Positions 1 to 61,163 of a stretch of 61,163 bases of DNA are shown here, piece after piece. A program made the position numbers and the translations under genes. Within the stretch, counting starts at the first letter, position 1, and each line of letters starts with the position of its first letter. A model generated the notes under the pieces. It worked only from the letters and a program-made list of their open reading frames with translations. It ran no database searches and was not told the origin of the DNA. This DNA comes from Candidatus Aminicenantes bacterium (GTDB taxonomy: Bacteria; Acidobacteriota; Aminicenantia; Aminicenantales; Saccharicenantaceae), in the NCBI GenBank assembly GCA_013178315.1, contig JABLWX010000007.1, forward strand, positions 1-61,163. Reading direction: 5' to 3'.

Positions 1-2068
1 CTTTCAGCACTTTTTCTCTTACCTCTTCGGGAACCAGGTCCAGGAGGAGCGGCAGCAGGTTGGCCGTCTGGTCCGGGCAGCGGTCCACCGGACCCTGTCG
101 CAGGGCCTTGTACTGATGTCCTTCCAGGTAGGCCCGGTTGAAAGCCGTCTTGATCTGCCCGGCCAGCTCCTGGTATTGCTTGGCTTCTTCCTTTCTTCCT
201 ACCTGCTCGCAGATGCTGGCAAAAATCTGCACGTCGTGATAGTAGAACCAGGTGGCCACCAGTTCCAGCGGGGTTTTCTTGGACACCATGCCCCCCGGCT
301 GGCACCAGTCGCCGTATTTGCCCAGGTTGAGCTGCAGGTTTCCGGTGGCTTTCTGCCTCAGGAACTCTATGTAATTCTTAAGGCTCTGGAAGTGCTTGCG
401 CAGGATGTCCCGGTCGCCGTAAAACTGGTAAAGGTGCCAGCACAGACTGATGTAGGCCGAACCCCAGGCCGGGTCGGCCGGGTAGACGGCCGGGTTATAC
501 GGGGGGACGAAATCGGGCAGGCGGCCGTCTTCCTTCTGCGCCTGCCGGATCAAATCCAGGAAATGGGTGTAGAAAGCGGCCAGGTCAAAATTATAAGAAG
601 CCGCCTCGGCTGTGGCCAGGACATCTCCCAGCCAGCCGTGACGTTCGTCGCGCTGGGGACAGTCGGTGGGAATGCTCATCAGATTGGAGCGGAAACTGGT
701 CAGACAGCAACCATGGATCCTGTTCAGCAGCTGGCTTGACGACTCAAACTGCCCGCTGCTTTCCACATCGCTGTGGATAAAGCAGGCTTCCAGGGCATTC
801 TCGTCCGGGATGCCCGGGAAGCCGTCCAGCTCCACGTAGCGAAAGCCGTGGTAGGTGAAGTGCGGCTCGTAGACCTCCAGTCCATCGCCCTTCAGGATAT
901 AAACGTCGGTGGCCCTGGCCCGGTCGCAGGTGGCCTGGTTCAGGCTGCCGTCCGGGTGGAGGAGCTCGCCGTAGCGAAGCTGGACCTGGGTGCCGGCCGG
1001 GCCGCTGACCCGCAGCCTGGACCAGCCCGAGATATTCTTCCCGAAATCAAAAATGTACCGGCCTTCTCCGGCCGGCCTGATGCTAACCGGCTTCAACCGC
1101 TCGGTAACTCTTATGGGCGGAATGTTCTGGGCATCCAGGACCGGACCGGAAACGGTCACCGCCTTCTGCCAGCCGGAGTCGTCGAAACCGGGCTCAGCCC
1201 AGCCCGGCTGTTCCAGGCGGGCGTCGTAGTTTTCGCCGAAATAGATTCCGTTTTCCCTGACCGGGCCGCCAGAGACCCGCCAGCTCTCGTCGCTGGTGAT
1301 GATGTCCAGGCCGCCCTTTTCGTAGTAGATCTCCAGCCGGCAGAGCAACCGCGGCTGGCCGTAGCCATACTTCTGGATGTGGCGGCCGTTACCGAGGACA
1401 ACCCCCACGGCGTTCTGTTCCCGGACCAGGTCGGTGACCTCGTAGGCCGAGTACAGGGCTACCTTATTATAATCCGACCAGCCCGGGTCCAGCACCCGGT
1501 CGCCAATTCTCTGCCCGTTAAAGTAAAGCCGGTAATGCCCGAGCCCGCTGATATAAATCATGGCCCGGGTGGCCCGGCCACGGCTCTTGAATTCTTTCCT
1601 AAGGTAGATTCCCAGGCACTGGATGTCCGGTTTTTCGCTCTGTCCGAGCAGGACCGTTGTTGGACCGGCATAGGTCTCGGGCTCTTCCATGGTAATCCAG
1701 CTGGCCCGCAATTTTGATGTGCCCATGAAACCGGTGCCGAAGACGGCGATATCGCTGTAGGGGCTGACCTGCCCGGAGATGTTCCACCAGCGGACTCTCC
1801 AGTAGTAGTTCTGGCAGCTCAGCAGTTCCTCGCCGCCATAGGGAATGTGGGTGCACTCCTGGCTGCTGACCTTGCCGCTGTCCCAGAAATCGCCCACCTC
1901 CTTTTCGCAGAATTCCCTCTCGGAGGAGACTATGATCTGGTAAGCGGTCTGCTGGTCGCCACGGAAATCGCTCCTGAGTTTCCAGAAGAAACGTGGTCTG
2001 GGGATATCGATGATCTCTGGTTCTCTGAGGTACTCTACCCTCAGGTCAAAGGGTGGATGAATCGCCAT
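1..2068 (-). CDS. Alpha-L-rhamnosidase (GH78), C-terminus cut off by the window edge; absent from the supplied ORF track
   Basis: Manual minus-strand translation from ATG at 2068 (AGGAG upstream) gives MAIHPPFDLRVEYLREPEIIDIPRPRFFWK. The same frame at the window edge reads QTANLLPLLLDLVPEEVREKVLK. Both are GH78-like, and rhaA/rhaB lie upstream. Confidence 0.85.
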   Translation of the reverse strand, partial: MAIHPPFDLRVEYLREPEIIDIPRPRFFWKLRSDFRGDQQTAYQIIVSSEREFCEKEVGDFWDSGKVSSQECTHIPYGGEELLSCQNYYWRVRWWNISGQVSPYSDIAVFGTGFMGTSKLRASWITMEEPETYAGPTTVLLGQSEKPDIQCLGIYLRKEFKSRGRATRAMIYISGLGHYRLYFNGQRIGDRVLDPGWSDYNKVALYSAYEVTDLVREQNAVGVVLGNGRHIQKYGYGQPRLLCRLEIYYEKGGLDIITSDESWRVSGGPVRENGIYFGENYDARLEQPGWAEPGFDDSGWQKAVTVSGPVLDAQNIPPIRVTERLKPVSIRPAGEGRYIFDFGKNISGWSRLRVSGPAGTQVQLRYGELLHPDGSLNQATCDRARATDVYILKGDGLEVYEPHFTYHGFRYVELDGFPGIPDENALEACFIHSDVESSGQFESSSQLLNRIHGCCLTSFRSNLMSIPTDCPQRDERHGWLGDVLATAEAASYNFDLAAFYTHFLDLIRQAQKEDGRLPDFVPPYNPAVYPADPAWGSAYISLCWHLYQFYGDRDILRKHFQSLKNYIEFLRQKATGNLQLNLGKYGDWCQPGGMVSKKTPLELVATWFYYHDVQIFASICEQVGRKEEAKQYQELAGQIKTAFNRAYLEGHQYKALRQGPVDRCPDQTANLLPLLLDLVPEEVREKVLK

Positions 2069-2161
2069 CCTTAACTCCTGGATATGAAGTCTTCGGTCCG
2101 GGCCTCCTGGACCCGTCCTGAAAATTGTTTCTCAGGCTGGTCATCACTTCTTTTCTCCAGC

Positions 2162-3613
2162 TTACATGGCCTGGACCAGGAAGTAGTCCGGGACCTCCAG
2201 GCCGTAATCTTCCGGGTTGATTTCCTTGACAATGGTCCGCCTGTATTTTCTGGTCTGGGGGTCGACCTCGGTTAGGTCCACCACCTCGCCGTCGACTTTC
2301 TGACCCTGGCTGTCGACGATTATTTTGACCCTGGGTCGCAGCAGGAACCTGGTTTCCTGGTTGTTTTCCACCACCAGGCCGACCTCCCCGGTGTTGAGCA
2401 GCACCAGGCTGCCCACCGGGAAGATGCCCATCATCTGGACAAAGGTCTTGAGGATGACCGGGTTGAACTCGCTGCCGATATTCTCCAGCATCAGGCTCAG
2501 GGCTTCCGAGCGGGTGAAGGTCTTTTTCCGGTAGACCCGCTTGGTGGTGATGGCATCGAAGAAATCGCAGACCTTGACGATACGGCTGTAGAGGTTGACG
2601 TCATTTTTTATTTTTAACCGGGGATAGCCGGTCAAATCCTCCTTGATGTGGTGCTCCATGGCCACGTGGATGGCACTCACCGGCAGCCTCCGGAACTGGC
2701 GCAACTGGACCAGCTTTTCCGCGCCCTGGTGGGGATGGAGTTCCATGATCTTTCTTTCATCATCCGTCAATTGACCCGGCTTGTTGAGAATCTCCAGCGG
2801 GGTCTCAATCTTGCCCAGGTCGTGGAAGAAAGCGGCCAGGCCCAGGTCCACCAGCTCGGCCCTGGACAGTCCCAGCCGCCGGCCCAGGGCCACGGCCAGC
2901 AGGCTGACGTTGACCGAGTGGTTCAGGGTGTACTCGTCGTGGTTCTTGATGGTGGTCAGGCCCAGCAGGAAGGATTCGTTGTCCACCAGGTGGTTGAAGA
3001 TGGACTGGATCAGTCGGCGGGTGGTGTTGAGTCTGATCTGCTCGTTTTCCTTGTTCCTTTCCGACACTTCCCGCAGGTGCAGGATGCTGAGGAAGAACAG
3101 GCGGGCCGCGCTGCGCTCGGGACTGGGCAGCTTTTCAGATGCCTCCAGCTTCTCCAGCCTGACCTGCTCCACGTTCTGCTGGACCAGCTCGCTGACTATG
3201 TCTTCGAAGGGAGTGGCCGAGGTCCTTTTCAGGCCGAGGACGTTGACCGCCCGGAGAAGTTCCTCCCGGGAAACGTCGGGCTCAATGGTCAGCAACCCGA
3301 TTTCCCGCTTGCGGAACTCCTCCAGCAGGAACTTGAAGATCGGGTAGTTGGCCAGGCAAAACTTCAGCCGGGCCTGGTTGAAGAAGATCGACTCCCGCTT
3401 GATCTTGAAGTTTATCTCCGGGGCAGCCTCTTTCAGTTCCTGGAGAGTCTGGTACAGCAGCTCTGTCTGTTCCTGGAGAAGCTCGTTGTTCTCGGCGTAC
3501 AACCTGAGAATCTTGAAGACTATATAAAACCGGACCAGGAAATTGATGGCCAGCTTCTGCTGTTTCGGGCCGCTGGCCTGATTTGTGTCCGGTTTCAATG
3601 TTTCCTCGGTCAT
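2162..3613 (-). CDS. HD-GYP domain phosphodiesterase with an uncharacterised N-terminal domain
   Basis: Motifs YTLNHSVNV, FFHDLGK, EHHIKEDLTGYP, VCDFFDAITTKRVYRK; ATGA overlap with the upstream gene. Confidence 0.9.
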   Translation of the reverse strand: MTEETLKPDTNQASGPKQQKLAINFLVRFYIVFKILRLYAENNELLQEQTELLYQTLQELKEAAPEINFKIKRESIFFNQARLKFCLANYPIFKFLLEEFRKREIGLLTIEPDVSREELLRAVNVLGLKRTSATPFEDIVSELVQQNVEQVRLEKLEASEKLPSPERSAARLFFLSILHLREVSERNKENEQIRLNTTRRLIQSIFNHLVDNESFLLGLTTIKNHDEYTLNHSVNVSLLAVALGRRLGLSRAELVDLGLAAFFHDLGKIETPLEILNKPGQLTDDERKIMELHPHQGAEKLVQLRQFRRLPVSAIHVAMEHHIKEDLTGYPRLKIKNDVNLYSRIVKVCDFFDAITTKRVYRKKTFTRSEALSLMLENIGSEFNPVILKTFVQMMGIFPVGSLVLLNTGEVGLVVENNQETRFLLRPRVKIIVDSQGQKVDGEVVDLTEVDPQTRKYRRTIVKEINPEDYGLEVPDYFLVQAM

Positions 3614-5496
3614 GTCCTGTCTCTCTTTTCTTCGCCCACGGTTAACCTGACCAGGGCCTGGCTGGCCGCTTCCCGCACCCGGCGGTTAAGGAACTTTTCT
3701 CCCCGGCGTAGGAGCTCCACGGCCTCTGGGCTGCGGTTGGCCTCCAGTCCGGCCACGGCGCACAGCCTGAGTTCGGTGTTCGAGGGCAGCCAGGACTTCT
3801 TGAGGTACATCCGGCGCAGGAAATTGAAGGCTTCCGGGTTCCGGCTCCGGCCGAGAAATTCAAACAGGGCCTTTTTCTCTTCAAAGGGCTTTTGCCGGAA
3901 GGCCCGGCTCGCGATCTCCTTCATCAGCTGGCCCAGGCGGCTGGAATCGCCCAGGTACTTCAGGCTGGAGGTGGCCTTGAGCCGGACCTCAGAATCCCGG
4001 TCGTTCATGAAGCCCAATAGTATCTTGTTGGCCATTTCATCCTGGAAGGTCCCCAGGGCCTCGATGGCCTTTAATTTCAGGCCGGTACCTCTGAGCGTCA
4101 GGAAATTGCTGAACTGGGGTATGATTTTCTGGCCGGGCATGGCTCGCATCAACTCGATGACGGCCCCGGTCAGGGTAGGCCTCTGGTCGTCGATGAAGAT
4201 GGCGGCCAACCCGGGATTTTCCTGGAGCTTGCTGCTGACCAGGTTCCGGACATTCTCCCTGAATTCCGGCTGGTCAATTTTCTCGTAGAGCTCGCCCAGG
4301 AAGGGCAGGGCCCTTTCGCCGAACTGCCTGAGGTAATCAAACAGGGCCAGGTAATTAAGTTCAATTTTCTGGTCTACCAGTTTCCTGATCTCGTCCAGGA
4401 TCTGCAGGCTGCCGGCGCTGGCGGCGAAGGCTTCCAGTCCCGGCAGCTTTTCCGGCTGGTCGGCCGATATCAGGGCCTTCAGGTCTTTAATTTTCTTGTC
4501 CAGGAGAATCGGGATTTCAAACCGGCCGGTCCTGATGCTCTCCTGGTAAAAATTACGGAGAATGTCCAGGTTGGTCTGGAACTGATCCCGGTCTTTTTCC
4601 AGGGCCAGGATTTCCATCATCAGGTTAAGAAATTCTTCTTCCGGGGAGAGCTGGCGGTTGCGCTCCACCAGCTGGTTTAAGAGCTCCATTTCCTCCGGGC
4701 TGAGGGCCACCCGGCCGGCCAGGCCACCGGCAGTCTTCTCCCGCTCCGGCCCTGTCTCTTCTTTTTCAGGCCTGGTTTCTCCCTCACCCTCGGCGAAATC
4801 GAGAGTCTGCTGCCAGGTCTCCGGCAGGTCAAGGAGTTCCCGGTCCTGAAAAGACTCCAGCGCCTGTTTCTCCTCGGGCCGGAGCTCCAGCTTGCCGGAA
4901 AAAATCTTTTCCCGGTTGACGTTGATCTCCACCGTCCGACTGGCCAGTTCCTGGGGGATTATTTGCAGCCCCTTCTTGTTCAGGCTTTCGGCCCGTTCTT
5001 CGAGGATGCGGTTTTCGATGAACTCTTCCGGGGCATAGTACTGGACGTTGGCCAGGTCTTTCAGCCACAGGGCGTTGACCAGTTCTGATTCTTCCGCCGG
5101 CTTGGCCGACTCCGAGCGGACCAGGTCCAGGAACTCGCTGATTTCCTGGTCATCCATCCCCTGGTAAAGGGCCAGCACCCGAAGTCCATCCTTATAGAAA
5201 AAGAAGGGGAGACTCTTGCTGGAAATTTCATCCTGGTAGACCGGCTTGCCCTGGAAGTAGAAAGCGAATTCACCAATTTCCAGTTCCAGCTTCTGGAACT
5301 GGTCTAAAAAGGCTTTTAGCTTGGCGATAAAGTCCTGGCGGAAATGAATAGCCGAGGCATGGTGGGCCGGGAAAATTTTCAGGGCGGAAATGGTGTTGGC
5401 CAGGGACAGGACCACCTCCCGGGCCTTCTGAAAGGCCAGGGCCTCATATTCCTTCTCGGATAGCGTCTGGTCTATGGTCTTGTCCTCTGAGGTCAT
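3610..5496 (-). CDS. HEAT-repeat protein
   Basis: C-terminal helical repeats (LKLKAIEALG, DSEVRLKATSSL, LRLCAVAGL, RVREAASQAL). Confidence 0.8.
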   Translation of the reverse strand: MTSEDKTIDQTLSEKEYEALAFQKAREVVLSLANTISALKIFPAHHASAIHFRQDFIAKLKAFLDQFQKLELEIGEFAFYFQGKPVYQDEISSKSLPFFFYKDGLRVLALYQGMDDQEISEFLDLVRSESAKPAEESELVNALWLKDLANVQYYAPEEFIENRILEERAESLNKKGLQIIPQELASRTVEINVNREKIFSGKLELRPEEKQALESFQDRELLDLPETWQQTLDFAEGEGETRPEKEETGPEREKTAGGLAGRVALSPEEMELLNQLVERNRQLSPEEEFLNLMMEILALEKDRDQFQTNLDILRNFYQESIRTGRFEIPILLDKKIKDLKALISADQPEKLPGLEAFAASAGSLQILDEIRKLVDQKIELNYLALFDYLRQFGERALPFLGELYEKIDQPEFRENVRNLVSSKLQENPGLAAIFIDDQRPTLTGAVIELMRAMPGQKIIPQFSNFLTLRGTGLKLKAIEALGTFQDEMANKILLGFMNDRDSEVRLKATSSLKYLGDSSRLGQLMKEIASRAFRQKPFEEKKALFEFLGRSRNPEAFNFLRRMYLKKSWLPSNTELRLCAVAGLEANRSPEAVELLRRGEKFLNRRVREAASQALVRLTVGEEKRDRT

Positions 5497-5564
5497 GGTC
5501 AGAATTCAGGCATAGTTTAATGCAGCTACTGAATAATAGTCAAACGCCTACAGGATGGGATGGT

Positions 5565-6827
5565 TCAGCGCTGGCTCAGCACCTGCTCCTCGTAGTCCTT
5601 GACTTCGGCCAGCCACATGTTTTCCGGCGGAACATTGTGATTCAGGCAGTAGTAGTCCCAGACCGCTCCCAGGGGCAGGTCCCGGGCCACCTGCCGCCAG
5701 GCCAGCTTGACCAGGCTTTCTCCGGCCAGCTCGGCCTGCTTGATTCTTTCCCAGGGCAGGAGCAGGGCCCGCAGCAGGCTGCGCAGGCTGGACCTGGCTC
5801 CCAGCACCCAGGCACCGACCCGGTTCATCGAGGCGTCGAAGTAGTCCAGGGCCAGGTGAATTTTTTCCGGGATGGGGGAGTTGATGATTTCTTCGGCCAG
5901 GGTGTCCAGCTCATCGTTCCCGATGACCACGTGGTCACTGTCCCAGCGCAGGCCACGGCTGATGTGGAGGAGCAGCTCGCTGCTGACCTGCAGAATTGCC
6001 GAAAGCTTATCGGCCACCGACTCGGTCGGGTGGAAATGACCCAGGTCCAGGCAGACCATCTTTCCCTTTTTCAGGGCATAAGCCAGGTAAAATTCATGGG
6101 AGCCGACCACGAAAGCTTCACTGCCCAGGCCGAAGAGCTTGCTTTCCAGCGAGTCCTTGAGCAGGGTCTGGGAGAACTCCAGCTCGAAGATTTCCTCTAG
6201 GGAATCGTAAAGAAGCTGGCGGTAGAGCCAGCGGTTGGAGGGAATATCCTTCAACCCGTCCGGGATCCAGAGGTTATGGACGGAATAGGACTTGAGTTCC
6301 CGGCCGAAAAAGGCAGCAATCTTGCGACAGCACTTGACGTGTTCGACCCAGAATTTTCTTATTTCTTTCCGGGGGTGACTCAGGGTCAGGCCCGAGGCCG
6401 CCTTGGGATGGTTGAAGCAGGTGGCGTTGAAATCAAGCTTGATGTTCAGGACCTTGGCCCACTCCACCCAGCCCCGGAAGTGGGCGGGCTCATATTCGTT
6501 GCGCTCGACCGGCCCGTTGAATTCGCCGTAAATGGAATGGAGGTTGACCCGGTGGTGTCCTGGGATCAGGGACAGGGCTTTTTCCAGGTCCTGGCGGAGC
6601 TCGGCCGCGTTCCGGGCCCGGCCCGGGTAATGACCGGTGACCTGCAGGCCCGAGCCCTCGAAGCTGATTTCCTGCCATTCGAAGCCCTGGACATCGTCTC
6701 CCTGCCAGCAGTGCAGGCTCAGCTGAAATTTCTGCAGTTCTTCCAGGGCCTTTTCGGTATCGATACCCAGCTCGGCGTACTTTTCCCTGGCTTCCCGGTA
6801 ACGTTTATCGACCACGGTCAGGTCCAT
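5565..6827 (-). CDS. rhaA: L-rhamnose isomerase
   Basis: SLHCWQGDDVQGFE, HRVNLHSIY, ESKLFGLGSE, LDLGHFHPTE, RWDSDHV; ATG at 6827 follows AGGAGG. Confidence 0.95.
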   Translation of the reverse strand: MDLTVVDKRYREAREKYAELGIDTEKALEELQKFQLSLHCWQGDDVQGFEWQEISFEGSGLQVTGHYPGRARNAAELRQDLEKALSLIPGHHRVNLHSIYGEFNGPVERNEYEPAHFRGWVEWAKVLNIKLDFNATCFNHPKAASGLTLSHPRKEIRKFWVEHVKCCRKIAAFFGRELKSYSVHNLWIPDGLKDIPSNRWLYRQLLYDSLEEIFELEFSQTLLKDSLESKLFGLGSEAFVVGSHEFYLAYALKKGKMVCLDLGHFHPTESVADKLSAILQVSSELLLHISRGLRWDSDHVVIGNDELDTLAEEIINSPIPEKIHLALDYFDASMNRVGAWVLGARSSLRSLLRALLLPWERIKQAELAGESLVKLAWRQVARDLPLGAVWDYYCLNHNVPPENMWLAEVKDYEEQVLSQR

Positions 6828-6898
6828 TATCAACCCTCCTGGATGATGATTTTTTATAATTTTAAGGTTCCGCTGTCAAGACCGGGGGCTGGGGGCAT

Positions 6899-8371
6899 CT
6901 ACTTCAGCCCGGTCACCCGCAGGAAATCCTGGTAACGGTCTGACCAGAGCTCCTGCTGTTGTGGGTTGAATTCTTTTATTTCAAAAGAACGCCAGACCAC
7001 TTCTCTTATTTCCTGGCGACTGCTCACCGCCCCGGCGGCCAGGGCCTGAACCAGGATGTTGCCGGCCGAGGTGGCCTCGTCCGGACCGGCCAGCACTCTC
7101 AGGCCGGTGGCCTCGGCCGTGAACTGGTTGAGCAACTGGTTGCGCGAACCGCCCCCGACGAGGTGGATGGTGCTGAACTTTTTCCCGGTCAGCCGGCCGA
7201 GTTCCTCCACCACCAGCCGGCTCTTGAAGGCCAGGCTCTCCAGGATGGTCCGGACCATGGTCCCGATGTCGCCCGGTTCTTTCTGCCTGGTCTTCCGGGC
7301 GTAAGCATTTATGGCTTCGACCATGTTATCGGGGTGGAGAAAATCGGGGGCATCCGGGTCCAGGTAAAGCTGGAAGGGCCGGGCGGCCCTGGCCATTTCC
7401 ACCAGCTGTTCATAGTTAAGGTCCCGGTTCCTGGCCCAGACCTTGCGGCACTGCTGCAGCGGCCAGAGACCGGTGACGTTCTTCAGGAAGCGGATGGTTC
7501 GGCCCAGCCCGCTCTCGTTGGTGAAGTTTGAGGCAAAGGACTGCGGGCTGACCACAGGCTCCGGAAGTTCCACCCCGACCAGCGACCAGGTCCCGGAGCT
7601 GATATAGAGCCAGTCTTCACCCCGGCCCGGGGCCGCGGCCACGGCCGAGGCGGTGTCGTGGCTGGCCACCTGGACAACTTCTATGTCCGGCGCCCCGTCT
7701 TCCACCAGCCAGCTCGAAATTTTCCCCAGCCGGGTTCCGGGCTGGTTGATTTCGGGAAGTATACCGGGAGAAATTCCCATCCTCTCCAGAAGCTCCGGTA
7801 TCCAGCTACGGGTGAAGGGCGAAAGCATCTGCGAAGTGGAGGCAATGGTCAGCTCGGTGGCCTGCTTTCCGGTCAGCAGGTAATTGATGAGGTCTGGGGT
7901 GAACAGCAGCCTGCGGGCGGCCCGGATTATTCCCGGGTTTTCCTCGAGGTAGCAGTAGAGCTGGAAGAGTGAATTGAACGGCAGAAACTGGATTCCGGTC
8001 AGGCGGTAGAGCTCCTCCCCGGGAAAATTCTTAAAATATTTTTCCATGGCTTGCGGGAAGGAACGGTGCCGGTAGCAGTAGGGAAGGGACAGGAGGTTAC
8101 CCCGCTCATCCAGCAGGCCAAAGTCCACGCCCCAGGTGTCCACCCCGAGGCTGGACACTTCCAGGCCGTCCCGGCGGCAGTCCCGGAGGACTTTCCTGAT
8201 TTCTTCGAAAAGGTAATAGATGTTCCAGTGGAGGCGGTTTTCCAGCAGGATGGTCTTGTTGGGAAAGCGGTGGATTTCTTTTAACTCCAGCCGGCCAGCC
8301 TGCAGCCGGCCCAGCATGGCCCGGCCGCTTTCCGCTCCCAGGTCAAATGCCAGGAAGTTATGAGTGCCCAT
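6899..8371 (-). CDS. rhaB: Rhamnulokinase
   Basis: AFDLGAESGR, GVDTWGVDFGL, ASHDTASAV, YISSGTWSLVG, LKNVTGLW, VGGGSRN; adjacent to rhaA. Confidence 0.92.
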   Translation of the reverse strand: MGTHNFLAFDLGAESGRAMLGRLQAGRLELKEIHRFPNKTILLENRLHWNIYYLFEEIRKVLRDCRRDGLEVSSLGVDTWGVDFGLLDERGNLLSLPYCYRHRSFPQAMEKYFKNFPGEELYRLTGIQFLPFNSLFQLYCYLEENPGIIRAARRLLFTPDLINYLLTGKQATELTIASTSQMLSPFTRSWIPELLERMGISPGILPEINQPGTRLGKISSWLVEDGAPDIEVVQVASHDTASAVAAAPGRGEDWLYISSGTWSLVGVELPEPVVSPQSFASNFTNESGLGRTIRFLKNVTGLWPLQQCRKVWARNRDLNYEQLVEMARAARPFQLYLDPDAPDFLHPDNMVEAINAYARKTRQKEPGDIGTMVRTILESLAFKSRLVVEELGRLTGKKFSTIHLVGGGSRNQLLNQFTAEATGLRVLAGPDEATSAGNILVQALAAGAVSSRQEIREVVWRSFEIKEFNPQQQELWSDRYQDFLRVTGLK

Positions 8372-8683
8372 GAAATTGCCTTTCAATTTTTTTCAAGACC
8401 TAATTTTAACCGCATTGGCCCGGAATAATCCAGACTCAGGTTTCAAATTCATGCGGCCCGGGTAAGATCGGCTCTTAATTCTGAGCGCCTGGATGTCTGG
8501 ACTCTGAATCCGGCTCTTGATGGTAGCCTGACCCGGGCGCCTCTGCTCTGAACTGGAAGGTGTTGTCTGAAAAGTATTCCCGCGCAGAGGAAAGTGAGAA
8601 TAATAATGAAAAATGGTGCATTGTGGCCGCGATTTTTTGAAACCTCGTCCCGGATGGTTTATATTAAAGAGCGGGAGCGAGAG

Positions 8684-9103
8684 ATGAGAATTGTCCAGGA
8701 AGTAATTACCATTTCAACCCGCGGGCACAATGATATCCAGGACCTGACCCCGGAAGTGGAGCGCAGGCTTGAGGCCAGTGGCCTGAAGGAGGGACAGGCC
8801 CTGGTTTTTGTCCAGGGCTCGACGGCCGGGGTCACCACCATGGAATATGAGCCCGGGCTGGTCCGGGACCTGCCGGAACTCCTGGAAAAACTGGTGCCAT
8901 CAAACCGCAGCTACCATCACGATGAAACCTGGGGCGATGCCAACGGCTTTTCCCACCTGCGGGCTTCGCTCCTCGGGCCCTCGCTCATGGTGCCCTTTGC
9001 CGGGGGCCGGTTGCAGCTGGGCACCTGGCAGCAGATCGTCCTGGTTGATTTTGACAACCGGCCGAGGAGCCGGAATGTCCTTCTGCAGTTCGTGGGAGAA
9101 TAG
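8684..9103 (+). CDS. YjbQ/UPF0047 family (secondary thiamine-phosphate synthase-like)
   Basis: GSTAGVTTMEYEPG, HHDETWGDANGFSHLRASLLG, LGTWQQIVLVDFD. Confidence 0.9.
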   Translation: MRIVQEVITISTRGHNDIQDLTPEVERRLEASGLKEGQALVFVQGSTAGVTTMEYEPGLVRDLPELLEKLVPSNRSYHHDETWGDANGFSHLRASLLGPSLMVPFAGGRLQLGTWQQIVLVDFDNRPRSRNVLLQFVGE

Positions 9104-9198
9104 CCGCCGCTCAAAAATTTTGCCCCGGGCCCGTCCGCGGGGATGATAATCCCGGCCGATGGAGTATAATTAGGTAAGCCAGAAAGAGAAGAGCCACG

Positions 9199-10533
9199 AT
9201 GGATATAGATGACCTCAGGGAATCGCTAAGGAAGAAGGCCAGGGGCCAGTCTCCGGATAAGGTCAAGGCCATCTGGCAGGAGCTCAATTCCCGGCAAAAC
9301 CTGACCACGCGGGAGAAACTGGAAAAGCTGCTGGAAATTTCCAGGAAGCAGAAGAAAGAACCGGAAGGGAAGACCATCCTGCCCGGGGAACGGCCAGGCC
9401 GGGGGGGAAGCAGCCAGCCGTTTCTCATCCTGGAAAACTCTTACCACCTCGGGGCCCGTTACGGACAGATTCCGCTGTCGCTGGGCCTGAATATTCCCGG
9501 CCAGGTCCTGGCCGTCCTGGCCAGGGACCGGGAATTTGAAAGCCTGTCACTGTCCGGGGCAGTCTTTATCGACCTGGAGACCACCGGGCTGGCCGGTGGC
9601 ACCGGGACCGTGCCCTTCCTGGTCGGCCTGGGCTTTTTCGAGAATGATAACCTGAAGATAGTCCAGTATTTCCTGAACGACCTGGCGGCCGAGGGCCGGA
9701 TGCTGGAGGACCTGAGGCAGCTCCTGGAAGAAAAAAAATTCACCTCGGTCGTTTCCTACAACGGCAAGGGCTTTGACCTGCCCCTCCTGGAGACCCGGTT
9801 TACCCTGAACCGGATGCGGCTGGTCCTGACAGGCCTGCCCCACCTCGATTTCCTGTACACGGCCCGGCACCTTTGGAAGCACAGGTATGAAAGCTGCCGC
9901 CTGTACGAGCTGGCCCTTAACCACCTGGGGGTGGACCGGGCCGAGGACATCCCCTCCGAGGAGATTCCCTGGCGGTATTTTCAATACCTGAGGACCGGGG
10001 ACTTCTCGCTGGTCGAACCGATTTTCTACCACAACCAGGAAGACCTGATGTCTCTCTACGGAGTGGTGGTGGCCGGCTCCCTGCTGGTGGCCCGGACCCT
10101 GGAACAGGATGAGGTGGACATCGAGGCTACCGAGCTACTGGGGGTGGGTAAGATCCTGGAGCGGGCCGGCCAGGTGGAAAGGTCAATCGCCTACTATGAA
10201 AAGGCCCTGGATAAAAACCTGCCGGAGCCGGTCTCGGCCAGGGTCCGGAAAAACCTGGCCCAGTATTTCAAGCGACAGAAGAAGTGGGAGAAATCGATCG
10301 AGCTCTGGCAGAACCTCCTGGAAAACAGCGAGGACCTGGAATGCTTCCGGGAGCTGGCCATCTACTATGAACATCACCGGAAAGACCCGGAGGAGGCCCT
10401 GAAGTATGCCCTGGACGGGCTGGCCCTGTCCCGGGGGCGTGACTTAAAGTACGAACGGGACTTCGAGAAAAGGGTGGAGCGCCTCAATAACAAGGTCAGC
10501 AGGCTGAAGTCCACCAGGCCAGACAGGTCCTGA
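9199..10533 (+). CDS. YprB-like RNase H-fold (DEDD) exonuclease with C-terminal TPRs
   Basis: FIDLETTG, SYNGKGFD, HLDFL, YHNQEDL; TPR-like C-terminus. Confidence 0.85.
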   Translation: MDIDDLRESLRKKARGQSPDKVKAIWQELNSRQNLTTREKLEKLLEISRKQKKEPEGKTILPGERPGRGGSSQPFLILENSYHLGARYGQIPLSLGLNIPGQVLAVLARDREFESLSLSGAVFIDLETTGLAGGTGTVPFLVGLGFFENDNLKIVQYFLNDLAAEGRMLEDLRQLLEEKKFTSVVSYNGKGFDLPLLETRFTLNRMRLVLTGLPHLDFLYTARHLWKHRYESCRLYELALNHLGVDRAEDIPSEEIPWRYFQYLRTGDFSLVEPIFYHNQEDLMSLYGVVVAGSLLVARTLEQDEVDIEATELLGVGKILERAGQVERSIAYYEKALDKNLPEPVSARVRKNLAQYFKRQKKWEKSIELWQNLLENSEDLECFRELAIYYEHHRKDPEEALKYALDGLALSRGRDLKYERDFEKRVERLNNKVSRLKSTRPDRS

Positions 10534-10649
10534 GCCCCGGCCGGTCTTGGACTGAAGCGGGGAAGGGCAGTTAGGTTCTGGCAGGGACAGGAAGCCCGCT
10601 TGACCGGTCAGGTCTTCACCCGGCTCAGTCCTTGACAAGGAGGTTGGCG

Positions 10650-11651
10650 GTGCGAGCCATGGTTGTTTCCGGGTTCAAACCCGTTGAGGAAAATCCGTTG
10701 CAACTGCAGGAAGTCGACCGCCCGCATCCCGGGCCCGGCCAAATCCTGATAAAGGTCAATTACTGCGGCGTCTGCCATACCGACCTGCACACGGTGGAGG
10801 GGGAGTTGCCGGAAGTGCCGCTGCCGAGAATTCCAGGGCACCAGGTGGTCGGGGTGGTGGAGCAAAAGGGAGAGGGGGCCGAACTTTTCAGGAAGGGGGA
10901 CCGGGTCGGCGTGGCCTGGTTGTACAGCGCCTGCGGCCACTGTGGCTTCTGCCGCCGGGGGCTGGAGAACCTGTGCCTGGAAGCCAGGTTTACCGGCTAC
11001 CAGGTTGACGGCGGTTATGCCGAGTACCTGGTCGCTCCCGAAGACTTTGCCTACGAGCTGCCCGAAAATTTCCCCGACGAGCAGGCCGCCCCGCTGCTCT
11101 GTGCCGGCATCATCGGCTACCGGGCGCTCCGGCTGAGCCGCATCAAGCCCGGGCAGAAACTGGGGCTGTACGGTTTCGGGGCCTCGGCCCACGTCACCAT
11201 CCAGGTGGCCAGGCACTGGAACTGCCGGGTTTACGTTTTTTCCCGAAGCCAGGAACACCGGCAACACGCCCTGGAACTGGGAGCCTGCTGGGCCAGGAAA
11301 CCCGATGAGCTTCCACCGGAGAAACTGGATTCCGCCATTGTTTTTGCCCCGGCCGGAGAAGTGGCCCGCCTGGCCCTGAGAGCGGTGGACCGCGGCGGGA
11401 CCGTGGCCCTGGCCGGAATATACATGAGCCCGATTCCTGAAATTAATTATGAAAGCGAACTTTACCACGAAAAATGCCTGAAGAGCGTGGCCAACGCCAC
11501 CAGGCAGGACGGAGTCGAGTTCCTGAAGATGGCGGCCGACATCCCCATCCAGACCGAAGTCAAAATTTACCCCCTGGAAGAAGCTAACCGGGCCCTCTAT
11601 GAAGTCAAGCACAGCCTGGTCAACGGGGCGGCCGTTCTTAAAATTGGCTGA
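10650..11651 (+). CDS. Zinc-dependent alcohol dehydrogenase (MDR family)
   Basis: CGVCHTDLH, PGHQVVG, CGHCGFC..NLC, LLCAG, GLYGFGASA; GTG start after AGGAGG. Confidence 0.92.
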   Translation: MRAMVVSGFKPVEENPLQLQEVDRPHPGPGQILIKVNYCGVCHTDLHTVEGELPEVPLPRIPGHQVVGVVEQKGEGAELFRKGDRVGVAWLYSACGHCGFCRRGLENLCLEARFTGYQVDGGYAEYLVAPEDFAYELPENFPDEQAAPLLCAGIIGYRALRLSRIKPGQKLGLYGFGASAHVTIQVARHWNCRVYVFSRSQEHRQHALELGACWARKPDELPPEKLDSAIVFAPAGEVARLALRAVDRGGTVALAGIYMSPIPEINYESELYHEKCLKSVANATRQDGVEFLKMAADIPIQTEVKIYPLEEANRALYEVKHSLVNGAAVLKIG

Positions 11652-11704
11652 GGCCGGTTGAAAAATCTGTCCCGGTAAGATAATATTTAATAGATTTTCG
11701 CTAT

Positions 11705-11778
11705 GCGCCCGTAGCTCAGTTGGATAGAGCGACTGACTACGAATCAGTAGGCCGCAGGTTCGAGCCCTGCCGGGCGCA
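11705..11778 (+). tRNA. tRNA-Arg (ACG); CCA end not encoded
   Basis: Acceptor stem GCGCCCG/CGGGCGC, D arm GCTC/GAGC, anticodon arm ACTGA-CTACGAA-TCAGT, T loop GGTTCGAGCC. Confidence 0.95.
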
Positions 11779-11795
11779 CTCTTCATCTCCGCTTG

Positions 11796-12503
11796 ATGAA
11801 AGCACTTCTTTTAATAGGCCCACCCGGTGCCGGTAAGAGTCCGCTCGGAGATTACCTCCAGGAACAATCCATCGCCGGGAAAAGGTTCTGTCATCTTGAT
11901 TTCGGCCGGGAGCTCCGGGAAATACTCAAGGAGCATTCCGCGGCCGGGTCCGGCAGCCAGGCTGAAAAGGGAGCAGGAAAAAAAGAAACATCAGGGCAGG
12001 AAGGAGAAGCCGGCCTGGCCGCAGCCGGCCATTTCAGCCGGCAGGAACTGGAGCGGATCAGGCAATCGGTGGAAACGGCCAGCCTGTTTGAAGAGGCTGA
12101 CCGGGAGCTGGTCAGAAAAATTGTCCGCCATTTCCTCGAAAAAAACACGATCGGTGAAGACGATATCCTGGTACTTAACGGGTTGCCGCGTCACCGGGCC
12201 CAGCTGGGCTGGCTGGAAGATATTTTGACCATCGCCCTGGTGGTAAGCCTTGACTGTCCCGAGGACGTGGCCGTGAGAAGAATCCTGGCCAACCTCGACG
12301 GGGAACGTCAGGGGCGCGAGGATGACCGGCTGGAGGTCATTGTCCGCCGCTACCGCCTTTACCAGGAAAAGACCGGGCCGCTTCTGGAATATTTCCGCCA
12401 GTCTGAAGTTCCGGTTATAAGCCTGAAGGTCGACCGGGAGACCAGGCCGGAAATCCTCTGGCCGAAGCTCCAGTCTTCTCAGCTGCTGGCTCAGTTAGAT
12501 TGA
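11796..12503 (+). CDS. Divergent adenylate kinase-like NMP kinase
   Basis: P-loop GPPGAGKS, LNGLPR, REDDRLEVIVRRYRLYQEKTGPLLEYF. Confidence 0.75.
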   Translation: MKALLLIGPPGAGKSPLGDYLQEQSIAGKRFCHLDFGRELREILKEHSAAGSGSQAEKGAGKKETSGQEGEAGLAAAGHFSRQELERIRQSVETASLFEEADRELVRKIVRHFLEKNTIGEDDILVLNGLPRHRAQLGWLEDILTIALVVSLDCPEDVAVRRILANLDGERQGREDDRLEVIVRRYRLYQEKTGPLLEYFRQSEVPVISLKVDRETRPEILWPKLQSSQLLAQLD

Positions 12504-12570
12504 GCGCCTCTCCATTACCGCTAATTAATTAAGCCCCGATTGGCTTCCGGCCGAGGCTGCCCGGACTCTA

Positions 12571-12594
12571 ATATATGAATGGTCATTCATATAT
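12571..12594. promoter_or_regulatory. Palindromic operator-like site ATATATGAATG-GT-CATTCATATAT
   Basis: Perfect 11-bp arms; 22/24 identical to the site at 36330-36353. Confidence 0.6.
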
Positions 12595-12796
12595 CAGCCC
12601 CGGGTCTTGCCCCGTGAAATCCCGGCCAGTTCTCTTAGGCCCGCACCGTATCGAGAAGTTATAGCCCGGCCTCAAGAACTGAATGAGTTAAAAAATGATG
12701 ATCGTGGCCCTGAAGTAATTTACGATTATTTTCCGCCAGCCAGCGCCCGGTGAAATTCACCTGTATTTTTTTGGTCTGTGCCGGTCAGGTCCCGGC

Positions 12797-14140
12797 TCAG
12801 CCGGTGAGCTTCCGGGCTTCCAGGTAGAACCGCTTTTCCCAGGCCTCGCCCATGGAGAAAGTCTTGCGGGGCAGGGCCCCGTCCAGGATGACCGTGGGAA
12901 AAAGCTGGCACTTGTCCATGGCCGGAAGGTAAAAACCCAGGTTCCCGGGTTTCTGGCGGCTCAGGTTTAGCAGCGAGTCATCGCCGTGAACGTAATCCAG
13001 GCCGGAAGCTTCCTGCTTTTTCAGGTAATCATCCAGGAAGGCCTGCAAACTGCCCACGGTCAGGTTGTGTTTCGGTTGCAGGAACCTTATGGAGTGGAAG
13101 CTGTTCTGGCCGACCAGTCCGGCTATCTGTTCCTGGTTCCGGCGGGAATTGACCGCCTGTTTCATTTCTTCAAAATCGCGGTGTTCTCGCAGTTCCACCC
13201 GGCCGTTAAAGAACTCCACCAGGTTCGGGACCAGGTTGTCCGGCCGGCGGACTTCGAACAGAACGCGGTGAATCGGCTCGAAGACCAGGGACTCATCGTG
13301 GAGGTTGACCACCTCCACCAGGGCATAACGCAGGGGAGAGTTCCTCAGGTCTTCCGGGTTTCGCGCTGCAGCCTTGGTCCTTTCCCAGATGGTCTTGGCC
13401 GTGGCCAGGGAGTGGTTGCCGTCGCCCACGGCGAACAGCAGCAGGGGAGTCCTGTCCGGCAACCCGTACTTTTTCTGGAATTCCTCCGGGCTGGCCAGGC
13501 GGGACAATCCATCCATGATCATTTTTTCTACTTCGGGCCGGTCGACCAGGAAACCGCGCAGCCGGCCGGAGTTGAACATCAGCTCGAAGTCGTACAGTTT
13601 GCTCAATTCCCGGCTGTGGTCGGCGGCCGGGCCGATGACCAGGTGGGCCGGGTCATCAATAAGAATCATGATGTGAGGGGCCTCGAGGGCCGCTCCTTCT
13701 CTTATCTTCACCCGGGGCGGAATTCTTTCGATGATGGTGCCCTCGGTGGCCCGGATGAGGCTGCTGGCCCTGGGATTGTAATCGTAAGCCTCCAGGTCCA
13801 GGCAGAAGAGAAGTCCTCGCCGCCAGCCATGGGCGGTTTCTCGCTCGACGTAAATCATTCCGGATACCTCCCGGAAAAGCCCGCGGCCTAAGTAGTCCTT
13901 CATGGCGGCCTGGATCCTGGCGATGCGCGCCTCTTTATCCGGAGAGTTCAGGTAAACTTCGGGGTAGATCAGGTGCAGGGTGGACGGGGCTTCCCCGACC
14001 AGCTCTTCCACCCTTTTCCAGTATTCCGGTTCCGAGGTGTACTGGTCGCAGGCAATCACCGACCACTTCTGAAGGTCCAGGCCCTCTGCCGGCAGCAGGA
14101 TTTCCGGGATGGCCATTCCCAGAGAACTGAAAATTTTCAT
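12797..14140 (-). CDS. DUF1015 family protein
   Basis: WSVIACDQYTS, IRATEGTIIERIPPR, FAVGDGNHSLATAK, GALPRKTFSMG. Confidence 0.9.
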   Translation of the reverse strand: MKIFSSLGMAIPEILLPAEGLDLQKWSVIACDQYTSEPEYWKRVEELVGEAPSTLHLIYPEVYLNSPDKEARIARIQAAMKDYLGRGLFREVSGMIYVERETAHGWRRGLLFCLDLEAYDYNPRASSLIRATEGTIIERIPPRVKIREGAALEAPHIMILIDDPAHLVIGPAADHSRELSKLYDFELMFNSGRLRGFLVDRPEVEKMIMDGLSRLASPEEFQKKYGLPDRTPLLLFAVGDGNHSLATAKTIWERTKAAARNPEDLRNSPLRYALVEVVNLHDESLVFEPIHRVLFEVRRPDNLVPNLVEFFNGRVELREHRDFEEMKQAVNSRRNQEQIAGLVGQNSFHSIRFLQPKHNLTVGSLQAFLDDYLKKQEASGLDYVHGDDSLLNLSRQKPGNLGFYLPAMDKCQLFPTVILDGALPRKTFSMGEAWEKRFYLEARKLTG

Positions 14141-14378
14141 CTTATGAATCCTTTCCTGTTTCAGGAATATGAAGTTTTTTTATATAACAATCGACGGCAT
14201 TTTTCAATTGCCGGCAGCCTGACCGGAGGGGTGTACGAGCGGTCGAGGACAGCCCGGTGGCCGCCAGAGCTCTGGTTCTGGGCCGGCAATTAACCTTTCG
14301 GTATTTCCAGAAGTAATATTGGGCCATTTTTGTCGACTCCTGTCGGTCTTCTTAACTTCACGGGTCATGTTTTAGGAT

Positions 14379-14407
14379 TTGACAAAAGCCGGCCGATAAA
14401 CTATAAA
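14379..14407 (+). promoter_or_regulatory. Sigma-70 promoter of the acyl-CoA dehydrogenase gene
   Basis: TTGACA-17nt-TATAAA. Confidence 0.7.
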
Positions 14408-14454
14408 AGCTCATCATCAGGGCTTAATAAATTTACATAACAGTGAGGTGCGAT

Positions 14455-15609
14455 GTGATTTCCTTTGAGCTTACCGAAGAGCTGAAAGCCTTGCAGGACA
14501 TGGCCCGCTCCTTTGCCGAAAAGGAGATGAGGCCCAAGGCTGCCCTCTACGACCGGGAAGAGAAATTTCCGGAAGAGGTTATGCAGAAGGCCTTCGAGGC
14601 CGGCTTCCTGACCTGCAATGTTCCGGTGGAATACGGCGGCGGAGGGTTGAGCGACCTGGAGGTGGCCATAATCTCGGAAGAGCTGGCCTGGGGTTGCGCC
14701 GGCATGTACACCACCATGATGGCCAACTCCCTGGCCTTCACGCCAATCATCCTCTTCGGCAGCGAAGAGCAGAAGCAGAAATTCCTGACGCCATTTTCCC
14801 GGAAGATGGCCTTTGCTTCCTACTGCCTGACCGAAAGGGAGGCAGGCTCGGATACCTCGGCCATCAAGACCATTGCCCGAAAGGATGGCTCGGATTACGT
14901 GATCAACGGTTCCAAGTGTTTCATCACCAACGGCGGGGTGGCCAGCCTGTACGTGGTCTTTGCCAATGCCGCCCCGGAGAAAGGAGCCCGGGGTATCACC
15001 GCCTTCCTGGTACCCAGGGAGACACCCGGCGTGACCATTGGCAAGGTTGAGGACAAGATGGGTCACCGGGCCTCCAACACGGCCGAGATTTTCTTCGAGG
15101 ACGTCCGGGTGCCGGCCGAGAACATCATCGGCCGGGTGGGCCAGGGCTTCCTGATAGCCATGAGAACCTTCGACCGTACCCGTTCGGCCGTGGGCGCGGC
15201 CGGGGTCGGCCTGGCCCGGGCCGCCCTGGAGTATGCCGTGGATTATGCCAAGACCCGGGTCCAGTTCGGCCAGCCCATCGCCACCTTCCAGGCCATAGCC
15301 TTCAAGATTGCCCAGATGGCCATGGAAATAGAGGCGGCCCGGTTGCTGGTCTGGAAGGCCGCCTGGATGGTCGATAAGGGCCTGCCCTGCGGGCTGAACT
15401 CGGCCATGGCCAAGTGCTTCGGTTCCGACCTGGCCATGTGGGCCTCGCTCGAAGCCCTGCAGATCCTGGGTGGTTACGGTTACATGAAGGACTACCCGGT
15501 GGAAAAGCTGGTCCGCGACGCCAAGCTGCTCCAGATTTACGAGGGCACCAACGAGATTCAGCGCCTGGTGATTTCGCGGGAAGTGATCGGACCGATAATC
15601 AGGAAATAA
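14455..15609 (+). CDS. Acyl-CoA dehydrogenase
   Basis: YCLTEREAGSD, NGSKCFITNG, KMGHRAS, RVQFGQPI, GGYGYMKDYPVEKLVRDAKLLQIYEGTNEIQR; GTG at 14455 follows GAGGTG. Confidence 0.95.
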   Translation: MISFELTEELKALQDMARSFAEKEMRPKAALYDREEKFPEEVMQKAFEAGFLTCNVPVEYGGGGLSDLEVAIISEELAWGCAGMYTTMMANSLAFTPIILFGSEEQKQKFLTPFSRKMAFASYCLTEREAGSDTSAIKTIARKDGSDYVINGSKCFITNGGVASLYVVFANAAPEKGARGITAFLVPRETPGVTIGKVEDKMGHRASNTAEIFFEDVRVPAENIIGRVGQGFLIAMRTFDRTRSAVGAAGVGLARAALEYAVDYAKTRVQFGQPIATFQAIAFKIAQMAMEIEAARLLVWKAAWMVDKGLPCGLNSAMAKCFGSDLAMWASLEALQILGGYGYMKDYPVEKLVRDAKLLQIYEGTNEIQRLVISREVIGPIIRK

Positions 15610-15625
15610 GCAGTTTCTGGAAGAT

Positions 15626-15662
15626 AAAAAAAGGGCCTCTTCCGAGGCCCTTATTCATTTTT
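15626..15662. terminator. Bidirectional intrinsic terminator
   Basis: AAGGGCCTC-TTCC-GAGGCCCTT hairpin with an A-run on the 5' side and T-rich 3' side, between convergent genes. Confidence 0.8.
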
Positions 15663-15694
15663 GGTTAAGAAAAAAGGAAAACAGGTGGGGGATA

Positions 15695-16081
15695 TTACTC
15701 TTCGAATTTCTCGGGGATGATAGCCAGTGTCTCTACGCCAGCGCCTTTGCAGATATCCATGACTTCCATGACCTTGCTGAAGGGCAGCTTGGCATCGGCC
15801 CGGATGAAGATGGTCTTATCCTGGCGGGCCGCATACAGACGGCGCAGCTCTTCCAGGAGCATCCTGAGCTCCAGCGGGTTTCTCTGTATTTCAACCTGGT
15901 CATTTTTCTTAACGGTCAGAACGATGACGTTGGGGTCCTGGCCGCCTTTGCTCTCAGCCTGGACTTCGGGCAGCTTGGCATCGATGCCCATCTGAACCAT
16001 GGGAGTGATAACCATGAAGATGATCAATAAGACGAGTAAGACATCGCACAGCGGAACGACATTGGGTTCTGCTTTCGCCAT
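15695..16081 (-). CDS. ExbD/TolR biopolymer transport protein
   Basis: PNVVPLCDVLLVLLIIFMVITP transmembrane motif; IFIRADAKLPF. Confidence 0.9.
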   Translation of the reverse strand: MAKAEPNVVPLCDVLLVLLIIFMVITPMVQMGIDAKLPEVQAESKGGQDPNVIVLTVKKNDQVEIQRNPLELRMLLEELRRLYAARQDKTIFIRADAKLPFSKVMEVMDICKGAGVETLAIIPEKFEE

Positions 16082-16259
16082 ACTCTCCTCCTTAAAGTTG
16101 TTAGGAAATGATTTTATTGCAAACCGCAGGGTTTGTCAATTAAAAATCCTGTCCGACCGCGATTTTTTAGAATGTATTTTCTCAGATTTTTAACCCGGAA
16201 GCAACCGGGCCTTTGAATTTTTTTCCCGGCCGGGTTATATTCATGATGGAGGAGGAGGG

Positions 16260-16532
16260 ATGAAAGACTTAAAAGTGGAAGTGGTGGAGGTCATCTCCCG
16301 CTGCGGCGCCCGGCATAAGCCCGGCGATTGCTTTTACATCAGGGGCGAAGGGATGCTGGAAGTCCCCGAGGGGAAGAGGATCTGCCTGTATGCCCTGAAC
16401 AGCCTGTTTCCCTTCCTGACCGCCAAGCAGCGCCAGGATGAGTTGCCCCAGGACGACTGGATTGCCGAAACTGAAATTCTGACCTGTCCCGACCCCAGGG
16501 GGGTCAGGTTCAGGATCACGGCGCTCGACTGA
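16260..16532 (+). CDS. Small Cys-motif protein, TIGR04076-like
   Basis: CGARHKPGD, ICLYALNSL, CPDP; strong GGAGG RBS. Confidence 0.75.
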   Translation: MKDLKVEVVEVISRCGARHKPGDCFYIRGEGMLEVPEGKRICLYALNSLFPFLTAKQRQDELPQDDWIAETEILTCPDPRGVRFRITALD

Positions 16533-16626
16533 GCGGGTGCAGGCCGTCGCTCTTTGATTTTTGCCTCCGGCTGTGGTATATCTCTGTCTATTTTTCCCGG
16601 CACCAACTCTCTGACCGGAGGACAAG

Positions 16627-18387
16627 ATGAACGTCCTGCTCCTGCTATTCATAGCCATAATATTATTTATCCTGGCCGGCCGCTTTTATGCCGGTTACCT
16701 TTCCCGCAAGCTCGGGGAAGACCCGGCTCACCCCACCCCGGCCGTCACCTGCAACGACGGACGCGATTACGTCCCCACCAGGAACTACATCGTCTTTGCC
16801 CATCATTTCTCGGCCATCGCCGGGGCCGGCCCCATCCTGGGTCCGACCATGGCCCTGCTTTATGGCTACGTGCCGGCCTGGCTGTGGATTGTTTTCGGCG
16901 GCATCTTCATCGGGGCCGTCCATGACTTCAGCGCCCTTTTCGTGAGCATGAGAGAGGGCGGGCGGTCGATGGCCGAGGTGGCCCGCCGCACGCTGGGACC
17001 GGCCGGCTTCAACCTGTTCATCGGTTTTACCATCGTCATGATCGTCCTGGTGACTTCCTCCTTCCTCAATGCCACCTCCATCTCGCTGACCTCTCTCTGG
17101 CCGCTGGCCAAGATCGGGGTCAAAGAGGGAGAGACCTTCCTCAAGACGGCGGTGGTGGATGGCGTGGTCATGGGCCGCATCGGGGGCATCGCCTCCATGT
17201 CGGTCATCATAATAACCCTGAGTTCGCCGCTGCTGGGCTGGCTTCTTTATAAAAAAAGAATGAAAACCGCCCTGGCCTACCTGCTGGCCCTGGCCATCGG
17301 GGTGGTTTCGGTCATCGCCGGCATTCACTACCCGGTCACCCTGAGCCCCAGGACCTGGATGATAATAATTTCCATCTACGTGCTGATAGCGGCCGGGGTT
17401 CCGGTCTGGGTGATTCTCCAGCCCAGGGATTTCATCAACGTCCAGATCCTTTACGGAGGGATAATCCTCCTGGTTCTGTCGGTCTTCAACACCGGCTTCC
17501 ATGGCCTGAAGGTGACCATCCCGGCCTTCAACCTGCAGGAGGGCATCCAGAACCTGGGCCTGATCTGGCCGATGATGTTCTGCACCATTGCCTGCGGGGC
17601 CATCTCTGGCTTTCACGCCCTGGTGGCAGGCGGGACCACCTGCAAGCAACTGCCCTGCGAGAAGGATGCTCGCCGGGTGGGCTATAACGCCATGCTCCTG
17701 GAGTCGGTCCTGGCCGTTTGCGTGGTCCTGGCAGTCGGAGCGGCCCTGGGCTTCGGCGATTACAAATCGATTGTCTGGCCGCAGGACCCGGCCGTCAAAT
17801 CCAATCCCATTCTTGGCTTTTCCCTGGCTGCCGGGCATCTATTCAACCTGGGCCTGGGTATCCCTGTGGCCCTCGGCACCATTTTTGGCATCCTGCTGGT
17901 GGAAGGTTTCGTGGTCACCACCCTGGACGCGGCCGTCCGTCTTAACCGTTACCTTTTTGAAGAGCTGTGGTCCATAGTCTTCAAGAATCCCCCCAGCTTC
18001 TTAAAGAATTACTGGGTTAATTCGGGGCTGGCGGTGCTGCTGATGTGGGTCCTGGCCTATTCCAACGCCTTCAACGTGCTCTGGCCCATCTTCGGCACGG
18101 CCAACCAGCTGCTGGCCGCCCTGACCCTGTTTGCCGTCTCGGCCTGGCTGTTGCTCCGGCGCCGGCCCAACTGGTTTACCCTGGTGCCTGGAGTTTTCAT
18201 GCTTCTGACCACACTGGCTTCGCTGGTCATCCTGTTGCGTTCCTACTGGCTGAAGAAAAATTACATACTGCTGGCCGCCGACTGGCTGCTGCTGGGACTG
18301 GCCGTGGGCGTGGTCATCCTGTTCATCAGGACATTTTCAGGACGCGGGCAGAGAAGAGAGGGCCAGGCGACGGAGACGGGTGGCTGA
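16627..18387 (+). CDS. cstA: Carbon starvation protein A family transporter
   Basis: DGRDYVPT, FAHHFSAIAGAGPILGP, GAVHDF, IACGAISGFH, WPIFGTANQLLA. Confidence 0.92.
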   Translation: MNVLLLLFIAIILFILAGRFYAGYLSRKLGEDPAHPTPAVTCNDGRDYVPTRNYIVFAHHFSAIAGAGPILGPTMALLYGYVPAWLWIVFGGIFIGAVHDFSALFVSMREGGRSMAEVARRTLGPAGFNLFIGFTIVMIVLVTSSFLNATSISLTSLWPLAKIGVKEGETFLKTAVVDGVVMGRIGGIASMSVIIITLSSPLLGWLLYKKRMKTALAYLLALAIGVVSVIAGIHYPVTLSPRTWMIIISIYVLIAAGVPVWVILQPRDFINVQILYGGIILLVLSVFNTGFHGLKVTIPAFNLQEGIQNLGLIWPMMFCTIACGAISGFHALVAGGTTCKQLPCEKDARRVGYNAMLLESVLAVCVVLAVGAALGFGDYKSIVWPQDPAVKSNPILGFSLAAGHLFNLGLGIPVALGTIFGILLVEGFVVTTLDAAVRLNRYLFEELWSIVFKNPPSFLKNYWVNSGLAVLLMWVLAYSNAFNVLWPIFGTANQLLAALTLFAVSAWLLLRRRPNWFTLVPGVFMLLTTLASLVILLRSYWLKKNYILLAADWLLLGLAVGVVILFIRTFSGRGQRREGQATETGG

Positions 18388-18398
18388 CCCCGGGTTTC

Positions 18399-18794
18399 TT
18401 ATTGCAGGGTTTTCAGGGCCTTCTTGTTGTTGCTGGTCTTGAAGACTAGGAGCGTTCTGCCGGCTCCAGCCGAGGAACCGTAGGAGTACTTGATATCTAT
18501 GACCGCTCCGCCCAGCAGGGCGCCGATTTCCGCTCCCACCCCGATGCGGTCGGTCACTTCAACCGTGATGACCCGGGTGACCTTTATCTTGTAGCGAAGC
18601 GCTTTCAGGGCCGCTTCGGCTTTCTTGTTGTCCGAGGTGATCAGGCGAAAGTGTCCCCGGTTTTCTTCTGAAAAAACGCAGTAAGCCCTTAAATTTATTC
18701 CAGCGTTGGCCAGGGTGCCCAGGACCCGTCCGAAAATGCCGGGCTCGTTGGGAGTGATGACATGCAGTTCGGTTTCTTCCTTGACCACGTTCAC
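18399..18794 (-). CDS. Tandem ACT domain protein
   Basis: NEPGIFGRVLGTLANAGINLRA; second ACT repeat DRIGVGAEI..L. Confidence 0.8.
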   Translation of the reverse strand: MNVVKEETELHVITPNEPGIFGRVLGTLANAGINLRAYCVFSEENRGHFRLITSDNKKAEAALKALRYKIKVTRVITVEVTDRIGVGAEIGALLGGAVIDIKYSYGSSAGAGRTLLVFKTSNNKKALKTLQ

Positions 18795-18937
18795 CTTGTT
18801 TCTCCTTTTCTCCTGATCTCGGTTTACAGGTCCGCAGAATAAGTCTCAATATAAAATTATTAATTCATCATCAACCTATTTTTTTTACCGTATTTTTATT
18901 ATAATTTCAACCAATTTTATTAAAAAAAGAGGCACGG

Positions 18938-19618
18938 ATGAAAAAACTGGCCATCATAGATAACTCCCTCTGGCCGGATAGCTACAACCCGGTTGAAGAC
19001 TGGACGGCCCACATCGACCTCCCGTTCCGCTCTTTCCGGGCGGTGGATGGTTACCTGCCAGACCTGGATGACGGCTATACCCACCTGATTCTTACCGGGT
19101 CGGAGGCTTCCATCGTCAACCTCGAACCGTGGGCGCTGGCCGAGGCCGCCCTGGTTAAAGAAGCTGTTGAAAGGGGACTGGTCGTCCTCGGGAGCTGTTA
19201 CGGGCACCAGCTCCTGGCCCTGGCCCTGGCCGGACCGGCCTGCGTCAGGAGGGCCGAACGTCCGGAGTTGGGCTGGGACGAGGTGGAAATTTTGAAGCCC
19301 GACCCGCTGCTCGGCCCGGCCGGGCGGCTCTATGTCTTTTCTTCTCATTACGATGAAGTTTGTAACCTGGATGAAAGCCGGTTTGAGGTCCTGGCCCGCA
19401 GCCGTTACTGCCAGGTCCAGGCTTTCAGGTTGAAGGGAAAAAATGTCTGGGGACTCCAGGCCCATCCTGAAATTGATCCCGCCTCGGCTACCCGGCTACT
19501 GCGCGGCATGCTGGAAAAAGGCTTTTCCGGGCAGGATCTGATCAGGGAAGCCCTGGACTCAACTCCCCGGGATGACCGCTGGATTGAGGTTATCAGCCGC
19601 AATTTTGTTTCCCTGTAA
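18938..19618 (+). CDS. Class I glutamine amidotransferase-like protein
   Basis: ILTGS, LGSCYGHQ nucleophile elbow, QAHPE. Confidence 0.9.
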   Translation: MKKLAIIDNSLWPDSYNPVEDWTAHIDLPFRSFRAVDGYLPDLDDGYTHLILTGSEASIVNLEPWALAEAALVKEAVERGLVVLGSCYGHQLLALALAGPACVRRAERPELGWDEVEILKPDPLLGPAGRLYVFSSHYDEVCNLDESRFEVLARSRYCQVQAFRLKGKNVWGLQAHPEIDPASATRLLRGMLEKGFSGQDLIREALDSTPRDDRWIEVISRNFVSL

Positions 19619-19644
19619 ATTAAGAGAAAGATACCCGATTTTTC

Positions 19645-19673
19645 TTGACAACCGGGGGATTTTTTTATTAAAT
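19645..19673 (+). promoter_or_regulatory. Probable sigma-70 promoter
   Basis: TTGACA-17nt-TTAAAT. Confidence 0.5.
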
Positions 19674-19711
19674 GAAAGAGCCAGACAATAAATAATAAGG
19701 AGGAAGTGCTG

Positions 19712-21202
19712 ATGAAAATCAGAAAGATGGCAATTTTCATGGTAATCGTTCTGGTCTTGATTTTTACCCTCGAAGCCGCTGCCCAAGCCAAGAAGATCAA
19801 CAATATCGGACAGTATACTTTTGCCAGAGTCAGGGGAAAGATTCCGACCCCGGAAGTCATGAAGATGCTGGTTGACCGCTACGCGGCCGACATCAAGACC
19901 GGGTTCGAACAGGCTGGTTACGGTTCCCTCTACGAACCGTTCATCAACCAGTTGAAGACGGCCCAGTTCGAGGACACCACCTGGAACATCGGTGACACCG
20001 TCAAGTGGATGCTGTTCAGGTCCCACGGCAAGGTGAAAGTTTCCGGAGAGCTGGAGTGGGCCGGAAAGAAACCGGTTGAGGTCTTTGCGGTTAAGGTCAA
20101 GGAAGGTTATAAGACCTACACCTTCATCATCCCCAAGCCCTGCGGCAACATCGCCTTCAAGGACATGGTGGAAGAAATCCCCGAGGCCATCTGCTCCCTG
20201 AAAGTGTCGCCGGCCAAGGCCAACATCAATGACCCCATCACCGTCGACATGAGCGGCACCCAGTTTGCCAAGAGCATGAAGGTCGAGATTTTTGACAAGC
20301 AGGGTGCTAAGGTGGCCAGCAAGGACCTGACCCCCGAGGGAGCCAAGTGGCAGACCAAGCTGGACAAGCCCGGCGAATACATCTTCAAGGGCTCGGCCAT
20401 TAACCTGGCCGGAAAACCGTCGGCCAACCCCTGCGAGGGCAAGGTTTACATCAATTATCCGCCGGTGGCCAAGGTTGTTCCCTCCTGCACCGATTGCACC
20501 AACATGTACGGCAAGCCCCTGACCTTTGACGCTTCCGGCTCTTCCGACCCGGACGGCGAGGTGACCAGGGTGGTTTTTGAGCTCCAGGATGCCAACGGCC
20601 AGGTGATTGACTCTTTCAATGACACCGAGAAGCCCTTTACCTGGGAAAAGACCCTTTACAAGGAAGGGACCTTCACCGTCAGCACTACCGCCTACGATAA
20701 CGACGGCGCCGTTTCCTCGGCCTCCGAAGACTCCAGGAAGTCCTTCACCGTTACCAGGAAGAAGTTCTTCGGATTGATCGAACTCGGCCCGATGCTGGCT
20801 CACGGCGGCGACCAGTACGACCTGCCCAGCTATGCTCTCTACCTGTACCTCAGGCCCGGTTTCTTCTACTGGATCAACCCGGACAAGGTCAGCCTGACCA
20901 TGACCGCCGGTGCCGGCCTGCCACTCAAGGGCGACCCCTGGAAGGCCATCATCATGGGTGAGTTGCTGGCCAATTTCCACTTCGGCAAGGTTTACCTGGG
21001 TATTGGACCCGGCTTTACCACCAAGGAACTGAGCAGCCTTTACAACCGGAAGAGCGGTGTTGATGCCGTCGGCCAGCTCGGAGTTACCCTGTTCAACAAC
21101 TACGTCAGGATGAGCCACCTGTTCTTAGAGTTCAGGGCCCCCATCGGCCGCAACTTCGAAGACCACCACAAGATGGGCCTGGGCTTCAGATACTGCTTCT
21201 AA
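19712..21202 (+). CDS. Exported protein: unknown N-terminal domain, Ig/PKD domains and a probable C-terminal beta-barrel
   Basis: Signal peptide; PLTFDASGSSDPDGEV and TAYDNDGA PKD motifs; amphipathic strands ending LGFRYCF; ATG 8 nt after AGGAGG. Confidence 0.75.
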   Translation: MKIRKMAIFMVIVLVLIFTLEAAAQAKKINNIGQYTFARVRGKIPTPEVMKMLVDRYAADIKTGFEQAGYGSLYEPFINQLKTAQFEDTTWNIGDTVKWMLFRSHGKVKVSGELEWAGKKPVEVFAVKVKEGYKTYTFIIPKPCGNIAFKDMVEEIPEAICSLKVSPAKANINDPITVDMSGTQFAKSMKVEIFDKQGAKVASKDLTPEGAKWQTKLDKPGEYIFKGSAINLAGKPSANPCEGKVYINYPPVAKVVPSCTDCTNMYGKPLTFDASGSSDPDGEVTRVVFELQDANGQVIDSFNDTEKPFTWEKTLYKEGTFTVSTTAYDNDGAVSSASEDSRKSFTVTRKKFFGLIELGPMLAHGGDQYDLPSYALYLYLRPGFFYWINPDKVSLTMTAGAGLPLKGDPWKAIIMGELLANFHFGKVYLGIGPGFTTKELSSLYNRKSGVDAVGQLGVTLFNNYVRMSHLFLEFRAPIGRNFEDHHKMGLGFRYCF

Positions 21203-21220
21203 TACTCGCTCGACATATTG

Positions 21221-21252
21221 AGGGGCGGCCTCGGGCCGCCCCTTTTCTTTTT
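21221..21252 (+). terminator. Intrinsic terminator
   Basis: AGGGGCGGCC-TCG-GGCCGCCCCT followed by a T-tract. Confidence 0.88.
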
Positions 21253-21791
21253 AAAGGCCAGGCCTTATCCAAAGGAATTTATCTGTGGCTTCTGGTCCTT
21301 TTCCTTTAAGCTCGTGGTGATTTAATTCATTTTGAGTGCTGACCGGGTTGCCCCAAAGATCCGGTTGCCATGCTTACCACCAGAAGGGGGAGCAGGCCAC
21401 GAGAAATCCAATTTTCCAAGCTTCCGGGTGTTGCTGACTATCCTTTTTGCTTGATTCCCGCCGGAAAATAAGATGGCCCCACCGGGCGGCCAGCCTGGCA
21501 AGCGACTTTATTCAGCGGGGGTAGCTCTGTCTCCTTCAAGTTTTCTGCTGAGGAATCCGGGCCTGCTGGACTGTAAACAGCCCGGAACGTTTTGAGCTTC
21601 CGGCCGGGGCAACAGACCCGGCCCTCTTTTCCGGGAATAGCAGGCGGTCAGACTCAAGCCTGGTAAGACAGTCCCCTGGTCTTAGCAGGAAGCCGGGGAT
21701 TAATTGGTAAGAAAAGGGCAGCCACCAGTCAAGCTAAATTAAATCAAAAAAAGGCAATACCTGATTATCAAAAAAACAAGGGAGGCGGCGG

Positions 21792-22079
21792 TTATTCGGC
21801 GAGCTTGGTCAGCTTGGAGAGTTCTTCGTTGTAATACTTGCGGTAGAGGATTTCCCACTCCTGGGAACCTTCCTCAATCTGCTTTTTCTGGGCGGCTATC
21901 TTCTCCCTGGCCTTGCGGTCGAGCTGGTCGTAGAGCTTCATCTCCTCTTCGATGGCCCTCTGGATGGTCAGCCGCACCTCGTTGGGCTCGTCCAGGAAAT
22001 CCACCTGGTCGTTCTTGTAGAGAGCCTGCATCAGCAACTTGGACAGGTGATGAATTTTCTCCTTGGACAGCCTGCTCAT
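21792..22079 (-). CDS. DUF507 family protein
   Basis: MSRLSKEKIHHLS, EGSQEWEILYRKYYNEEL. Confidence 0.8.
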   Translation of the reverse strand: MSRLSKEKIHHLSKLLMQALYKNDQVDFLDEPNEVRLTIQRAIEEEMKLYDQLDRKAREKIAAQKKQIEEGSQEWEILYRKYYNEELSKLTKLAE

Positions 22080-22357
22080 CAGATTACGATGTTCCTTTCC
22101 TTGGCCAGTTTGGTCTTGATCATCTTGAACATGGTCTGGTACTCGATGTTACCCTTGCGAATTTCGTCCATGTGCTTGTTAAGGATTTCCCGGACCTCCT
22201 GGTCCAGCTTGTCTTCCTTGACGAACTCTTCGGTGATGAGGTTGATGATTTCTTCCAGCACCCGGGTCTTGTCTTCGACCAGAATTTTCCCCTCTTTTAT
22301 CAGCGCTCTTAATATTACGAATGATAAGTGTTCTATCTGGTTCCTGTTTAGCCTCAT
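22079..22357 (-). CDS. DUF507 family protein
   Basis: MRLNRNQIEHLS, DKLDQEVREIL, MFKMIKTKLAKER. Confidence 0.8.
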   Translation of the reverse strand: MRLNRNQIEHLSFVILRALIKEGKILVEDKTRVLEEIINLITEEFVKEDKLDQEVREILNKHMDEIRKGNIEYQTMFKMIKTKLAKERNIVI

Positions 22358-22452
22358 CGCCTATATAAAATATATCAGCGCCGGTCAAATTTCAAGGACG
22401 GTTGTTAACTTTTTTTGAAATACGGTAAAAAAAATTGACAGTAACGGCCGAT

Positions 22453-23385
22453 TCAGTCCGGAGAACCGGCCGTCAGCACCAGTTCCGGGCGGAAGACCTG
22501 GGTTCCGGCTTCAAACCTGGCCAGGCCGAGCAGCCGGCCGCGGTCTGAAAAAACCCGGAAAATCGAGGGCTCTTGCCGGCGGCTGGAGGCCAGGGAGGCC
22601 CGGCTGACCTGCCTCAGGCTGAACCCGTTGCCGTGGGCAAAGGCCCTGGCTCCCTGTTCATCCAGCCAGATGGCCGGGTAGTCTGGAAGCAGCCTGTCCA
22701 GGGGAATAAGAAACCGGTCATAGGCCTGACTCCGGGACAGCTCTTCTATCGTCTCCAGGCTGAGGGCTTCCTCCTCGGTGTAAAGACCCGAGGCTATCCG
22801 CCTTAGGGCCGAAAGATGGGCCCCGCAACCGAGTTTCTGCCCGAGGTCGTGGGCCAGCGAGCGAATGTAAGTCCCCGAGGAACATTCCACCAGGAACCTG
22901 ATTAGCGGCGGGCTGTAATCCAGGATTAAAAAGCGATGGACCGTGACCTGAACCGGGTTCAGCTCCAGCTTCAGGCCCTTTCTGGCCAGCCTGAAGGCTG
23001 GTTGACCATTGACCTTCTTGGCCGAGTAGGGTGGGGGAAGCTGGCTGATTTCTCCGGAAAAGGTAGAGACCTTCTCCAGCAGTTCCTTTTCTTCCGGGAA
23101 GTCGCGGCTTTCAGGTCCCACCGGCTGCCCCTCGGAATCGTAGGTATCGGTGGCCTGGCCCAGCCTGATTTCCCCGGTATAGGTCTTGTCTGCCCCCGCC
23201 AGGTAGGGGAAAAGACGGGTGGCCTGCCCGACGGTTACCAGCAGCACTCCCGTGGCCAGGGGGTCGAGGGTGCCGGCGTGGCCGATTTTTTTGACCCTGA
23301 GAAATTTTCTTATTTTAAGGACCACATCATGAGAGGTCAGGCCCGCGGGCTTGTCGACGACAATCAGGCCATCCATGGTTGGCAT
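22453..23385 (-). CDS. truB: tRNA pseudouridine(55) synthase
   Basis: VDKPAGLTSHDVV, GHAGTLDPLATGVL, PPYSAKK, CSSGTYIRSL. Confidence 0.96.
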   Translation of the reverse strand: MPTMDGLIVVDKPAGLTSHDVVLKIRKFLRVKKIGHAGTLDPLATGVLLVTVGQATRLFPYLAGADKTYTGEIRLGQATDTYDSEGQPVGPESRDFPEEKELLEKVSTFSGEISQLPPPYSAKKVNGQPAFRLARKGLKLELNPVQVTVHRFLILDYSPPLIRFLVECSSGTYIRSLAHDLGQKLGCGAHLSALRRIASGLYTEEEALSLETIEELSRSQAYDRFLIPLDRLLPDYPAIWLDEQGARAFAHGNGFSLRQVSRASLASSRRQEPSIFRVFSDRGRLLGLARFEAGTQVFRPELVLTAGSPD

Positions 23386-23399
23386 GCTTGAGGCTGCTT

Positions 23400-24377
23400 T
23401 CAGCTCTTGGCCCCGTTCTTCCTGAGTATTTCTTCCACCGCCAGCGAAATCTGGCGCGATAGCTCTTCGTATTCCCCGTGAACGGTAAAGCCGGCGGCAT
23501 GCATGTGACCGCCACCGCCGTAACTTTCGGCCACCAGGGCCGAGTTGGCCTGTCCTTTGGACCTCAGGCTGACCCGGAAGACTCCCGGCTCCATCTCCTT
23601 GAAGAAGATGACCATCTCCACTCCCTTGATCGAGCGGGCGATGGTGGTGATGTCTTCCACGTCGACATCTTTCAACCCCACCTCTTCCAGGTCCCGGCGG
23701 AACATGACCAGCATGGCCAGGTTGCCGGCCGGGTTCGTTCTCAGGCTGGTCAGCACTTTTCCCAGCAGTCGGACCTTGGCCGCGGTGTTGTTGTTGAGCA
23801 GCTTTTCGGCGATGGCATTGGGGTTGGCCCCGGCCTCGGCCAGGCGGTAGCAGGTGTAGAGCGCCCTGGCGCTGGTGTTGGAAAACTGGAAGGAACCGGT
23901 ATCGGAAAAGATGGCCGCGTACAGGAACTCGGCAATCCGAGGAGTGGGCCGAAGCCCCAGCGGTTCCAGCAGCTCGTAGACCATCTCGCCCACGGCCGAA
24001 GCCTCGGGGTCGATCCAGTTGAGGTCGGCGTAGGGAGAGTTGGAATAATGATGGTCGATGTTGATTTTCGGCAGGTGGTCAATTCCGGTCTGGCCGGAGC
24101 GGGAGACGTCCACGCACTCCAGCAGGATTACCAGGTCGAGGCCTTCCGGGTCGACCTGGCCCCTTTTTATCCTGGCCGTTTCCGGGAATTCGTAGAAGGG
24201 GAAGGGCAGGGGGTCGTGGTTGACCACCTGGACTTTTTTTCCCAAAAGGTCCAGCATCTCGGCCAGGGCCAGACTGGTGTAGATGGAGTCACCGTCGGGG
24301 CGGAGGTGGGAAGTGATGGCTATGTGCCGGCTGGCCTGTATTTTCCTGGCTATCTCAAGTTTTATCGTCTGGCTCAT
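23400..24377 (-). CDS. nrnA: DHH/DHHA1 oligoribonuclease / pAp phosphatase (NrnA-like)
   Basis: HLRPDGDS, IDHH, DTGSF, SLRS, GGGHMHAAG. Confidence 0.9.
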   Translation of the reverse strand: MSQTIKLEIARKIQASRHIAITSHLRPDGDSIYTSLALAEMLDLLGKKVQVVNHDPLPFPFYEFPETARIKRGQVDPEGLDLVILLECVDVSRSGQTGIDHLPKINIDHHYSNSPYADLNWIDPEASAVGEMVYELLEPLGLRPTPRIAEFLYAAIFSDTGSFQFSNTSARALYTCYRLAEAGANPNAIAEKLLNNNTAAKVRLLGKVLTSLRTNPAGNLAMLVMFRRDLEEVGLKDVDVEDITTIARSIKGVEMVIFFKEMEPGVFRVSLRSKGQANSALVAESYGGGGHMHAAGFTVHGEYEELSRQISLAVEEILRKNGAKS

Positions 24378-24720
24378 TTTCTTTCAGCGAGTCGAGCAGG
24401 CGGTCGATTCTTTCTTCGTAATCGGCCGTGAGGTCAAGAGCAAAAATTAGCTCTGGATTATATCTTAAATTCAACCTGCTCGCAAGAAGCCGGCGGAAGT
24501 GCGGGGTTCTCTTCTGAAGAAGTTTCAGGATGGGTTCCCTTTTCTCTTTCTGCAGGACGGAAACCGAGATGCGAGCCGTCTTCAGGTCGGGCGGCATCTC
24601 CACCCCGGTCACCGTCAGGAAGCCGGTCATCTCGGGCAGCTCGCTGATCAGCAGGCGGCTGATTTCCTGCAGGATAAGCTGGCTGACTCTTTTCGGGCGG
24701 TAGGAACCTTCAGCGGGCAT
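24355..24720 (-). CDS. rbfA: Ribosome-binding factor A
   Basis: YRPKRVSQLI, VTGVEMPPDLKTA, LRYNPELIF..D. Confidence 0.92.
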   Translation of the reverse strand: MPAEGSYRPKRVSQLILQEISRLLISELPEMTGFLTVTGVEMPPDLKTARISVSVLQKEKREPILKLLQKRTPHFRRLLASRLNLRYNPELIFALDLTADYEERIDRLLDSLKENEPDDKT

Positions 24721-24732
24721 GTCTTTTTCCCG

Positions 24733-25014
24733 TCAGTAATAATTAAGCTGGTGGCCTGAGAGCAGGGCTTCAGAAGTGGTTTGGGCCTCTTCCAGCACCC
24801 GGCCCAGGACCTGCTGCACCACGGACTGCTGGCTGTTGACCGTGACCACGGCCAGCACCGTCCGCTGCCAGCTTTCCTGGAAGGCGATTTCTGAGACCGA
24901 AACGTTGTAGCGGTGCTTCAGGCGGTCGGTAAAGCTGTTGATGAAGCGGCGCTTTTCCTTCAGGGAATGAGAATATTCCAGGAAAAACTCCAGGGTCAAA
25001 ACACCGACTATCAT
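24733..25014 (-). CDS. DUF503 family protein
   Basis: MIVGVL..SHSLKEKRR..NVSVSEI; located between infB and rbfA. Confidence 0.88.
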   Translation of the reverse strand: MIVGVLTLEFFLEYSHSLKEKRRFINSFTDRLKHRYNVSVSEIAFQESWQRTVLAVVTVNSQQSVVQQVLGRVLEEAQTTSEALLSGHQLNYY

Positions 25015-25025
25015 TGGCTGGCCCC

Positions 25026-27125
25026 TTACTCGGGCCTGACTTTTTCCCGGACGAAGGCTTCGATGACGTCGCCCGGTTGGACCGGGTCGGCCTTCTCCAG
25101 CCCGATGCCGCACTCATAGCCCTTGATGACCTCGGTCACGCTGTCTTTGAGGTGCTTGAGGGAAGAGATCCTGGTCTGATAAAGAACTTCGTTCCCGCGG
25201 ATGACCCGGGCCTCGGCGTTCCTGACAATTTTGCCGTCAGTGACCTGGCAACCGAGGACCGTACCCACCCGGGCTATCTGGAAAATCTTCTTGACCTGGG
25301 CCCGGCCGAGAACGGTTTCCCTGACCACCGGCTCCAGCATTCCGGCCACGGCTTTCTTCAGGTCGTCGGTGAGCTGGTAAATGATCCGGTAGAGGCGGAT
25401 TTCCACCTTTTCGTTCTGGGCCAGCTCCTGGATCTTGGACGGAACCTTGACGTTGTAGCCAATGATGATGGCCCCCGAAGCTGAAGCCAGAATAACGTCG
25501 GCCTCGGTCACGTTGCCGGTCGAGGCCTGAAGGATGTTGACCTTGACCTGGTCGGTGCTGAGGGTCGGCAGCAATCCCCTGAGCACTTCAACCGAACCGT
25601 GGACGTCGGCCTTGATAATGACCGGGAGTTCCTTGGTCTGGCCCTTTTCAATTTTCTTGAACAGGTCTTCCAGGGTCAGGGGGACTTCCTTGGCCTGGGG
25701 AGTTTTCTTGGTCCGGGCGATCCGGAATTCGCAGATGCGGCGGGCGATTTCCAGGTCTGGCACCACCTGGAAGAAATTTCCGGCCTCGGGCACCTGGTCA
25801 AAGCCCAGGACCTCGACCGGGGTGGATGGCCCGGCGCTCTTGACCGGCTTACCCCACTCGTCGAACAGGGCCCGGGCCTTGCCGTAGGTCAAACCGCAGA
25901 TAAATGCCTGGCCGGGGGTGAGTGTGCCCAGCTGGACGATGACCGTGCCCACCGGGCCTTTCTGGGGGTCAAGCCTGGATTCGAGGATAACGCCCTGGGC
26001 CGGGACGTAGGGATGGGACTTGAGCTCCAGGATGTCACCGAGCAGCAGGACCATTTCCAGCAGCTCGTCTATGTTCTTTTTTTCCTTGGCCGAGATTTCC
26101 ACACAGATGGTCTTACCGCCCCACTCTTCCACGATCAGCCCTTCCTTGGCCAGCTGTTGCTTGACCCGCTCCGGGTTGGCCTCGGGCTTGTCTATTTTGT
26201 TGATGGCCACGATGATGGGCACGTTGGCCGCCTGGGCATGGCTGATGGCTTCTTTTGTCTGGGGCATGACCCCGTCGTCGGCGGCCACCACCAGGATGAC
26301 GATGTCGGTGAGCTGGGCTCCGCGGGCCCGGAGCTGGGTGAAAGCCTCGTGACCCGGGGTGTCGATGAAGGTGATGTAACGGTTCTTGTAATTGACACGG
26401 TAGGCTCCGATGTGCTGGGTGATGCCGCCCGCTTCCCGCTCGGCGATGTTGGAGGACCTGATAGCATCCAGCAGGGTGGTCTTGCCGTGGTCGACGTGGC
26501 CCATGATGGTTACCACCGGAGGCCTGGTTACCAGGTCGTCTTTTAAGCTGAAGGCCAGCTTCCTGATGTCCTGTTCTAAGGAGACCATTTCCAGGTCAAC
26601 CTTGATAATCCTGGAGATGGCCTGAAGCAGCGATTCATCGATCAGGTCCGAGGCAGCGGCGTCATAACCGGCGGCCTGGAGATGGTCTATCAGGTCTTTG
26701 GGTTTTATCTTGAAGCGCTCGGCCAGGTCCTTAACCGTCATGCCTTCCTGGATCTGGATTTTTGGCCGCGGCCTGGGAGCGGCCGGAGCCTTGGAGGCTG
26801 CCGGTTTAGCTGCCGGGGTTTTACTTACAGGTTGGGCTTTGGGTTCGGTTGCCGGCCCGGGCTGAGCCTGTGGCCTGGCTGCGGCTGGCTGGGGCCCGGT
26901 CGTTGCCGGTTGGGCTTTACCCGCGGTGGAAGTTTTGGCTTCCTGAGCAGTCCTGGCAGCGGGAGCGGCCGGAGCTTTGCTTTCGAGCGGAGCCTTTTTT
27001 GTGGCCGGGGTTTTTTCGGCGGGGGCAGCTTTGCCTTCGCCCGTGGTTGCGGCCGGTTTTTTTTGGGCTTCGGCCTCTTTCTCGGCTTTGCCCTTGACGG
27101 TGGTTTTGGTCTTGGTTTTGTCCAT
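25026..27125 (-). CDS. infB: Translation initiation factor IF-2
   Basis: [34 protein letters not shown]. Confidence 0.98.
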
Positions 27126-27145
27126 AGTCTATTCTTTAAGCTTTC

Positions 27146-28171
27146 TTATTCCTGGATTATTGAAATTTTCCAGCCGACCAGCTTGCTGGCCAGCCTGACG
27201 TTTATGCCCTTCTTGCCAATGGCCAGGGAGAACTGTTCTTTGTCAACGCGGGCTTCCATTTCCTTGGCCTGCTTGTCGGTGATCACGATTTTATTTATCC
27301 GGGCCGGGCTCAGGGCGAACTTGGCGTAGACCTGAGGGTCAGCCGCCCATTCGATTATATCAATTTTCTCCCCGCCCAGCTCCTTGCTGATGGCCAGGAT
27401 GCGGTTGCCCTTGACCCCGATGCAGGCCCCGACCGGGTCGATATCCCTGTCCTGGCTGGCCACGGCCACCTTGGCCCTTTCTCCCGGCTGGCGGACCACG
27501 TCCTTGACCTTGATCGTCCCGGAGGCTATCTCCGGGATTTCCAGCTCCAGCAGTTTCAACAGGAAACGGGGGGAAGTCCGCGAAAGCTGAACCTGGGGGC
27601 CGCGGACGTTTTTCTGCACCTGGGTGATGACGGCCTTGACCAGGTCGCCCGGCCGGAAATCATCGCCCGGGAGCTTATCCTTGTCCGGCAGAAAAACTTC
27701 GGCCCGGTTGACTTCGAGCACCGTGCCGTTATTCTCGAATCGCCTGACCACACCGGTTACGATTTCGCCCATCCGGGGGGCGAATTCCTCGTAAACTTTT
27801 TCCTGCTCGGCGTCTCGCACCTTCTGGAAAATAACCTGCTTGGCGGCCTGGGCGGCGATGCGGCCCAGGGTCTCGGCCGGAAGCTCTATCTCAATCTCTT
27901 TTCCGAGTCCGGCCGTCGGGTCATGAAGGACGGCTTCATCCTGTGAAATTTCCCTGGCCGGGTCGGTCACCTCTTCCACCACTTTCTTGACGGCATAGAC
28001 CCGGAGTTCGCTCTTTTCCGGCTTGAAGTCGACGATTATTTCCTCACCCCTGTTAAAGAACTTGGTGGCGGCTATGCGCAGTGATTCTTCTATGGCCTTG
28101 ATGATGACCCGGGGCTGGACACCACGCTCCTTGCTGAGCTGGTTGATGGTACTCCAAACGTTGACTTTCAT
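27146..28171 (-). CDS. nusA: Transcription factor NusA
   Basis: GRIAAQAAKQVI, LEIPEIASG, VRQPGERAKVAV, DPVGACIG, LAIGKKGINVRLA. Confidence 0.96.
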   Translation of the reverse strand: MKVNVWSTINQLSKERGVQPRVIIKAIEESLRIAATKFFNRGEEIIVDFKPEKSELRVYAVKKVVEEVTDPAREISQDEAVLHDPTAGLGKEIEIELPAETLGRIAAQAAKQVIFQKVRDAEQEKVYEEFAPRMGEIVTGVVRRFENNGTVLEVNRAEVFLPDKDKLPGDDFRPGDLVKAVITQVQKNVRGPQVQLSRTSPRFLLKLLELEIPEIASGTIKVKDVVRQPGERAKVAVASQDRDIDPVGACIGVKGNRILAISKELGGEKIDIIEWAADPQVYAKFALSPARINKIVITDKQAKEMEARVDKEQFSLAIGKKGINVRLASKLVGWKISIIQE

Positions 28172-28209
28172 TACCAGGTTTATCCTTCACCCGCATAAAA
28201 CGGATATGA

Positions 28210-28238
28210 ATTATATCTTAAAAGGGTAAAGGTTGCAA
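28210..28238 (-). promoter_or_regulatory. Sigma-70 promoter of the nusA operon
   Basis: Minus strand TTGCAA-17nt-TATAAT. Confidence 0.75.
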
Positions 28239-28253
28239 TTGAACCAGGAACGG

Positions 28254-29594
28254 TCAGTCGGATTCAGCGGCCAGCTCGCCGTGCAGGCTGTAAGGCCCGC
28301 AGCCGGTTATTCTGACTTGAACCATCCGGTTGCTGACATCTTTCTCCGAGCGAAAATTGACCACCTGGTAGCCCTCGTTCCGTCCGGCGTAAAGATTACC
28401 CTTTTTGCTGGCTCCCAGGCAGAGCACCCTGACCGTCCGGCCCACCAGACTGCGGTTGAACTCCAGCTGAATTTCTTTCTGCCTGGTCTGCAGCCTGACC
28501 AGGCGGTCTATCTTGACCTCTTCGGGCACGTCATCTTTCAGCCTGGCTGCGGCCGTCCTCGGCCGCGGGGAGTAGCGGAAAGAAAAGATGTTGGCGAACC
28601 GGATTCTTTCCAGAAGGTCCATGGTCTGCTTAAAATCTTCCTCGGTCTCGGTGGGAAAACCGACGATGAGGTCGGTACTCAGGCTGATGTCCGGAAGCCG
28701 GGATTTCAGCCGGTCAATCTTTTCCAGGTACTCGGCCCGGGTGTACTTCCGGTTCATCATTTCCAGGATGCGGTCGGAACCCGACTGGAGCGGCAGGTGA
28801 AGCTGGTGGCAGACCTGCCTGATAGAAGCCATGGCCTCGATGAGCTCCGGACCGAAATCCCTGGGATGGGAGGTTATGAACCGAATCCACTCGATCCCGG
28901 AGATGTCGGCCACCCGGGCCAGCAGCTCGGGCAGGCCGGCCCCGGTTTCCGGGTCGCGGTAGGAGTTAACGTTCTGTCCGAGAAGCTGCACTTCAAGGTA
29001 GCCGCGCCCGGCCAGGGACCTGACCTCTTCCAGGATGGAGCGAAGCGGCCGGTACTTTTCCCGGCCCCGGACGTATGGCACCACACAGAAGGTGCAGAAG
29101 TTGTTGCAGCCTTCCATGATGGTAACGTAGGCCGAGACCCGGCTGTCGCGGGCTTCCGGGACGATGGGCAGGTCGGTCCAGTCTTTTTCCCAGGCGGTCA
29201 GGACCCGTCTTTCATCCTGAATGTTTTTCAGGATGAGCGGGACGTCGGCGTACTGGTGCGGCCCGGCCACCAGGTCCAGGTAGGGAAACTTCTTCAGCAG
29301 TTTTTCCCGGTAGAGCTGGGCCACGCAGCCCAGGCAGGCCAGGACCGCCCCCCGGCTTTCCTTCTGGTCCTTTAGCCGGCCCAGGTAGGAGAAAAGCTTC
29401 TCCACGGACTTTTCCCTGACGGCGCAGGTGTTGACCAGGATGAAGTCGCTGTCCTCCGTGCTCCGGGCCGGCCTGGCCCCGGCCGCCAGCAGCAGGCTGG
29501 CCAGGTGCTCGGAATCGTTGACGTTCATCTGGCAGCCGAAGGTATGAATGTAAAAAGTTTTTCCGTCCAGCATCAGCTCACCGGTCTTTTCCAT
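28254..29594 (-). CDS. miaB: tRNA methylthiotransferase MiaB
   Basis: TFGCQMNVNDSE, NTCAVRE, GCNNFCTFCVVP radical-SAM motif, HLPLQSGS, TRAM C-terminus. Confidence 0.96.
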   Translation of the reverse strand: MEKTGELMLDGKTFYIHTFGCQMNVNDSEHLASLLLAAGARPARSTEDSDFILVNTCAVREKSVEKLFSYLGRLKDQKESRGAVLACLGCVAQLYREKLLKKFPYLDLVAGPHQYADVPLILKNIQDERRVLTAWEKDWTDLPIVPEARDSRVSAYVTIMEGCNNFCTFCVVPYVRGREKYRPLRSILEEVRSLAGRGYLEVQLLGQNVNSYRDPETGAGLPELLARVADISGIEWIRFITSHPRDFGPELIEAMASIRQVCHQLHLPLQSGSDRILEMMNRKYTRAEYLEKIDRLKSRLPDISLSTDLIVGFPTETEEDFKQTMDLLERIRFANIFSFRYSPRPRTAAARLKDDVPEEVKIDRLVRLQTRQKEIQLEFNRSLVGRTVRVLCLGASKKGNLYAGRNEGYQVVNFRSEKDVSNRMVQVRITGCGPYSLHGELAAESD

Positions 29595-29847
29595 CGCTTG
29601 AGCAATTATTATAGCTTAAACCGGGTTAGTTGGTTATGGGGGCAGCAGGGCCCATCACCGATGATAGGGTAGAGTTTCTAACCAGGACAGTTTAAGCACC
29701 AAAGGTTCTTAAATCAACATTTAAGGTTCTGGATGGAAGCGGCTTTGAAAATTAATAAATCAAAAAAATTAATAGGGTCTATATTGAATGGAAGTTTCCG
29801 GCGGCCCGGCTGTCTACCGGTTTTATAAATCTCGGGACCTCATCCGT

Positions 29848-31530
29848 TCAGTTGCGCCCGGAGTTCTGCTCCAGGAGTTCCCGGGCCATCTGCAGGCTGG
29901 CCTCGGTCAGCCTGGTGCCGGCAATGAGGCGGGCGATTTCTTCCGGCCGGTCCTTATCCCGCAGTTTTTTCACTAGGGTGTAGGTCCGGTCTTTTTCCGT
30001 TTTCTTTTCAATCCGGAAGTGATGGCTGGCGGCCGAGGCGATCTGTGGGAGATGGGTGATGCACAGCACCTGGTGGCGGCGGGCTAACTGCTGCAGTTTC
30101 TTGGCCACGAAGTCGGCCGTCTTCCCGCCGATACCCGAATCGATCTCGTCAAATATGAGCGTCCGTCCCCTTTCGGCCTCTTTTCCCAGCGACTTGAAGG
30201 CCAGCATGATTCGCGACAGCTCTCCGCCGGAGGCGATCCGGCGCAGCGGCCTCAGTTCTTCGCCCGGGTTGGGGGAGAGGATAAATTCCAGCTCCTCGGC
30301 TCCCAGGTCGCGGATGGTGGAGGGGGCCTCGAGCGATGGCGACAGCGGCCGGAACTCCACCCTGAACCGGGCCTTGCCCATGGCCAGCTGCGCCAGCTCT
30401 TTGACGATGAGCTGCTCCAGCTCGCCGGCCCTTTCCTGGCGAAGCCTGGTTAGCTGGCCACACAGCCGCCGGTAGTCGTCGAAGGCGGCTTTTATCTCCC
30501 CCTCCAGGTCCGACAGTTTTTCCTCGCTTTTCTCCAGCTCTTCTTTTTCTTTCCGTATGTTTTCCAGGTGGGTCAGGATTTCTTCTATGCCCGGGCCGTA
30601 TTTTCTCTTCAGCTTCTCGATGAGGCTCAGCCTTTCTTCAATTTCTTCCAGCCTCTGGGGCGAGGGAGCATACTTATCGCGCAGGTCGATCAGGTTTCCG
30701 GCCAGCTCCTTCAAGAAAATATTGAAGTCGGCCAGCTGCAGGCGGCTTCCTTCGAGCTCGGGAAAGAAACCCTGTAGCTCGGAAACGATGTTTTCCACTC
30801 TTTTCAGGCCGGCCACCAGCGACTCCTCGCTTTCGTAGGAAATGTCTATGGCCTGGTTGACCAGGATGGCGATTTTTTCCGAGTTCTTCAGGATGGCCCG
30901 CTCCTGGAGTAACTCCTCGTCTTCGCCCGGCCGCAACCCGGCCTGCTCGATTTCCTTGACCTGGAAATTTATGAAATCAAGCCGCTGGGCCCGTTCCTTC
31001 TGCCGGGCGGTGAGTTCTTCTCTCTGGCGGATAAGGGCCCGGACCCGGGAAGCAGCCTGCCGGACCTTCTCTTTTAGCTCCGCTGCCTCGGCGAAGTCGT
31101 CCAGGAATTTCAGGTGGTTGGAAGTATCCAGCAGGAAGATGTGGTCGTTCTGCCCGTAGATATCTATCAGCAGTTCGCCCAGTTCCTTGAGCTTCTTGAG
31201 CGGGACCAGCAGGCCGTTGAGGTAGGACTTGCTCAGGCCCTGGCTGGAAATTATTCGCTGCAGGAAAAGCTGGTTCCCGTTTTCCAGTTCGAGGTCTTCC
31301 GGCAGGGACTTGCGATCCTGGACTTCAAACACGGCTTCTATAGAAGCTTCGTCCTTGCCGGTGCGGATGAGGTCGGCCTGGGCTTTCTCTCCGAGCAGGA
31401 GCTTCAGGGCGTCGATGATTATTGATTTTCCCGCACCGGTCTCCCCGGTCAGGATGGTGAAGCCGGACTCCAGCTCCAGCTCCAGGTCTTCGATGGTTGC
31501 CAGGTTCTTAATTCTTAGGTAGCGAATCAT
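29848..31530 (-). CDS. recN: DNA repair protein RecN
   Basis: LTGETGAGKSI, NPGEELRPL, ASGGELSR, FDEIDSGIGG, ITHLPQIA. Confidence 0.97.
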   Translation of the reverse strand: MIRYLRIKNLATIEDLELELESGFTILTGETGAGKSIIIDALKLLLGEKAQADLIRTGKDEASIEAVFEVQDRKSLPEDLELENGNQLFLQRIISSQGLSKSYLNGLLVPLKKLKELGELLIDIYGQNDHIFLLDTSNHLKFLDDFAEAAELKEKVRQAASRVRALIRQREELTARQKERAQRLDFINFQVKEIEQAGLRPGEDEELLQERAILKNSEKIAILVNQAIDISYESEESLVAGLKRVENIVSELQGFFPELEGSRLQLADFNIFLKELAGNLIDLRDKYAPSPQRLEEIEERLSLIEKLKRKYGPGIEEILTHLENIRKEKEELEKSEEKLSDLEGEIKAAFDDYRRLCGQLTRLRQERAGELEQLIVKELAQLAMGKARFRVEFRPLSPSLEAPSTIRDLGAEELEFILSPNPGEELRPLRRIASGGELSRIMLAFKSLGKEAERGRTLIFDEIDSGIGGKTADFVAKKLQQLARRHQVLCITHLPQIASAASHHFRIEKKTEKDRTYTLVKKLRDKDRPEEIARLIAGTRLTEASLQMARELLEQNSGRN

Positions 31531-31565
31531 CCTTCAGCCACAACCGGGCCGCATCCAGCTTGTCC

Positions 31566-33002
31566 CTATTTCACTATCTTGAACGGAGACAGGGCCCGCT
31601 CGGTGTTGATCCGACCGTAGCCGGCATAGTCATCGCGGCCCGCAGTTTCGATATCGTCCGGGGTATACTTGATGAGCTTCATGATGTCACCCGGGCTCAA
31701 CCAGGGCTTACTGGCCTTGACCAGGGCGGCAAAGCCGGCCACGTGCGGCGCAGCCATGGAAGTGCCGCTGGCAAAGGCGTAGGGCAGGTAACCCGGCTCG
31801 GTCATGGCCAGGGGAATAGTGCTCAGCACCCAGACCCCGGGGGCGGTCACGTCCACCTCCGGCCCGCTGTTGCTGAAATCTGCCACAGCGTCGTTGTAAT
31901 CGCTGGCCGAGACTGCCAGGCAGAACTCGTCGTAGGCGGCCGGATAGAGCACACCGGCCAGGCCATCGTTTCCGGTAGCGGCTACCAGGACAATTCCTTT
32001 ATTGAAGGCATATTCCAGGGCTGCCCTCAGGGCCTGGTCCGGCTGGTCGCCGCCGACGCTCATGTTGATGACCCCGACCTTGGCCTGTCCCGAACTGTAA
32101 TCGGCAGCCCAGATCAGGGCTTCGATCAGGTCGGAATAATCACCCTCGCCCTCGGCCGAAATAATCTTCCCGGGCAGCAGGCGACAGTCCCAGGCCACCC
32201 CGGCAATACCCTCGGTGTTGTTGGTGGCGGCGGCGATGATGCCGGCCACATGGGTCCCATGCCAGTGGTCGTCCATGGCATCGTTGTCATCGTTTATGAA
32301 GTCTCGGCCGGTGGAAATTACCTTGCTGGCCAGGTCGGGATGGGTGTAATCGATCCCGGAATCCAGCACGGCAATCAGCAGGTTGGGGTCGCCCTTGGCA
32401 AAGTCCCAGGCCCCGGTGGCCTTGATGTCGGCCCGGCTCTTCCCGGTCGGGCTGCCTGGAATCTGCAGGGTGCCGCCTGGGTTGTAGAGGGCATACTGGT
32501 AGCGAAATAGCTGGTCGTTGGGCTGGGCGGCCAGCCGCAGCTTGTAATCAGGCCCGGCATAGAGCACGTCCGGGTTATTTTTCAGGGCAGCCAGGGTTTC
32601 TTCAACCGTGGTGCCCTCGCCAATTTTCACCACGTAAACATTTATCCTGGGAATCAGCTTGAAGTCGCGAGGCTGGTAAGCCCGGAGAATGTTCTCGGTT
32701 GACTGGGTTGTGAGTTCGGGCTTGAACTTGACCAGGACCTTTTCCGAAGAATACTTCGGTCCCGCGGGCTGGCCCACCGGCTGGCTGATGGCCTTGATCC
32801 TGGCCGGCGGAGCCGGGTTCAACCTTGACTTCAGGGCCTCTTCCAGCCGGCCGGAAGATTTCTGGCCGGAAGCGGCCAGCCTGTCCTTGAGCTTGTTCTG
32901 GGCCCCGGATTGAGTGGTCGTGATGACCAGGGCCAGGGCCAGCAAGATTGATATAGCTACCGGCAAAATCCGGTATTTTTTCTTGAGGTTGGTGGTAGCC
33001 AT
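31566..33002 (-). CDS. Exported S8 (subtilisin-like) serine peptidase
   Basis: Signal peptide; catalytic triad VLDSG / HGTHVAG / GTSMAAPHVAG. Confidence 0.94.
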   Translation of the reverse strand: MATTNLKKKYRILPVAISILLALALVITTTQSGAQNKLKDRLAASGQKSSGRLEEALKSRLNPAPPARIKAISQPVGQPAGPKYSSEKVLVKFKPELTTQSTENILRAYQPRDFKLIPRINVYVVKIGEGTTVEETLAALKNNPDVLYAGPDYKLRLAAQPNDQLFRYQYALYNPGGTLQIPGSPTGKSRADIKATGAWDFAKGDPNLLIAVLDSGIDYTHPDLASKVISTGRDFINDDNDAMDDHWHGTHVAGIIAAATNNTEGIAGVAWDCRLLPGKIISAEGEGDYSDLIEALIWAADYSSGQAKVGVINMSVGGDQPDQALRAALEYAFNKGIVLVAATGNDGLAGVLYPAAYDEFCLAVSASDYNDAVADFSNSGPEVDVTAPGVWVLSTIPLAMTEPGYLPYAFASGTSMAAPHVAGFAALVKASKPWLSPGDIMKLIKYTPDDIETAGRDDYAGYGRINTERALSPFKIVK

Positions 33003-33023
33003 CTCTGTCCTCCCTTCCAGACC

Positions 33024-33812
33024 TTAGAAACCGTAATAGATACTAACTCCGCCGCCGATTCCTGTCTTCGAGCCCGGAAAGATCCGGACCTTCGGAACGA
33101 GCGTGATCCTGTCCACCAGGAAGAAGCTCCAGCCGGCGGTGATGGAGACATAGCTTGAACCCTTGAGGTCCACGGTCTGTTCGCCTTCCAGGTCTTCAAT
33201 TTTTTCTTTCATCTTGAAATTGCCCCAGAAATAGGAGCCGGCCACTTCCAGGAAGGGCTGGCTGCCTTCGAGGGCATCATAGGTGACCCTCAGTCCGCCC
33301 GTAGCCTGCGACCAGGAGGGGCTGACCGTGGCGGTCCCGGGCACCACCAGCCCCGAAAGGGCAAAGTCTTTCTTGAATCCCAGGTAAGAAGCGAATTCAG
33401 CCATCAGTCCAAAATTAAAGTCAGAAGCCGGAAGCAGCCTGGCCTCGGCCCTGGCTCCAACGAGCAGCCCCGTGATACTTCCGCCCTGGTATTCGAGGCT
33501 CAACGGCAACTGGTCAAAGACCAAGCCGTTGGGCCGGGGCAAACCCAGTCCGCCAAAAACGCTCAGGTTGAAGATATTTCCCAGGTTTCTGGCCCGGAGC
33601 TCCAGCATCAGGTTGGTGGCTTTAAGGGTGGAGGTCTGGTCGGCCCATTTTATCCCGCGGGCGTAGAGTTCACCGGTCAGCCCGAATTCCCAGGCCGGCC
33701 GGTTCTGGTCCTGGGCTCGAAGGGCCTGGCTGCCTGCCGAAAGCAGTCCCAGGACCAGGCTGACCACCAGGAACCCGGCCAGCCTTTTTGCCTTTCTGGA
33801 TCTTTCTTTCAT
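33024..33812 (-). CDS. Probable outer-membrane beta-barrel protein
   Basis: Signal peptide, alternating amphipathic strands, C-terminal SIYYGF. Confidence 0.6.
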   Translation of the reverse strand: MKERSRKAKRLAGFLVVSLVLGLLSAGSQALRAQDQNRPAWEFGLTGELYARGIKWADQTSTLKATNLMLELRARNLGNIFNLSVFGGLGLPRPNGLVFDQLPLSLEYQGGSITGLLVGARAEARLLPASDFNFGLMAEFASYLGFKKDFALSGLVVPGTATVSPSWSQATGGLRVTYDALEGSQPFLEVAGSYFWGNFKMKEKIEDLEGEQTVDLKGSSYVSITAGWSFFLVDRITLVPKVRIFPGSKTGIGGGVSIYYGF

Positions 33813-33823
33813 CGCATCCTCCC

Positions 33824-34660
33824 TCATTTTGTTGGCTTCGCCGGCTGCGCGGCTTTAGTGGCTTCACTCTTTTTAATCAGCTCAATCGATTTTATTCTTT
33901 TCTGGGCCTGCTTGACAAACTTGCTCTTCGGATAGTCCGAGATGAGCTTGGTGAAGTAGGGCAGGCTCTCGTCGTATTTCCTGGTCTTAAAGTAGCAATC
34001 GGCTATGTAAAAATACACGGCATCCAGGCGCGGGAAGTCCGGGTAGGTGGTGATGATGGGCTGCAACCGGTTGAGGGCTGCCCGGTAGGATTTGGCCTTG
34101 TAATAATATTCGCCGATAACGAGTTCGTGGGTGGCCAGGCGGTTCTCGCAGTCCTTGATTTTTTCGGTGGCCTGGGTGGCATAGTCGCTGCTTGGATAGC
34201 TGGCTACCACCTTCTTGAATTCGTTCAGGGCCTGGACGGTCTTGGTCTTATCCCGGCCCGGTTTCAGGATGCCCTTGTAATAGGTCATGGCAATCTGGAA
34301 CTGGCAGTAGGGGACCGAGGGACTGGTTGGATAGAGGCTCATGAATTCCCGGTACTCGGCTGCAGCCAGGATCAGGTTGGCCTCGTCGCCCTTGCTGAAG
34401 TAGGTATCGGCGATGAGCAGCTTGGCCCGCTGGGCGTAGAAACTGCGGGGAAAGGAATCCATCAGCTGCCGGAGAAAGAGCAACCCCTTTTCAAAATCCT
34501 TCTTGATGTAGGTCTCTCCCAGCTTGTAGAGCGATTCGTCTGAAGCCAGGGTTTCCTGGGGCAGGGATTCCAGGGTCAGCGGCTTCTTGCGGCAGGCGGT
34601 GGCTCCAAAGACGATAAAAACCAGCGCCAGGAGCAGGCTCAGAAAAAGTTTCTTGTTCAT
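33824..34660 (-). CDS. bamD: Outer membrane assembly lipoprotein BamD
   Basis: Lipobox ATAC; TPRs; AEYREFMSLYPTS, RDKTKT, LATHELVIGEYY. Confidence 0.88.
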   Translation of the reverse strand: MNKKLFLSLLLALVFIVFGATACRKKPLTLESLPQETLASDESLYKLGETYIKKDFEKGLLFLRQLMDSFPRSFYAQRAKLLIADTYFSKGDEANLILAAAEYREFMSLYPTSPSVPYCQFQIAMTYYKGILKPGRDKTKTVQALNEFKKVVASYPSSDYATQATEKIKDCENRLATHELVIGEYYYKAKSYRAALNRLQPIITTYPDFPRLDAVYFYIADCYFKTRKYDESLPYFTKLISDYPKSKFVKQAQKRIKSIELIKKSEATKAAQPAKPTK

Positions 34661-34688
34661 CTTGGCTACCTCTATTACCTCTATTCCG

Positions 34689-35372
34689 TTATTTTTTTCT
34701 GCCGTATTTCTGGTTGAATTCGGCGGCCACGGCTTTCATCTTCTTTATGGTCTCAACCGGGTCCCCGGCCCCGTAGACCGAGGAACCGCAGATGGCGATA
34801 TTCATTCCCAGCTCGAACAGCGAGGCCAGGTTGTCCAGCTTGACCCCGCCGTCGACGGCAATGAGCGTCGGAAGCCCCCTGTCCGCTATCAGGCGGCTCA
34901 GCCGCTGAATTTTCTTCCCGGTGGCCGGGATAAACTTCTGCCCGCCCCAGCCCGGGTTGACCGTCATGATGACCACGAAGTCCAGGTCTTCCAGGACCTC
35001 GCTCAGCAGCTCGGCCGGCGTGGCCGGGTTCAGGGCCAGTCCGGCCTTGCGCCCGGCTTCCTTGATGGTGGCCAGGTCCTTGTGCGCGTGCCGGGAAGCT
35101 TCCAGGTGGAAGGACAGCCAGTCGGCCCCGGCTTCCAGGAAAAGCGGTATCATTTTCGCGGGGTTGTCCACCATCAGATGGACGTTGAGCGGCAGCCTGG
35201 TTTTCTCACGCAGGGCGGCCACCAGCTGGTGGCCGAAGGTGATGTTGGGCACGAAATGACCGTCCATGACATCTATGTGCACCATGTCGGCCTGGCCTTT
35301 TTCGGCCAGGGCCACGGCTTCAGCCAGGCGAGAAAAATCGGCCGATAGAATCGAAGGAGCTATGTAATACAT
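34689..35372 (-). CDS. rpe: Ribulose-phosphate 3-epimerase
   Basis: IAPSILSADF, HIDVMDGHFVPNITFG, MTVNPGWGGQ, VDGG. Confidence 0.96.
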   Translation of the reverse strand: MYYIAPSILSADFSRLAEAVALAEKGQADMVHIDVMDGHFVPNITFGHQLVAALREKTRLPLNVHLMVDNPAKMIPLFLEAGADWLSFHLEASRHAHKDLATIKEAGRKAGLALNPATPAELLSEVLEDLDFVVIMTVNPGWGGQKFIPATGKKIQRLSRLIADRGLPTLIAVDGGVKLDNLASLFELGMNIAICGSSVYGAGDPVETIKKMKAVAAEFNQKYGRKK

Positions 35373-36098
35373 TTAACGGCTGACCTCCAGGCTGATGGGA
35401 TTCCGTTTCTGGATGGGGTAGCCTCCCGGCGGGTTCTGCCTGATGATGACCCCCTTTTCCAGGCCCGGGTAGTAGACATGCCTGATGTCCTCGACCTTGA
35501 AGCCGGCCTGCTGCAGCCAGGCCGTCACCCGGTCAACCTTACGCCCTATCAGGTCGGGCATCAGGTATTTTGTCTCCGGTTCTCCCTGGCTGACCAGGAA
35601 GCCAACCGGGTGGTTTCTTTCGACCACTGTTTCGGCCGGCGGGTCCTGGGCGATTATCCTTCCGGCCGGGTAGCGGCGGTTGTGGATCTGAGACAGCGGT
35701 CCCCGCGACAGGCCCTTCTGCCTCATGTCCAGGGTGGATTGTTCCAGGCTTTTTCCGGCATAGAGGGGGACGGTGACGGACTCGCTGCCAGAGCTTACCA
35801 CCACCTGTATCTGGCGGTTGACCTTGAGGCGCGAGCCGGGAGCCGGGTCCTGGCTGAGGATGCGGCCCTGGCCGACTTCCTCGGAAAACTGGTAGCCGGA
35901 AACCGCCAGGCCGAGGTCCCGCTTCTGGAGTTCCTGCCGGGCCTGGTCCACGGTCTTGCCGGCGATGTCGGGGACATAGACCATCTCGTCGCTAAGGATT
36001 ATCTGGGAAGAGATGACCGCCCCGCCGAAGAAAAAAATCGAGACCAGCAGTAGAATGTTGATGACGTCCAGATACCAGTAGCTTTTATTGCCGGCCAT
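35373..36098 (-). CDS. Membrane-anchored triple PASTA domain protein
   Basis: N-terminal TM segment; VPDIAGK..ILSQDPAPG, IIAQDPP, MPDLIG..IIRQNPP. Confidence 0.9.
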   Translation of the reverse strand: MAGNKSYWYLDVINILLLVSIFFFGGAVISSQIILSDEMVYVPDIAGKTVDQARQELQKRDLGLAVSGYQFSEEVGQGRILSQDPAPGSRLKVNRQIQVVVSSGSESVTVPLYAGKSLEQSTLDMRQKGLSRGPLSQIHNRRYPAGRIIAQDPPAETVVERNHPVGFLVSQGEPETKYLMPDLIGRKVDRVTAWLQQAGFKVEDIRHVYYPGLEKGVIIRQNPPGGYPIQKRNPISLEVSR

Positions 36099-36329
36099 AG
36101 GTTTTGATAGTTAAGTCAAATCCGTTCAAAAATTACAGCTTTATTAATATCACATATCATTATACGAGTAAATAAGGATTGCGTTGCAGGGCAGGGCGAA
36201 GGTCCGGCTTAAAGGCGTCATTTTCCGACCGGGCCGCGGTTGTGAGAACGAACGGATGGGGTTATAATTGTTAGACCCGGGGCCGGTTCACCCGGTCGGC
36301 CCGGGCAGTTTCGGCCTGATAAATTGTTA

Positions 36330-36353
36330 ATATATGAACGTTCATTCATATAT
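36330..36353. promoter_or_regulatory. Palindromic operator-like site directly upstream of the ltaE RBS
   Basis: ATATATGAA-CGTTCA-TTCATATAT, perfect 9-bp arms; near-identical copy at 12571. Confidence 0.7.
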
Positions 36354-36365
36354 AAGGAGAACGCG

Positions 36366-37400
36366 ATGAAAGCCTTTTCAGATTTCAGGAGCGACACGGT
36401 CACCAGGCCAACCGAGGAGATGCGCCGGGCCATGATGGAGGCCGAGGTCGGCGACGACGTCCTGGGCGACGACCCCACCGTCCAGAAGCTGGAAGAACTG
36501 GCCGCCGCCATCATGGGCAAGGAGGCCGGGCTGTTTGTCCCCTCCGGTACCATGGGCAACTCCATTGCCGTCAAGATGTGGACCAGGGAGCTGGAAGAGG
36601 TCATCGTCGAGGAAAAATCTCACATCTACAACATGGAATCAACCCACATGACCTTTATTTCCCGGGTGACCCCGCGGCCGCTGCCCTCAAGGCGCGGGAC
36701 CATGGACCCGGAACTGGTCAGAAAGCACGTCCGGCTGCCCTCGGTTCATACGCCGCGGACTTCCCTCATCTGCCTGGAAAACACCCACAACAACTGGGGC
36801 GGGGCGGTCCTGCCGCTCGAAAATTTTAAGGAAATCAGGAAAATTGCCGACGAGTTCGGGCTGAAGGTCCACCTGGACGGGGCCCGGATTTTTAATGCCA
36901 GCCAGGCTTCGGGCGTGCCTGTAAAGGAATATGCGAAGCACTGCGACTCGGTGATGTTCTGCTTGAGCAAGGGGCTGTCTTCGCCGGTTGGCTCGATGCT
37001 GGTCTCCGACCGCCAGACCATAGATTATGCCCGGCGGCTGAGAAAGGCCCTGGGCGGCGGGATGAGGCAGGTGGGGGTTCTGGCCGCCTGCGGGCTCATT
37101 TCCCTCACCAAGATGGTCGACCGCCTGAAGGATGACCATGCCCGGGCCAGGAGGCTGGCCCAGGCCATACATGACCTTCCCGGAATTACCCTTAACCCCG
37201 ACGAAGTCGAGACCAACATCATCATCTTTTATTTCAACCACCCGCGCCTGACCATTCCCGAGCTGGTCAACCGCCTGAAGGAAAAGGGCATCCTGTGCCT
37301 GGCGGTTTTTGGCGGGGTCAGGCTGGTCACCCACAAGGATGTTGACGACGAGGACGTCGACCGGGCCATAAAGGCCTTCCGGGAAATCCTGGCTTCATAA
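36366..37400 (+). CDS. ltaE: Low-specificity L-threonine aldolase
   Basis: DFRSDTVTRPT, VGDDVLGDDPT, SGTMGN, HLDGARIFNA, CLSKGL, GGGMRQVG. Confidence 0.93.
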   Translation: MKAFSDFRSDTVTRPTEEMRRAMMEAEVGDDVLGDDPTVQKLEELAAAIMGKEAGLFVPSGTMGNSIAVKMWTRELEEVIVEEKSHIYNMESTHMTFISRVTPRPLPSRRGTMDPELVRKHVRLPSVHTPRTSLICLENTHNNWGGAVLPLENFKEIRKIADEFGLKVHLDGARIFNASQASGVPVKEYAKHCDSVMFCLSKGLSSPVGSMLVSDRQTIDYARRLRKALGGGMRQVGVLAACGLISLTKMVDRLKDDHARARRLAQAIHDLPGITLNPDEVETNIIIFYFNHPRLTIPELVNRLKEKGILCLAVFGGVRLVTHKDVDDEDVDRAIKAFREILAS

Positions 37401-37768
37401 ACACGGCTGGCCCGAAGCTTGAAACGGGCAGCTCAGGGATAAGGTTGTCGAGATTAAGGCAAGTTGCCGGAGATTGGGTGAGGTTGGGGAAGATTATTAA
37501 AACGCCGGGGCTCAGCCTGGTAAGCCAGGTTTCACCGGCCGGCAATTTACGTGGTGGGCTTCCTTCTGATTAAAGGGCCTGGAGATGGCGTGGTGAATAA
37601 CGAGGATAAATTTTTGGTGCAAGGGCGAGTTTATAATAAAAGGAATGAGAAAATAGATATAATACTGGCTTGCCCCTGGAATTTTAATTTGCGGTCTGAA
37701 CCAATAAAACGGCTCGGGCCCGGAATTTGCAGAGAATTCTCGAGACGAGCCAGAGCAAGGAGTTAACC

Positions 37769-39172
37769 ATGGATGAAAAGAACCTGGTGATCATCGGCGG
37801 TGGACCCGGCGGGTACCTGGCTGCCCTCCGGGCGGCCCAGCTCGGCCTTAAAGTCACGCTGGTCGAAGAAAACAGGGTTGGCGGAATCTGCATCAACGTC
37901 GGCTGCATTCCCACCAAGTACCTGACCCACCAGAGCGCCATTTTTCATCAATTAAAGACCAATAAGAACCTGGAAGGTCCGCTGGCCGAGGTAAAACTCA
38001 ACTGGGCCAGGGTCCAGCAGGGAAGGCAGGCGGTGGTTGACCGCCTGGTCAAGGGGCTGGAGTTCCTGCTCAGCCGCAATAAGATCCAGGTCATCAAGGG
38101 ACGGGCGAAATTGACCGCTCCCGGACAGGTTTCGGTCAGAACCGGCATGGAAGAGCTGACCCTTCGGGCCGACAGGGTTATCCTGGCCACGGGCAGCCGG
38201 CCGGCCGATTTTCCTTTCCTCCGGTTTGACGGAAAGCAGGTCATTTCCAGCACCGAGGCCCTGTCCCTGTCCGAACCGCCGAAAAGCCTGCTGGTGGTCG
38301 GGGCCGGAGCCATCGGCCTGGAACTGGGCTCGGTGTACCAGAGAGCTGGCACCGAGGTCACGGTGCTGGAAATCATGCCCAGCATCTTGCCCGGGACCGA
38401 CCTGGCCACGGCCCAGCGCCTGGAGAGAATTCTCAAGAAACAGGGCTTGAAGATATTTACCCGGATGAAGATTGAATCGGCCGAGGTTGGCGAAAGCCAG
38501 GTGAAACTTAAAGGCGTCAGCCTGGCCGACAACAAGCCCTTTGAATTTGCGGCCGAAAAGGTCCTGATTGCCGCCGGCCGCAAGCCCAACGTCGAAGACC
38601 TGGTCTGGGACCAGGGACTGCTGCGGCTTCAGAAGGGAAATTTCGTGGAAGTTGATAACGGCTGCCGGACCTCCATACCGGATGTTTATGCCATTGGCGA
38701 TTTAATCGGTGGGAAGCTACTGGCCCACAAGGCCTATCACGACGGCATTGTAGCTGCCGAAAATGCGGCCGGGCACAGCTCGCAGGTCAATTACGCGGCC
38801 ATCCCGGCGGCCATCTTCACCGAGCCCGAGCTGGCCACGGTCGGGCTTTCCCAGGAGGAGGCCCAGGCCCGCAACATAGAAACAAAGGTGGGGGAGTTTC
38901 CGCTCCAGGCCAACGGCCGGGCCCTGACCCTCGATAGCTACGAGGGAATGGTCAGGGTAATTGCCGATAAGAAAACCGACCAGGTGCTCGGGGCCCATCT
39001 CCTGGCGCCACACGCCAGCGAGATGATTCCAGTTCTGACCCTGGCCGTCTCCCGTCGCCTGAAGTTAAAGGACCTGGATTCTATCATCTACATCCACCCG
39101 ACGATTTCCGAGTCGATTCCCGAAGCTGCCCTAAAGGCCGACGGCCTGGCCCTGCACATCCTGAACCAGTGA
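37769..39172 (+). CDS. lpdA: Dihydrolipoyl dehydrogenase
   Basis: GGGPGGY, GGICINVGCIP, GAGAIGLE, LAHKA, HPTISE. Confidence 0.95.
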   Translation: MDEKNLVIIGGGPGGYLAALRAAQLGLKVTLVEENRVGGICINVGCIPTKYLTHQSAIFHQLKTNKNLEGPLAEVKLNWARVQQGRQAVVDRLVKGLEFLLSRNKIQVIKGRAKLTAPGQVSVRTGMEELTLRADRVILATGSRPADFPFLRFDGKQVISSTEALSLSEPPKSLLVVGAGAIGLELGSVYQRAGTEVTVLEIMPSILPGTDLATAQRLERILKKQGLKIFTRMKIESAEVGESQVKLKGVSLADNKPFEFAAEKVLIAAGRKPNVEDLVWDQGLLRLQKGNFVEVDNGCRTSIPDVYAIGDLIGGKLLAHKAYHDGIVAAENAAGHSSQVNYAAIPAAIFTEPELATVGLSQEEAQARNIETKVGEFPLQANGRALTLDSYEGMVRVIADKKTDQVLGAHLLAPHASEMIPVLTLAVSRRLKLKDLDSIIYIHPTISESIPEAALKADGLALHILNQ

Positions 39173-39452
39173 TGAGCTTTGACAGAGGCAAGCGCCCTGC
39201 GAAAAGCTAAACGAAAATATCATTGATGCCCGCGGGACAGTTGGCGATTTTGGTCGCGACTGAAATTGAGAAAAATACGCGGGCTTTCTGACAGCAAACC
39301 GGCGAGCAGCCCAACGGAAGGCTTTTCTAAGCTACAATTTCTTGTGGATAATCTTGGGCGGCAACCTTCCCATCAGCGCCGATTTTTTTAATTGACTAAC
39401 ATTTTCAATTATTTTATCATCACCTCTCAAAAAAACTTTTTTGGAGGACATA

Positions 39453-40808
39453 ATGGAGAAAAAGGTTACCGTGGAAGAACTGTTGGCGAAAGCCGAACAG
39501 CCCTCAAAGGATGCCCTCCGGCTTCATCCTTTTTACAAGGGAAAAGTTGGAGTTACCTTGAAATGCCGGGTGCGCGATTTCAAAGATTTTGCTATCTGGT
39601 ACACCCCGGGTGTGGCCGCGGCCTGCATGGAAATCAACAAGGACGTGGAAAAAGCCTACGAGATGACCAACAAGGGAAATTTTGTCGCGGTCATTTCTGA
39701 TGGCACCAGGGTCCTGGGCCTGGGCGACATCGGTCCGGAAGCGGCCATGCCGGTCATGGAAGGCAAGGCCCTGCTCTACAAGTACCTGGGCGGAGTCGAT
39801 GCTTTTCCCATCTGCCTCAGGGAAAAAGACCCGGACAAGTTTATCTACATCGTTAAAGCCCTTCAACCGACTTTTGGCGGTGTCAACCTGGAAGACATTT
39901 CCCACCCCAAGTGCTTCCACATCTTGGACACCCTGAGGGCCGAGTGCGAAATTCCCATCTGGCACGATGACCAGCAGGGAACGGCCTGCGTCACCGTGGC
40001 CGGCTTGATCAATGCCCTGAAGATTGTCAACAAGAAGATTGGCGAGATCAAGGTTACGGTCATCGGTTCCGGGGCTGCCGGAATTGCCATCGCCAGGCTG
40101 CTGATTGCCGCCGGCGTCAACCCCGAAAACATGCTGGCCGTCGACTCCAAGGGCATCCTGTCCAAGGACCGGGCCGACCGGGAAACCCTGCAGACCAAGT
40201 TCAAGGAGAAATGGGACCTGTGCCTCAAGACCAATCCCAAGAACAAGCAGGGCGACATGGCCGAGTCCATCAAGGGCGCCGATGTCCTGATAAGCGTTTC
40301 CGCCTCCGGGCCCGGAGTCATCAAGCCAGAGTGGATCAAGACCATGGCCAAGGATGCCATCGTCTTTGCCGAGGCCAATCCCATTCCGGAAATCTGGCCC
40401 TGGGAAGCCAAGGAAGCCGGGGCCAGGATCGTGGCCACCGGCCGCTCCGACTTCCCCAACCAGGTCAATAACTCCCTCGGCTTCCCCGGAATCTTCCGTG
40501 GAACGCTGGACGTCAGGGCCAAGACCATCACCGACGAGATGTGCATCGCCGCTGCCTACGAGCTGGCCAAGGTGGCCGAAGACCACGGCCTGAGCGAGGA
40601 GTACATCATCCCCAACATGGACCAGTGGGAAGTCTTCCCGAGAGAAGCCGTGGCCGTGGGGCGCAAGGCCATTGAGCAGGGCGTAGCCAGAAAGGACATC
40701 CCGGCCGAGGAGCTCTACAAGATGGCCGAAACCACCATCCGCAAGGCCCGAGAGGAAATCCAGTTCCTGATGAAAGAGGGCTTCATCGTCGACCCGGACA
40801 AGAAGTAA
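39453..40808 (+). CDS. NAD(P)-dependent malic enzyme
   Basis: YTPGVA, DGTRVLGLGDIG, VMEGKALL, NLEDI, HDDQQGTA, TGRSDFPNQVNN. Confidence 0.94.
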   Translation: MEKKVTVEELLAKAEQPSKDALRLHPFYKGKVGVTLKCRVRDFKDFAIWYTPGVAAACMEINKDVEKAYEMTNKGNFVAVISDGTRVLGLGDIGPEAAMPVMEGKALLYKYLGGVDAFPICLREKDPDKFIYIVKALQPTFGGVNLEDISHPKCFHILDTLRAECEIPIWHDDQQGTACVTVAGLINALKIVNKKIGEIKVTVIGSGAAGIAIARLLIAAGVNPENMLAVDSKGILSKDRADRETLQTKFKEKWDLCLKTNPKNKQGDMAESIKGADVLISVSASGPGVIKPEWIKTMAKDAIVFAEANPIPEIWPWEAKEAGARIVATGRSDFPNQVNNSLGFPGIFRGTLDVRAKTITDEMCIAAAYELAKVAEDHGLSEEYIIPNMDQWEVFPREAVAVGRKAIEQGVARKDIPAEELYKMAETTIRKAREEIQFLMKEGFIVDPDKK

Positions 40809-40840
40809 GCCGAACCGTAAGATAACGAACGTTCACCACG

Positions 40841-40879
40841 AAGGCCCGGGCTGGTTGCCAGCCCGGGCCTTTTTTATTT
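40841..40879 (+). terminator. Intrinsic terminator
   Basis: AAGGCCCGGGCTGG-TTG-CCAGCCCGGGCCTT followed by a T-tract. Confidence 0.9.
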
Positions 40880-41518
40880 GGCGGGAGCCTTTTCGGTATG
40901 GTCATTTATAGGAAGTCTGAAATGAATCTTCCGGGCTCCTGGCCAGGCCATTTTTTCAGCAGCCCGGTTGTTCCTTCCTTGATATGGACCCGGCGAGGTT
41001 TGTGGCGATGGGCAGGGTAGATTCCGAGTTTGGCTTGGGCAGGCTGCTTCGGTTGTAATTGAGCTCAGAGCGAAGCTGTGATTTTGTGATGGGACTGGAG
41101 CCGCGCCATCACACCTTAAATATTATTTTATTATTGATATCGGCGATTAAAATGATGTTATTCTTGCCCTGCCTTCTTCTCAGGAGCTATTATCGGGGAG
41201 GGTAAATCGCCTTTACTTATCAAAAAATATATGATTATTTTTGAGGTTCAAAAATTTGACAAAGCCCCCGCTTTGTGATAATCATTAATACAATCTTCAC
41301 CGGAAGGGTGAAGGGAGTTAGAAGGTTCAAAATGAGTGGAGATGGAGAAACTTCTCTACCGGATTTTTTAAGCCCCCCATAGTATTTCCGCACTTATAAT
41401 TATTTCCTTGTTGTTCTTGTTTGAAAGGAGACGGGAACAGGGGAAATCCCAGCAAACCTGAATTAAATGGAAAAGGCCATTTAATATAAAAAAATTCATC
41501 AGAAAGGAGGAAAAGAGA

Positions 41519-42109
41519 ATGAAAAATCTGATGAAACTCGCGGTTCTCGGCCTTGTAGTGGTTTTTCTTTTTACCAGCTGCGCCAAGCAGCCCACCCAGC
41601 AGATAGATGAGGCCAAAGCTGCTATCGCTGCGGTGGAAGCGGCCAAGGGCAATATCTATGCCAAGGATGAGCTGAAGAAGCTGAACGACGACCTGCAGGC
41701 AGCCCTGGATGAGGTTAATGCCCAGTCCAAGAAGCTGTTCAAGAAGTATGGAAAGGCCAAAGAGATGCTGGCCAAGGTCAAGACCGACGCCGAAGCTGTC
41801 AAGGCTCTGATCCCGGCCAGAATTGAAGAGGCCAAGAATGCTGCCCTGACTGCCCAGAACGAGGCCAAGGCTGCTTTTGATGAGGCCAAGGCTCTCCTGG
41901 ACAAGGCCCCCAAGGGCAAGGGCACCAAGGCGGACATCGAGGCCATGAAAGCCGACCTGGCCGGCCTGGAAGCCCAGCTGACCGAAGTCCAGACCGCCAT
42001 CGACGGCGAGGACTATTTCGGCGCCAAGGACAAGGCCCTGTCCATCAAGGACAAGGCTGCGGCCATCGCCGAGCAGGTCAAAGCTGCTATTGCCAAAGTG
42101 AAGAAGTAA
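41519..42109 (+). CDS. Ala/Lys-rich alpha-helical lipoprotein (DUF4398-like) ending in Lys
   Basis: Lipobox FTSC; all-helical composition; ends AIAKVKK; strong AGGAGG RBS. Confidence 0.8.
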   Translation: MKNLMKLAVLGLVVVFLFTSCAKQPTQQIDEAKAAIAAVEAAKGNIYAKDELKKLNDDLQAALDEVNAQSKKLFKKYGKAKEMLAKVKTDAEAVKALIPARIEEAKNAALTAQNEAKAAFDEAKALLDKAPKGKGTKADIEAMKADLAGLEAQLTEVQTAIDGEDYFGAKDKALSIKDKAAAIAEQVKAAIAKVKK

Positions 42110-42153
42110 GCGTAGATTAAGTTCGAGCAATTCAAGCGGAGTCGAGTTGGTTA

Positions 42154-43269
42154 GTGAAGTGGAATGCTATACGAGCAGCGCTGATACTGTTATGCCAGCT
42201 TAGTCTGATCTTTCTTCTACAGAGTTGCCAGACCGCACCGGCTCCTCCAGAGGTAGAGCAGGCTCTTCGTCAGGAGCAGGACCTCTGGAGGGCCGGTGCT
42301 TCTATTTATGCCCCCGAAGATTACCAGAAATACCGCGGCTTGCTGGCCACGGCCCGGAAGTCCTTTGAACAGGAAGAGCTGAAAATAGGCTATTTCCGGA
42401 ATTACGATAAGGTCAAGAAGGACTTTACCGCCATCCTGGCCGAGGGAGAGAGGATCCAGAAGCTGGTGGAAGATAAGAAAGCCTCCCTGGCCGGGGAAAT
42501 AGTCGCCCGGAAAAAAGATCTCCAGTCCCGCTACGAAACCCTGAACACGCTGAGCCTGGAGCTCAGCCAGAGAACCCTGTCCCGGAAGCAGCTGGCCCAG
42601 GCCGACGTGCTTTTCAGGGAGCTCGACCGTTTCCTGGAAAAGGGAAACTATGATGAAGCCCGTTCCCGCCTCGGCCCCATCGAAAGCCTGCTCAACCAGG
42701 CAGAAAATATTCTCCGCCAGCAGCTCGAGCGCTACATGAGCCAGGAGGAAATTGCCCGCTGGAAAAAAATGGCCGAGCGGGCCCTGGAAAAATCGCGGAG
42801 CGGAAACCAGCTGGTCATCCTGGTCAGCAAGCTGGAGCGGAAACTTGTGGTTTACCGGGGCGGGGAGCCGGTTAAGAGCTACGAGGTGGGCCTGGGTTTT
42901 AACGGCCTCAGCGACAAGCTTCACGCCGGCGATAATGCCACTCCGGAAGGGGAGTACCGGGTCATCAAGAAGGTCTCTCCCAGCAAGTTCGGCAAGGCCC
43001 TGCTGATAAATTATCCCAACGAAGAGGATATCAAAAGGTTTAATGAGGCCAAGAAGAAAGGTTACCTGACCGCTTCCAGCCGAATCGGGGGCCTGATCGA
43101 AATCCACGGCGGCGGCAAGGACGGCCTGACCCAGGGCTGCGTGGCCCTGGACGACCCGGAGATGGAAGAGCTGTTCAGGCTGATCCCGGTGGGCACCCCG
43201 GTGACAATTGTGGGTACCACTGACCCAAACAACAAAATTATTGCTATACTAAGAAGAGAGCAGAAATAG
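42154..43269 (+). CDS. Lipoprotein with a YkuD-family domain of YafK/DpaA type
   Basis: Lipobox LQSC; KLHAGDNATPEGEY, LINYPNEED, EIHGGG..TQGCVAL. Confidence 0.85.
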   Translation: MKWNAIRAALILLCQLSLIFLLQSCQTAPAPPEVEQALRQEQDLWRAGASIYAPEDYQKYRGLLATARKSFEQEELKIGYFRNYDKVKKDFTAILAEGERIQKLVEDKKASLAGEIVARKKDLQSRYETLNTLSLELSQRTLSRKQLAQADVLFRELDRFLEKGNYDEARSRLGPIESLLNQAENILRQQLERYMSQEEIARWKKMAERALEKSRSGNQLVILVSKLERKLVVYRGGEPVKSYEVGLGFNGLSDKLHAGDNATPEGEYRVIKKVSPSKFGKALLINYPNEEDIKRFNEAKKKGYLTASSRIGGLIEIHGGGKDGLTQGCVALDDPEMEELFRLIPVGTPVTIVGTTDPNNKIIAILRREQK

Positions 43270-43270
43270 C

Positions 43271-43915
43271 ATGAAGTTCTGGAAGGTACTGCTGGCCCTG
43301 GTAGCCCTGGTCTACCTGTCTTCGCTGGCCATCGTGGCCCTGTCCTGGATGCATCACCTGAAACTAAGCGCCGAGTGGAAGACCGTCTGGAGCTTTGAGC
43401 TGGACCCGAAGGCCAGAGTCAAGCCGGAGGCCCAGAATGCCGCCCTGAAAAAAAAGATACAGGAGCTTCATCCCAAGGGCGTTTACATCATGGTTGACTC
43501 GGCTGAAAACCGGCTTTACCTCAAGAAGGACGGCCAGACCATAAAAGAAGCGCTGGTCTCCACCGGAAGCGGCGTCATCCTGGTTGAGCCCGGGGGCAAG
43601 AGGAGCTGGCAGTTTGACACCCCCAAGGGCGAGTTTTTCGTCAAGTCCAAGATTCAGAATCCTTACTGGGTCAAGCCGGACTGGGCCTTTATCGAAGAGA
43701 ACGAGCCAATTCCCAAGAAGATGGAAGACCGGGTGGAGGCCGGGGTGCTGGGCGACTATGCCCTGGGCTTCGGCCAGGGCTATTTCATCCACGGAACGCT
43801 TTACACCAGGCTTCTCGGGCGGAACGTCACCCACGGTTGCGTCCGCGTAGCCGACAAGGACCTAGAAGAGGTCTTCAAGGCTTCCAGGATAGGAACGCGG
43901 ATTTACATTTATTAA
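43271..43915 (+). CDS. L,D-transpeptidase (ErfK/YbiS/YcfS-type YkuD) with an N-terminal TM anchor
   Basis: VSTG, TPKGEF, PYWVKP, FIHGT, VTHGCVRV. Confidence 0.9.
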   Translation: MKFWKVLLALVALVYLSSLAIVALSWMHHLKLSAEWKTVWSFELDPKARVKPEAQNAALKKKIQELHPKGVYIMVDSAENRLYLKKDGQTIKEALVSTGSGVILVEPGGKRSWQFDTPKGEFFVKSKIQNPYWVKPDWAFIEENEPIPKKMEDRVEAGVLGDYALGFGQGYFIHGTLYTRLLGRNVTHGCVRVADKDLEEVFKASRIGTRIYIY

Positions 43916-43978
43916 GGCTGGAGAAATTATGAACAGGACTGGAAAGGAATTTGAAATAACGAGGTCCTGGAAGAGATC

Positions 43979-44948
43979 ATGAATATAGAAAAGGGAAAGG
44001 AACCGTTGCCGGGCGGAAGAAGCCGCTGGCTGAAGGTGGTTTTCTCTGCCGCGTTGGTGATGAGCTTTTCCTTTTATTTTATCAGCATCTCGGCGGCGCA
44101 GGTAAGCCGCCTGAAAAGGACGGCGGCACCCGCGGCTGTGAGTGGGAGCCGGGTCCAGAAAGCTGCTGTACCTGCCAGCCCGGGAAAGAAAAAAGTTTCT
44201 ACCAAAGGAAGCCAGACCGGGCAGAAGACAAAGCCGGCCTCGGCCCCGGAGAAACCCGCGGCGGCTTCCATCAAGGGCATTCCCGAGGCCACTCTCCAGG
44301 TACTCAAGGAAAACAGGTTCCTGGAAGAAGAGCTGAAGCTGGCCAAAACCCCGCAGTACTATTTTGTTCTTAACCTCAAGGAAAGAACCCTGGAGCTCCG
44401 GGCCCGGGGAATGGTGCTCAAGTCCTGGAAGGCCAGCGAATTGAGGTACACCGGAAAGCCGGGTGCCGCTCCAGGTGACGACCCTTACCAACAAAACGGC
44501 CCTGAACCCGCCAGAGCGAAAGGTTCTCAACCCGGCCGAGCAGCAGGCCGAGGAGGCCAGGAAAGCAGCCGAGGAAAAAGCCAGGCAGGAACAGCAGAAA
44601 AAGAAAGAGAACGGTAAGAAGCAGGACTCAACCCAATCCACCACGGCCACTCCGGCTGATACCTTCGACGTCGAGGCCCTGGAGATTACCGACATGCCCG
44701 GTTCCTACGAGCTCAATTTTGACGACGGGCTGAGGATATTTGTCCGGTCAAAATCGGGCTTCAGCGAAAAGTTCCGTCAAACCCGGGAGACCCTGCTCTG
44801 GTACACCTGGTACCCGGTCAAGCACTTCCTCAACAGGAAGAGCGAGCTGCGCCCGCAGCTCATCCTCTATTTTGACAACATGCGCGATGCCCAGGGCATA
44901 TACTGGGCCTTCATCGACGGCCTCAAGGGCATCATCTGGTTCCCGTAA
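43979..44948 (+). pseudogene. Non-catalytic YkuD-like exported protein split by a +1 frameshift (extra G at 44459-44463)
   Basis: ORF 43979-44617 and ORF 44463-44948 join as ..YTGKPVPLQV.. if one G of CCGGG is removed; a sequencing error cannot be excluded. Confidence 0.7.
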
Positions 44949-45020
44949 GTAGCTCTGTTCAGCCACACCCCAAAAATTTTTTAAATTATTGATATTAAAT
45001 AAAATAAAATTATTAAAAAA

Positions 45021-45050
45021 CTTGACAAATTAATACTCAACTTTTATATT
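45021..45050 (+). promoter_or_regulatory. dnaK sigma-70 promoter with an overlapping HAIR-like HspR operator
   Basis: TTGACA(45022)-17nt-TATATT; CTTGACA-N7-ACTCAAC at 45021-45041 versus consensus CTTGAGT-N7-ACTCAAG. Confidence 0.75.
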
Positions 45051-45086
45051 AATATAAAGCTAAAATAGAAAACAGGAGGAATAGAT

Positions 45087-47039
<1,953 letters not shown>

Positions 47040-47270
47040 AAGAATAGGCTCGGATAGCAGGCGTTGTTCGCCGTGAGATGAGTGGATAGAGCGCAGCAGG
47101 CGACGAACGGCGAGTGATTAGCAGAGAGCTAAGAGCTCGAACTTGAAGGCAGAAGCAGAGCGGCGAAGATAGCCGGGCGGCCAGGCTGTTCTGCCGGCAG
47201 GGGATCGGGACCGGCGGAACGGCCCCCGCCCGAGAGCCGGGATCGGAAGGAACGGAAGGCAAGGTTGGCC

Positions 47271-48404
47271 ATGGCCAGGGATTATTACGAGGTACTCGGG
47301 GTTCCGCGGACGGCCAGTCTGGCGGACATCAAGAAAGCCTACCGCAAGCTGGCCCGAAAGTACCACCCTGATTTGAACCCCGGCGACAAGGCGGCCGAGG
47401 CTAAGTTCAAGGAAATCCAGGAAGCCTACTCGGTGCTGAGCGATCCCAAAAAGCGGGCCCAGTACGACCAGTTTGGGTTTGTGGGCGACTTCGGGCGCGG
47501 CCCGGGAGCCGGTCCGGGGGGCGGACCTGGCCAGGGGCCGTTTGGCGGCGGCTTTGAAGGCTTCGATTTCTCCGAGTACGGAAGCTCCTCCTTTCGAGAT
47601 TTATTCGAGAACCTGTTCGGCGGTATGGGTGTCGAGCAGCAGCGCCGGGGCGGACCACAGCGCGGCGAGGACCTTAATTATTCCATGACCATCGGCTTTG
47701 CCGACGCCATAAACGGTGTTCAGACCAAGATCAAGCTGACCCGCCTGGTGCCCTGCCCAGTCTGCGGCGGAAGCGGTTTTTCCAGCCTGGGCGGGGAGAG
47801 GGTCTGCCCGGATTGCGGCGGGCGCGGCCGGAGCTTCGTCCAGAAGGGCTTCATGAAGTTTTCCTCAACCTGCCCGACCTGCCTGGGCACGGGCCGGGTG
47901 AGCGGCCAGGTCTGCAGCAACTGCCGGGGCGAAGGCCGGGTCCAGGGCAGCGAGACCATCACGGTGCGTATTCCGAAGGGTGTTGACAGCGGCTCCAAGG
48001 TCCGGGTGCCGGGCAAGGGCAATGCCGGGATAAACGGAGGCCCGCCGGGCGACCTCTACATCAACCTGGAAGTGACGCCGCACCCGTTCTTCAAGCGCGA
48101 GGGTTCAAATATCTATATCAAGGTGCCGATTACCGTGCCGGAAGCAACGCTCGGAGCCAAGATTGAAGTGCCGACGATTTACGGCGAGAAAAAGTCCATC
48201 CGCATTCCGCCCGGCACCAGGTCGGGGCAGAAATTCAGGCTTAAGGGCGAAGGGGCACCGGTCTGCGGCCGGACGAGTCGTGGCGATATGTTTGTCGAGG
48301 TGAGCATCGTCCCGCCCTCGAGTGTTGACCAGAGAGTGCGGGAGCTGATGCGCGAGCTGGAGAAGTTTTACGAGGGCGACCCGCGCAAAAACCTGGGAAG
48401 CTGA
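47271..48404 (+). CDS. dnaJ: Chaperone DnaJ (class I)
   Basis: HPD motif, G/F region, four CxxCxGxG repeats. Confidence 0.96.
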
Positions 48405-48471
48405 GGGCGGAGCCGGTGGCCGTTTTGGGGTGAAGGCTAAGAGGGTTCAGGATGATTGAGGGAGGTTGAAG

Positions 48472-48912
48472 ATGCCGAGAAGGAAAAAGAAAGCGGAAGA
48501 CGAGGGTAGAACAACCTGCGGCTATTACCATATAAGCGCCGTGGCCCGGATGTATAACATCCACCCCCAGACCCTGCGCCTTTATGAGAGGGAAGGGCTG
48601 CTCAAGCCGTCGCGAAGCGAAGGCAACACCCGCCTTTACACCGGGGGAGACCTGAAGCGGCTGGAGCTCATCCTCAACCTGATCCGCGATCTCGGGGTCA
48701 ACCTGGCCGGGGTGGAAGTCATCCTAAACATGCGGGAGAAGATGAAGCAGATCGAAAACCAGGTCAACGAGCTCCTGGATTACATCAAGCAGGAGTTCTT
48801 CAAGGGCAGGGAAGAGGAGTTTGAGGCCCGGCGGCGCAGCCTCGTCCACGTCAAGATGACCAAGCCCATGCCGGTGGAAAAACCCGGCGACGAACCCAAC
48901 CCCAAGAAATAA
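48472..48912 (+). CDS. hspR: MerR-family heat-shock repressor HspR
   Basis: YHISAVARMYNIHPQTLRLYEREGLLKPSRSEGNTRLY, LGVNLAGV; follows dnaK-dnaJ. Confidence 0.88.
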   Translation: MPRRKKKAEDEGRTTCGYYHISAVARMYNIHPQTLRLYEREGLLKPSRSEGNTRLYTGGDLKRLELILNLIRDLGVNLAGVEVILNMREKMKQIENQVNELLDYIKQEFFKGREEEFEARRRSLVHVKMTKPMPVEKPGDEPNPKK

Positions 48913-49256
48913 TACTGCGCAATTTTCCTGCGACTTTTGCTGGCTTCAAATTAAGTCCTTTTCCTTATGCTCTTGCGGCCGTAAAATTCACCGTCTCCCG
49001 CAGGACAAAGTGGCCGTCAATTATCTGAATTTTATGGAAAAACTCTATTGCTCCAGGGGCTTCGAGGCTTCCTTTTTCGCCCCGCTCCTGTTGCTGCTAT
49101 AACCCAGGGCTGAATCCTTTTTGTTTGCTGCTCCGTTAATTTTTATGTTGAATGTCGGCATCGAGTCTTCGCTGGAAATGGGCCGAAAAAAATATTAGAA
49201 TTATTATGAAATCAGCCGACAAACAATAAGGGTAAAAGCTCGGGTTAAAGTTTTTC

Positions 49257-50102
49257 ATGAAATACCAGGATTACTTAGAGTCTCGAAACATCAAGCTCTA
49301 CCTGGAGGAGATCTCCAAGATTCCGCCCATCACCGAGGAGGAAGAAAAGGAGCTCGGCGAGCGCCTCAAGAAGGGCGACCCGGAGGCCCTGCGCCGGCTG
49401 ATCGAGGGCAACCTGCGGTTTGTCGTTTCCTACGTCAAGAGGTACCAGGGCATGGGCCTGACCTTGCTCGACCTGATCAACGAGGGCAACCTGGGTCTGG
49501 TGGAGGCGGCCCAGCGCTTCGACCCCGACCGGAATGTCAAGTTTATCTCCTATGCCGTCTGGTGGATCAGGCAGGCCATCGTCCACGCCCTGTCCCAGGC
49601 CTCCCATTCCTTCAACCTGCCCCAGAAAATTTCGGACAGGATTTCGCGGATGAACCGGGAAAAGGAGGTTCTCCGCAAGGAGCTCGGCCGGGAGCCGACC
49701 CGCGAGGAAGTGGCCGAACGCCTTAAAATTACCCCGGAGGAGGTGGCCGACCTGGAGCTCATCCAGGAAAAGGGCCTGTCGCTCTCCGATAAGATCAGCG
49801 AGGACGAGGACCTGGAGGTCGAGGACCGGGTGTCCGACGAGCTCGAGCCTTCCGTCGAGTACCAGCTCATCAAGAACTCCATAGAGCAGCAAATCCGGGA
49901 AATCCTCAACGAGCTGGATGAACGCGAAGCCCTTGTGCTAAAATTACGCTTCGGAATAGATAGCGACGAGCCGATGACCCTCCAGGAAATCGGCGACCGC
50001 CTCGGCCTGACCCGGGAGCGGATCAGGCAGATTGAACAGCGGGCTATGCGCAAGCTGGCCCATTCGCAGAAACTGAAACAGTTGAGAGGTTACCTGAATT
50101 GA
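49257..50102 (+). CDS. Short RpoD/RpoS-like sigma-70 factor lacking region 1.1
   Basis: LYLEEISKIP (1.2), NLRFVVS, DLINEGNLGL, KFISYAVWWIRQAI, TLQEIG..TRERIRQIE. Confidence 0.93.
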   Translation: MKYQDYLESRNIKLYLEEISKIPPITEEEEKELGERLKKGDPEALRRLIEGNLRFVVSYVKRYQGMGLTLLDLINEGNLGLVEAAQRFDPDRNVKFISYAVWWIRQAIVHALSQASHSFNLPQKISDRISRMNREKEVLRKELGREPTREEVAERLKITPEEVADLELIQEKGLSLSDKISEDEDLEVEDRVSDELEPSVEYQLIKNSIEQQIREILNELDEREALVLKLRFGIDSDEPMTLQEIGDRLGLTRERIRQIEQRAMRKLAHSQKLKQLRGYLN

Positions 50103-50845
50103 CCGAAGAAAAAGTTTGCCCGGTTTGCCAGGGCAGCGGCTGGGTGGTGAAGCAGACCGAGAAGGGACCGGTGGCCCGGCGCTGCAAGTGCTTCAGCGAG
50201 CAGCAGGCCATGCTCCTGCTGCGGCAGGCCCGGATCCCGAAGCGCTACGAGACCTGCACCCTGGACAACTACGAAACCCACCATCCGACCCAGGGCGATG
50301 CCCTGAAGATTTCCAAGAAGTTCGTCAAAAATTACCCGGCCCAGGAAGTGGGCCTGCTCTACATCGGTCCGTGCGGGGTGGGGAAGACTCACCTGGCGGT
50401 GGCGGTCATCAGGGAGCTCATCCTGAAGAAAGGGGCCTACTGCATTTTTTACGACTTCCGGGAGCTAATCCGCGACATCCAGAACAGTTACACGCCGGAC
50501 TCCGAGGTGAGCGAGACCGACATCCTGGCCCCGGTTTTTAACTGCGAGGTGCTGGTGCTGGACGAGCTGGGGGCCAAGCGGCCGACGGCCTGGGTGGAAG
50601 AAACGATTTTTTACATCATAAATTACCGTTACAACCAGAAGCGCGTGACCATTTTCACTTCAAATTACCTCGACATTGAGGAAGAGCCCGACCGGCGGGA
50701 GACCTACTACAAGAAGGGCGATGAAACCCTGGTGGATAGGATTGGGGTGAGGCTCAGAAGCCGGCTATATGAAATGTGCAAGGTGGTAAATATAGCCGGC
50801 GAGGATTACCGCAAGGTGGCCCGCCAGGCCAGCTACCGCTTCTGA
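50099..50845 (+). CDS. DnaC/IstB-like AAA+ ATPase with an N-terminal Zn motif
   Basis: CPVCQGSG..RCKC, GPCGVGKTHLA, LDELG, TSN, RLRSRLYEMC. Confidence 0.85.
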   Translation: MTEEKVCPVCQGSGWVVKQTEKGPVARRCKCFSEQQAMLLLRQARIPKRYETCTLDNYETHHPTQGDALKISKKFVKNYPAQEVGLLYIGPCGVGKTHLAVAVIRELILKKGAYCIFYDFRELIRDIQNSYTPDSEVSETDILAPVFNCEVLVLDELGAKRPTAWVEETIFYIINYRYNQKRVTIFTSNYLDIEEEPDRRETYYKKGDETLVDRIGVRLRSRLYEMCKVVNIAGEDYRKVARQASYRF

Positions 50846-51026
50846 GAGCCGGCGGCTGAATTTCCCTCTTGGCACCTGTGCTACCCCTGGCCAGGCCAAA
50901 CCCATACATAAGCTCTAAATTAGGTTCAGCGTTGTCTAATCCCGGACCATTTCCTTATGAAATAATCTGGTCTATGATAATAGTTTTACAGGTTGGCATT
51001 TATTGAACATATCGCCTCGATTGGTA

Positions 51027-51055
51027 TTGCCAAAAGGCAGAATTTTTGCTATAAA
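51027..51055 (+). promoter_or_regulatory. Sigma-70 promoter of tRNA-Asn
   Basis: TTGCCA-17nt-TATAAA. Confidence 0.65.
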
Positions 51056-51068
51056 TCATTAAGCCTGC

Positions 51069-51144
51069 TCCTCGGTAGCTCAATCGGCAGAGCGGGTGGC
51101 TGTTAACCACTAGGTTGCAGGTTCGAGTCCTGCCCGAGGAGCCA
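51069..51144 (+). tRNA. tRNA-Asn (GTT)
   Basis: Acceptor stem TCCTCGG/CCGAGGA, anticodon loop CTGTTAA, T loop GGTTCGAGTCC, encoded CCA. Confidence 0.96.
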
Positions 51145-51600
51145 TTTTTATTTTTAAACCTCAATATAGCATTACCTCATATCTTTTTTTTAATTGGGCT
51201 CTAGTCTTTTAAATTATTAAAAATCGCGAGAAAATTTAAAGTCTGCTCGTCGTCTTAATTAAGCAAACAAATATTTCCAGTATATGTTCTCGCTGTTTTT
51301 ATATTATTTGACAGCCATACTTAATATCTGTAAATTATTAAAAATTGGTAGTAATGAAACTGTTCCATAATAAGGGCAAAATTAGATTTTTCTTTCTGGC
51401 GTGTTCACTTCAAAATTTAGAAGTTTTGATCATTTATGCAATAAAATATGGACCTCTATCCATTTTATTTAATTAAATGAAAAGCATCAGTTTTATTAAA
51501 AATTTTAATAATTTGGAATGGCTTAACTAAATGATGATATGAACGGAGCTAATTATCATTATAAAGTTTATATTCCTTTTATATCGAAACGGAGGAGATT

Positions 51601-54600
51601 ATGGCCGAGTCAAATCCCTTAACAAAGTTTCAATCCCTGTTACAAGAGCTTTTTCAATTTGATTGTTCTGATTTAGATTTCGGCATATATAGGATAATGA
51701 ATTATAAGCGGGGAGTTATCCAGCGATTCATTGAAAAAGATCTTCCTAATGCTGTTGCTGAAGAATTAAGGCAGGGGGTGCTAGCTGAACAAGCACAGGC
51801 ACAAGAAGCTCTGGTCTCGGCCCGCGATATATTGTTGAAAACGCTGGGTGATAATGCACTGGATGCTGATGGCAATCTTGGTGAACAATTCAAAAATACA
51901 CCTGCAGGCAAAGCCTATCTAAAAGCCCAGGCTAAAGCCAAAGCTTCACGTTCTACGGAGGCCTTGGAAGCTACCATCTATAATCACCTCTATACCTTCT
52001 TCAGCCGCTACTGGCAGGATGGGGACTTTATTTCAAGGCGTCGATATTCTAAGAAGGAGCGCTATGCCATTCCATATAATGGCGAAGAAGTAATGCTTTA
52101 CTGGGCCAACCACGATCAGTACTACATCAAAACAGGCGAATATTTTACCGATTATACATACCAAGCATCCAATGGCGTTACTGTTCATTTCAAACTTAAG
52201 CAAGTAGATTTAGAGCAGAACAACGTAAAAGCGGAGAAGCGTTTCTTTCTGCCTTTGCTTGATGGTATTTCTTGGGATGAAACCTCCCGCACGCTAATAG
52301 TTCCTTTTGAGTTTCGGCCGCTTACTGAGCAGGAGATAATTATATACGGACAGAAAAATCAGCAAGAGACCATCATCTCCAAAGCAGTAATAGATATTCC
52401 GAAGCGCATCAAGGCTATCGAGGTCTTAGCTGCATTGACTGCCGAGCGACAGAAGAGAGAAGATGGCACACCTGTCTCATTACTTGAGCACCATCTAAGA
52501 CAGTACACTCGTCGTAATACAAGCGACTTTTTCATTCATAAGGATCTTATGGGTTTCCTGTCCAGAGAGCTGGATTTTTATCTTAAGAATGAAGTGCTGA
52601 ATCTGGATGAAATTGAAAATGCCGGTGAGTCCTTGAGCGAGGGATGGTTCCAGTTAATGCGTATCATTAAGCGCATAGGACTTCGGATCATTGAATTTTT
52701 GGCTCAAATCGAGGAATTTCAGAAAATGCTCTGGGAAAAGAAGAAATTTGTTACCGAAACCTTTTATATGATTACTATAGGCAACATCCCTGAGGTTTTT
52801 TATCCCGAAATAGTTGCTTGCGATGCCCAGTGGGAGGAATGGAAGTTGTTCTTGAGCCTCAACGAGCTACCTCCCGATATACTTGCTGGAGATTTCCGCA
52901 CTCCGGAAGGGCGTCTTACATTTTTAAAAAACCATTCTACCTTGCCCTTGGACACTCGCCATTTTTCAAAAGATTTCACTGATCGTCTGCTGGCTTCTTT
53001 CGACAATATTGATGATTTGGTTGATGGCTTGCTGGTGCATTCTGAAAACTGGCAGGCGCTTAATCTCCTCAAGGAAAAGTACCGTGAGCAGATAAAGTGC
53101 ATATACATTGATCCGCCATATAATACAGGTAGTGATGAATTTCTTTATCGTGATAACTACAAACATTCTAGTTGGTTGGCGATGATGGAGAATCGGCTTG
53201 AAGCATCTAAATTTCTATTTACAAAAGATATTATTATGTTCATTAGCATCGATGATAACGAACAAAGACGATTAAAAATGCTGTTAGAACACTGTATGGG
53301 AGAACAAAATCTTATTGCCACGATTCCTGTCGTGACTAATCTCAAAGGTAATCAAGACGAGTTTGGTTTTGCAGGAACTCATGAATATGCAGAGGTCTCT
53401 ATTTTTAGCAGAGCAGATGCAAGGTTTGGAAATTTTCCCCTTCAAGATGAAGAAGAACTAGAAGATTGGGAAGAAGATGAGCACGGTTATTATAAGAGAG
53501 GGGCCAACTTGAAAGCTACAGGTATCAACGCACCGCGCTCGAAACGTCCAAATTTATTTTATCCGATTTACATCACGCAGAATGGTGAGATATCAATATC
53601 AAGGACTTCGCCCGCTGATATAGAAATACTTCCAATCACTGGTGGCGAAGAGATGAGCTGGCGATGGAGCAAAGATAAACTTGAGAGAGAAAAGCACAAC
53701 GTTATCGTTGTAAGAGAAGGGAATACAATCTCACTATATAAGAAACAACGGCCTTCAATTGGGGACATGCCAAGTAGCAAACCAAAGTCTATTTTCTATA
53801 AACCTGAATATAGCAGTGGCAACGGAACCGCTCAGATACGTGCCCTTTTTGGAAGCAAAGTGTATTCTTACCCAAAGCCAGTAGAACTTATAAAGGATTA
53901 TCTTTTGGCAGGAAATGCCAGAAGCTGGACGCTCGACTTCTTCGCAGGTTCTGGCACTACTGGGCATGCCGTTATTGGCCTAAACCGTGAAGATGGTGGT
54001 CAGCGGAAGTTTATTCTAGTGGAAATGGCCCGTTATTTTGATACTGTGCTCCTTCCAAGGATTAAAAAAGTGACGTTCACTCCAGAATGGAAGGATGGCA
54101 AGCCTAAGCGTATGGCCACCCCGGAAGAAGCAGCACGCAGCCCCCGCGTAGTAAAGGTAATAAGACTGGAATCATATGAGGACTCACTAAATAATCTGAC
54201 TTTCGATGAAGAGGGGGGACAGAAGGCTTTGGCAATGTTTATGGATGAGTATCTGCTTAATTACATGCTTCGTTGGGAAACCCGAAAGAGTGAGACAATG
54301 CTCGATATTGAGAAATTGCAATCTCCACTTTCGTACAGACTTCGTATCTACCACGATGGAGAAATCAAAGAACGGCCAGTGGACCTTCCTGAAACATTTG
54401 CATATCTTATAGGAATGGATGTAAAAACACGCAGAGTCTATGAAAATTATGGAAAGCATTATATGGTCTACCGTGGGACATTACGGAATGGAAAAACAAT
54501 TGTGGTTATCTGGAGAGAAGTAAAGGATTGGTCTGAAGAAGATTACAGACGAGAACTTGAGTTCATATCTAACCAGAAGATTACCGACGGGGCCGAAGAA

Positions 54601-54690
54601 ATCTATGTAAATGGTGATTCAATCATCCCCGGCGCCCAGTCGCTGGACCCTATCTTCAAACACCGCATGTTTATGGGAGTGGAGGGGTGA
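51601..54690 (+). CDS. Type III R-M N6-adenine methyltransferase (Mod), large form
   Basis: IYIDPPYNTG (about aa 501) precedes LDFFAGSGTTG (about aa 780), the beta-class order; begins DLDFGIYRIMN. Confidence 0.9.
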   Translation: MAESNPLTKFQSLLQELFQFDCSDLDFGIYRIMNYKRGVIQRFIEKDLPNAVAEELRQGVLAEQAQAQEALVSARDILLKTLGDNALDADGNLGEQFKNTPAGKAYLKAQAKAKASRSTEALEATIYNHLYTFFSRYWQDGDFISRRRYSKKERYAIPYNGEEVMLYWANHDQYYIKTGEYFTDYTYQASNGVTVHFKLKQVDLEQNNVKAEKRFFLPLLDGISWDETSRTLIVPFEFRPLTEQEIIIYGQKNQQETIISKAVIDIPKRIKAIEVLAALTAERQKREDGTPVSLLEHHLRQYTRRNTSDFFIHKDLMGFLSRELDFYLKNEVLNLDEIENAGESLSEGWFQLMRIIKRIGLRIIEFLAQIEEFQKMLWEKKKFVTETFYMITIGNIPEVFYPEIVACDAQWEEWKLFLSLNELPPDILAGDFRTPEGRLTFLKNHSTLPLDTRHFSKDFTDRLLASFDNIDDLVDGLLVHSENWQALNLLKEKYREQIKCIYIDPPYNTGSDEFLYRDNYKHSSWLAMMENRLEASKFLFTKDIIMFISIDDNEQRRLKMLLEHCMGEQNLIATIPVVTNLKGNQDEFGFAGTHEYAEVSIFSRADARFGNFPLQDEEELEDWEEDEHGYYKRGANLKATGINAPRSKRPNLFYPIYITQNGEISISRTSPADIEILPITGGEEMSWRWSKDKLEREKHNVIVVREGNTISLYKKQRPSIGDMPSSKPKSIFYKPEYSSGNGTAQIRALFGSKVYSYPKPVELIKDYLLAGNARSWTLDFFAGSGTTGHAVIGLNREDGGQRKFILVEMARYFDTVLLPRIKKVTFTPEWKDGKPKRMATPEEAARSPRVVKVIRLESYEDSLNNLTFDEEGGQKALAMFMDEYLLNYMLRWETRKSETMLDIEKLQSPLSYRLRIYHDGEIKERPVDLPETFAYLIGMDVKTRRVYENYGKHYMVYRGTLRNGKTIVVIWREVKDWSEEDYRRELEFISNQKITDGAEEIYVNGDSIIPGAQSLDPIFKHRMFMGVEG

Positions 54691-54691
54691 G

Positions 54692-57600
54692 ATGCCACGC
54701 CAAGGTCGAACGCTATCCAATCAAAGAAACAGATCAAGTGGCATTCAGCAATATGTCAAACTTGAACATCGATTGGTATTGCTTGCCTGGATAAATAGCC
54801 TTCTTGGCTATGAAACGAATAGAGAGCTTTTGGAAGACTGTAAGTCAGCTGCTGAAGGCTTTGGAGCAGATGGAAATAGCTTTATATATCACCATTTAAT
54901 TGCCCGCGGAGACAAGCTTAAGATAAGCAAAGATAATCTTGCCCGGTATGATGAAAATATTCGTGTTCATTTGGAGAAAATAAACCGCAGTCGGACCGAA
55001 AAGATTACCCTGCGCTATTTCCAGTATCTGGCGGCGCTCTACACAGAAATCATGCTCGACCGCCTGTTCAGATCCAAGGCCCAATTGATAGCTGATTTAA
55101 ATGCTTTTGTAGATGACCGTAACGCGCACCGTCTTCCTTCTGAACCACAAGATGATCCCTTTGTTGAAGATGATCTGATCAAACTGGCCTTCTGGATGGC
55201 TACTGGCAGCGGCAAAACGATTCTTTTTCATCTGAACTATTATCAGTTTCTATACTACAATTATGATCCCTTGGATAACATCATCTTAATCACTCCAAAC
55301 GAGGGCATGACGACTCAACACCTTGCAGAATTGGCCTCTTCTGGAATTCCGGGGCGACGGTTTGAGCTGAACACAAGCAGCTTATGGAGTGGTGGTCAGA
55401 ATGTCATTCAAGTCATTGATATACACAAGTTAGTAGAAGAAAAGAGGGGTGGCGGAGTAAGTGTTCCAGTGGAAGCATTCGAAGGACGGAATCTCATCTT
55501 TGTAGACGAAGGCCACAAGGGCACCGGAGGAGAGGTCTGGCGTAAGTATCGCGATGCGCTGGGGGCGACCGGTTTTACTTTCGAATACAGTGCCACTTTC
55601 GGGCAGGCCCTTACGGCTGCGCGTAATGATCCTCTTACAGCGGAATATGGCAAAGCAATCGTCTTTGATTACTCATATAAATATTTTTATCTTGATGGTT
55701 TTGGCAAGGATTTCCGCATAATTAATATGCCGGAGCAAGTGGATGAGCAAAAAACAGATGTCTTGCTTCTAGGGAATCTACTGTCTTTCTATGAACAGAC
55801 GCGGTTTTATGAGGAACAAAAAAATAATCTTGCCGCGTACAATCTGGAGAAACCGCTCTGGATTTTCGTGGGCAGTACGGTTAATGCAGTTTTTAAGGAG
55901 AACAGACGTCCGTGCAGTGATGTGCTGACAGTGGCGCGTTTTTTTCATCGAGTGCTAAGCGACCAGAACTGGGTAATAGAGACTATTAAAAATATTTTAG
56001 ATGGGAATTCTGGCCTGAAAATTTCTGATCAAGATATTTTTGCCGGCCATTTCCTGTTCTTGCGCGAATTAAATCTTGCTCCAGGACAAATTTTTGAAGA
56101 TATTCTATGGCGCATTTTCCATGTTTCCTCAGGTTCTGGGTTGCACCTGGGGGAGATAAAAAATAGTTCTGGAGAAATTGGATTAAAAGCTGCTAATGCC
56201 GAAAAGTACTTCGGTCTAATTTATATTGGAGATTCTTCGGAATTCAAAAAATTAGTTGAAGAGAATGCACAGGAAATAGTTATTGAACAGGATGCCATTA
56301 TTTCTTCTCTATTCGACCATATAAATGAATCGAGTTCTGACATTAATGTTTTAATAGGAGCAAAAAAATTCATTGAAGGATGGAACTCATGGAGGGTCGC
56401 CAATATGGGATTAATCAATATTGGGCGCCAGGAGGGATCGCAAATAATACAACTTTTTGGCAGAGGGGTGAGGCTTAAAGGAAAAGGCATGAGCCTTAAG
56501 CGTAGCGCTGCCTTATCTGGAAGTCATCCTAGACATATACGAATACTTGAGACACTGAATGTGTTTGGAGTAAGAGCGAAATATATGGGAGAGTTTCGTA
56601 ATCATTTAGAAAAAGAAGGTGTGGAAACGGCTGAACCACTAGAGTTATTGCTTCCCATTAGGATAAACAATGAATTTCTTGATAAGGGATTGGTTATTCC
56701 GCGGCCAAAAATTGGCTTGGACTTTGTATCGGACCAAATGTTCATATTAGAGCCAGATAATACAATTAACATAGTTGTTGATATGTCGACAAAGATTCAA
56801 GTAGTTGAAAGCGATCATTTAGAAGAAAATGGAATTACAAAATTACAGGAAGCAAGAACAGGTATCGAGCAAAAAATACCTGATGAATGCCTTGATCTTG
56901 TAGATTGGGAAAAGGTTTATTGTGATTTGATAGAATTTAAGAACCGTAAAAAGCTAGCTAATTTGGTTGTAAGACCGGAAAGGTTAAGGAAAATTATAAA
57001 GGACCTGAACTATAAGCTCATTGCGGATGAATCAGTCGTAAAACCACAGAAATTTGTGTGTGTGAAACGTCTTCAAGAAGCGGTAACAAACATTCTCCGA
57101 AAATATGCAGAAGCCTTTTATCGTATTAGGAGAGAAAGGTGGGAAGAGAAAGAGGCCCTGGTTTATTACCCGTTGGATACGGCAGATCCCAATTTAAGCT
57201 TAAACAGAGACCGAGTAGGTGAATCGCATGACGGAGCTTATATCTTAAGAGTTCAACGATCAAATGAATCAACAGAATCATTAATAAATGAAGTACAGAG
57301 GCTACTTAAGAATCTTGACCAATTATATACGCAGGATAGCCAGAATGGAGAGAATGTGGGCCGAATATATTTTGATAGGCATCTTTATTTACCTCTATTA
57401 GTTAAACAATCCGATATAATTCAATCCATTCCTCCCGGCTTAAATCTGAGTGAGTATCAGTTTGTACGAGATTTGAAGGAATATTGGGAAAATGAAAAAG
57501 AAAGGCTGTTGAAAGACAAGGATATTTATTTATTACGTAACTTGAGCCGAGGCAGAGGGATTGGCTTTTTTGAAGAGCGAGGTTTCTACCCTGATTTCAT

Positions 57601-57925
57601 ATTATGGATATTAGATAAGAAAGCTGGCCATCAGCGAATCGTATTTGCAGAACCTCATGGCATGATCCATGCCGGGCCATATGATAGAGATGAAAAAGCA
57701 CGGCTGCATGAAAAGTTGGAAGATCTTTCGGTGGTGATAGGCCGGAGAACGGGTAGAAATGGCGTTAGTCTGGATTCATTTATCATATCCGCAACGCCTT
57801 TTGAAAGTCTCAAAAAAATATATGATGATGGCAAATGGGATAGAAACAAGTTCGCTGAAAGACATATTTTATTTCAAGATGCAGGATCTGATTACGTGCC
57901 AAGAATATTAGGCATAAAGAAATAG
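54692..57925 (+). CDS. Type III R-M restriction subunit (Res), SF2 helicase plus nuclease
   Basis: MATGSGKT, VDEGH, YSATF, FIEGWN, IIQLFGRGVRL, C-terminal FYPDFILW..FAEPHG; ATG 1 nt after the mod stop. Confidence 0.88.
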   Translation: MPRQGRTLSNQRNRSSGIQQYVKLEHRLVLLAWINSLLGYETNRELLEDCKSAAEGFGADGNSFIYHHLIARGDKLKISKDNLARYDENIRVHLEKINRSRTEKITLRYFQYLAALYTEIMLDRLFRSKAQLIADLNAFVDDRNAHRLPSEPQDDPFVEDDLIKLAFWMATGSGKTILFHLNYYQFLYYNYDPLDNIILITPNEGMTTQHLAELASSGIPGRRFELNTSSLWSGGQNVIQVIDIHKLVEEKRGGGVSVPVEAFEGRNLIFVDEGHKGTGGEVWRKYRDALGATGFTFEYSATFGQALTAARNDPLTAEYGKAIVFDYSYKYFYLDGFGKDFRIINMPEQVDEQKTDVLLLGNLLSFYEQTRFYEEQKNNLAAYNLEKPLWIFVGSTVNAVFKENRRPCSDVLTVARFFHRVLSDQNWVIETIKNILDGNSGLKISDQDIFAGHFLFLRELNLAPGQIFEDILWRIFHVSSGSGLHLGEIKNSSGEIGLKAANAEKYFGLIYIGDSSEFKKLVEENAQEIVIEQDAIISSLFDHINESSSDINVLIGAKKFIEGWNSWRVANMGLINIGRQEGSQIIQLFGRGVRLKGKGMSLKRSAALSGSHPRHIRILETLNVFGVRAKYMGEFRNHLEKEGVETAEPLELLLPIRINNEFLDKGLVIPRPKIGLDFVSDQMFILEPDNTINIVVDMSTKIQVVESDHLEENGITKLQEARTGIEQKIPDECLDLVDWEKVYCDLIEFKNRKKLANLVVRPERLRKIIKDLNYKLIADESVVKPQKFVCVKRLQEAVTNILRKYAEAFYRIRRERWEEKEALVYYPLDTADPNLSLNRDRVGESHDGAYILRVQRSNESTESLINEVQRLLKNLDQLYTQDSQNGENVGRIYFDRHLYLPLLVKQSDIIQSIPPGLNLSEYQFVRDLKEYWENEKERLLKDKDIYLLRNLSRGRGIGFFEERGFYPDFILWILDKKAGHQRIVFAEPHGMIHAGPYDRDEKARLHEKLEDLSVVIGRRTGRNGVSLDSFIISATPFESLKKIYDDGKWDRNKFAERHILFQDAGSDYVPRILGIKK

Positions 57926-58067
57926 AACTTGGACTTTTTTTATTTATGTACAGAGCCTGTGTTAATTAAATTTTTTAAATTATTTTATTATGTGTTATTT
58001 TCGTTAATATTAGCGATATGGGTTCTATCCTAATAAACACAATAAACTTATTTAAGGGTGATTTATT

Positions 58068-60845
58068 ATGGAAGAGGGGATTGATAAAAACCAATTAATA
58101 AGACACATTATTGAAACCCCAAATCCCTTATCAGAAGAACAAAAGAGCGCCGTTTTATCGAAAAGCAGATATCTAAGAATCGTTGCTGGTGCTGGCACTG
58201 GAAAAACAGAGACAATGACACGTAGGGTAGTTTATTTAATACTATGTGAAAATGCGTTGCCTGGATCAATAGTAGTTTTTACTTTTACTGAAAAGGCAGC
58301 TCAAAGTATAAAAAGTAGAATCTATGAAAGGGTGAGACAATTAGGCGGCGAGGAAAAAAGTGCAGGGCTTGGCGATATGTTCGTTGGGACTATTCACAGC
58401 TTCTGTTTTCATCTATTAGAAGATAAATTCGGGTATGGTAATTTCAGTGCGATTGATAAAAATAAAGAGATGGCTTTCCTAATGCGTGAAGGGTGGAGCC
58501 TTGGATTGGGCTCAAAAGGCAATTATGGAACTAATTGCGAAAGATTTTTAAGGTCTGTTGACGTTGTTTATAATGAACTAATTGATATAAATAAGCTGAG
58601 GGTCCAAGCAGAGTCATTCAGCAAACAGTTTGAAAAATATGAAGCCACTCTAAATCACCATAAATTGATTAATTTTGGACAAATGATCAGCAGAGCGGTC
58701 CATGAGATCGAAAGTAAACCTGATTCGATATCTTATATAAAGCATCTTATAGTTGATGAATACCAAGATATAAATAGAGCCCAAGATAGATTGATAAAAT
58801 TAATTGGCAAGAAGGCAAGCGTATTTATTGTGGGTGACCCTAGGCAGTGTATCTACCAATGGCGAGGATCAGATGAAAAATGCTTTGATGAATTCACATT
58901 AGAATATAGAGAATGCGAGCAAATAACCATACGAGAAAATCGAAGGAGTGTTCCCGAAATTGTAGATGTGGCTAACACTACTGCTGCCTTCTTCGCGCAT
59001 AAATATTATGAACCGTTATTGCCGATTAGGAAAGAGAACGGAAAAGTTGTCTTGTTAAAAGCAGCATGTGCCGAATCAGAAGCCGCCTGGGTAATAAATC
59101 AAATAAAGTTATTAATAAAAATGAATGAAGACCTTAGATTTCGTGACTTTGCAATTTTATTGAGAAGTGTTAAGACATCTGGAAGGATGTTCATCGAAAG
59201 ATGTAAGGAAGAAAGCATTCCATTTATTGTTGGGGGCAATGTTGGCTTGTTTCAAAGAGATGAAGCACAAGCCGTTGGAAGGTTAATCGCTTGGCTTGAT
59301 GAAGATGGGTTTTGGTATGGAGATCAGTTTCAGAAAAAAGAGATTATCAAGGGAGAAAATCTATTAATATCAGGATTAGAAAAATGGAAGATTGCAGTAG
59401 GTGATGAATTAATAGCCCATGATATTGAAGATGAACTTAGAGAATGGAAGACTGATGTTTTTAATGATAGGTATCCTAATTTTTCAGATCTTTATCAAGA
59501 ACTTCTTAGAATATTGGGATTCTTGAAATTAAATCCTGAGAATAAAATGCATGCGGCGCTTATGGCCAACTTAGGTAGGTTTAATACTTTATTGACAGAT
59601 TATGAGACATCGATTCGCTTGGGTGGACAGAAATTAGATTGGAAGGCCAACTTAAAAGGGCTTTGCTGGTTCATGAACTCATATGCGATAGGTTCCTATG
59701 AAGAAAATTATGGTGATGATATAAGAGGCGTTGATGCTGTCCAAATCATGACAGTTCACCAGGCCAAGGGATTGGAATGGCCCGTTGTTTTTGTGCCGTG
59801 TTTAACTGATAAAAGATTTCCCAGTAGCAATACTGGAAAGCAACAAGAATGGTTGTTACCAAGGAATTCAGGGCTTTTTCCGGTTGAAAGATATGAAGGA
59901 AATATCGAGGACGAAAAAAGGCTATTTTATGTGGCAATTACAAGAGCCAGAGATTTACTATGCTTAAGTTACTTCAAAAAAATCGAGATGGCCAGTAAGC
60001 ATAATCAGAGCCATAGTATATTTTTGAGTCCAATAGATAAGACCCTTAACTATGATTCCATATTAGACGATTCAAAAAATATACCCAAAGTAAATATAAT
60101 GCCTGCGAGTGAAAAAGAAGAAATTCAAACGTTTTCTGCCACAGAAATAATCTATTATAGAAGATGCCCATTTATGTATAGGCTCCGTGAAATATTTGGA
60201 TTTCAGCCCGGTCTTGATATTGCATTGGGATTTGGGCGGAGTCTTCATTATTGCCTGAGCTGTGCCATTGATTTAATCAAAACTGAGAAAGATCTTGAAA
60301 AGATGGTAAATAATCTCATAGAAGAAAAATTCCATTTGCCCTTCGCTGGCGGCAACTATCTTGAGATTATGAAAAATAAAGCTAAAAAATTGTTGTATGA
60401 ATTTATTAAACAAAATATAAATGATCTAATGAATATAAAGGAAGTAGAAGCAAGGCTTGAATTTCCAATAGAGAAAGCAACGGTTGCCGGGAAAATAGAT
60501 GCAATAATTAAGGTAGAAGGTGAACGGGAATTGCTAGAAATAAGAGATTATAAGACATCTGATAAAGTCGAGTCATATGAGGATTCAAGCTTACAGCTAC
60601 AGATTTATGCCTTGGGGCTGAGAAAAATGAAAAATAGAGTGGCGGAAGCTTCTATTGCTTATCTTGATAGTTCATCCGATAAAGGCGAAAAGATTAAGGG
60701 TGTGCCGATTAATGATGAAATATTAAATCGCGCTGAAAGAACAGTTAAATCGTGCATCGATGCGATTAGGAATGGTCAATATAATGCGAGGTGCGGTGCC
60801 CATTGTAATAATTGCGATTATAGAACGATATGTCGTTATTCTTAG
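58068..60845 (+). CDS. UvrD/PcrA-like SF1 helicase fused to a PD-(D/E)XK nuclease with an Fe-S cysteine staple
   Basis: AGAGTGKT, DEYQD, VGDPRQCIYQWRG, TVHQAKGLEW, EKRLFYVAITRA; RRCPF, GKIDAI..RDYKTS, QLQIYA, CNNCDYRTIC. Confidence 0.88.
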   Translation: MEEGIDKNQLIRHIIETPNPLSEEQKSAVLSKSRYLRIVAGAGTGKTETMTRRVVYLILCENALPGSIVVFTFTEKAAQSIKSRIYERVRQLGGEEKSAGLGDMFVGTIHSFCFHLLEDKFGYGNFSAIDKNKEMAFLMREGWSLGLGSKGNYGTNCERFLRSVDVVYNELIDINKLRVQAESFSKQFEKYEATLNHHKLINFGQMISRAVHEIESKPDSISYIKHLIVDEYQDINRAQDRLIKLIGKKASVFIVGDPRQCIYQWRGSDEKCFDEFTLEYRECEQITIRENRRSVPEIVDVANTTAAFFAHKYYEPLLPIRKENGKVVLLKAACAESEAAWVINQIKLLIKMNEDLRFRDFAILLRSVKTSGRMFIERCKEESIPFIVGGNVGLFQRDEAQAVGRLIAWLDEDGFWYGDQFQKKEIIKGENLLISGLEKWKIAVGDELIAHDIEDELREWKTDVFNDRYPNFSDLYQELLRILGFLKLNPENKMHAALMANLGRFNTLLTDYETSIRLGGQKLDWKANLKGLCWFMNSYAIGSYEENYGDDIRGVDAVQIMTVHQAKGLEWPVVFVPCLTDKRFPSSNTGKQQEWLLPRNSGLFPVERYEGNIEDEKRLFYVAITRARDLLCLSYFKKIEMASKHNQSHSIFLSPIDKTLNYDSILDDSKNIPKVNIMPASEKEEIQTFSATEIIYYRRCPFMYRLREIFGFQPGLDIALGFGRSLHYCLSCAIDLIKTEKDLEKMVNNLIEEKFHLPFAGGNYLEIMKNKAKKLLYEFIKQNINDLMNIKEVEARLEFPIEKATVAGKIDAIIKVEGERELLEIRDYKTSDKVESYEDSSLQLQIYALGLRKMKNRVAEASIAYLDSSSDKGEKIKGVPINDEILNRAERTVKSCIDAIRNGQYNARCGAHCNNCDYRTICRYS

Positions 60846-60940
60846 AATAAAAGAAATCTAATTATCATTGCAGCTGGCCTAGATTCATGAGTCCTTATCT
60901 AAGAGGCTATGAAATTATGTGTAATAAGTAAGCCCTTAAG

Positions 60941-61163
60941 GGCCATGTCAAGATTCGTTCGCAATTTGGCCATCGCAATCTCTCCATTTTAAGCCTCAGT
61001 TGGCAGCCTGAGCCATCGAACTTTCTAAGACCTGCCTGAACCTCTCCGGCTTGATGTAGGCATAATCATTGGCCCAGTCTTCTGTATACTCCATAAGGTA
61101 CGAAGCAATGAGCCTCAGGTATGAGCTCACCGAAGGAAACACTCCCACCACCCGGCTTCTGCG
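60941..61163 (-). mobile_element. Right end of an IS256-family insertion sequence
   Basis: Transposase C-terminus plus GGCCATGTCAAGATTCGTTCGCAATTT, which resembles IS256-family ends (G-N4-TGTC). Confidence 0.7.
60996..61163 (-). CDS. IS256-family transposase, C-terminal fragment (absent from the ORF track)
   Basis: Manual translation RRSRVVGVFPSVSSYLRLIASYLMEYTEDWANDYAYIKPERFRQVLESSMAQAAN* matches the IS256 R..RVVG.FP...LRL..L.E..E.W pattern. Confidence 0.85.
   Translation of the reverse strand, partial: RRSRVVGVFPSVSSYLRLIASYLMEYTEDWANDYAYIKPERFRQVLESSMAQAAN

Follow-up and report, generated by a model that had tools for sequence, protein, structure and literature searches.

Four adjacent genes, here called a, b, c and d, form a recurrent arrangement that goes far beyond chance: over 130 loci, spread across several phyla and differing in their flanking genes, show the same order. 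We tentatively propose that they make up one envelope module linking a lipid-anchored helical rod, the product of a, to peptidoglycan. Our best guess, held with less than even confidence, is that a is a covalent tether attached either through Lys134, which lies in a loop at the predicted rod tip, or through a lysine of its C-terminal tail. The genes lie in a 61,163-nucleotide stretch of DNA (the window) on a contig of Candidatus Saccharicenans (Aminicenantia, Acidobacteriota), an organism taken to have two membranes because its genome encodes BamD. We found no published description of the four-gene cassette, whose features are as follows.

40844–40880, + strand: intrinsic terminator after the malic-enzyme gene, the upstream boundary of the cassette's transcription unit
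41505–41511, + strand: Shine-Dalgarno site AAGGAGG of gene a, from the sequence
41519–42109, + strand: gene a, 196-aa helical stalk lipoprotein, borderline DUF4398 (open reading frame, homologues, AF2)
41579–41581, + strand: lipobox Cys21 of a (FTSC), lipid attachment site, the same in all 84 aligned family members
41906–41923, + strand: tip loop A-P-K-G-K-G of a, residues 130–135, with Lys134 at 41918–41920
42095–42106, + strand: basic C-terminal tail K-V-K-K of a, residues 193–196, K193 conserved in 88%
42154–43269, + strand: gene b, 371 aa, GTG start, a-like stalk and hydrolase-type YkuD domain (Pfam YkuD, 7.5e-19)
42226–42228, + strand: lipobox LLQSC of b, Cys25
about 42229–42804, + strand: a-like stalk of b
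about 42805–43215, + strand: hydrolase-type YkuD domain of b
43105–43107, + strand: catalytic His318 of b
43138–43140, + strand: catalytic Cys329 of b
43271–43915, + strand: gene c, 214 aa, N-terminal transmembrane helix, canonical L,D-transpeptidase (Pfam YkuD, 1.4e-25)
43790–43792, + strand: His174 of c
43838–43840, + strand: Cys190 of c
43979–44948, + strand: gene d, membrane-anchored, predicted catalytically dead YkuD-like protein, frameshifted in the window
45022–45050, + strand: promoter-like site of dnaK, TTGACA-17-TATATT, the cassette's downstream boundary

The open reading frames of the window place all four genes where the first-pass annotation of this DNA had them, on the + strand. 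Upstream, the terminator consists of a GC-rich hairpin with perfect pairing, GGCCCGGGCTGG..CCAGCCCGGGCC, and then a T-run; downstream, the dnaK promoter-like site matches 11 of 12 consensus positions. AGGAGG lies 7 nt ahead of the ATG of a, and the start of c comes only 1 nt after b ends. Wherever an Aminicenantia locus has enough flanking sequence, its genes run a-b-c-d, and this order recurs, with unrelated flanks, in MAGs labelled Nitrospirota and Deltaproteobacteria and on one Bacteroidota-type complete chromosome. In a set of 80 Bacteroidota-type metagenome loci, the gene after a is b in 57 of 58 cases (the 58th being a split b) and the next is c in 47 of 47, while d follows c in 39 distant loci (36 of these 80, together with L087, L121 and L145). 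Neither malic enzyme nor dnaK was found near the cassette in the distant Bacteroidota-type loci. Conservation of synteny, proposed in the annotation as a check, thus holds across phyla, in support of the view that the four genes are a conserved functional unit. Within this unit a is as conserved as the flanking genes and more so than b and d: in locus L004 identity is 77% for a, 80% for dnaK, 78% for malic enzyme, 45% for b and 33% for d.

Protein a carries the features ascribed to it, namely an FTSC lipobox, a strong ribosome-binding site, an all-helical, Ala/Lys-rich chain and a C-terminal KVKK. The signal peptide, MKNLMKLAVLGLVVVFLFTS, immediately precedes the lipobox cysteine and leaves 176 mature residues (24% Ala, 18% Lys). 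DUF4398 (PF14346) is not among the 25 best Pfam matches listed for the window protein; an 87%-identical homologue scores 28.2 bits against the gathering cut-off of 27.9 over residues 28–107, and several homologues are named DUF4398 by NCBI. We retrieved 766 homologues. In an alignment of 84 family members, reaching down to about 30% identity, the only invariant residues are the lipobox Cys21 and Lys134. The surrounding tip loop is nearly as constant (A130, P131 and G133 each in at least 97% of the 84), and the motif P-x-G-K-[GED] occurs in 386 of 410 homologues. Five of five homologues without the loop motif also lack the cassette and are followed by a histidine kinase, a correlation between loop and cassette that comes from few clades rather than from independent events. 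The genes next in line after such loop-less homologues encode a HAMP histidine kinase and a sigma-54 response regulator. Lys134 is on these grounds a candidate acceptor lysine or contact site.

The C-terminal tail behaves differently. It was central to the first-pass annotation, which viewed a as an analogue of the Escherichia coli lipoprotein Lpp joined to peptidoglycan through its terminal lysine, and which stated that the idea would be refuted if this lysine were not conserved. Conservation of the residue, the key prediction, is not borne out: of 410 homologues, 186 (45%) end in Arg, 163 (40%) in Lys and 61 (15%) in another residue, and among the 120 closest homologues the last residue is Arg in 98, Lys in 21 and Tyr in one. 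In some homologues Lys is missing altogether from the final eight positions. A C-terminal Lys is in any case unremarkable in itself, since more than 20% of E. coli periplasmic proteins and lipoproteins have one (PMC12274547). The tail is nonetheless consistently basic, with at least two Lys or Arg among the final eight residues in 400 of 410 homologues. An Lpp-style link through the C-terminal lysine can still draw on the KVKK ending of the window protein, on the conservation of K193, on the presence of Lys within the last five residues in 92% of homologues (about 44% would be expected from an 11% Lys content), on the attachment of Legionella Lpg1810 through a penultimate Lys and on the tolerance of OutB to Lpp box changes; with a residue other than Lys in last place in 60% of the 410 homologues, we regard it as improbable. 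Lys134 is the better candidate for attachment, and the tether idea survives only in changed form, with the link made through this loop lysine or a non-terminal lysine of the tail.

An AlphaFold2 model of a (mean pLDDT 94.7) is all-helical, with five helices at residues 26–41, 49–70, 78–129, 137–162 and 166–195. It suggests that two three-helix repeats build a rod some 8 nm in length, with the N-terminal lipid at one end and Lys134 and the basic C-terminus at the opposite end, a placement that derives from helix topology and not from coordinates. Among the closest solved folds, none significantly similar, is the N-terminal domain of BB0323 (Foldseek probability 0.95–0.99, TM 0.42–0.44). In BB0323 of Borrelia and LipL71 of Leptospira, the latter annotated as DUF4398 plus LysM, DUF4398-type or spectrin-like stalks are fused to a peptidoglycan-binding LysM domain, so that a helical stalk on a lipoprotein presents a module that binds the wall non-covalently. 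Protein a, by contrast, has no binding domain, only the lysine loop and the basic tail, and unlike these two proteins it is paired with YkuD enzymes.

Gene b was described as a lipoprotein with a YkuD domain, and both the domain (E 7.5e-19) and its motifs (GDNATPEGEY, YPNEED and IHGGGKDGLTQGCVAL) are indeed present. Its N-terminus aligns with a at 2.6e-6, and the resulting stalk has the same helix pattern as a, with LSQRT in place of the GKG loop and no loop motif, which indicates that the loop is dispensable for the fold. The family motif IEIHGGG..T.GC[VI]A, in which GC[VI]A is invariant, has no Arg after the catalytic Cys. The best PDB matches are DpaA (4e-10), followed by Bd1075, Pgp2 and Csd6 (7e-10 to 1e-7). 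The active site of DpaA is marked by Ala rather than Arg after the Cys, by Lys83 and by Met133 where carboxypeptidases have Trp (PMC10653827). The b family shares this Ala and, in the Lys of ..DK...GD.., has an equivalent of Lys83. Where the L,D-carboxypeptidases Csd6, Pgp2 and Bd1075 have their D-Ala-pocket Trp and DpaA has Met133, two positions ahead of the catalytic His, the b family carries an invariant Glu and no Trp. The GD..TPEG.Y and YPN motifs and the missing Arg after the Cys are likewise common to b and these three enzymes, from which b differs in the Glu and in its a-like membrane stalk, where they have an NTF2-like C-terminal domain. Judged by these residues, b appears to belong to the hydrolase branch of the YkuD family with DpaA (YafK) as its nearest solved relative. 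To this extent the YafK-like label given to it stands; as a member of the DpaA equivalog family it falls far short (NF040599, 29.6 bits, E 3.4e-7, against a cut-off of 365), even though this is still its best NCBIfam match.

Gene c, described as a membrane-anchored YkuD protein with ErfK-type motifs, proves to be a canonical L,D-transpeptidase with the full HGC-R catalytic motif (TPKGEF, PYWVKPDW, IHGT and THGCVR; 91 bits against Pfam YkuD PF03734, cut-off 23.4). HGT..Y.R.LG..VTHGC.R is invariant in the c family, and IHGT...VTHGC[VI]R across 16 diverse sequences. The best PDB match is 4lzh (1.2e-7), and in NCBIfam c matches PRK10260, LdtE and PRK10190 only weakly (4e-9 to 5e-7), at scores far short of their cut-offs. 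We know of no sequence rule that separates protein-attaching (LdtA–C-like) from cross-linking (LdtD/E-like) specificity.

Gene d appears to be a degenerate copy of c. Its reported lack of catalytic residues agrees with the absence of any conserved His or Cys in the d family, and its resemblance to YkuD has as its sole support an hhalign match to c (probability 86%, E 5e-6, 156 columns), as d has no Pfam match. It is, however, not a single open reading frame in the window: an extra G in the run at 44459–44461 causes a +1 frameshift that splits it into 43979–44617 and 44463–44948. A relative with 97% identity in protein a has the gene intact (322 aa), and one public run includes a contig without the extra G. 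Most lineages anchor b, c and d through transmembrane helices at the N-terminus; this is also so for b in the Bacteroidota-type loci, where the helix takes the place of the lipobox. Protein a is always a lipoprotein.

If a is a tether, its N-terminal lipid would sit in a membrane, with Lys134 and the Lys/Arg-rich tail at its far end. The inner-membrane-anchored c would form an acyl-enzyme with a tetrapeptide stem of peptidoglycan and hand this over to a lysine epsilon-amino group, either that of Lys134 or one in the tail. The stalk of b, with its helix pattern like that of a, would hold the DpaA-like hydrolase at the height of the a tip, where it could reverse the link, and d, as a dead copy of c, might serve as adaptor or regulator. 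Such a tether is consistent with the exclusive invariance of Cys21 and Lys134, the retention of gene order beside unrelated flanks, the position of Lys134 opposite the lipid, the absence of the cassette from loop-less homologues, the ability of the b stalk to fold without the GKG loop, the subtypes of both enzymes, the conservation of a, the two membranes of the host, and the LysM fusions of related stalks. Precedent exists for attachment away from the C-terminal residue: the outer-membrane proteins LimB of Coxiella burnetii and Lpg1810 of Legionella are linked to mDAP through the internal Lys21 and through a penultimate lysine (Lys-Thr), respectively (PMC12729407). These proteins are unrelated to a in sequence and size, the review names no attaching enzyme (PMC12729407), and unlike the cassette they have no described dedicated operon or stalk-borne hydrolase.

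Several observations pull the other way. The a family does not conserve the terminal Lys by which an Lpp-type linkage is defined, no need of L,D-transpeptidases for a dedicated protein substrate is known, and 3-3 cross-linking may be all that c does; b may be a hydrolase of another type, given its Glu and its equivalog score. A serious rival, which we consider possible if rather doubtful, is a non-covalent regulator or scaffold comparable to LpoA and LpoB, the lipoprotein activators of PBP1A and PBP1B that reach through the periplasm to inner-membrane-anchored peptidoglycan enzymes. Protein a would then be a lipid-anchored ruler whose tip loop docks on b, c and d, perhaps paired with the b stalk, and would activate or position cross-linking and trimming while not itself being bound to the wall. 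A lipoprotein alongside mostly membrane-anchored enzymes fits this arrangement, as it could, like the Lpo proteins, span the periplasm to inner-membrane partners; the paralogous stalks of a and b, with matching helices, suit side-by-side pairing, and the high conservation of the whole a surface fits multiple protein contacts. The kinase-linked, loop-less relatives, and the kinase that adjoins the cassette in the Nitrospirota locus, also suggest a partner or sensor role for the stalk. Against a regulator, the glycine-flanked invariant lysine resembles an acceptor amine, whereas a docking loop usually tolerates Arg, the dead paralogue d is already available for regulation, and a hydrolase-type b would have no obvious role. 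Homology with LpoA or LpoB is absent, and the partners here are YkuD enzymes encoded in the same operon.

A general peptidoglycan-editing module, in which c makes 3-3 cross-links, b trims or opens stems as an L,D-carboxypeptidase or endopeptidase held by its stalk at wall height, and a is a passive spacer or stalk paralogue, seems to us unlikely. The next-best solved relatives of b are L,D-carboxypeptidases, c is indistinguishable by sequence from cross-linking enzymes, its LdtA/B/E-type matches all being weak, and even DpaA shows some Gly-specific carboxypeptidase activity on the side (PMC10653827). However, b lacks the D-Ala-pocket Trp and has the invariant Glu instead, and editing would explain neither the constant presence of a and its top conservation among the four genes nor an invariant tip lysine that tracks the cassette. 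That the genes are neighbours by descent only, with no joint function, is highly improbable: the malic-enzyme and dnaK flanks are also conserved in Aminicenantia, so that synteny within the class proves little, but this explanation is contradicted by the order being kept in other phyla where every flanking gene differs, and the spacing of b and c argues against it as well.

Compared with the Lpp system, in which LdtA/B/C attach the lipoprotein and DpaA/YafK detaches it, the tether proposed here has in common an N-terminally lipid-anchored helical protein of about 8 nm with a basic far end, and a canonical YkuD transpeptidase and a DpaA-like YkuD hydrolase in one genome; E. coli lpp adjoins the transpeptidase gene ldtE, much as a adjoins YkuD genes. 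The N-terminal lipobox Cys of Lpp has its counterpart in Cys21, whereas the conserved C-terminal Lys has none in the a family. Protein a is otherwise unrelated to Lpp in sequence and fold, being a single-chain rod rather than a small trimeric coiled coil of 58 residues, and it shows no Pfam LPP match, only weak coiled-coil noise. The cassette enzymes are, in addition, membrane-anchored and encoded in one operon with a dead paralogue. Lpp is restricted to a subset of the Gammaproteobacteria, whereas the cassette has been seen in Acidobacteriota, Bacteroidota and MAGs labelled Nitrospirota or Deltaproteobacteria and not in Gammaproteobacteria. What stands of the proposed Lpp analogy is a lipid-anchored rod of about Lpp's length in a host outside the Lpp-bearing group; the linkage through the C-terminal lysine does not.

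To our knowledge, Lpp and a handful of lipoprotein or beta-barrel examples from Alpha- and Gammaproteobacteria are the only well-understood cases in which the outer membrane is covalently tied to the wall, and for Bacteroidota, Acidobacteriota and many other two-membrane phyla it is still largely unsettled how the spacing of wall and membrane is fixed. For such phyla the cassette is a concrete and widely distributed tether candidate, directly testable through one residue (Lys134), one ligase cysteine and one hydrolase cysteine. On a wider and more doubtful reading, Bacteroidota, Acidobacteriota and the lineages labelled Nitrospirota and Deltaproteobacteria would share a covalent membrane-to-peptidoglycan tether unrelated to Lpp, built on a spectrin-like stalk lipoprotein with an invariant internal tip lysine and on dedicated co-operonic, membrane-anchored enzymes; if so, ligase c, the stalk-borne release enzyme b and the pseudoenzyme adaptor d would set and tune periplasm spacing. 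Even if a were a regulator rather than a substrate, the stalk-mounted hydrolase and dead paralogue would form the first dedicated L,D-transpeptidase accessory set that we know of.

Gene a is transcribed in several metatranscriptomes, at a depth close to that of its neighbours, which we count in favour of the proposed module. This depth is not far above that of malic enzyme, which counts against a tether in so far as Lpp is extremely abundant, although contig depth is a poor measure of expression. Among the same contigs b is weaker and c and d are mostly missed; one hot-spring run gives a weak signal over c and d.

The region at 41519-44948 carries four consecutive genes on the forward strand, here called a, b, c and d and together the cassette, in the arrangement described by the first-pass annotation. 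The stop codon of b and the start codon of c are separated by 1 nt, and no convincing + strand terminator was found in the gap between a and b. The genes and the features around them are as follows.

33824-34660, - strand: BamD/YfiO outer-membrane lipoprotein gene, lipobox ATA/C followed by Arg-Lys-Lys
40844-40880: strong intrinsic terminator 3' of the malic-enzyme gene, upstream bound of the cassette
41256-41285: promoter-like site upstream of a, within 40809-41518
41519-42109, + strand: a, helical stalk lipoprotein
42154-43269, + strand: b, lipoprotein with a stalk and a YkuD domain
43271-43915, + strand: c, transmembrane YkuD L,D-transpeptidase
43979-44948, + strand: d, YkuD-like gene
45022-45050: dnaK promoter-like site, downstream bound of the cassette

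The intergenic region preceding a is unusually long at 710 nt (40809-41518), and an Rfam search of it returned no credible match. The BamD gene in the window confirms that the organism has a BAM-type outer membrane. Near-identical proteins carry names that assign the contig to Candidatus Saccharicenans (Aminicenantia, Acidobacteriota).

Within the Aminicenantia, a-b-c-d was recovered in every locus with enough flank, with malic enzyme and dnaK on either side; because these two neighbours are also conserved there, this synteny taken alone proves little. Outside the lineage the flanks are different. In a Deltaproteobacteria-labelled MAG all four genes are present with unrelated flanks, on a Nitrospirota contig a and b adjoin a histidine kinase, and in a Bacteroidota-type 5.4-Mb chromosome a(198)-b(376)-c(249)-d(253) lies amid carbohydrate-utilisation genes. 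We also retrieved a distant subfamily of 80 metagenome loci, in which a is 35-40% identical to the protein of the window and whose named members are Bacteroidales, Prolixibacteraceae and Mangrovibacterium. Here b follows a in 57 of the 58 loci whose flank is long enough, b being split in the remaining one; c comes next in order in 47 of 47, and an iterated profile detected d in 39 distant loci, namely 36 of the 80 together with L087, L121 and L145. Neither malic enzyme nor dnaK was found near the cassette in the distant loci. Since the order is kept across lineages amid different flanks, a-b-c-d is, as judged from gene order, a cassette whose genes move and persist together, and the synteny that had been proposed as a check on the locus holds across several phyla. 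Chance adjacency of the four genes is excluded by this cross-phylum synteny. Many of the records at loci L007-L086 that carry an Aminicenantia-type cassette are titled 'uncultured Eubacteriales', 'Clostridiales', 'Terriglobales' or 'Candidatus Desulfaltia', and are probably mislabelled or mis-binned MAG records.

The product of a has 196 aa, and its strong AGGAGG site, signal peptide with lipobox FTS/C, richness in Ala (24%) and Lys (18%) and KVKK end are all as first read from the sequence. The lipidated Cys is followed by Ala-Lys, compared with Arg-Lys in BamD. An AlphaFold2 model built from an 84-sequence alignment (mean pLDDT 94.7, pTM 0.81) contains five helices, at residues 26-41, 49-70, 78-129, 137-162 and 166-195, in agreement with the earlier description of a as entirely helical. 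The central helix, of 52 residues, is common to two three-helix bundles; the predicted layout is that of tandem spectrin repeats, and the modelled rod would be about 8 nm long (52 residues x 1.5 Å). From the lengths and order of the helices, rather than from coordinates, we infer that the lipidated N-terminus lies at one end of the rod and that the Lys134 loop and the C-terminal tail lie at the other. A fold search of the model against the PDB gave 0 matches at E <= 0.001, with the N-terminal stalk of BB0323, a Borrelia lipoprotein, and spectrin repeats among the nearest, non-significant shapes. An internal repeat in a is unsupported, with hhalign of one half against the other giving 20% probability.

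The first-pass annotation had taken a for an Lpp analogue linked through its C-terminal Lys, and had named lack of conservation of this residue as a finding that would refute the idea. The last residue is indeed not conserved: Arg is the commonest among 410 distinct full-length lipoprotein homologues (Arg 186, Lys 163, other 61) and dominates the 120 closest homologues (Arg 98, Lys 21, Tyr 1), and 114 full-length 50%-identity cluster representatives end in Lys (45), Arg (31) or another residue (38). At least two Lys/Arg are present within the final eight residues in 400 of the 410, a Lys within the final five in 378 of the 410, and Lys193 is kept in 88%. As read from these homologues, the conserved feature of the C-terminus is a basic tail and not a terminal Lys. 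A terminal Lys is in any case weak evidence, because more than 20% of the periplasmic proteins and lipoproteins of E. coli have such an end (PMC12274547). Conservation is strictest elsewhere in the protein. Across the 84 aligned family members, whose identity to the window protein goes down to about 30%, only the columns of the lipobox Cys21 and of Lys134 are invariant; Ala130, Pro131 and Gly133 are nearly so, giving a loop AP-x-G-K-G/E around Lys134, and the motif P-x-G-K-[GED] is present in 386 of the 410 homologues.

A minority of a homologues lack the G-K-G tip motif. No YkuD genes follow any of the five that could be placed (L172, L174, L177, L176 and L180); three have a HAMP histidine kinase directly downstream and the other two the start of the same kinase, with a sigma-54 response regulator 3' of the kinase in L172 and L177. 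Tip motif and cassette thus go together in this sample, which is suggestive and not proof, since the loci represent few clades and are not independent events. Judging by these gene neighbourhoods, which show the stalk fold in the putative role of a membrane-sensor partner, the motif-less stalk and the kinase may form an envelope-sensing pair built on the fold of a.

The lipoprotein with a YkuD domain that had been described in b is present, with 371 aa, a lipobox LLQS/C and a domain match at E 7.5e-19. The family motifs are GD.ATPEG.Y, YPN..D and IEIHGGG...T.GC[VI]A, with no Arg following the Cys. A profile of the catalytic domain was compared with solved structures.

Solved-structure matches of the b catalytic domain
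8ikr: E 4.3e-10
Bd1075 (7o21): E 7.3e-10
Pgp2: E about 6e-8
Csd6: E 1e-7
ordinary transpeptidases: E 1e-4 or worse

The depositors of 8ikr call it only 'YkuD domain-containing protein'; its sequence match to the DpaA of PMC10653827 identifies it as the DpaA crystal structure. A specific Lys (DpaA Lys83) marks the hydrolase branch, a Trp lines the D-Ala pocket of carboxypeptidases where DpaA has Met133, and DpaA Ala145 sits where transpeptidases have Arg (PMC10653827). Protein b carries the Lys83 equivalent and the Ala, and the Trp/Met position is an invariant Glu two residues before the catalytic His (IEIHG, 43099-43107). By these residues b would resemble DpaA in being without a D-Ala pocket, and the Glu may be the sign of a third kind of substrate specificity among hydrolase-type YkuD proteins. 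The proposed likeness to YafK therefore stands as far as the best solved match and the Lys and Ala go; orthology to DpaA is ruled out, the NCBIfam DpaA score being 29.6 bits against an equivalog cut-off of 365.

Over its first 100 residues b aligns with a (E 2.6e-6). In a single-sequence model the stalk is confident (pLDDT 80-96) and the YkuD part is not (pLDDT <50); stalk helices at 32-46, 54-75, 84-136, 142-163 and 166-194, ahead of a linker helix and then the catalytic domain, give b the same predicted helix pattern as a, with a tip loop that reads LSQRT, not AP-x-GKG. Protein b is in effect a with an enzyme replacing the tail. Its N-terminal half (42154-42804) is paralogous to a (41579-42109), and either a descends from the b stalk or b is a fusion of a with a YkuD domain. 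In Bacteroidota-type loci b has a transmembrane anchor and no lipobox.

The membrane-anchored YkuD transpeptidase ascribed to c is also borne out, by 214 aa with an N-terminal transmembrane helix, a YkuD domain at E 1.4e-25, a family-invariant IHGT..Y.R.LG..VTHGC[VI]R and a best solved match to the Klebsiella L,D-transpeptidase 4lzh (1.2e-7). Its sequence is that of a canonical transpeptidase and fits protein attachment and stem cross-linking alike. The description of d as a non-catalytic YkuD-like gene fits the family, whose alignment with c spans the YkuD domain from end to end (hhalign 86%, E 5e-6) and which lacks any conserved His or Cys, gives no Pfam match and bears an N-terminal membrane anchor; in the window, d is not one gene but two ORFs split by one extra G within the G-run 44459-44461 (+1 frameshift). 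Because d is intact (322 aa) in a relative with a 97%-identical a protein, and a contig from one public run is without the extra G, the break reflects either an error in the assembly or variation between strains.

In the reading that we favour, if tentatively, a would be a rod with its lipid anchor at one end and the other end joined by c to the mDAP of a peptidoglycan stem, via Lys134 or a tail lysine. Mounting of the hydrolase domain on a stalk that matches a in length would allow b to reverse the link, and d would modulate attachment and release. Lysines that are not C-terminal have precedents in Lys21 of Coxiella LimB and the Lys-Thr end of Legionella Lpg1810 (PMC12729407). LipL71 and BB0323 have stalks of this kind fused to a wall-binding LysM domain, a pattern consistent, by analogy, with stalks that in general present something to the wall. 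If a sits in the inner membrane, the module would be closer to OutB of Dickeya than to Lpp.

The kinase-linked relatives of a favour a different role, in which the protein would act on the membrane-anchored enzymes as a ruler or activator without a covalent bond, perhaps by pairing with its homologue, the b stalk; we consider this rather unlikely. General wall editing, in which c would cross-link, b would trim and a would be a spacer, seems improbable. Strict attachment of a through a terminal Lys, against which the variable last residue speaks, is the least credible of these readings and very doubtful. Lpp with LdtA-C and DpaA is the system closest in working to such a tether, but the cassette is not a member of it: a is without an LPP domain and a conserved terminal Lys, and the cassette differs throughout in architecture, its rod being a single chain, its enzymes membrane-anchored and its one operon including a probable pseudoenzyme. 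E. coli lpp does adjoin ldtE, but the two are transcribed convergently and attachment is not the work of LdtE. We found no description of the cassette among the titles and abstract openings listed from the literature on transpeptidase-mediated tethering, in line with the earlier statement that none was known, and nothing functional in literature mentioning 'DUF4398'.

Metatranscriptome assemblies from wastewater, groundwater, hot spring and anaerobic digester contain contigs that span a, starting at about 41469-41486 and ending at about 42210-42232, and a is thus transcribed in nature. Over a the depth is close to that of the malic-enzyme and dnaK fragments, over b it is lower, and c and d are mostly uncovered, with a weak signal over d in one hot-spring run only. 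Contig depth is a poor measure of expression and does not show an Lpp-like excess of a, which is probably more abundant than the enzymes. The contig ends at 42208-42232, seen in several independent runs, lie within the stretch of b that encodes its signal peptide, where no terminator is recognisable, and may reflect attenuation or processing between a and b.

Further along the window, 50099-60845 is a low-GC island (37-46% vs about 57% elsewhere) that encodes an IstB-like ATPase, a 1029-aa N6/N4 DNA methylase, a 1104-aa ResIII helicase and a 925-aa UvrD helicase with a PD-(D/E)XK nuclease, and is probably a restriction or defence island gained by horizontal transfer.

What the first reader, a model, noticed from the sequence alone, without database searches (positions are those of the whole stretch)
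51601..60845. Three-gene defence candidate: Type III Mod-Res plus a single-chain helicase-nuclease
Seen: mod and res (1-nt gap) are followed 142 bp later by a co-directional 925-aa UvrD-PD-(D/E)XK gene, and all catalytic motifs appear intact. Known: Type III enzymes need only Mod and Res, make a limited cut, and rely on processive nucleases such as RecBCD to destroy the DNA. Inference: the third gene is a dedicated resection or degradation partner extending R-M cuts, or a backup defence. I do not recognise it as a named system. Caveat: the helicase gene looks more AT-rich than mod and may be an independent arrival.
Basis: partly seen in the sequence, partly recalled or inferred. Interest (0 to 1): 0.7.

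Follow-up and report, generated by a model that had tools for sequence, protein, structure and literature searches.

The report
Type III restriction plus helicase-nuclease partner
A foreign DNA island beside a tRNA gene carries a Type III restriction-modification pair plus a RecB-like helicase-nuclease; this trio recurs across many microbes and was noted computationally in 2017, but nobody has tested what the third gene does.

Summary
They sit in a low-GC island (0.37-0.43 against 0.57 for the host) directly after tRNA-Asn.

The link is not chance. In 80 metagenome loci of this helicase clade, 17 of 27 informative 90%-identity clusters have Mod/Res of this family within three genes. Two gene orders occur: Hel-Mod-Res, often only a few bases apart or overlapping, and Mod-Res-Hel as here. 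Hel, Mod and Res identity matrices correlate (r about 0.82, Mantel p about 5e-4).

It is not new. Hudaiberdiev et al. 2017 (PMC5704561) described this UvrD-Cas4 fusion family and named Type III Mod/Res as its commonest neighbourhood. I found no experiment.

Other branches of the helicase family sit beside OLD/GajA-like, HerA-like, GmrSD-type or Eco57I-like genes. The res relatives closest to the window's mostly lack the helicase. It therefore looks like an exchangeable accessory, not an obligatory subunit.

Best guess, inferred only: it loads on ends made by Res and unwinds and degrades the DNA.

Verdict: new member of a known, uncharacterised association. Interest is moderate.

The parts
51069..51144 (+). 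tRNA-Asn (GTT); left boundary of the low-GC island
   Evidence: ARAGORN. GC falls from about 0.57 to 0.26-0.43 directly after it. Related contigs L001/X2 and X4 also begin inside this tRNA.
51145..51600 (+). AT-rich leader (GC 0.257) with a sigma-70-like site at 51308-51336 and a GGAGGAG ribosome-binding site before mod
   Evidence: The promoter is only a consensus match, and the number of such sites in the region is not above the shuffles.
51601..54690 (+). mod: 1029-aa Type III-like beta-class DNA methyltransferase. It has a 470-aa N-terminal extension with no Pfam family, DPPY at residue 504 and FAGSG at residue 781.
   Evidence: (PDB hits to Type III Mods 7dsu, 6k0w, 4zcf).
53171..54147 (+). 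Variable block inside mod (about residues 524-849, containing the target-recognition region). It is not alignable at the DNA level with the otherwise 89-95% identical relative L001.
   Evidence: blastn of the window against L001. Contigs in runs X2 and X4 skip the same block.
54692..57925 (+). res: 1077-aa Type III-like restriction subunit. It has an SF2 helicase core (GSGKT 172, DEGH 272, SAT 300, GRGVR 590). Its start lies one base after the mod stop.
57587..57658 (+). Putative PD-(D/E)XK endonuclease core of Res: YPDF(966)-x17-E-P-H(989). Lys is replaced by His in this clade.
   Evidence: Alignment of 19 Res homologues and L174 with D-P-K. The structure model is too poor to confirm the fold.
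57926..58067 (+). 142-bp AT-rich spacer (GC 0.225) with an AAGGGTG ribosome-binding site before hel. No terminator-like site was found in it. It is conserved only among close relatives.
58068..60845 (+). hel: 925-aa single-chain SF1 (UvrD/PcrA-type) helicase fused to a Cas4/AddB-type nuclease, a member of the UvrD-Cas4 fusion family
   Evidence: AF2 model has pLDDT 86.8. Foldseek matches UvrD/PcrA/Rep, and AddA, RecB and AdnB over the full length.
60129..60836 (+). Nuclease domain of Hel (residues 688-923): D811, D827-Y-K829, Q843xxxY847, and Cys700/913/916/922 as presumed 4Fe-4S ligands
   Evidence: PF12705 E 2e-27 and Cas4 hits. These residues are invariant in 22 homologues.
60846..60940 (+). 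End of the block shared with relative L001; right boundary of the conserved three-gene unit
   Evidence: blastn homology stops at 60940. Loose ends at 60941 in other runs.
60996..61163 (-). 3' end of a probable IS256/Mutator-family transposase gene, cut by the window end. It is not part of the system.
   Evidence: Translation. Weak PF00872 hit, E 0.009, below threshold. Higher and uneven depth in the source run.

Best explanation
The region is a horizontally acquired cassette inserted after tRNA-Asn. It holds a long-form Type III-like restriction-modification pair (Mod marks host DNA; Res is an SF2 motor with a C-terminal endonuclease) and an accessory helicase-nuclease of the UvrD-Cas4 fusion family.

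Shown here:
- All three genes are intact.
- They move as one block.
- The helicase family is strongly and repeatedly linked to Type III Mod/Res genes in two gene orders and across deep divergence.

Inferred mechanism: Mod/Res recognise and cut unmethylated invading DNA. The helicase-nuclease is built like one chain of AddAB, RecBCD or AdnAB. It loads on the ends or nicks that Res creates, unwinds 3'-5' and degrades the DNA with its Fe-S nuclease domain. A single limited cut becomes irreversible destruction, independent of the host's RecBCD/AddAB, which phages often inhibit.

The same helicase clade sits beside other DNA-cutting modules (OLD/GajA-like, GmrSD-HNH, Eco57I-like, HerA-linked). It is therefore best seen as an exchangeable downstream end-processing module, not a Type III-specific subunit.
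For: - Identity of the three genes and intact motifs.
- Single-chain RecB/AddA/AdnB-like fold.
- Enrichment: 17 of 27 informative dereplicated clusters have Mod/Res within three genes.
- Hel-Mod-Res spacing of a few bases, or an overlap, in many loci, as estimated from the tblastn hits. In the annotated plasmids of Athalassotoga and Priestia the gap is a 20-bp overlap and 21 bp.
- The second order, Mod-Res-Hel, occurs in the window, L001 (98% Hel), L173 (86%), L086/L089 (63%) and L118/L174 (61% Hel but only 35% Res).
- Congruent divergence: Hel-Res r 0.82, Hel-Mod r 0.82, Mantel p about 5e-4.
- Distant fusion relatives (25-28% identity) also precede Type III genes, including classical-size ones.
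- The three genes are one 95%-identical block in a different downstream context.
- Partners of other branches are DNA-cutting or translocating defence modules.
- Independent literature: PMC5704561.
- A contig from an RNA-Seq-labelled library spans the res-hel junction. This is only weak evidence.
Against: - No experiment exists for any member.
- The res relatives closest to the window's (62-65% identity) have no helicase in the four contexts read, although L162/L163 end about 0.4-0.65 kb after res. Mod/Res evidently work without it.
- In the window's gene order there is a 94-142-bp AT-rich gap before hel, and hel is more AT-rich than mod. That is compatible with separate regulation or later capture.
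- Some family members lie in non-defence or unconserved contexts, for example after ligA in L088 and after an oxidoreductase in L128.
- PMC5704561 notes that most genomes with the fusion also encode RecB, so it does not simply replace a missing RecBCD.
- A single motor with a single nuclease would degrade only one strand unless it acts as a dimer.
Confidence: 0.5

Rival explanations
1. Independent neighbour. The helicase-nuclease is a free-standing defence or repair gene that accumulates in defence islands. It travels with mod-res only because the genes are transferred together, and there is no biochemical coupling.
For: - The Hel clade is found with many different neighbours and sometimes with none that is conserved.
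- The closest Res relatives lack it.
- There is a 142-bp gap and a lower GC in the window.
- L001 places the trio next to a TerY-P system, which is typical defence-island clustering.
Against: - In a whole large clade Hel and Mod appear only a few bases apart or overlapping, and all three genes share a strand.
- The linkage persists through pairwise Hel identities below 50% and in two orders.
- It survives replacement of the Res lineage (L174: Hel 61%, Res 35%).
- Random island neighbours are not conserved like this.
Confidence: 0.2
2. Self-protection or repair partner. Type III systems methylate only one strand and risk cutting host DNA. The RecB-like enzyme processes such self-inflicted breaks for RecA-dependent repair, which lowers the cost of carrying the system.
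For: - The fold and motifs are those of recombinational end-processing enzymes.
- PMC5704561 suggests a role analogous to the RecB/AddB nuclease domains in recombination.
- One relative lies after ligA.
Against: - No Chi-recognition or RecA-loading element can be identified.
- Most hosts reportedly already have RecB.
- The other partners of the clade (OLD, GmrSD-HNH) are not methylation-based systems with the same self-cutting risk.
Confidence: 0.15
3. Gabija-like trigger. Hel senses DNA ends made by Res and then hydrolyses nucleotides or degrades DNA indiscriminately, giving an abortive-infection backup when restriction fails.
For: - The best PADLOC hits are GajB models (E 1e-59).
- A sister branch sits directly before OLD/GajA-like genes (L083, L107, L110, L157).
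Against: - The GajB similarity is generic UvrD-core similarity, limited to residues 21-354 for the top hit.
- In PDB sequence hits GajB matches far more weakly than PcrA/UvrD.
- GajB has no nuclease domain.
- No GajA lies in the window.
Confidence: 0.1
4. Assembly artefact. The low-GC island is wrongly joined to this chromosome through the shared tRNA-Asn sequence. The trio is then real but belongs to another organism.
For: - In the source run the island is a separate 9850-bp unitig that starts inside the tRNA.
- The tRNA and the right-hand IS are high-depth repeats.
Against: - The left flank and the island have the same depth (11.4 and 11.5).
- Relatives in other samples also start at the same tRNA-Asn position, as expected for a tRNA-linked island.
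- Either way, the three-gene unit itself is unaffected.
Confidence: 0.05

Closest known systems
UvrD-Cas4 fusion / Type III Mod-Res neighbourhood (Hudaiberdiev et al. 2017, BMC Evol Biol 17:232, PMC5704561)
   Same: Same protein architecture: an SF1 UvrD helicase plus a pfam12705 Cas4-like nuclease with four Cys. Same neighbourhood: Type III Mod and Res. That paper already calls this the commonest context of the family and predicts an ancillary defence role.
   Different: The paper is comparative genomics only. It gives no name, no gene-order analysis and no experiment. New here are the two gene orders, the co-divergence test, and the other partners (OLD/GajA-like, HerA-like, GmrSD-HNH, Eco57I-like). 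The paper's second context (Dcm+Vsr) did not appear in my sample.
Classical Type III R-M (EcoP15I, EcoP1I)
   Same: mod lies directly before res. The Mod core is homologous to solved Type III Mods. Res has SF2 helicase motifs and a C-terminal PD-(D/E)XK-like motif.
   Different: Both proteins are much longer than their classical counterparts (Mod 1029 against 644 aa for EcoP15I Mod; Res 1077 aa). They have N-terminal extensions with no known family. Res has no detectable sequence match to any solved structure, including EcoP15I Res. His replaces the catalytic Lys. A third helicase-nuclease gene is attached.
AddAB / RecBCD / AdnAB end-processing helicase-nucleases
   Same: A UvrD-like SF1 motor fused to a RecB-family nuclease. 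The Fe-S cysteines are as in AddB and Cas4. Foldseek matches AddA, RecB and AdnB over the full length.
   Different: It is a single chain of 925 aa with no partner subunit encoded nearby. No Chi-recognition element is identifiable. It lies in a mobile defence cassette, not in a core repair locus.
Gabija (GajA OLD-family nuclease + GajB UvrD-like helicase)
   Same: A UvrD-like helicase encoded beside a DNA-cutting defence enzyme. GajB models are the best PADLOC hits. Sister-branch relatives sit directly before OLD/GajA-like genes.
   Different: There is no GajA in the window. GajB (about 500 aa) lacks the nuclease domain. The sequence similarity is limited to the shared helicase core.
Other defence effectors paired with an accessory end-processing nuclease: long-A pAgo + ACE1 (PMC12094033) and type III Druantia DruE-DruH (bioRxiv 10.64898/2026.05.13.724313)
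   Same: The logic is the same: a Cas4-family or helicase-nuclease enzyme cooperates with a separate recognition or cutting component to process invader DNA. I read only the abstracts.
   Different: The partner proteins and families differ. No homology was tested beyond the Cas4-like domain, so these are analogies only.
BREX type 3, DISARM and MANTIS (Gao_RL)
   Same: These are methyltransferase-plus-helicase defence loci. Relatives of this Mod/Res occur next to a DrmD-like SNF2 gene on enterobacterial plasmids and inside a BREX locus in Hydrogenophilus.
   Different: The window has no BrxC, PglZ, DrmA/B/C, DUF499 or PLD nuclease. The window's Mod and Res matched no BREX, DISARM or Gao_RL model in PADLOC. 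MANTIS MtsD is a PLD-SF2 enzyme.

Membership tests
Type III restriction-modification | Mod: beta-class N6A/N4C methyltransferase (motif IV DPPY before motif I FxGxG), homologous to Type III Mods | tested here: met
   PF01555 E 1e-25. PADLOC MTase_III E 8e-173. PDB hits 7dsu, 6k0w and 4zcf Mod. DPPY at 504 and FAGSG at 781.
Type III restriction-modification | Res: SF2 helicase-type ATPase motifs | tested here: met
   PF04851 E 2e-7. PADLOC REase_III E 9e-153. GSGKT, DEGH, SAT and GRGVR are conserved.
Type III restriction-modification | Res: C-terminal PD-(D/E)XK endonuclease | tested here: inconclusive
   A conserved YPDF-x17-(E/D)-P-(H/K) motif is present, but this clade has His, not Lys. The AF2 model has pLDDT 56, too poor to confirm the fold.
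Type III restriction-modification | mod immediately upstream of res in one transcription unit | tested here: met
   1-nt gap, with the ribosome-binding site inside the mod 3' end.
Type III restriction-modification | Detectable relationship of Res to characterised Type III Res (EcoP15I/EcoP1I) | tested here: not met
   phmmer against all PDB chains found no hit at E 0.01. The assignment rests on the Pfam ResIII and REBASE-derived PADLOC models and on gene context.
Type III restriction-modification | Hemimethylation of an asymmetric site; ATP-dependent cleavage needing two inversely oriented sites | not testable with these tools
   Needs methylome and cleavage assays.
UvrD-Cas4 fusion family (PMC5704561) | SF1 UvrD helicase and pfam12705 Cas4-like nuclease in one polypeptide | tested here: met
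   PF00580 E 2e-47, PF13361 E 2e-39, PF12705 E 2e-27, Cas4 models. Confident model.
UvrD-Cas4 fusion family (PMC5704561) | Four conserved cysteines (Fe-S cluster) and RecB-type catalytic residues | tested here: met
   C700, C913, C916, C922, D811, D827, K829, Q843 and Y847 are invariant in 22 homologues.
UvrD-Cas4 fusion family (PMC5704561) | Neighbourhood of Type III Mod and Res | tested here: met
   Met in the window itself, and in 17 of 27 informative clusters.
Gabija | GajA (OLD-family ATPase + TOPRIM nuclease) encoded next to the helicase | tested here: not met
   The island has only mod, res and hel. An OLD-like neighbour is seen only in sister-branch loci.
AddAB / RecBCD / AdnAB | Multi-subunit enzyme: a second helicase/nuclease or Chi-recognition subunit encoded alongside | tested here: not met
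   No such gene lies in the island or is conserved next to Hel in related loci.
BREX type 3 / DISARM | PglZ + BrxC (BREX), or DrmA + DrmB (DISARM), in the locus | tested here: not met
   Absent from the window. Mod and Res have no PADLOC hits to these systems.

The most novel reading that the evidence does not exclude
The UvrD-Cas4 helicase-nuclease is a general plug-in 'executioner'. It physically docks onto unrelated DNA-cutting sensors: Type III Res, OLD/GajA-like, GmrSD-HNH and HerA-linked modules. In the large Hel-Mod-Res clade it has become an obligatory third subunit, so those loci form a distinct three-component class of ATP-dependent restriction enzyme. In that class cutting by Res is coupled directly to processive degradation that does not depend on RecBCD.
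Probability: 0.25. Interest if true: 0.65.

Novelty: new member of a known kind. Interest (0 to 1): 0.4.

Why it matters
Type III enzymes make one limited cut. From general knowledge, killing the invader then depends on host exonucleases that many phages inhibit.

A helicase-nuclease encoded with the system could make restriction self-sufficient. That would explain why this fusion family keeps being recruited next to very different DNA-cutting defence modules.

The association has been in the literature since 2017 with no experiment. The window offers a compact, fully intact three-gene cassette. Close natural variants exist: one with a swapped specificity region in mod, and mod-res relatives that lack the helicase. 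Together they form a ready-made comparison set for testing what the third gene adds.

Tried and rejected
1. Genome-collection scan with the full-length helicase alignment. The patterns chosen were generic UvrD motifs, so most of the 80 loci were distant helicases. Only L002-L005 were from the close clade. I repeated the scan on metagenomes with a clade-specific 91-aa segment, which worked.
2. Idea that Res lacks a nuclease and Hel supplies it in trans. Rejected: a conserved PD...(E/D)P(H/K) motif is present in Res whether or not Hel is linked.
3. Idea that Mod/Res are really PglXI/BrxHII of BREX type 3, prompted by L167. Rejected:
   - In PADLOC the window's Res matches only the REase_III model, whereas BrxHI|BrxHII models do match the plasmid SNF2 protein.
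   - In L167 BrxC is only its N-terminal half, and a 66-aa Helicase_C fragment follows Res. The cassette therefore looks inserted into a BREX locus.
4. MANTIS/Gao_RL as the named system. Rejected: its components differ (DUF499, DUF3870, PLD-SF2).
5. AF2 model of Res from 30 homologues of 60-65% identity. pLDDT was 56 and pTM 0.38, which is unusable, so I did no fold search on it.
6. Search for att-like direct repeats of the tRNA end, and for a terminator between res and hel. Nothing convincing.
7. Intergenic res-hel alignment. Conserved only among close relatives, with no shared element.
8. RNA evidence for co-transcription. One RNA-Seq-labelled metagenome contig spans the junction, but depth is flat and DNA carry-over cannot be excluded.
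9. Host taxonomy was not pursued. The window carries dnaK, dnaJ, infB and recN, so it is a bacterial chromosome from a subsurface metagenome.
Full report
WHAT IS THERE

The region holds three co-directional, uninterrupted ORFs:
- 51601-54690 (1029 aa)
- 54692-57925 (1077 aa from the ATG that follows the mod stop by one base)
- 58068-60845 (925 aa)

The first protein is a beta-class DNA methyltransferase.
- It matches PF01555 and PADLOC MTase_III (E 8e-173).
- Its core matches solved Type III Mod subunits 7dsu, 6k0w and 4zcf.
- It has DPPY at residue 504 and FAGSG at residue 781.

The second protein matches Pfam ResIII weakly and the PADLOC REase_III model strongly (E 9e-153).
- It has the SF2 motifs GSGKT, DEGH, SAT and GRGVR.
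- It has a conserved C-terminal YPDF-x17-E-P-H motif.
- In other clades the last residue is Lys (D-P-K), so this looks like a PD-(D/E)XK core with a Lys-to-His change.
- Res has no sequence match to any solved structure.
- My AF2 model of it was too poor to use (pLDDT 56).

Both proteins carry N-terminal extensions with no Pfam family. The pair is thus 'Type III-like, long form'. It is not a close relative of EcoP15I.

The third protein is a UvrD/PcrA-type SF1 helicase fused to a Cas4/AddB-type nuclease.
- All helicase motifs and the nuclease residues D811, D827, K829 and QxxxY are invariant across 22 homologues of 47-63% identity.
- Four cysteines (700, 913, 916, 922) are invariant in the same set.
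- A confident model (pLDDT 86.8, pTM 0.87) matches UvrD, PcrA and Rep for the motor.
- It matches AddA, RecB and AdnB over the full length.

SETTING

The rest of the window is ordinary bacterial chromosome (dnaK, dnaJ, a sigma factor, infB, recN) at GC 0.57.
- GC drops to 0.26-0.43 immediately after tRNA-Asn (51069-51144).
- Similarity to the closest relative ends at 60940.
- After that comes the 3' end of a probable IS256/Mutator-type transposase gene on the other strand.
- The island holds nothing but the three genes.

All three are foreign to the host. However, the decline begins in the second half of res (0.43 then 0.38), so it does not mark hel as a separate arrival.

The source is a subsurface metagenome. 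In that run the island is one 9850-bp unitig of depth 11.5, joined to a left flank of depth 11.4 through the tRNA. The host assignment is therefore likely but rests on a repeat.

IS THE TRIO MORE THAN A CHANCE NEIGHBOURHOOD?

The helicase has a well-defined family.
- Thousands of word-sharing hits were found, the best 120 all about 900-940 aa and 47-100% identical. They come from Poribacteria, Syntrophaceae, Thermodesulfobacteriota, Alphaproteobacteria and Methanosarcinales, among others.
- The C-terminal half alone finds 248 clusters at E below 1e-30 among 1.84 billion representatives.

A scan of metagenome contigs with a clade-specific segment gave 80 loci. I then ran tblastn, ORF clustering and a neighbour-joining tree. 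These show three things.

(a) A large clade (Hel 44-49% identical to the window's) has the order Hel-Mod-Res on one strand.
- By the tblastn-based estimates, the Hel-Mod gap is often 3-17 bases or an overlap.
- The same order is annotated on plasmids of Athalassotoga saccharophila (Hel 42%, Mod 41%, Res 40%).
- It is also annotated on plasmids of Priestia megaterium (Hel 25%, Res 35%).

(b) A second clade, which contains the window, has Mod-Res-Hel with a 94-142-bp gap.

| Locus | Hel identity | Res identity |
|---|---|---|
| L001 | 98% | 95% |
| L173 | 86% | 89% |
| L086/L089 | 63% | 65% |
| L118/L174 | 61% | 35% |

(c) The remaining branches (50-57% identity) lack Mod/Res of this family. Their neighbours are listed under 'What else the helicase pairs with'.

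After dereplication at 90% identity, 17 of 27 informative clusters have Mod/Res within three genes. By contrast, among the 72 loci of more distant UvrD-like helicases none has a Res match. Two have a Mod-like match. Those two turned out to be distant fusion proteins followed by classical-size Type III-type genes: Mod and Res in L016, Mod in L015.

For 17 dereplicated trios the pairwise identity matrices correlate.

| Pair | r |
|---|---|
| Hel-Res | 0.82 |
| Hel-Mod | 0.82 |
| Mod-Res | 0.96 |

The Mantel p is about 5e-4 for each. The three genes have therefore diverged together over long periods, with occasional swaps of Res (L137, L174).

The window and L001 share the whole unit at 89-95% DNA identity but differ downstream. 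The window has an IS; L001 has a TerY-P system. The one exception is a 977-bp block inside mod that has been replaced. This is the usual signature of specificity switching in an active R-M system.

WHAT ELSE THE HELICASE PAIRS WITH

In the 50-57% branches the immediate co-directional neighbours are:
- an OLD/GajA-like ATPase-TOPRIM nuclease (L083, L107, L110, L157)
- HerA-like ATPases (L085, L090, L109, L130)
- an Eco57I-like methyltransferase (L090)
- GmrSD-HNH (L124, L131)
- a classical-size ResIII plus N6_N4 methyltransferase (L097)
- an unknown 414-aa protein (L087, L099, L100, L105)

A Dam-type methyltransferase-HerA-unknown operon lies divergently upstream of Hel in 8 dereplicated clusters of the Hel-Mod-Res clade. 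In L116 it is co-directional with Hel and no Mod/Res is present.

A few contexts are not defence-like: after ligA in L088 and after an oxidoreductase in L128.

THE CONVERSE

Res has a much larger family. Essentially all 8000 scored candidates pass E 1e-10, and the top 120 are all 59-65% identical.

The four contexts I read for these close relatives have no helicase-nuclease:
- Mod-Res-DUF488
- Mod-MNT-HepT-Res (twice; in L162/L163 the contigs end about 0.4-0.65 kb after res)
- a cassette lying inside a BREX locus

On plasmids, 3 of 25 records with a family member have the fusion. Of the rest I read three. An E. coli plasmid has a DrmD-like SNF2 gene upstream of Mod; Res on the other enterobacterial plasmids is equally diverged (33.9% identity for most) and covers the same residues. 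One Halobacterium plasmid has an AAA ATPase there, and a Natronosalvus plasmid has neither.

This Mod/Res family therefore works without Hel and accepts various third genes.

WHAT IS KNOWN

Hudaiberdiev et al. 2017 (PMC5704561) describe exactly this.
- The largest branch of pfam12705 is a monophyletic UvrD-Cas4-like fusion.
- A second context is Dcm+Vsr.
- They predict an ancillary role in several defence pathways.
- They note that most host genomes also have RecB.

The term 'UvrD-Cas4' occurs in no other paper of the library. My other searches found no experimental study. PADLOC has no system model for the trio.

MANTIS/Gao_RL, BREX-related systems, DISARM and Gabija are different systems.

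HOW IT MOST LIKELY WORKS

Shown here:
- an intact Type III-like pair
- an intact single-chain RecB/AddA-like helicase-nuclease
- conserved linkage between them

Inferred:
- Mod/Res provide sequence and methylation discrimination and the first cut.
- Hel engages the resulting ends or nicks, translocates 3'-5' and degrades DNA through its Fe-S nuclease domain.
- This makes the damage irreversible without relying on host RecBCD/AddAB.

What points this way is that all of the clade's recurrent partners are DNA-cutting or DNA-translocating defence modules. I put this at about 0.5.

Rivals are listed with their refutation tests:
- an independent island neighbour (0.2)
- a repair or self-protection role (0.15)
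- a Gabija-like end-triggered abortive mechanism (0.1)
- mis-assembly of the host junction (0.05), which would not affect the trio itself

VERDICT

This is a new member of a known but uncharacterised association. Interest is moderate (0.4). The value lies in a clean, intact cassette with natural comparison variants for the first functional test.

Noticed in passing
L167 (Hydrogenophilus thermoluteolus BSRY01000003.1), 3451-13621: A Mod-Res pair whose Res is 63% identical to the window's. It lies between the N-terminal half of a BrxC (552 aa, matching profile positions up to about 602 of 1231) and a full PglZ. A 66-aa Helicase_C fragment follows Res. It looks like a Type III-like cassette that replaced the middle of a BREX locus.
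   Followed up: partly
L170 (E. coli plasmid pEC316_2, NZ_CP018955.1), 1122-10874: A conserved four-gene cluster: HTH regulator, DrmD-like SNF2 protein (PADLOC DrmD E 2.5e-196), 1047-aa methyltransferase and Res-family helicase (34% identical to the window's Res). Res on about 14 other enterobacterial plasmids gives near-identical matches; their neighbourhoods were not read. A different third helicase occupies the position that Hel has elsewhere.
   Followed up: partly
L119 4376-8488 (minus strand), and the same arrangement in L091, L093, L111, L112, L121, L123, L126, L127, L129, L137; L116 2245-6550: An operon of a Dam-type (D12) methyltransferase, a HerA-like ATPase (DUF87) and an unknown 436-aa protein with no family. 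It lies divergently next to Hel-Mod-Res. In L116 it is co-directional with Hel and there is no Mod/Res. It may be another restriction-like module that uses the same helicase-nuclease.
   Followed up: partly
L083, L107, L110, L157 (gene directly after Hel); L159 (upstream): A sister branch of the helicase-nuclease is followed by an OLD/GajA-like ATPase-TOPRIM nuclease. These are Gabija-like pairs in which the helicase carries an extra Cas4-like nuclease domain.
   Followed up: partly
L162/L163 7360-8001; L166 7367-7997; L086 3536-5314; L091, L112, L114 between Hel and Mod: Small defence modules are inserted inside the operon. An MNT-HepT toxin-antitoxin pair sits between mod and res. A GmrSD-type (DUF262) Type IV enzyme sits between mod and res or between hel and mod. 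An EVE-domain protein often follows res.
   Followed up: partly
window 57650-57658 (Res residues 987-989): The presumed catalytic Lys of the Res PD-(D/E)XK motif is His (E-P-H) throughout the window's clade and in several others. Other clades keep D-P-K. The change does not track presence or absence of Hel.
   Followed up: partly
window 53171-54147 against L001 2064-2908: The central block of mod is replaced between two otherwise 89-95% identical cassettes, which suggests a specificity switch. In L001 mod is split into 583-aa and 358-aa ORFs, so that copy may be inactive or mis-assembled.
   Followed up: partly
L001 10233-13988: Directly downstream of the 98%-identical hel lies a TerY-P triad (TerY E 1e-107, PP2C phosphatase, Ser/Thr kinase). 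In that genome the trio is therefore part of a larger defence island. In the window an IS fragment takes that place.
   Followed up: partly
window 60996-61163 (minus strand): The C-terminal 55 codons of a probable IS256/Mutator-family transposase (PF00872 E 0.009, below threshold). Depth in the source run is 2-6 times that of the island, so it is a repeat that ends the assembly.
   Followed up: partly
L088 3-4708: One member of the helicase-nuclease clade lies directly after an NAD-dependent DNA ligase gene, reminiscent of the pcrA-ligA pair of Firmicutes. This hints that some members have a housekeeping repair role.
   Followed up: no
L172 (Halobacterium sp. DL1 plasmid CP007061.1), 695-11183: An AAA ATPase-Mod-Res cluster (Res 40% identical to the window's), with a divergently transcribed 687-aa UvrD-type helicase that lacks the nuclease domain.
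   Followed up: no
L016 6992-16556 (uncultured Clostridia): A distant fusion relative (28% identity, 896 aa) is followed, after a 12-bp gap, by classical-size Type III genes (Mod 544 aa, Res 739 aa). It is preceded by a MobL relaxase, so the trio lies on a mobilisable element.
   Followed up: partly
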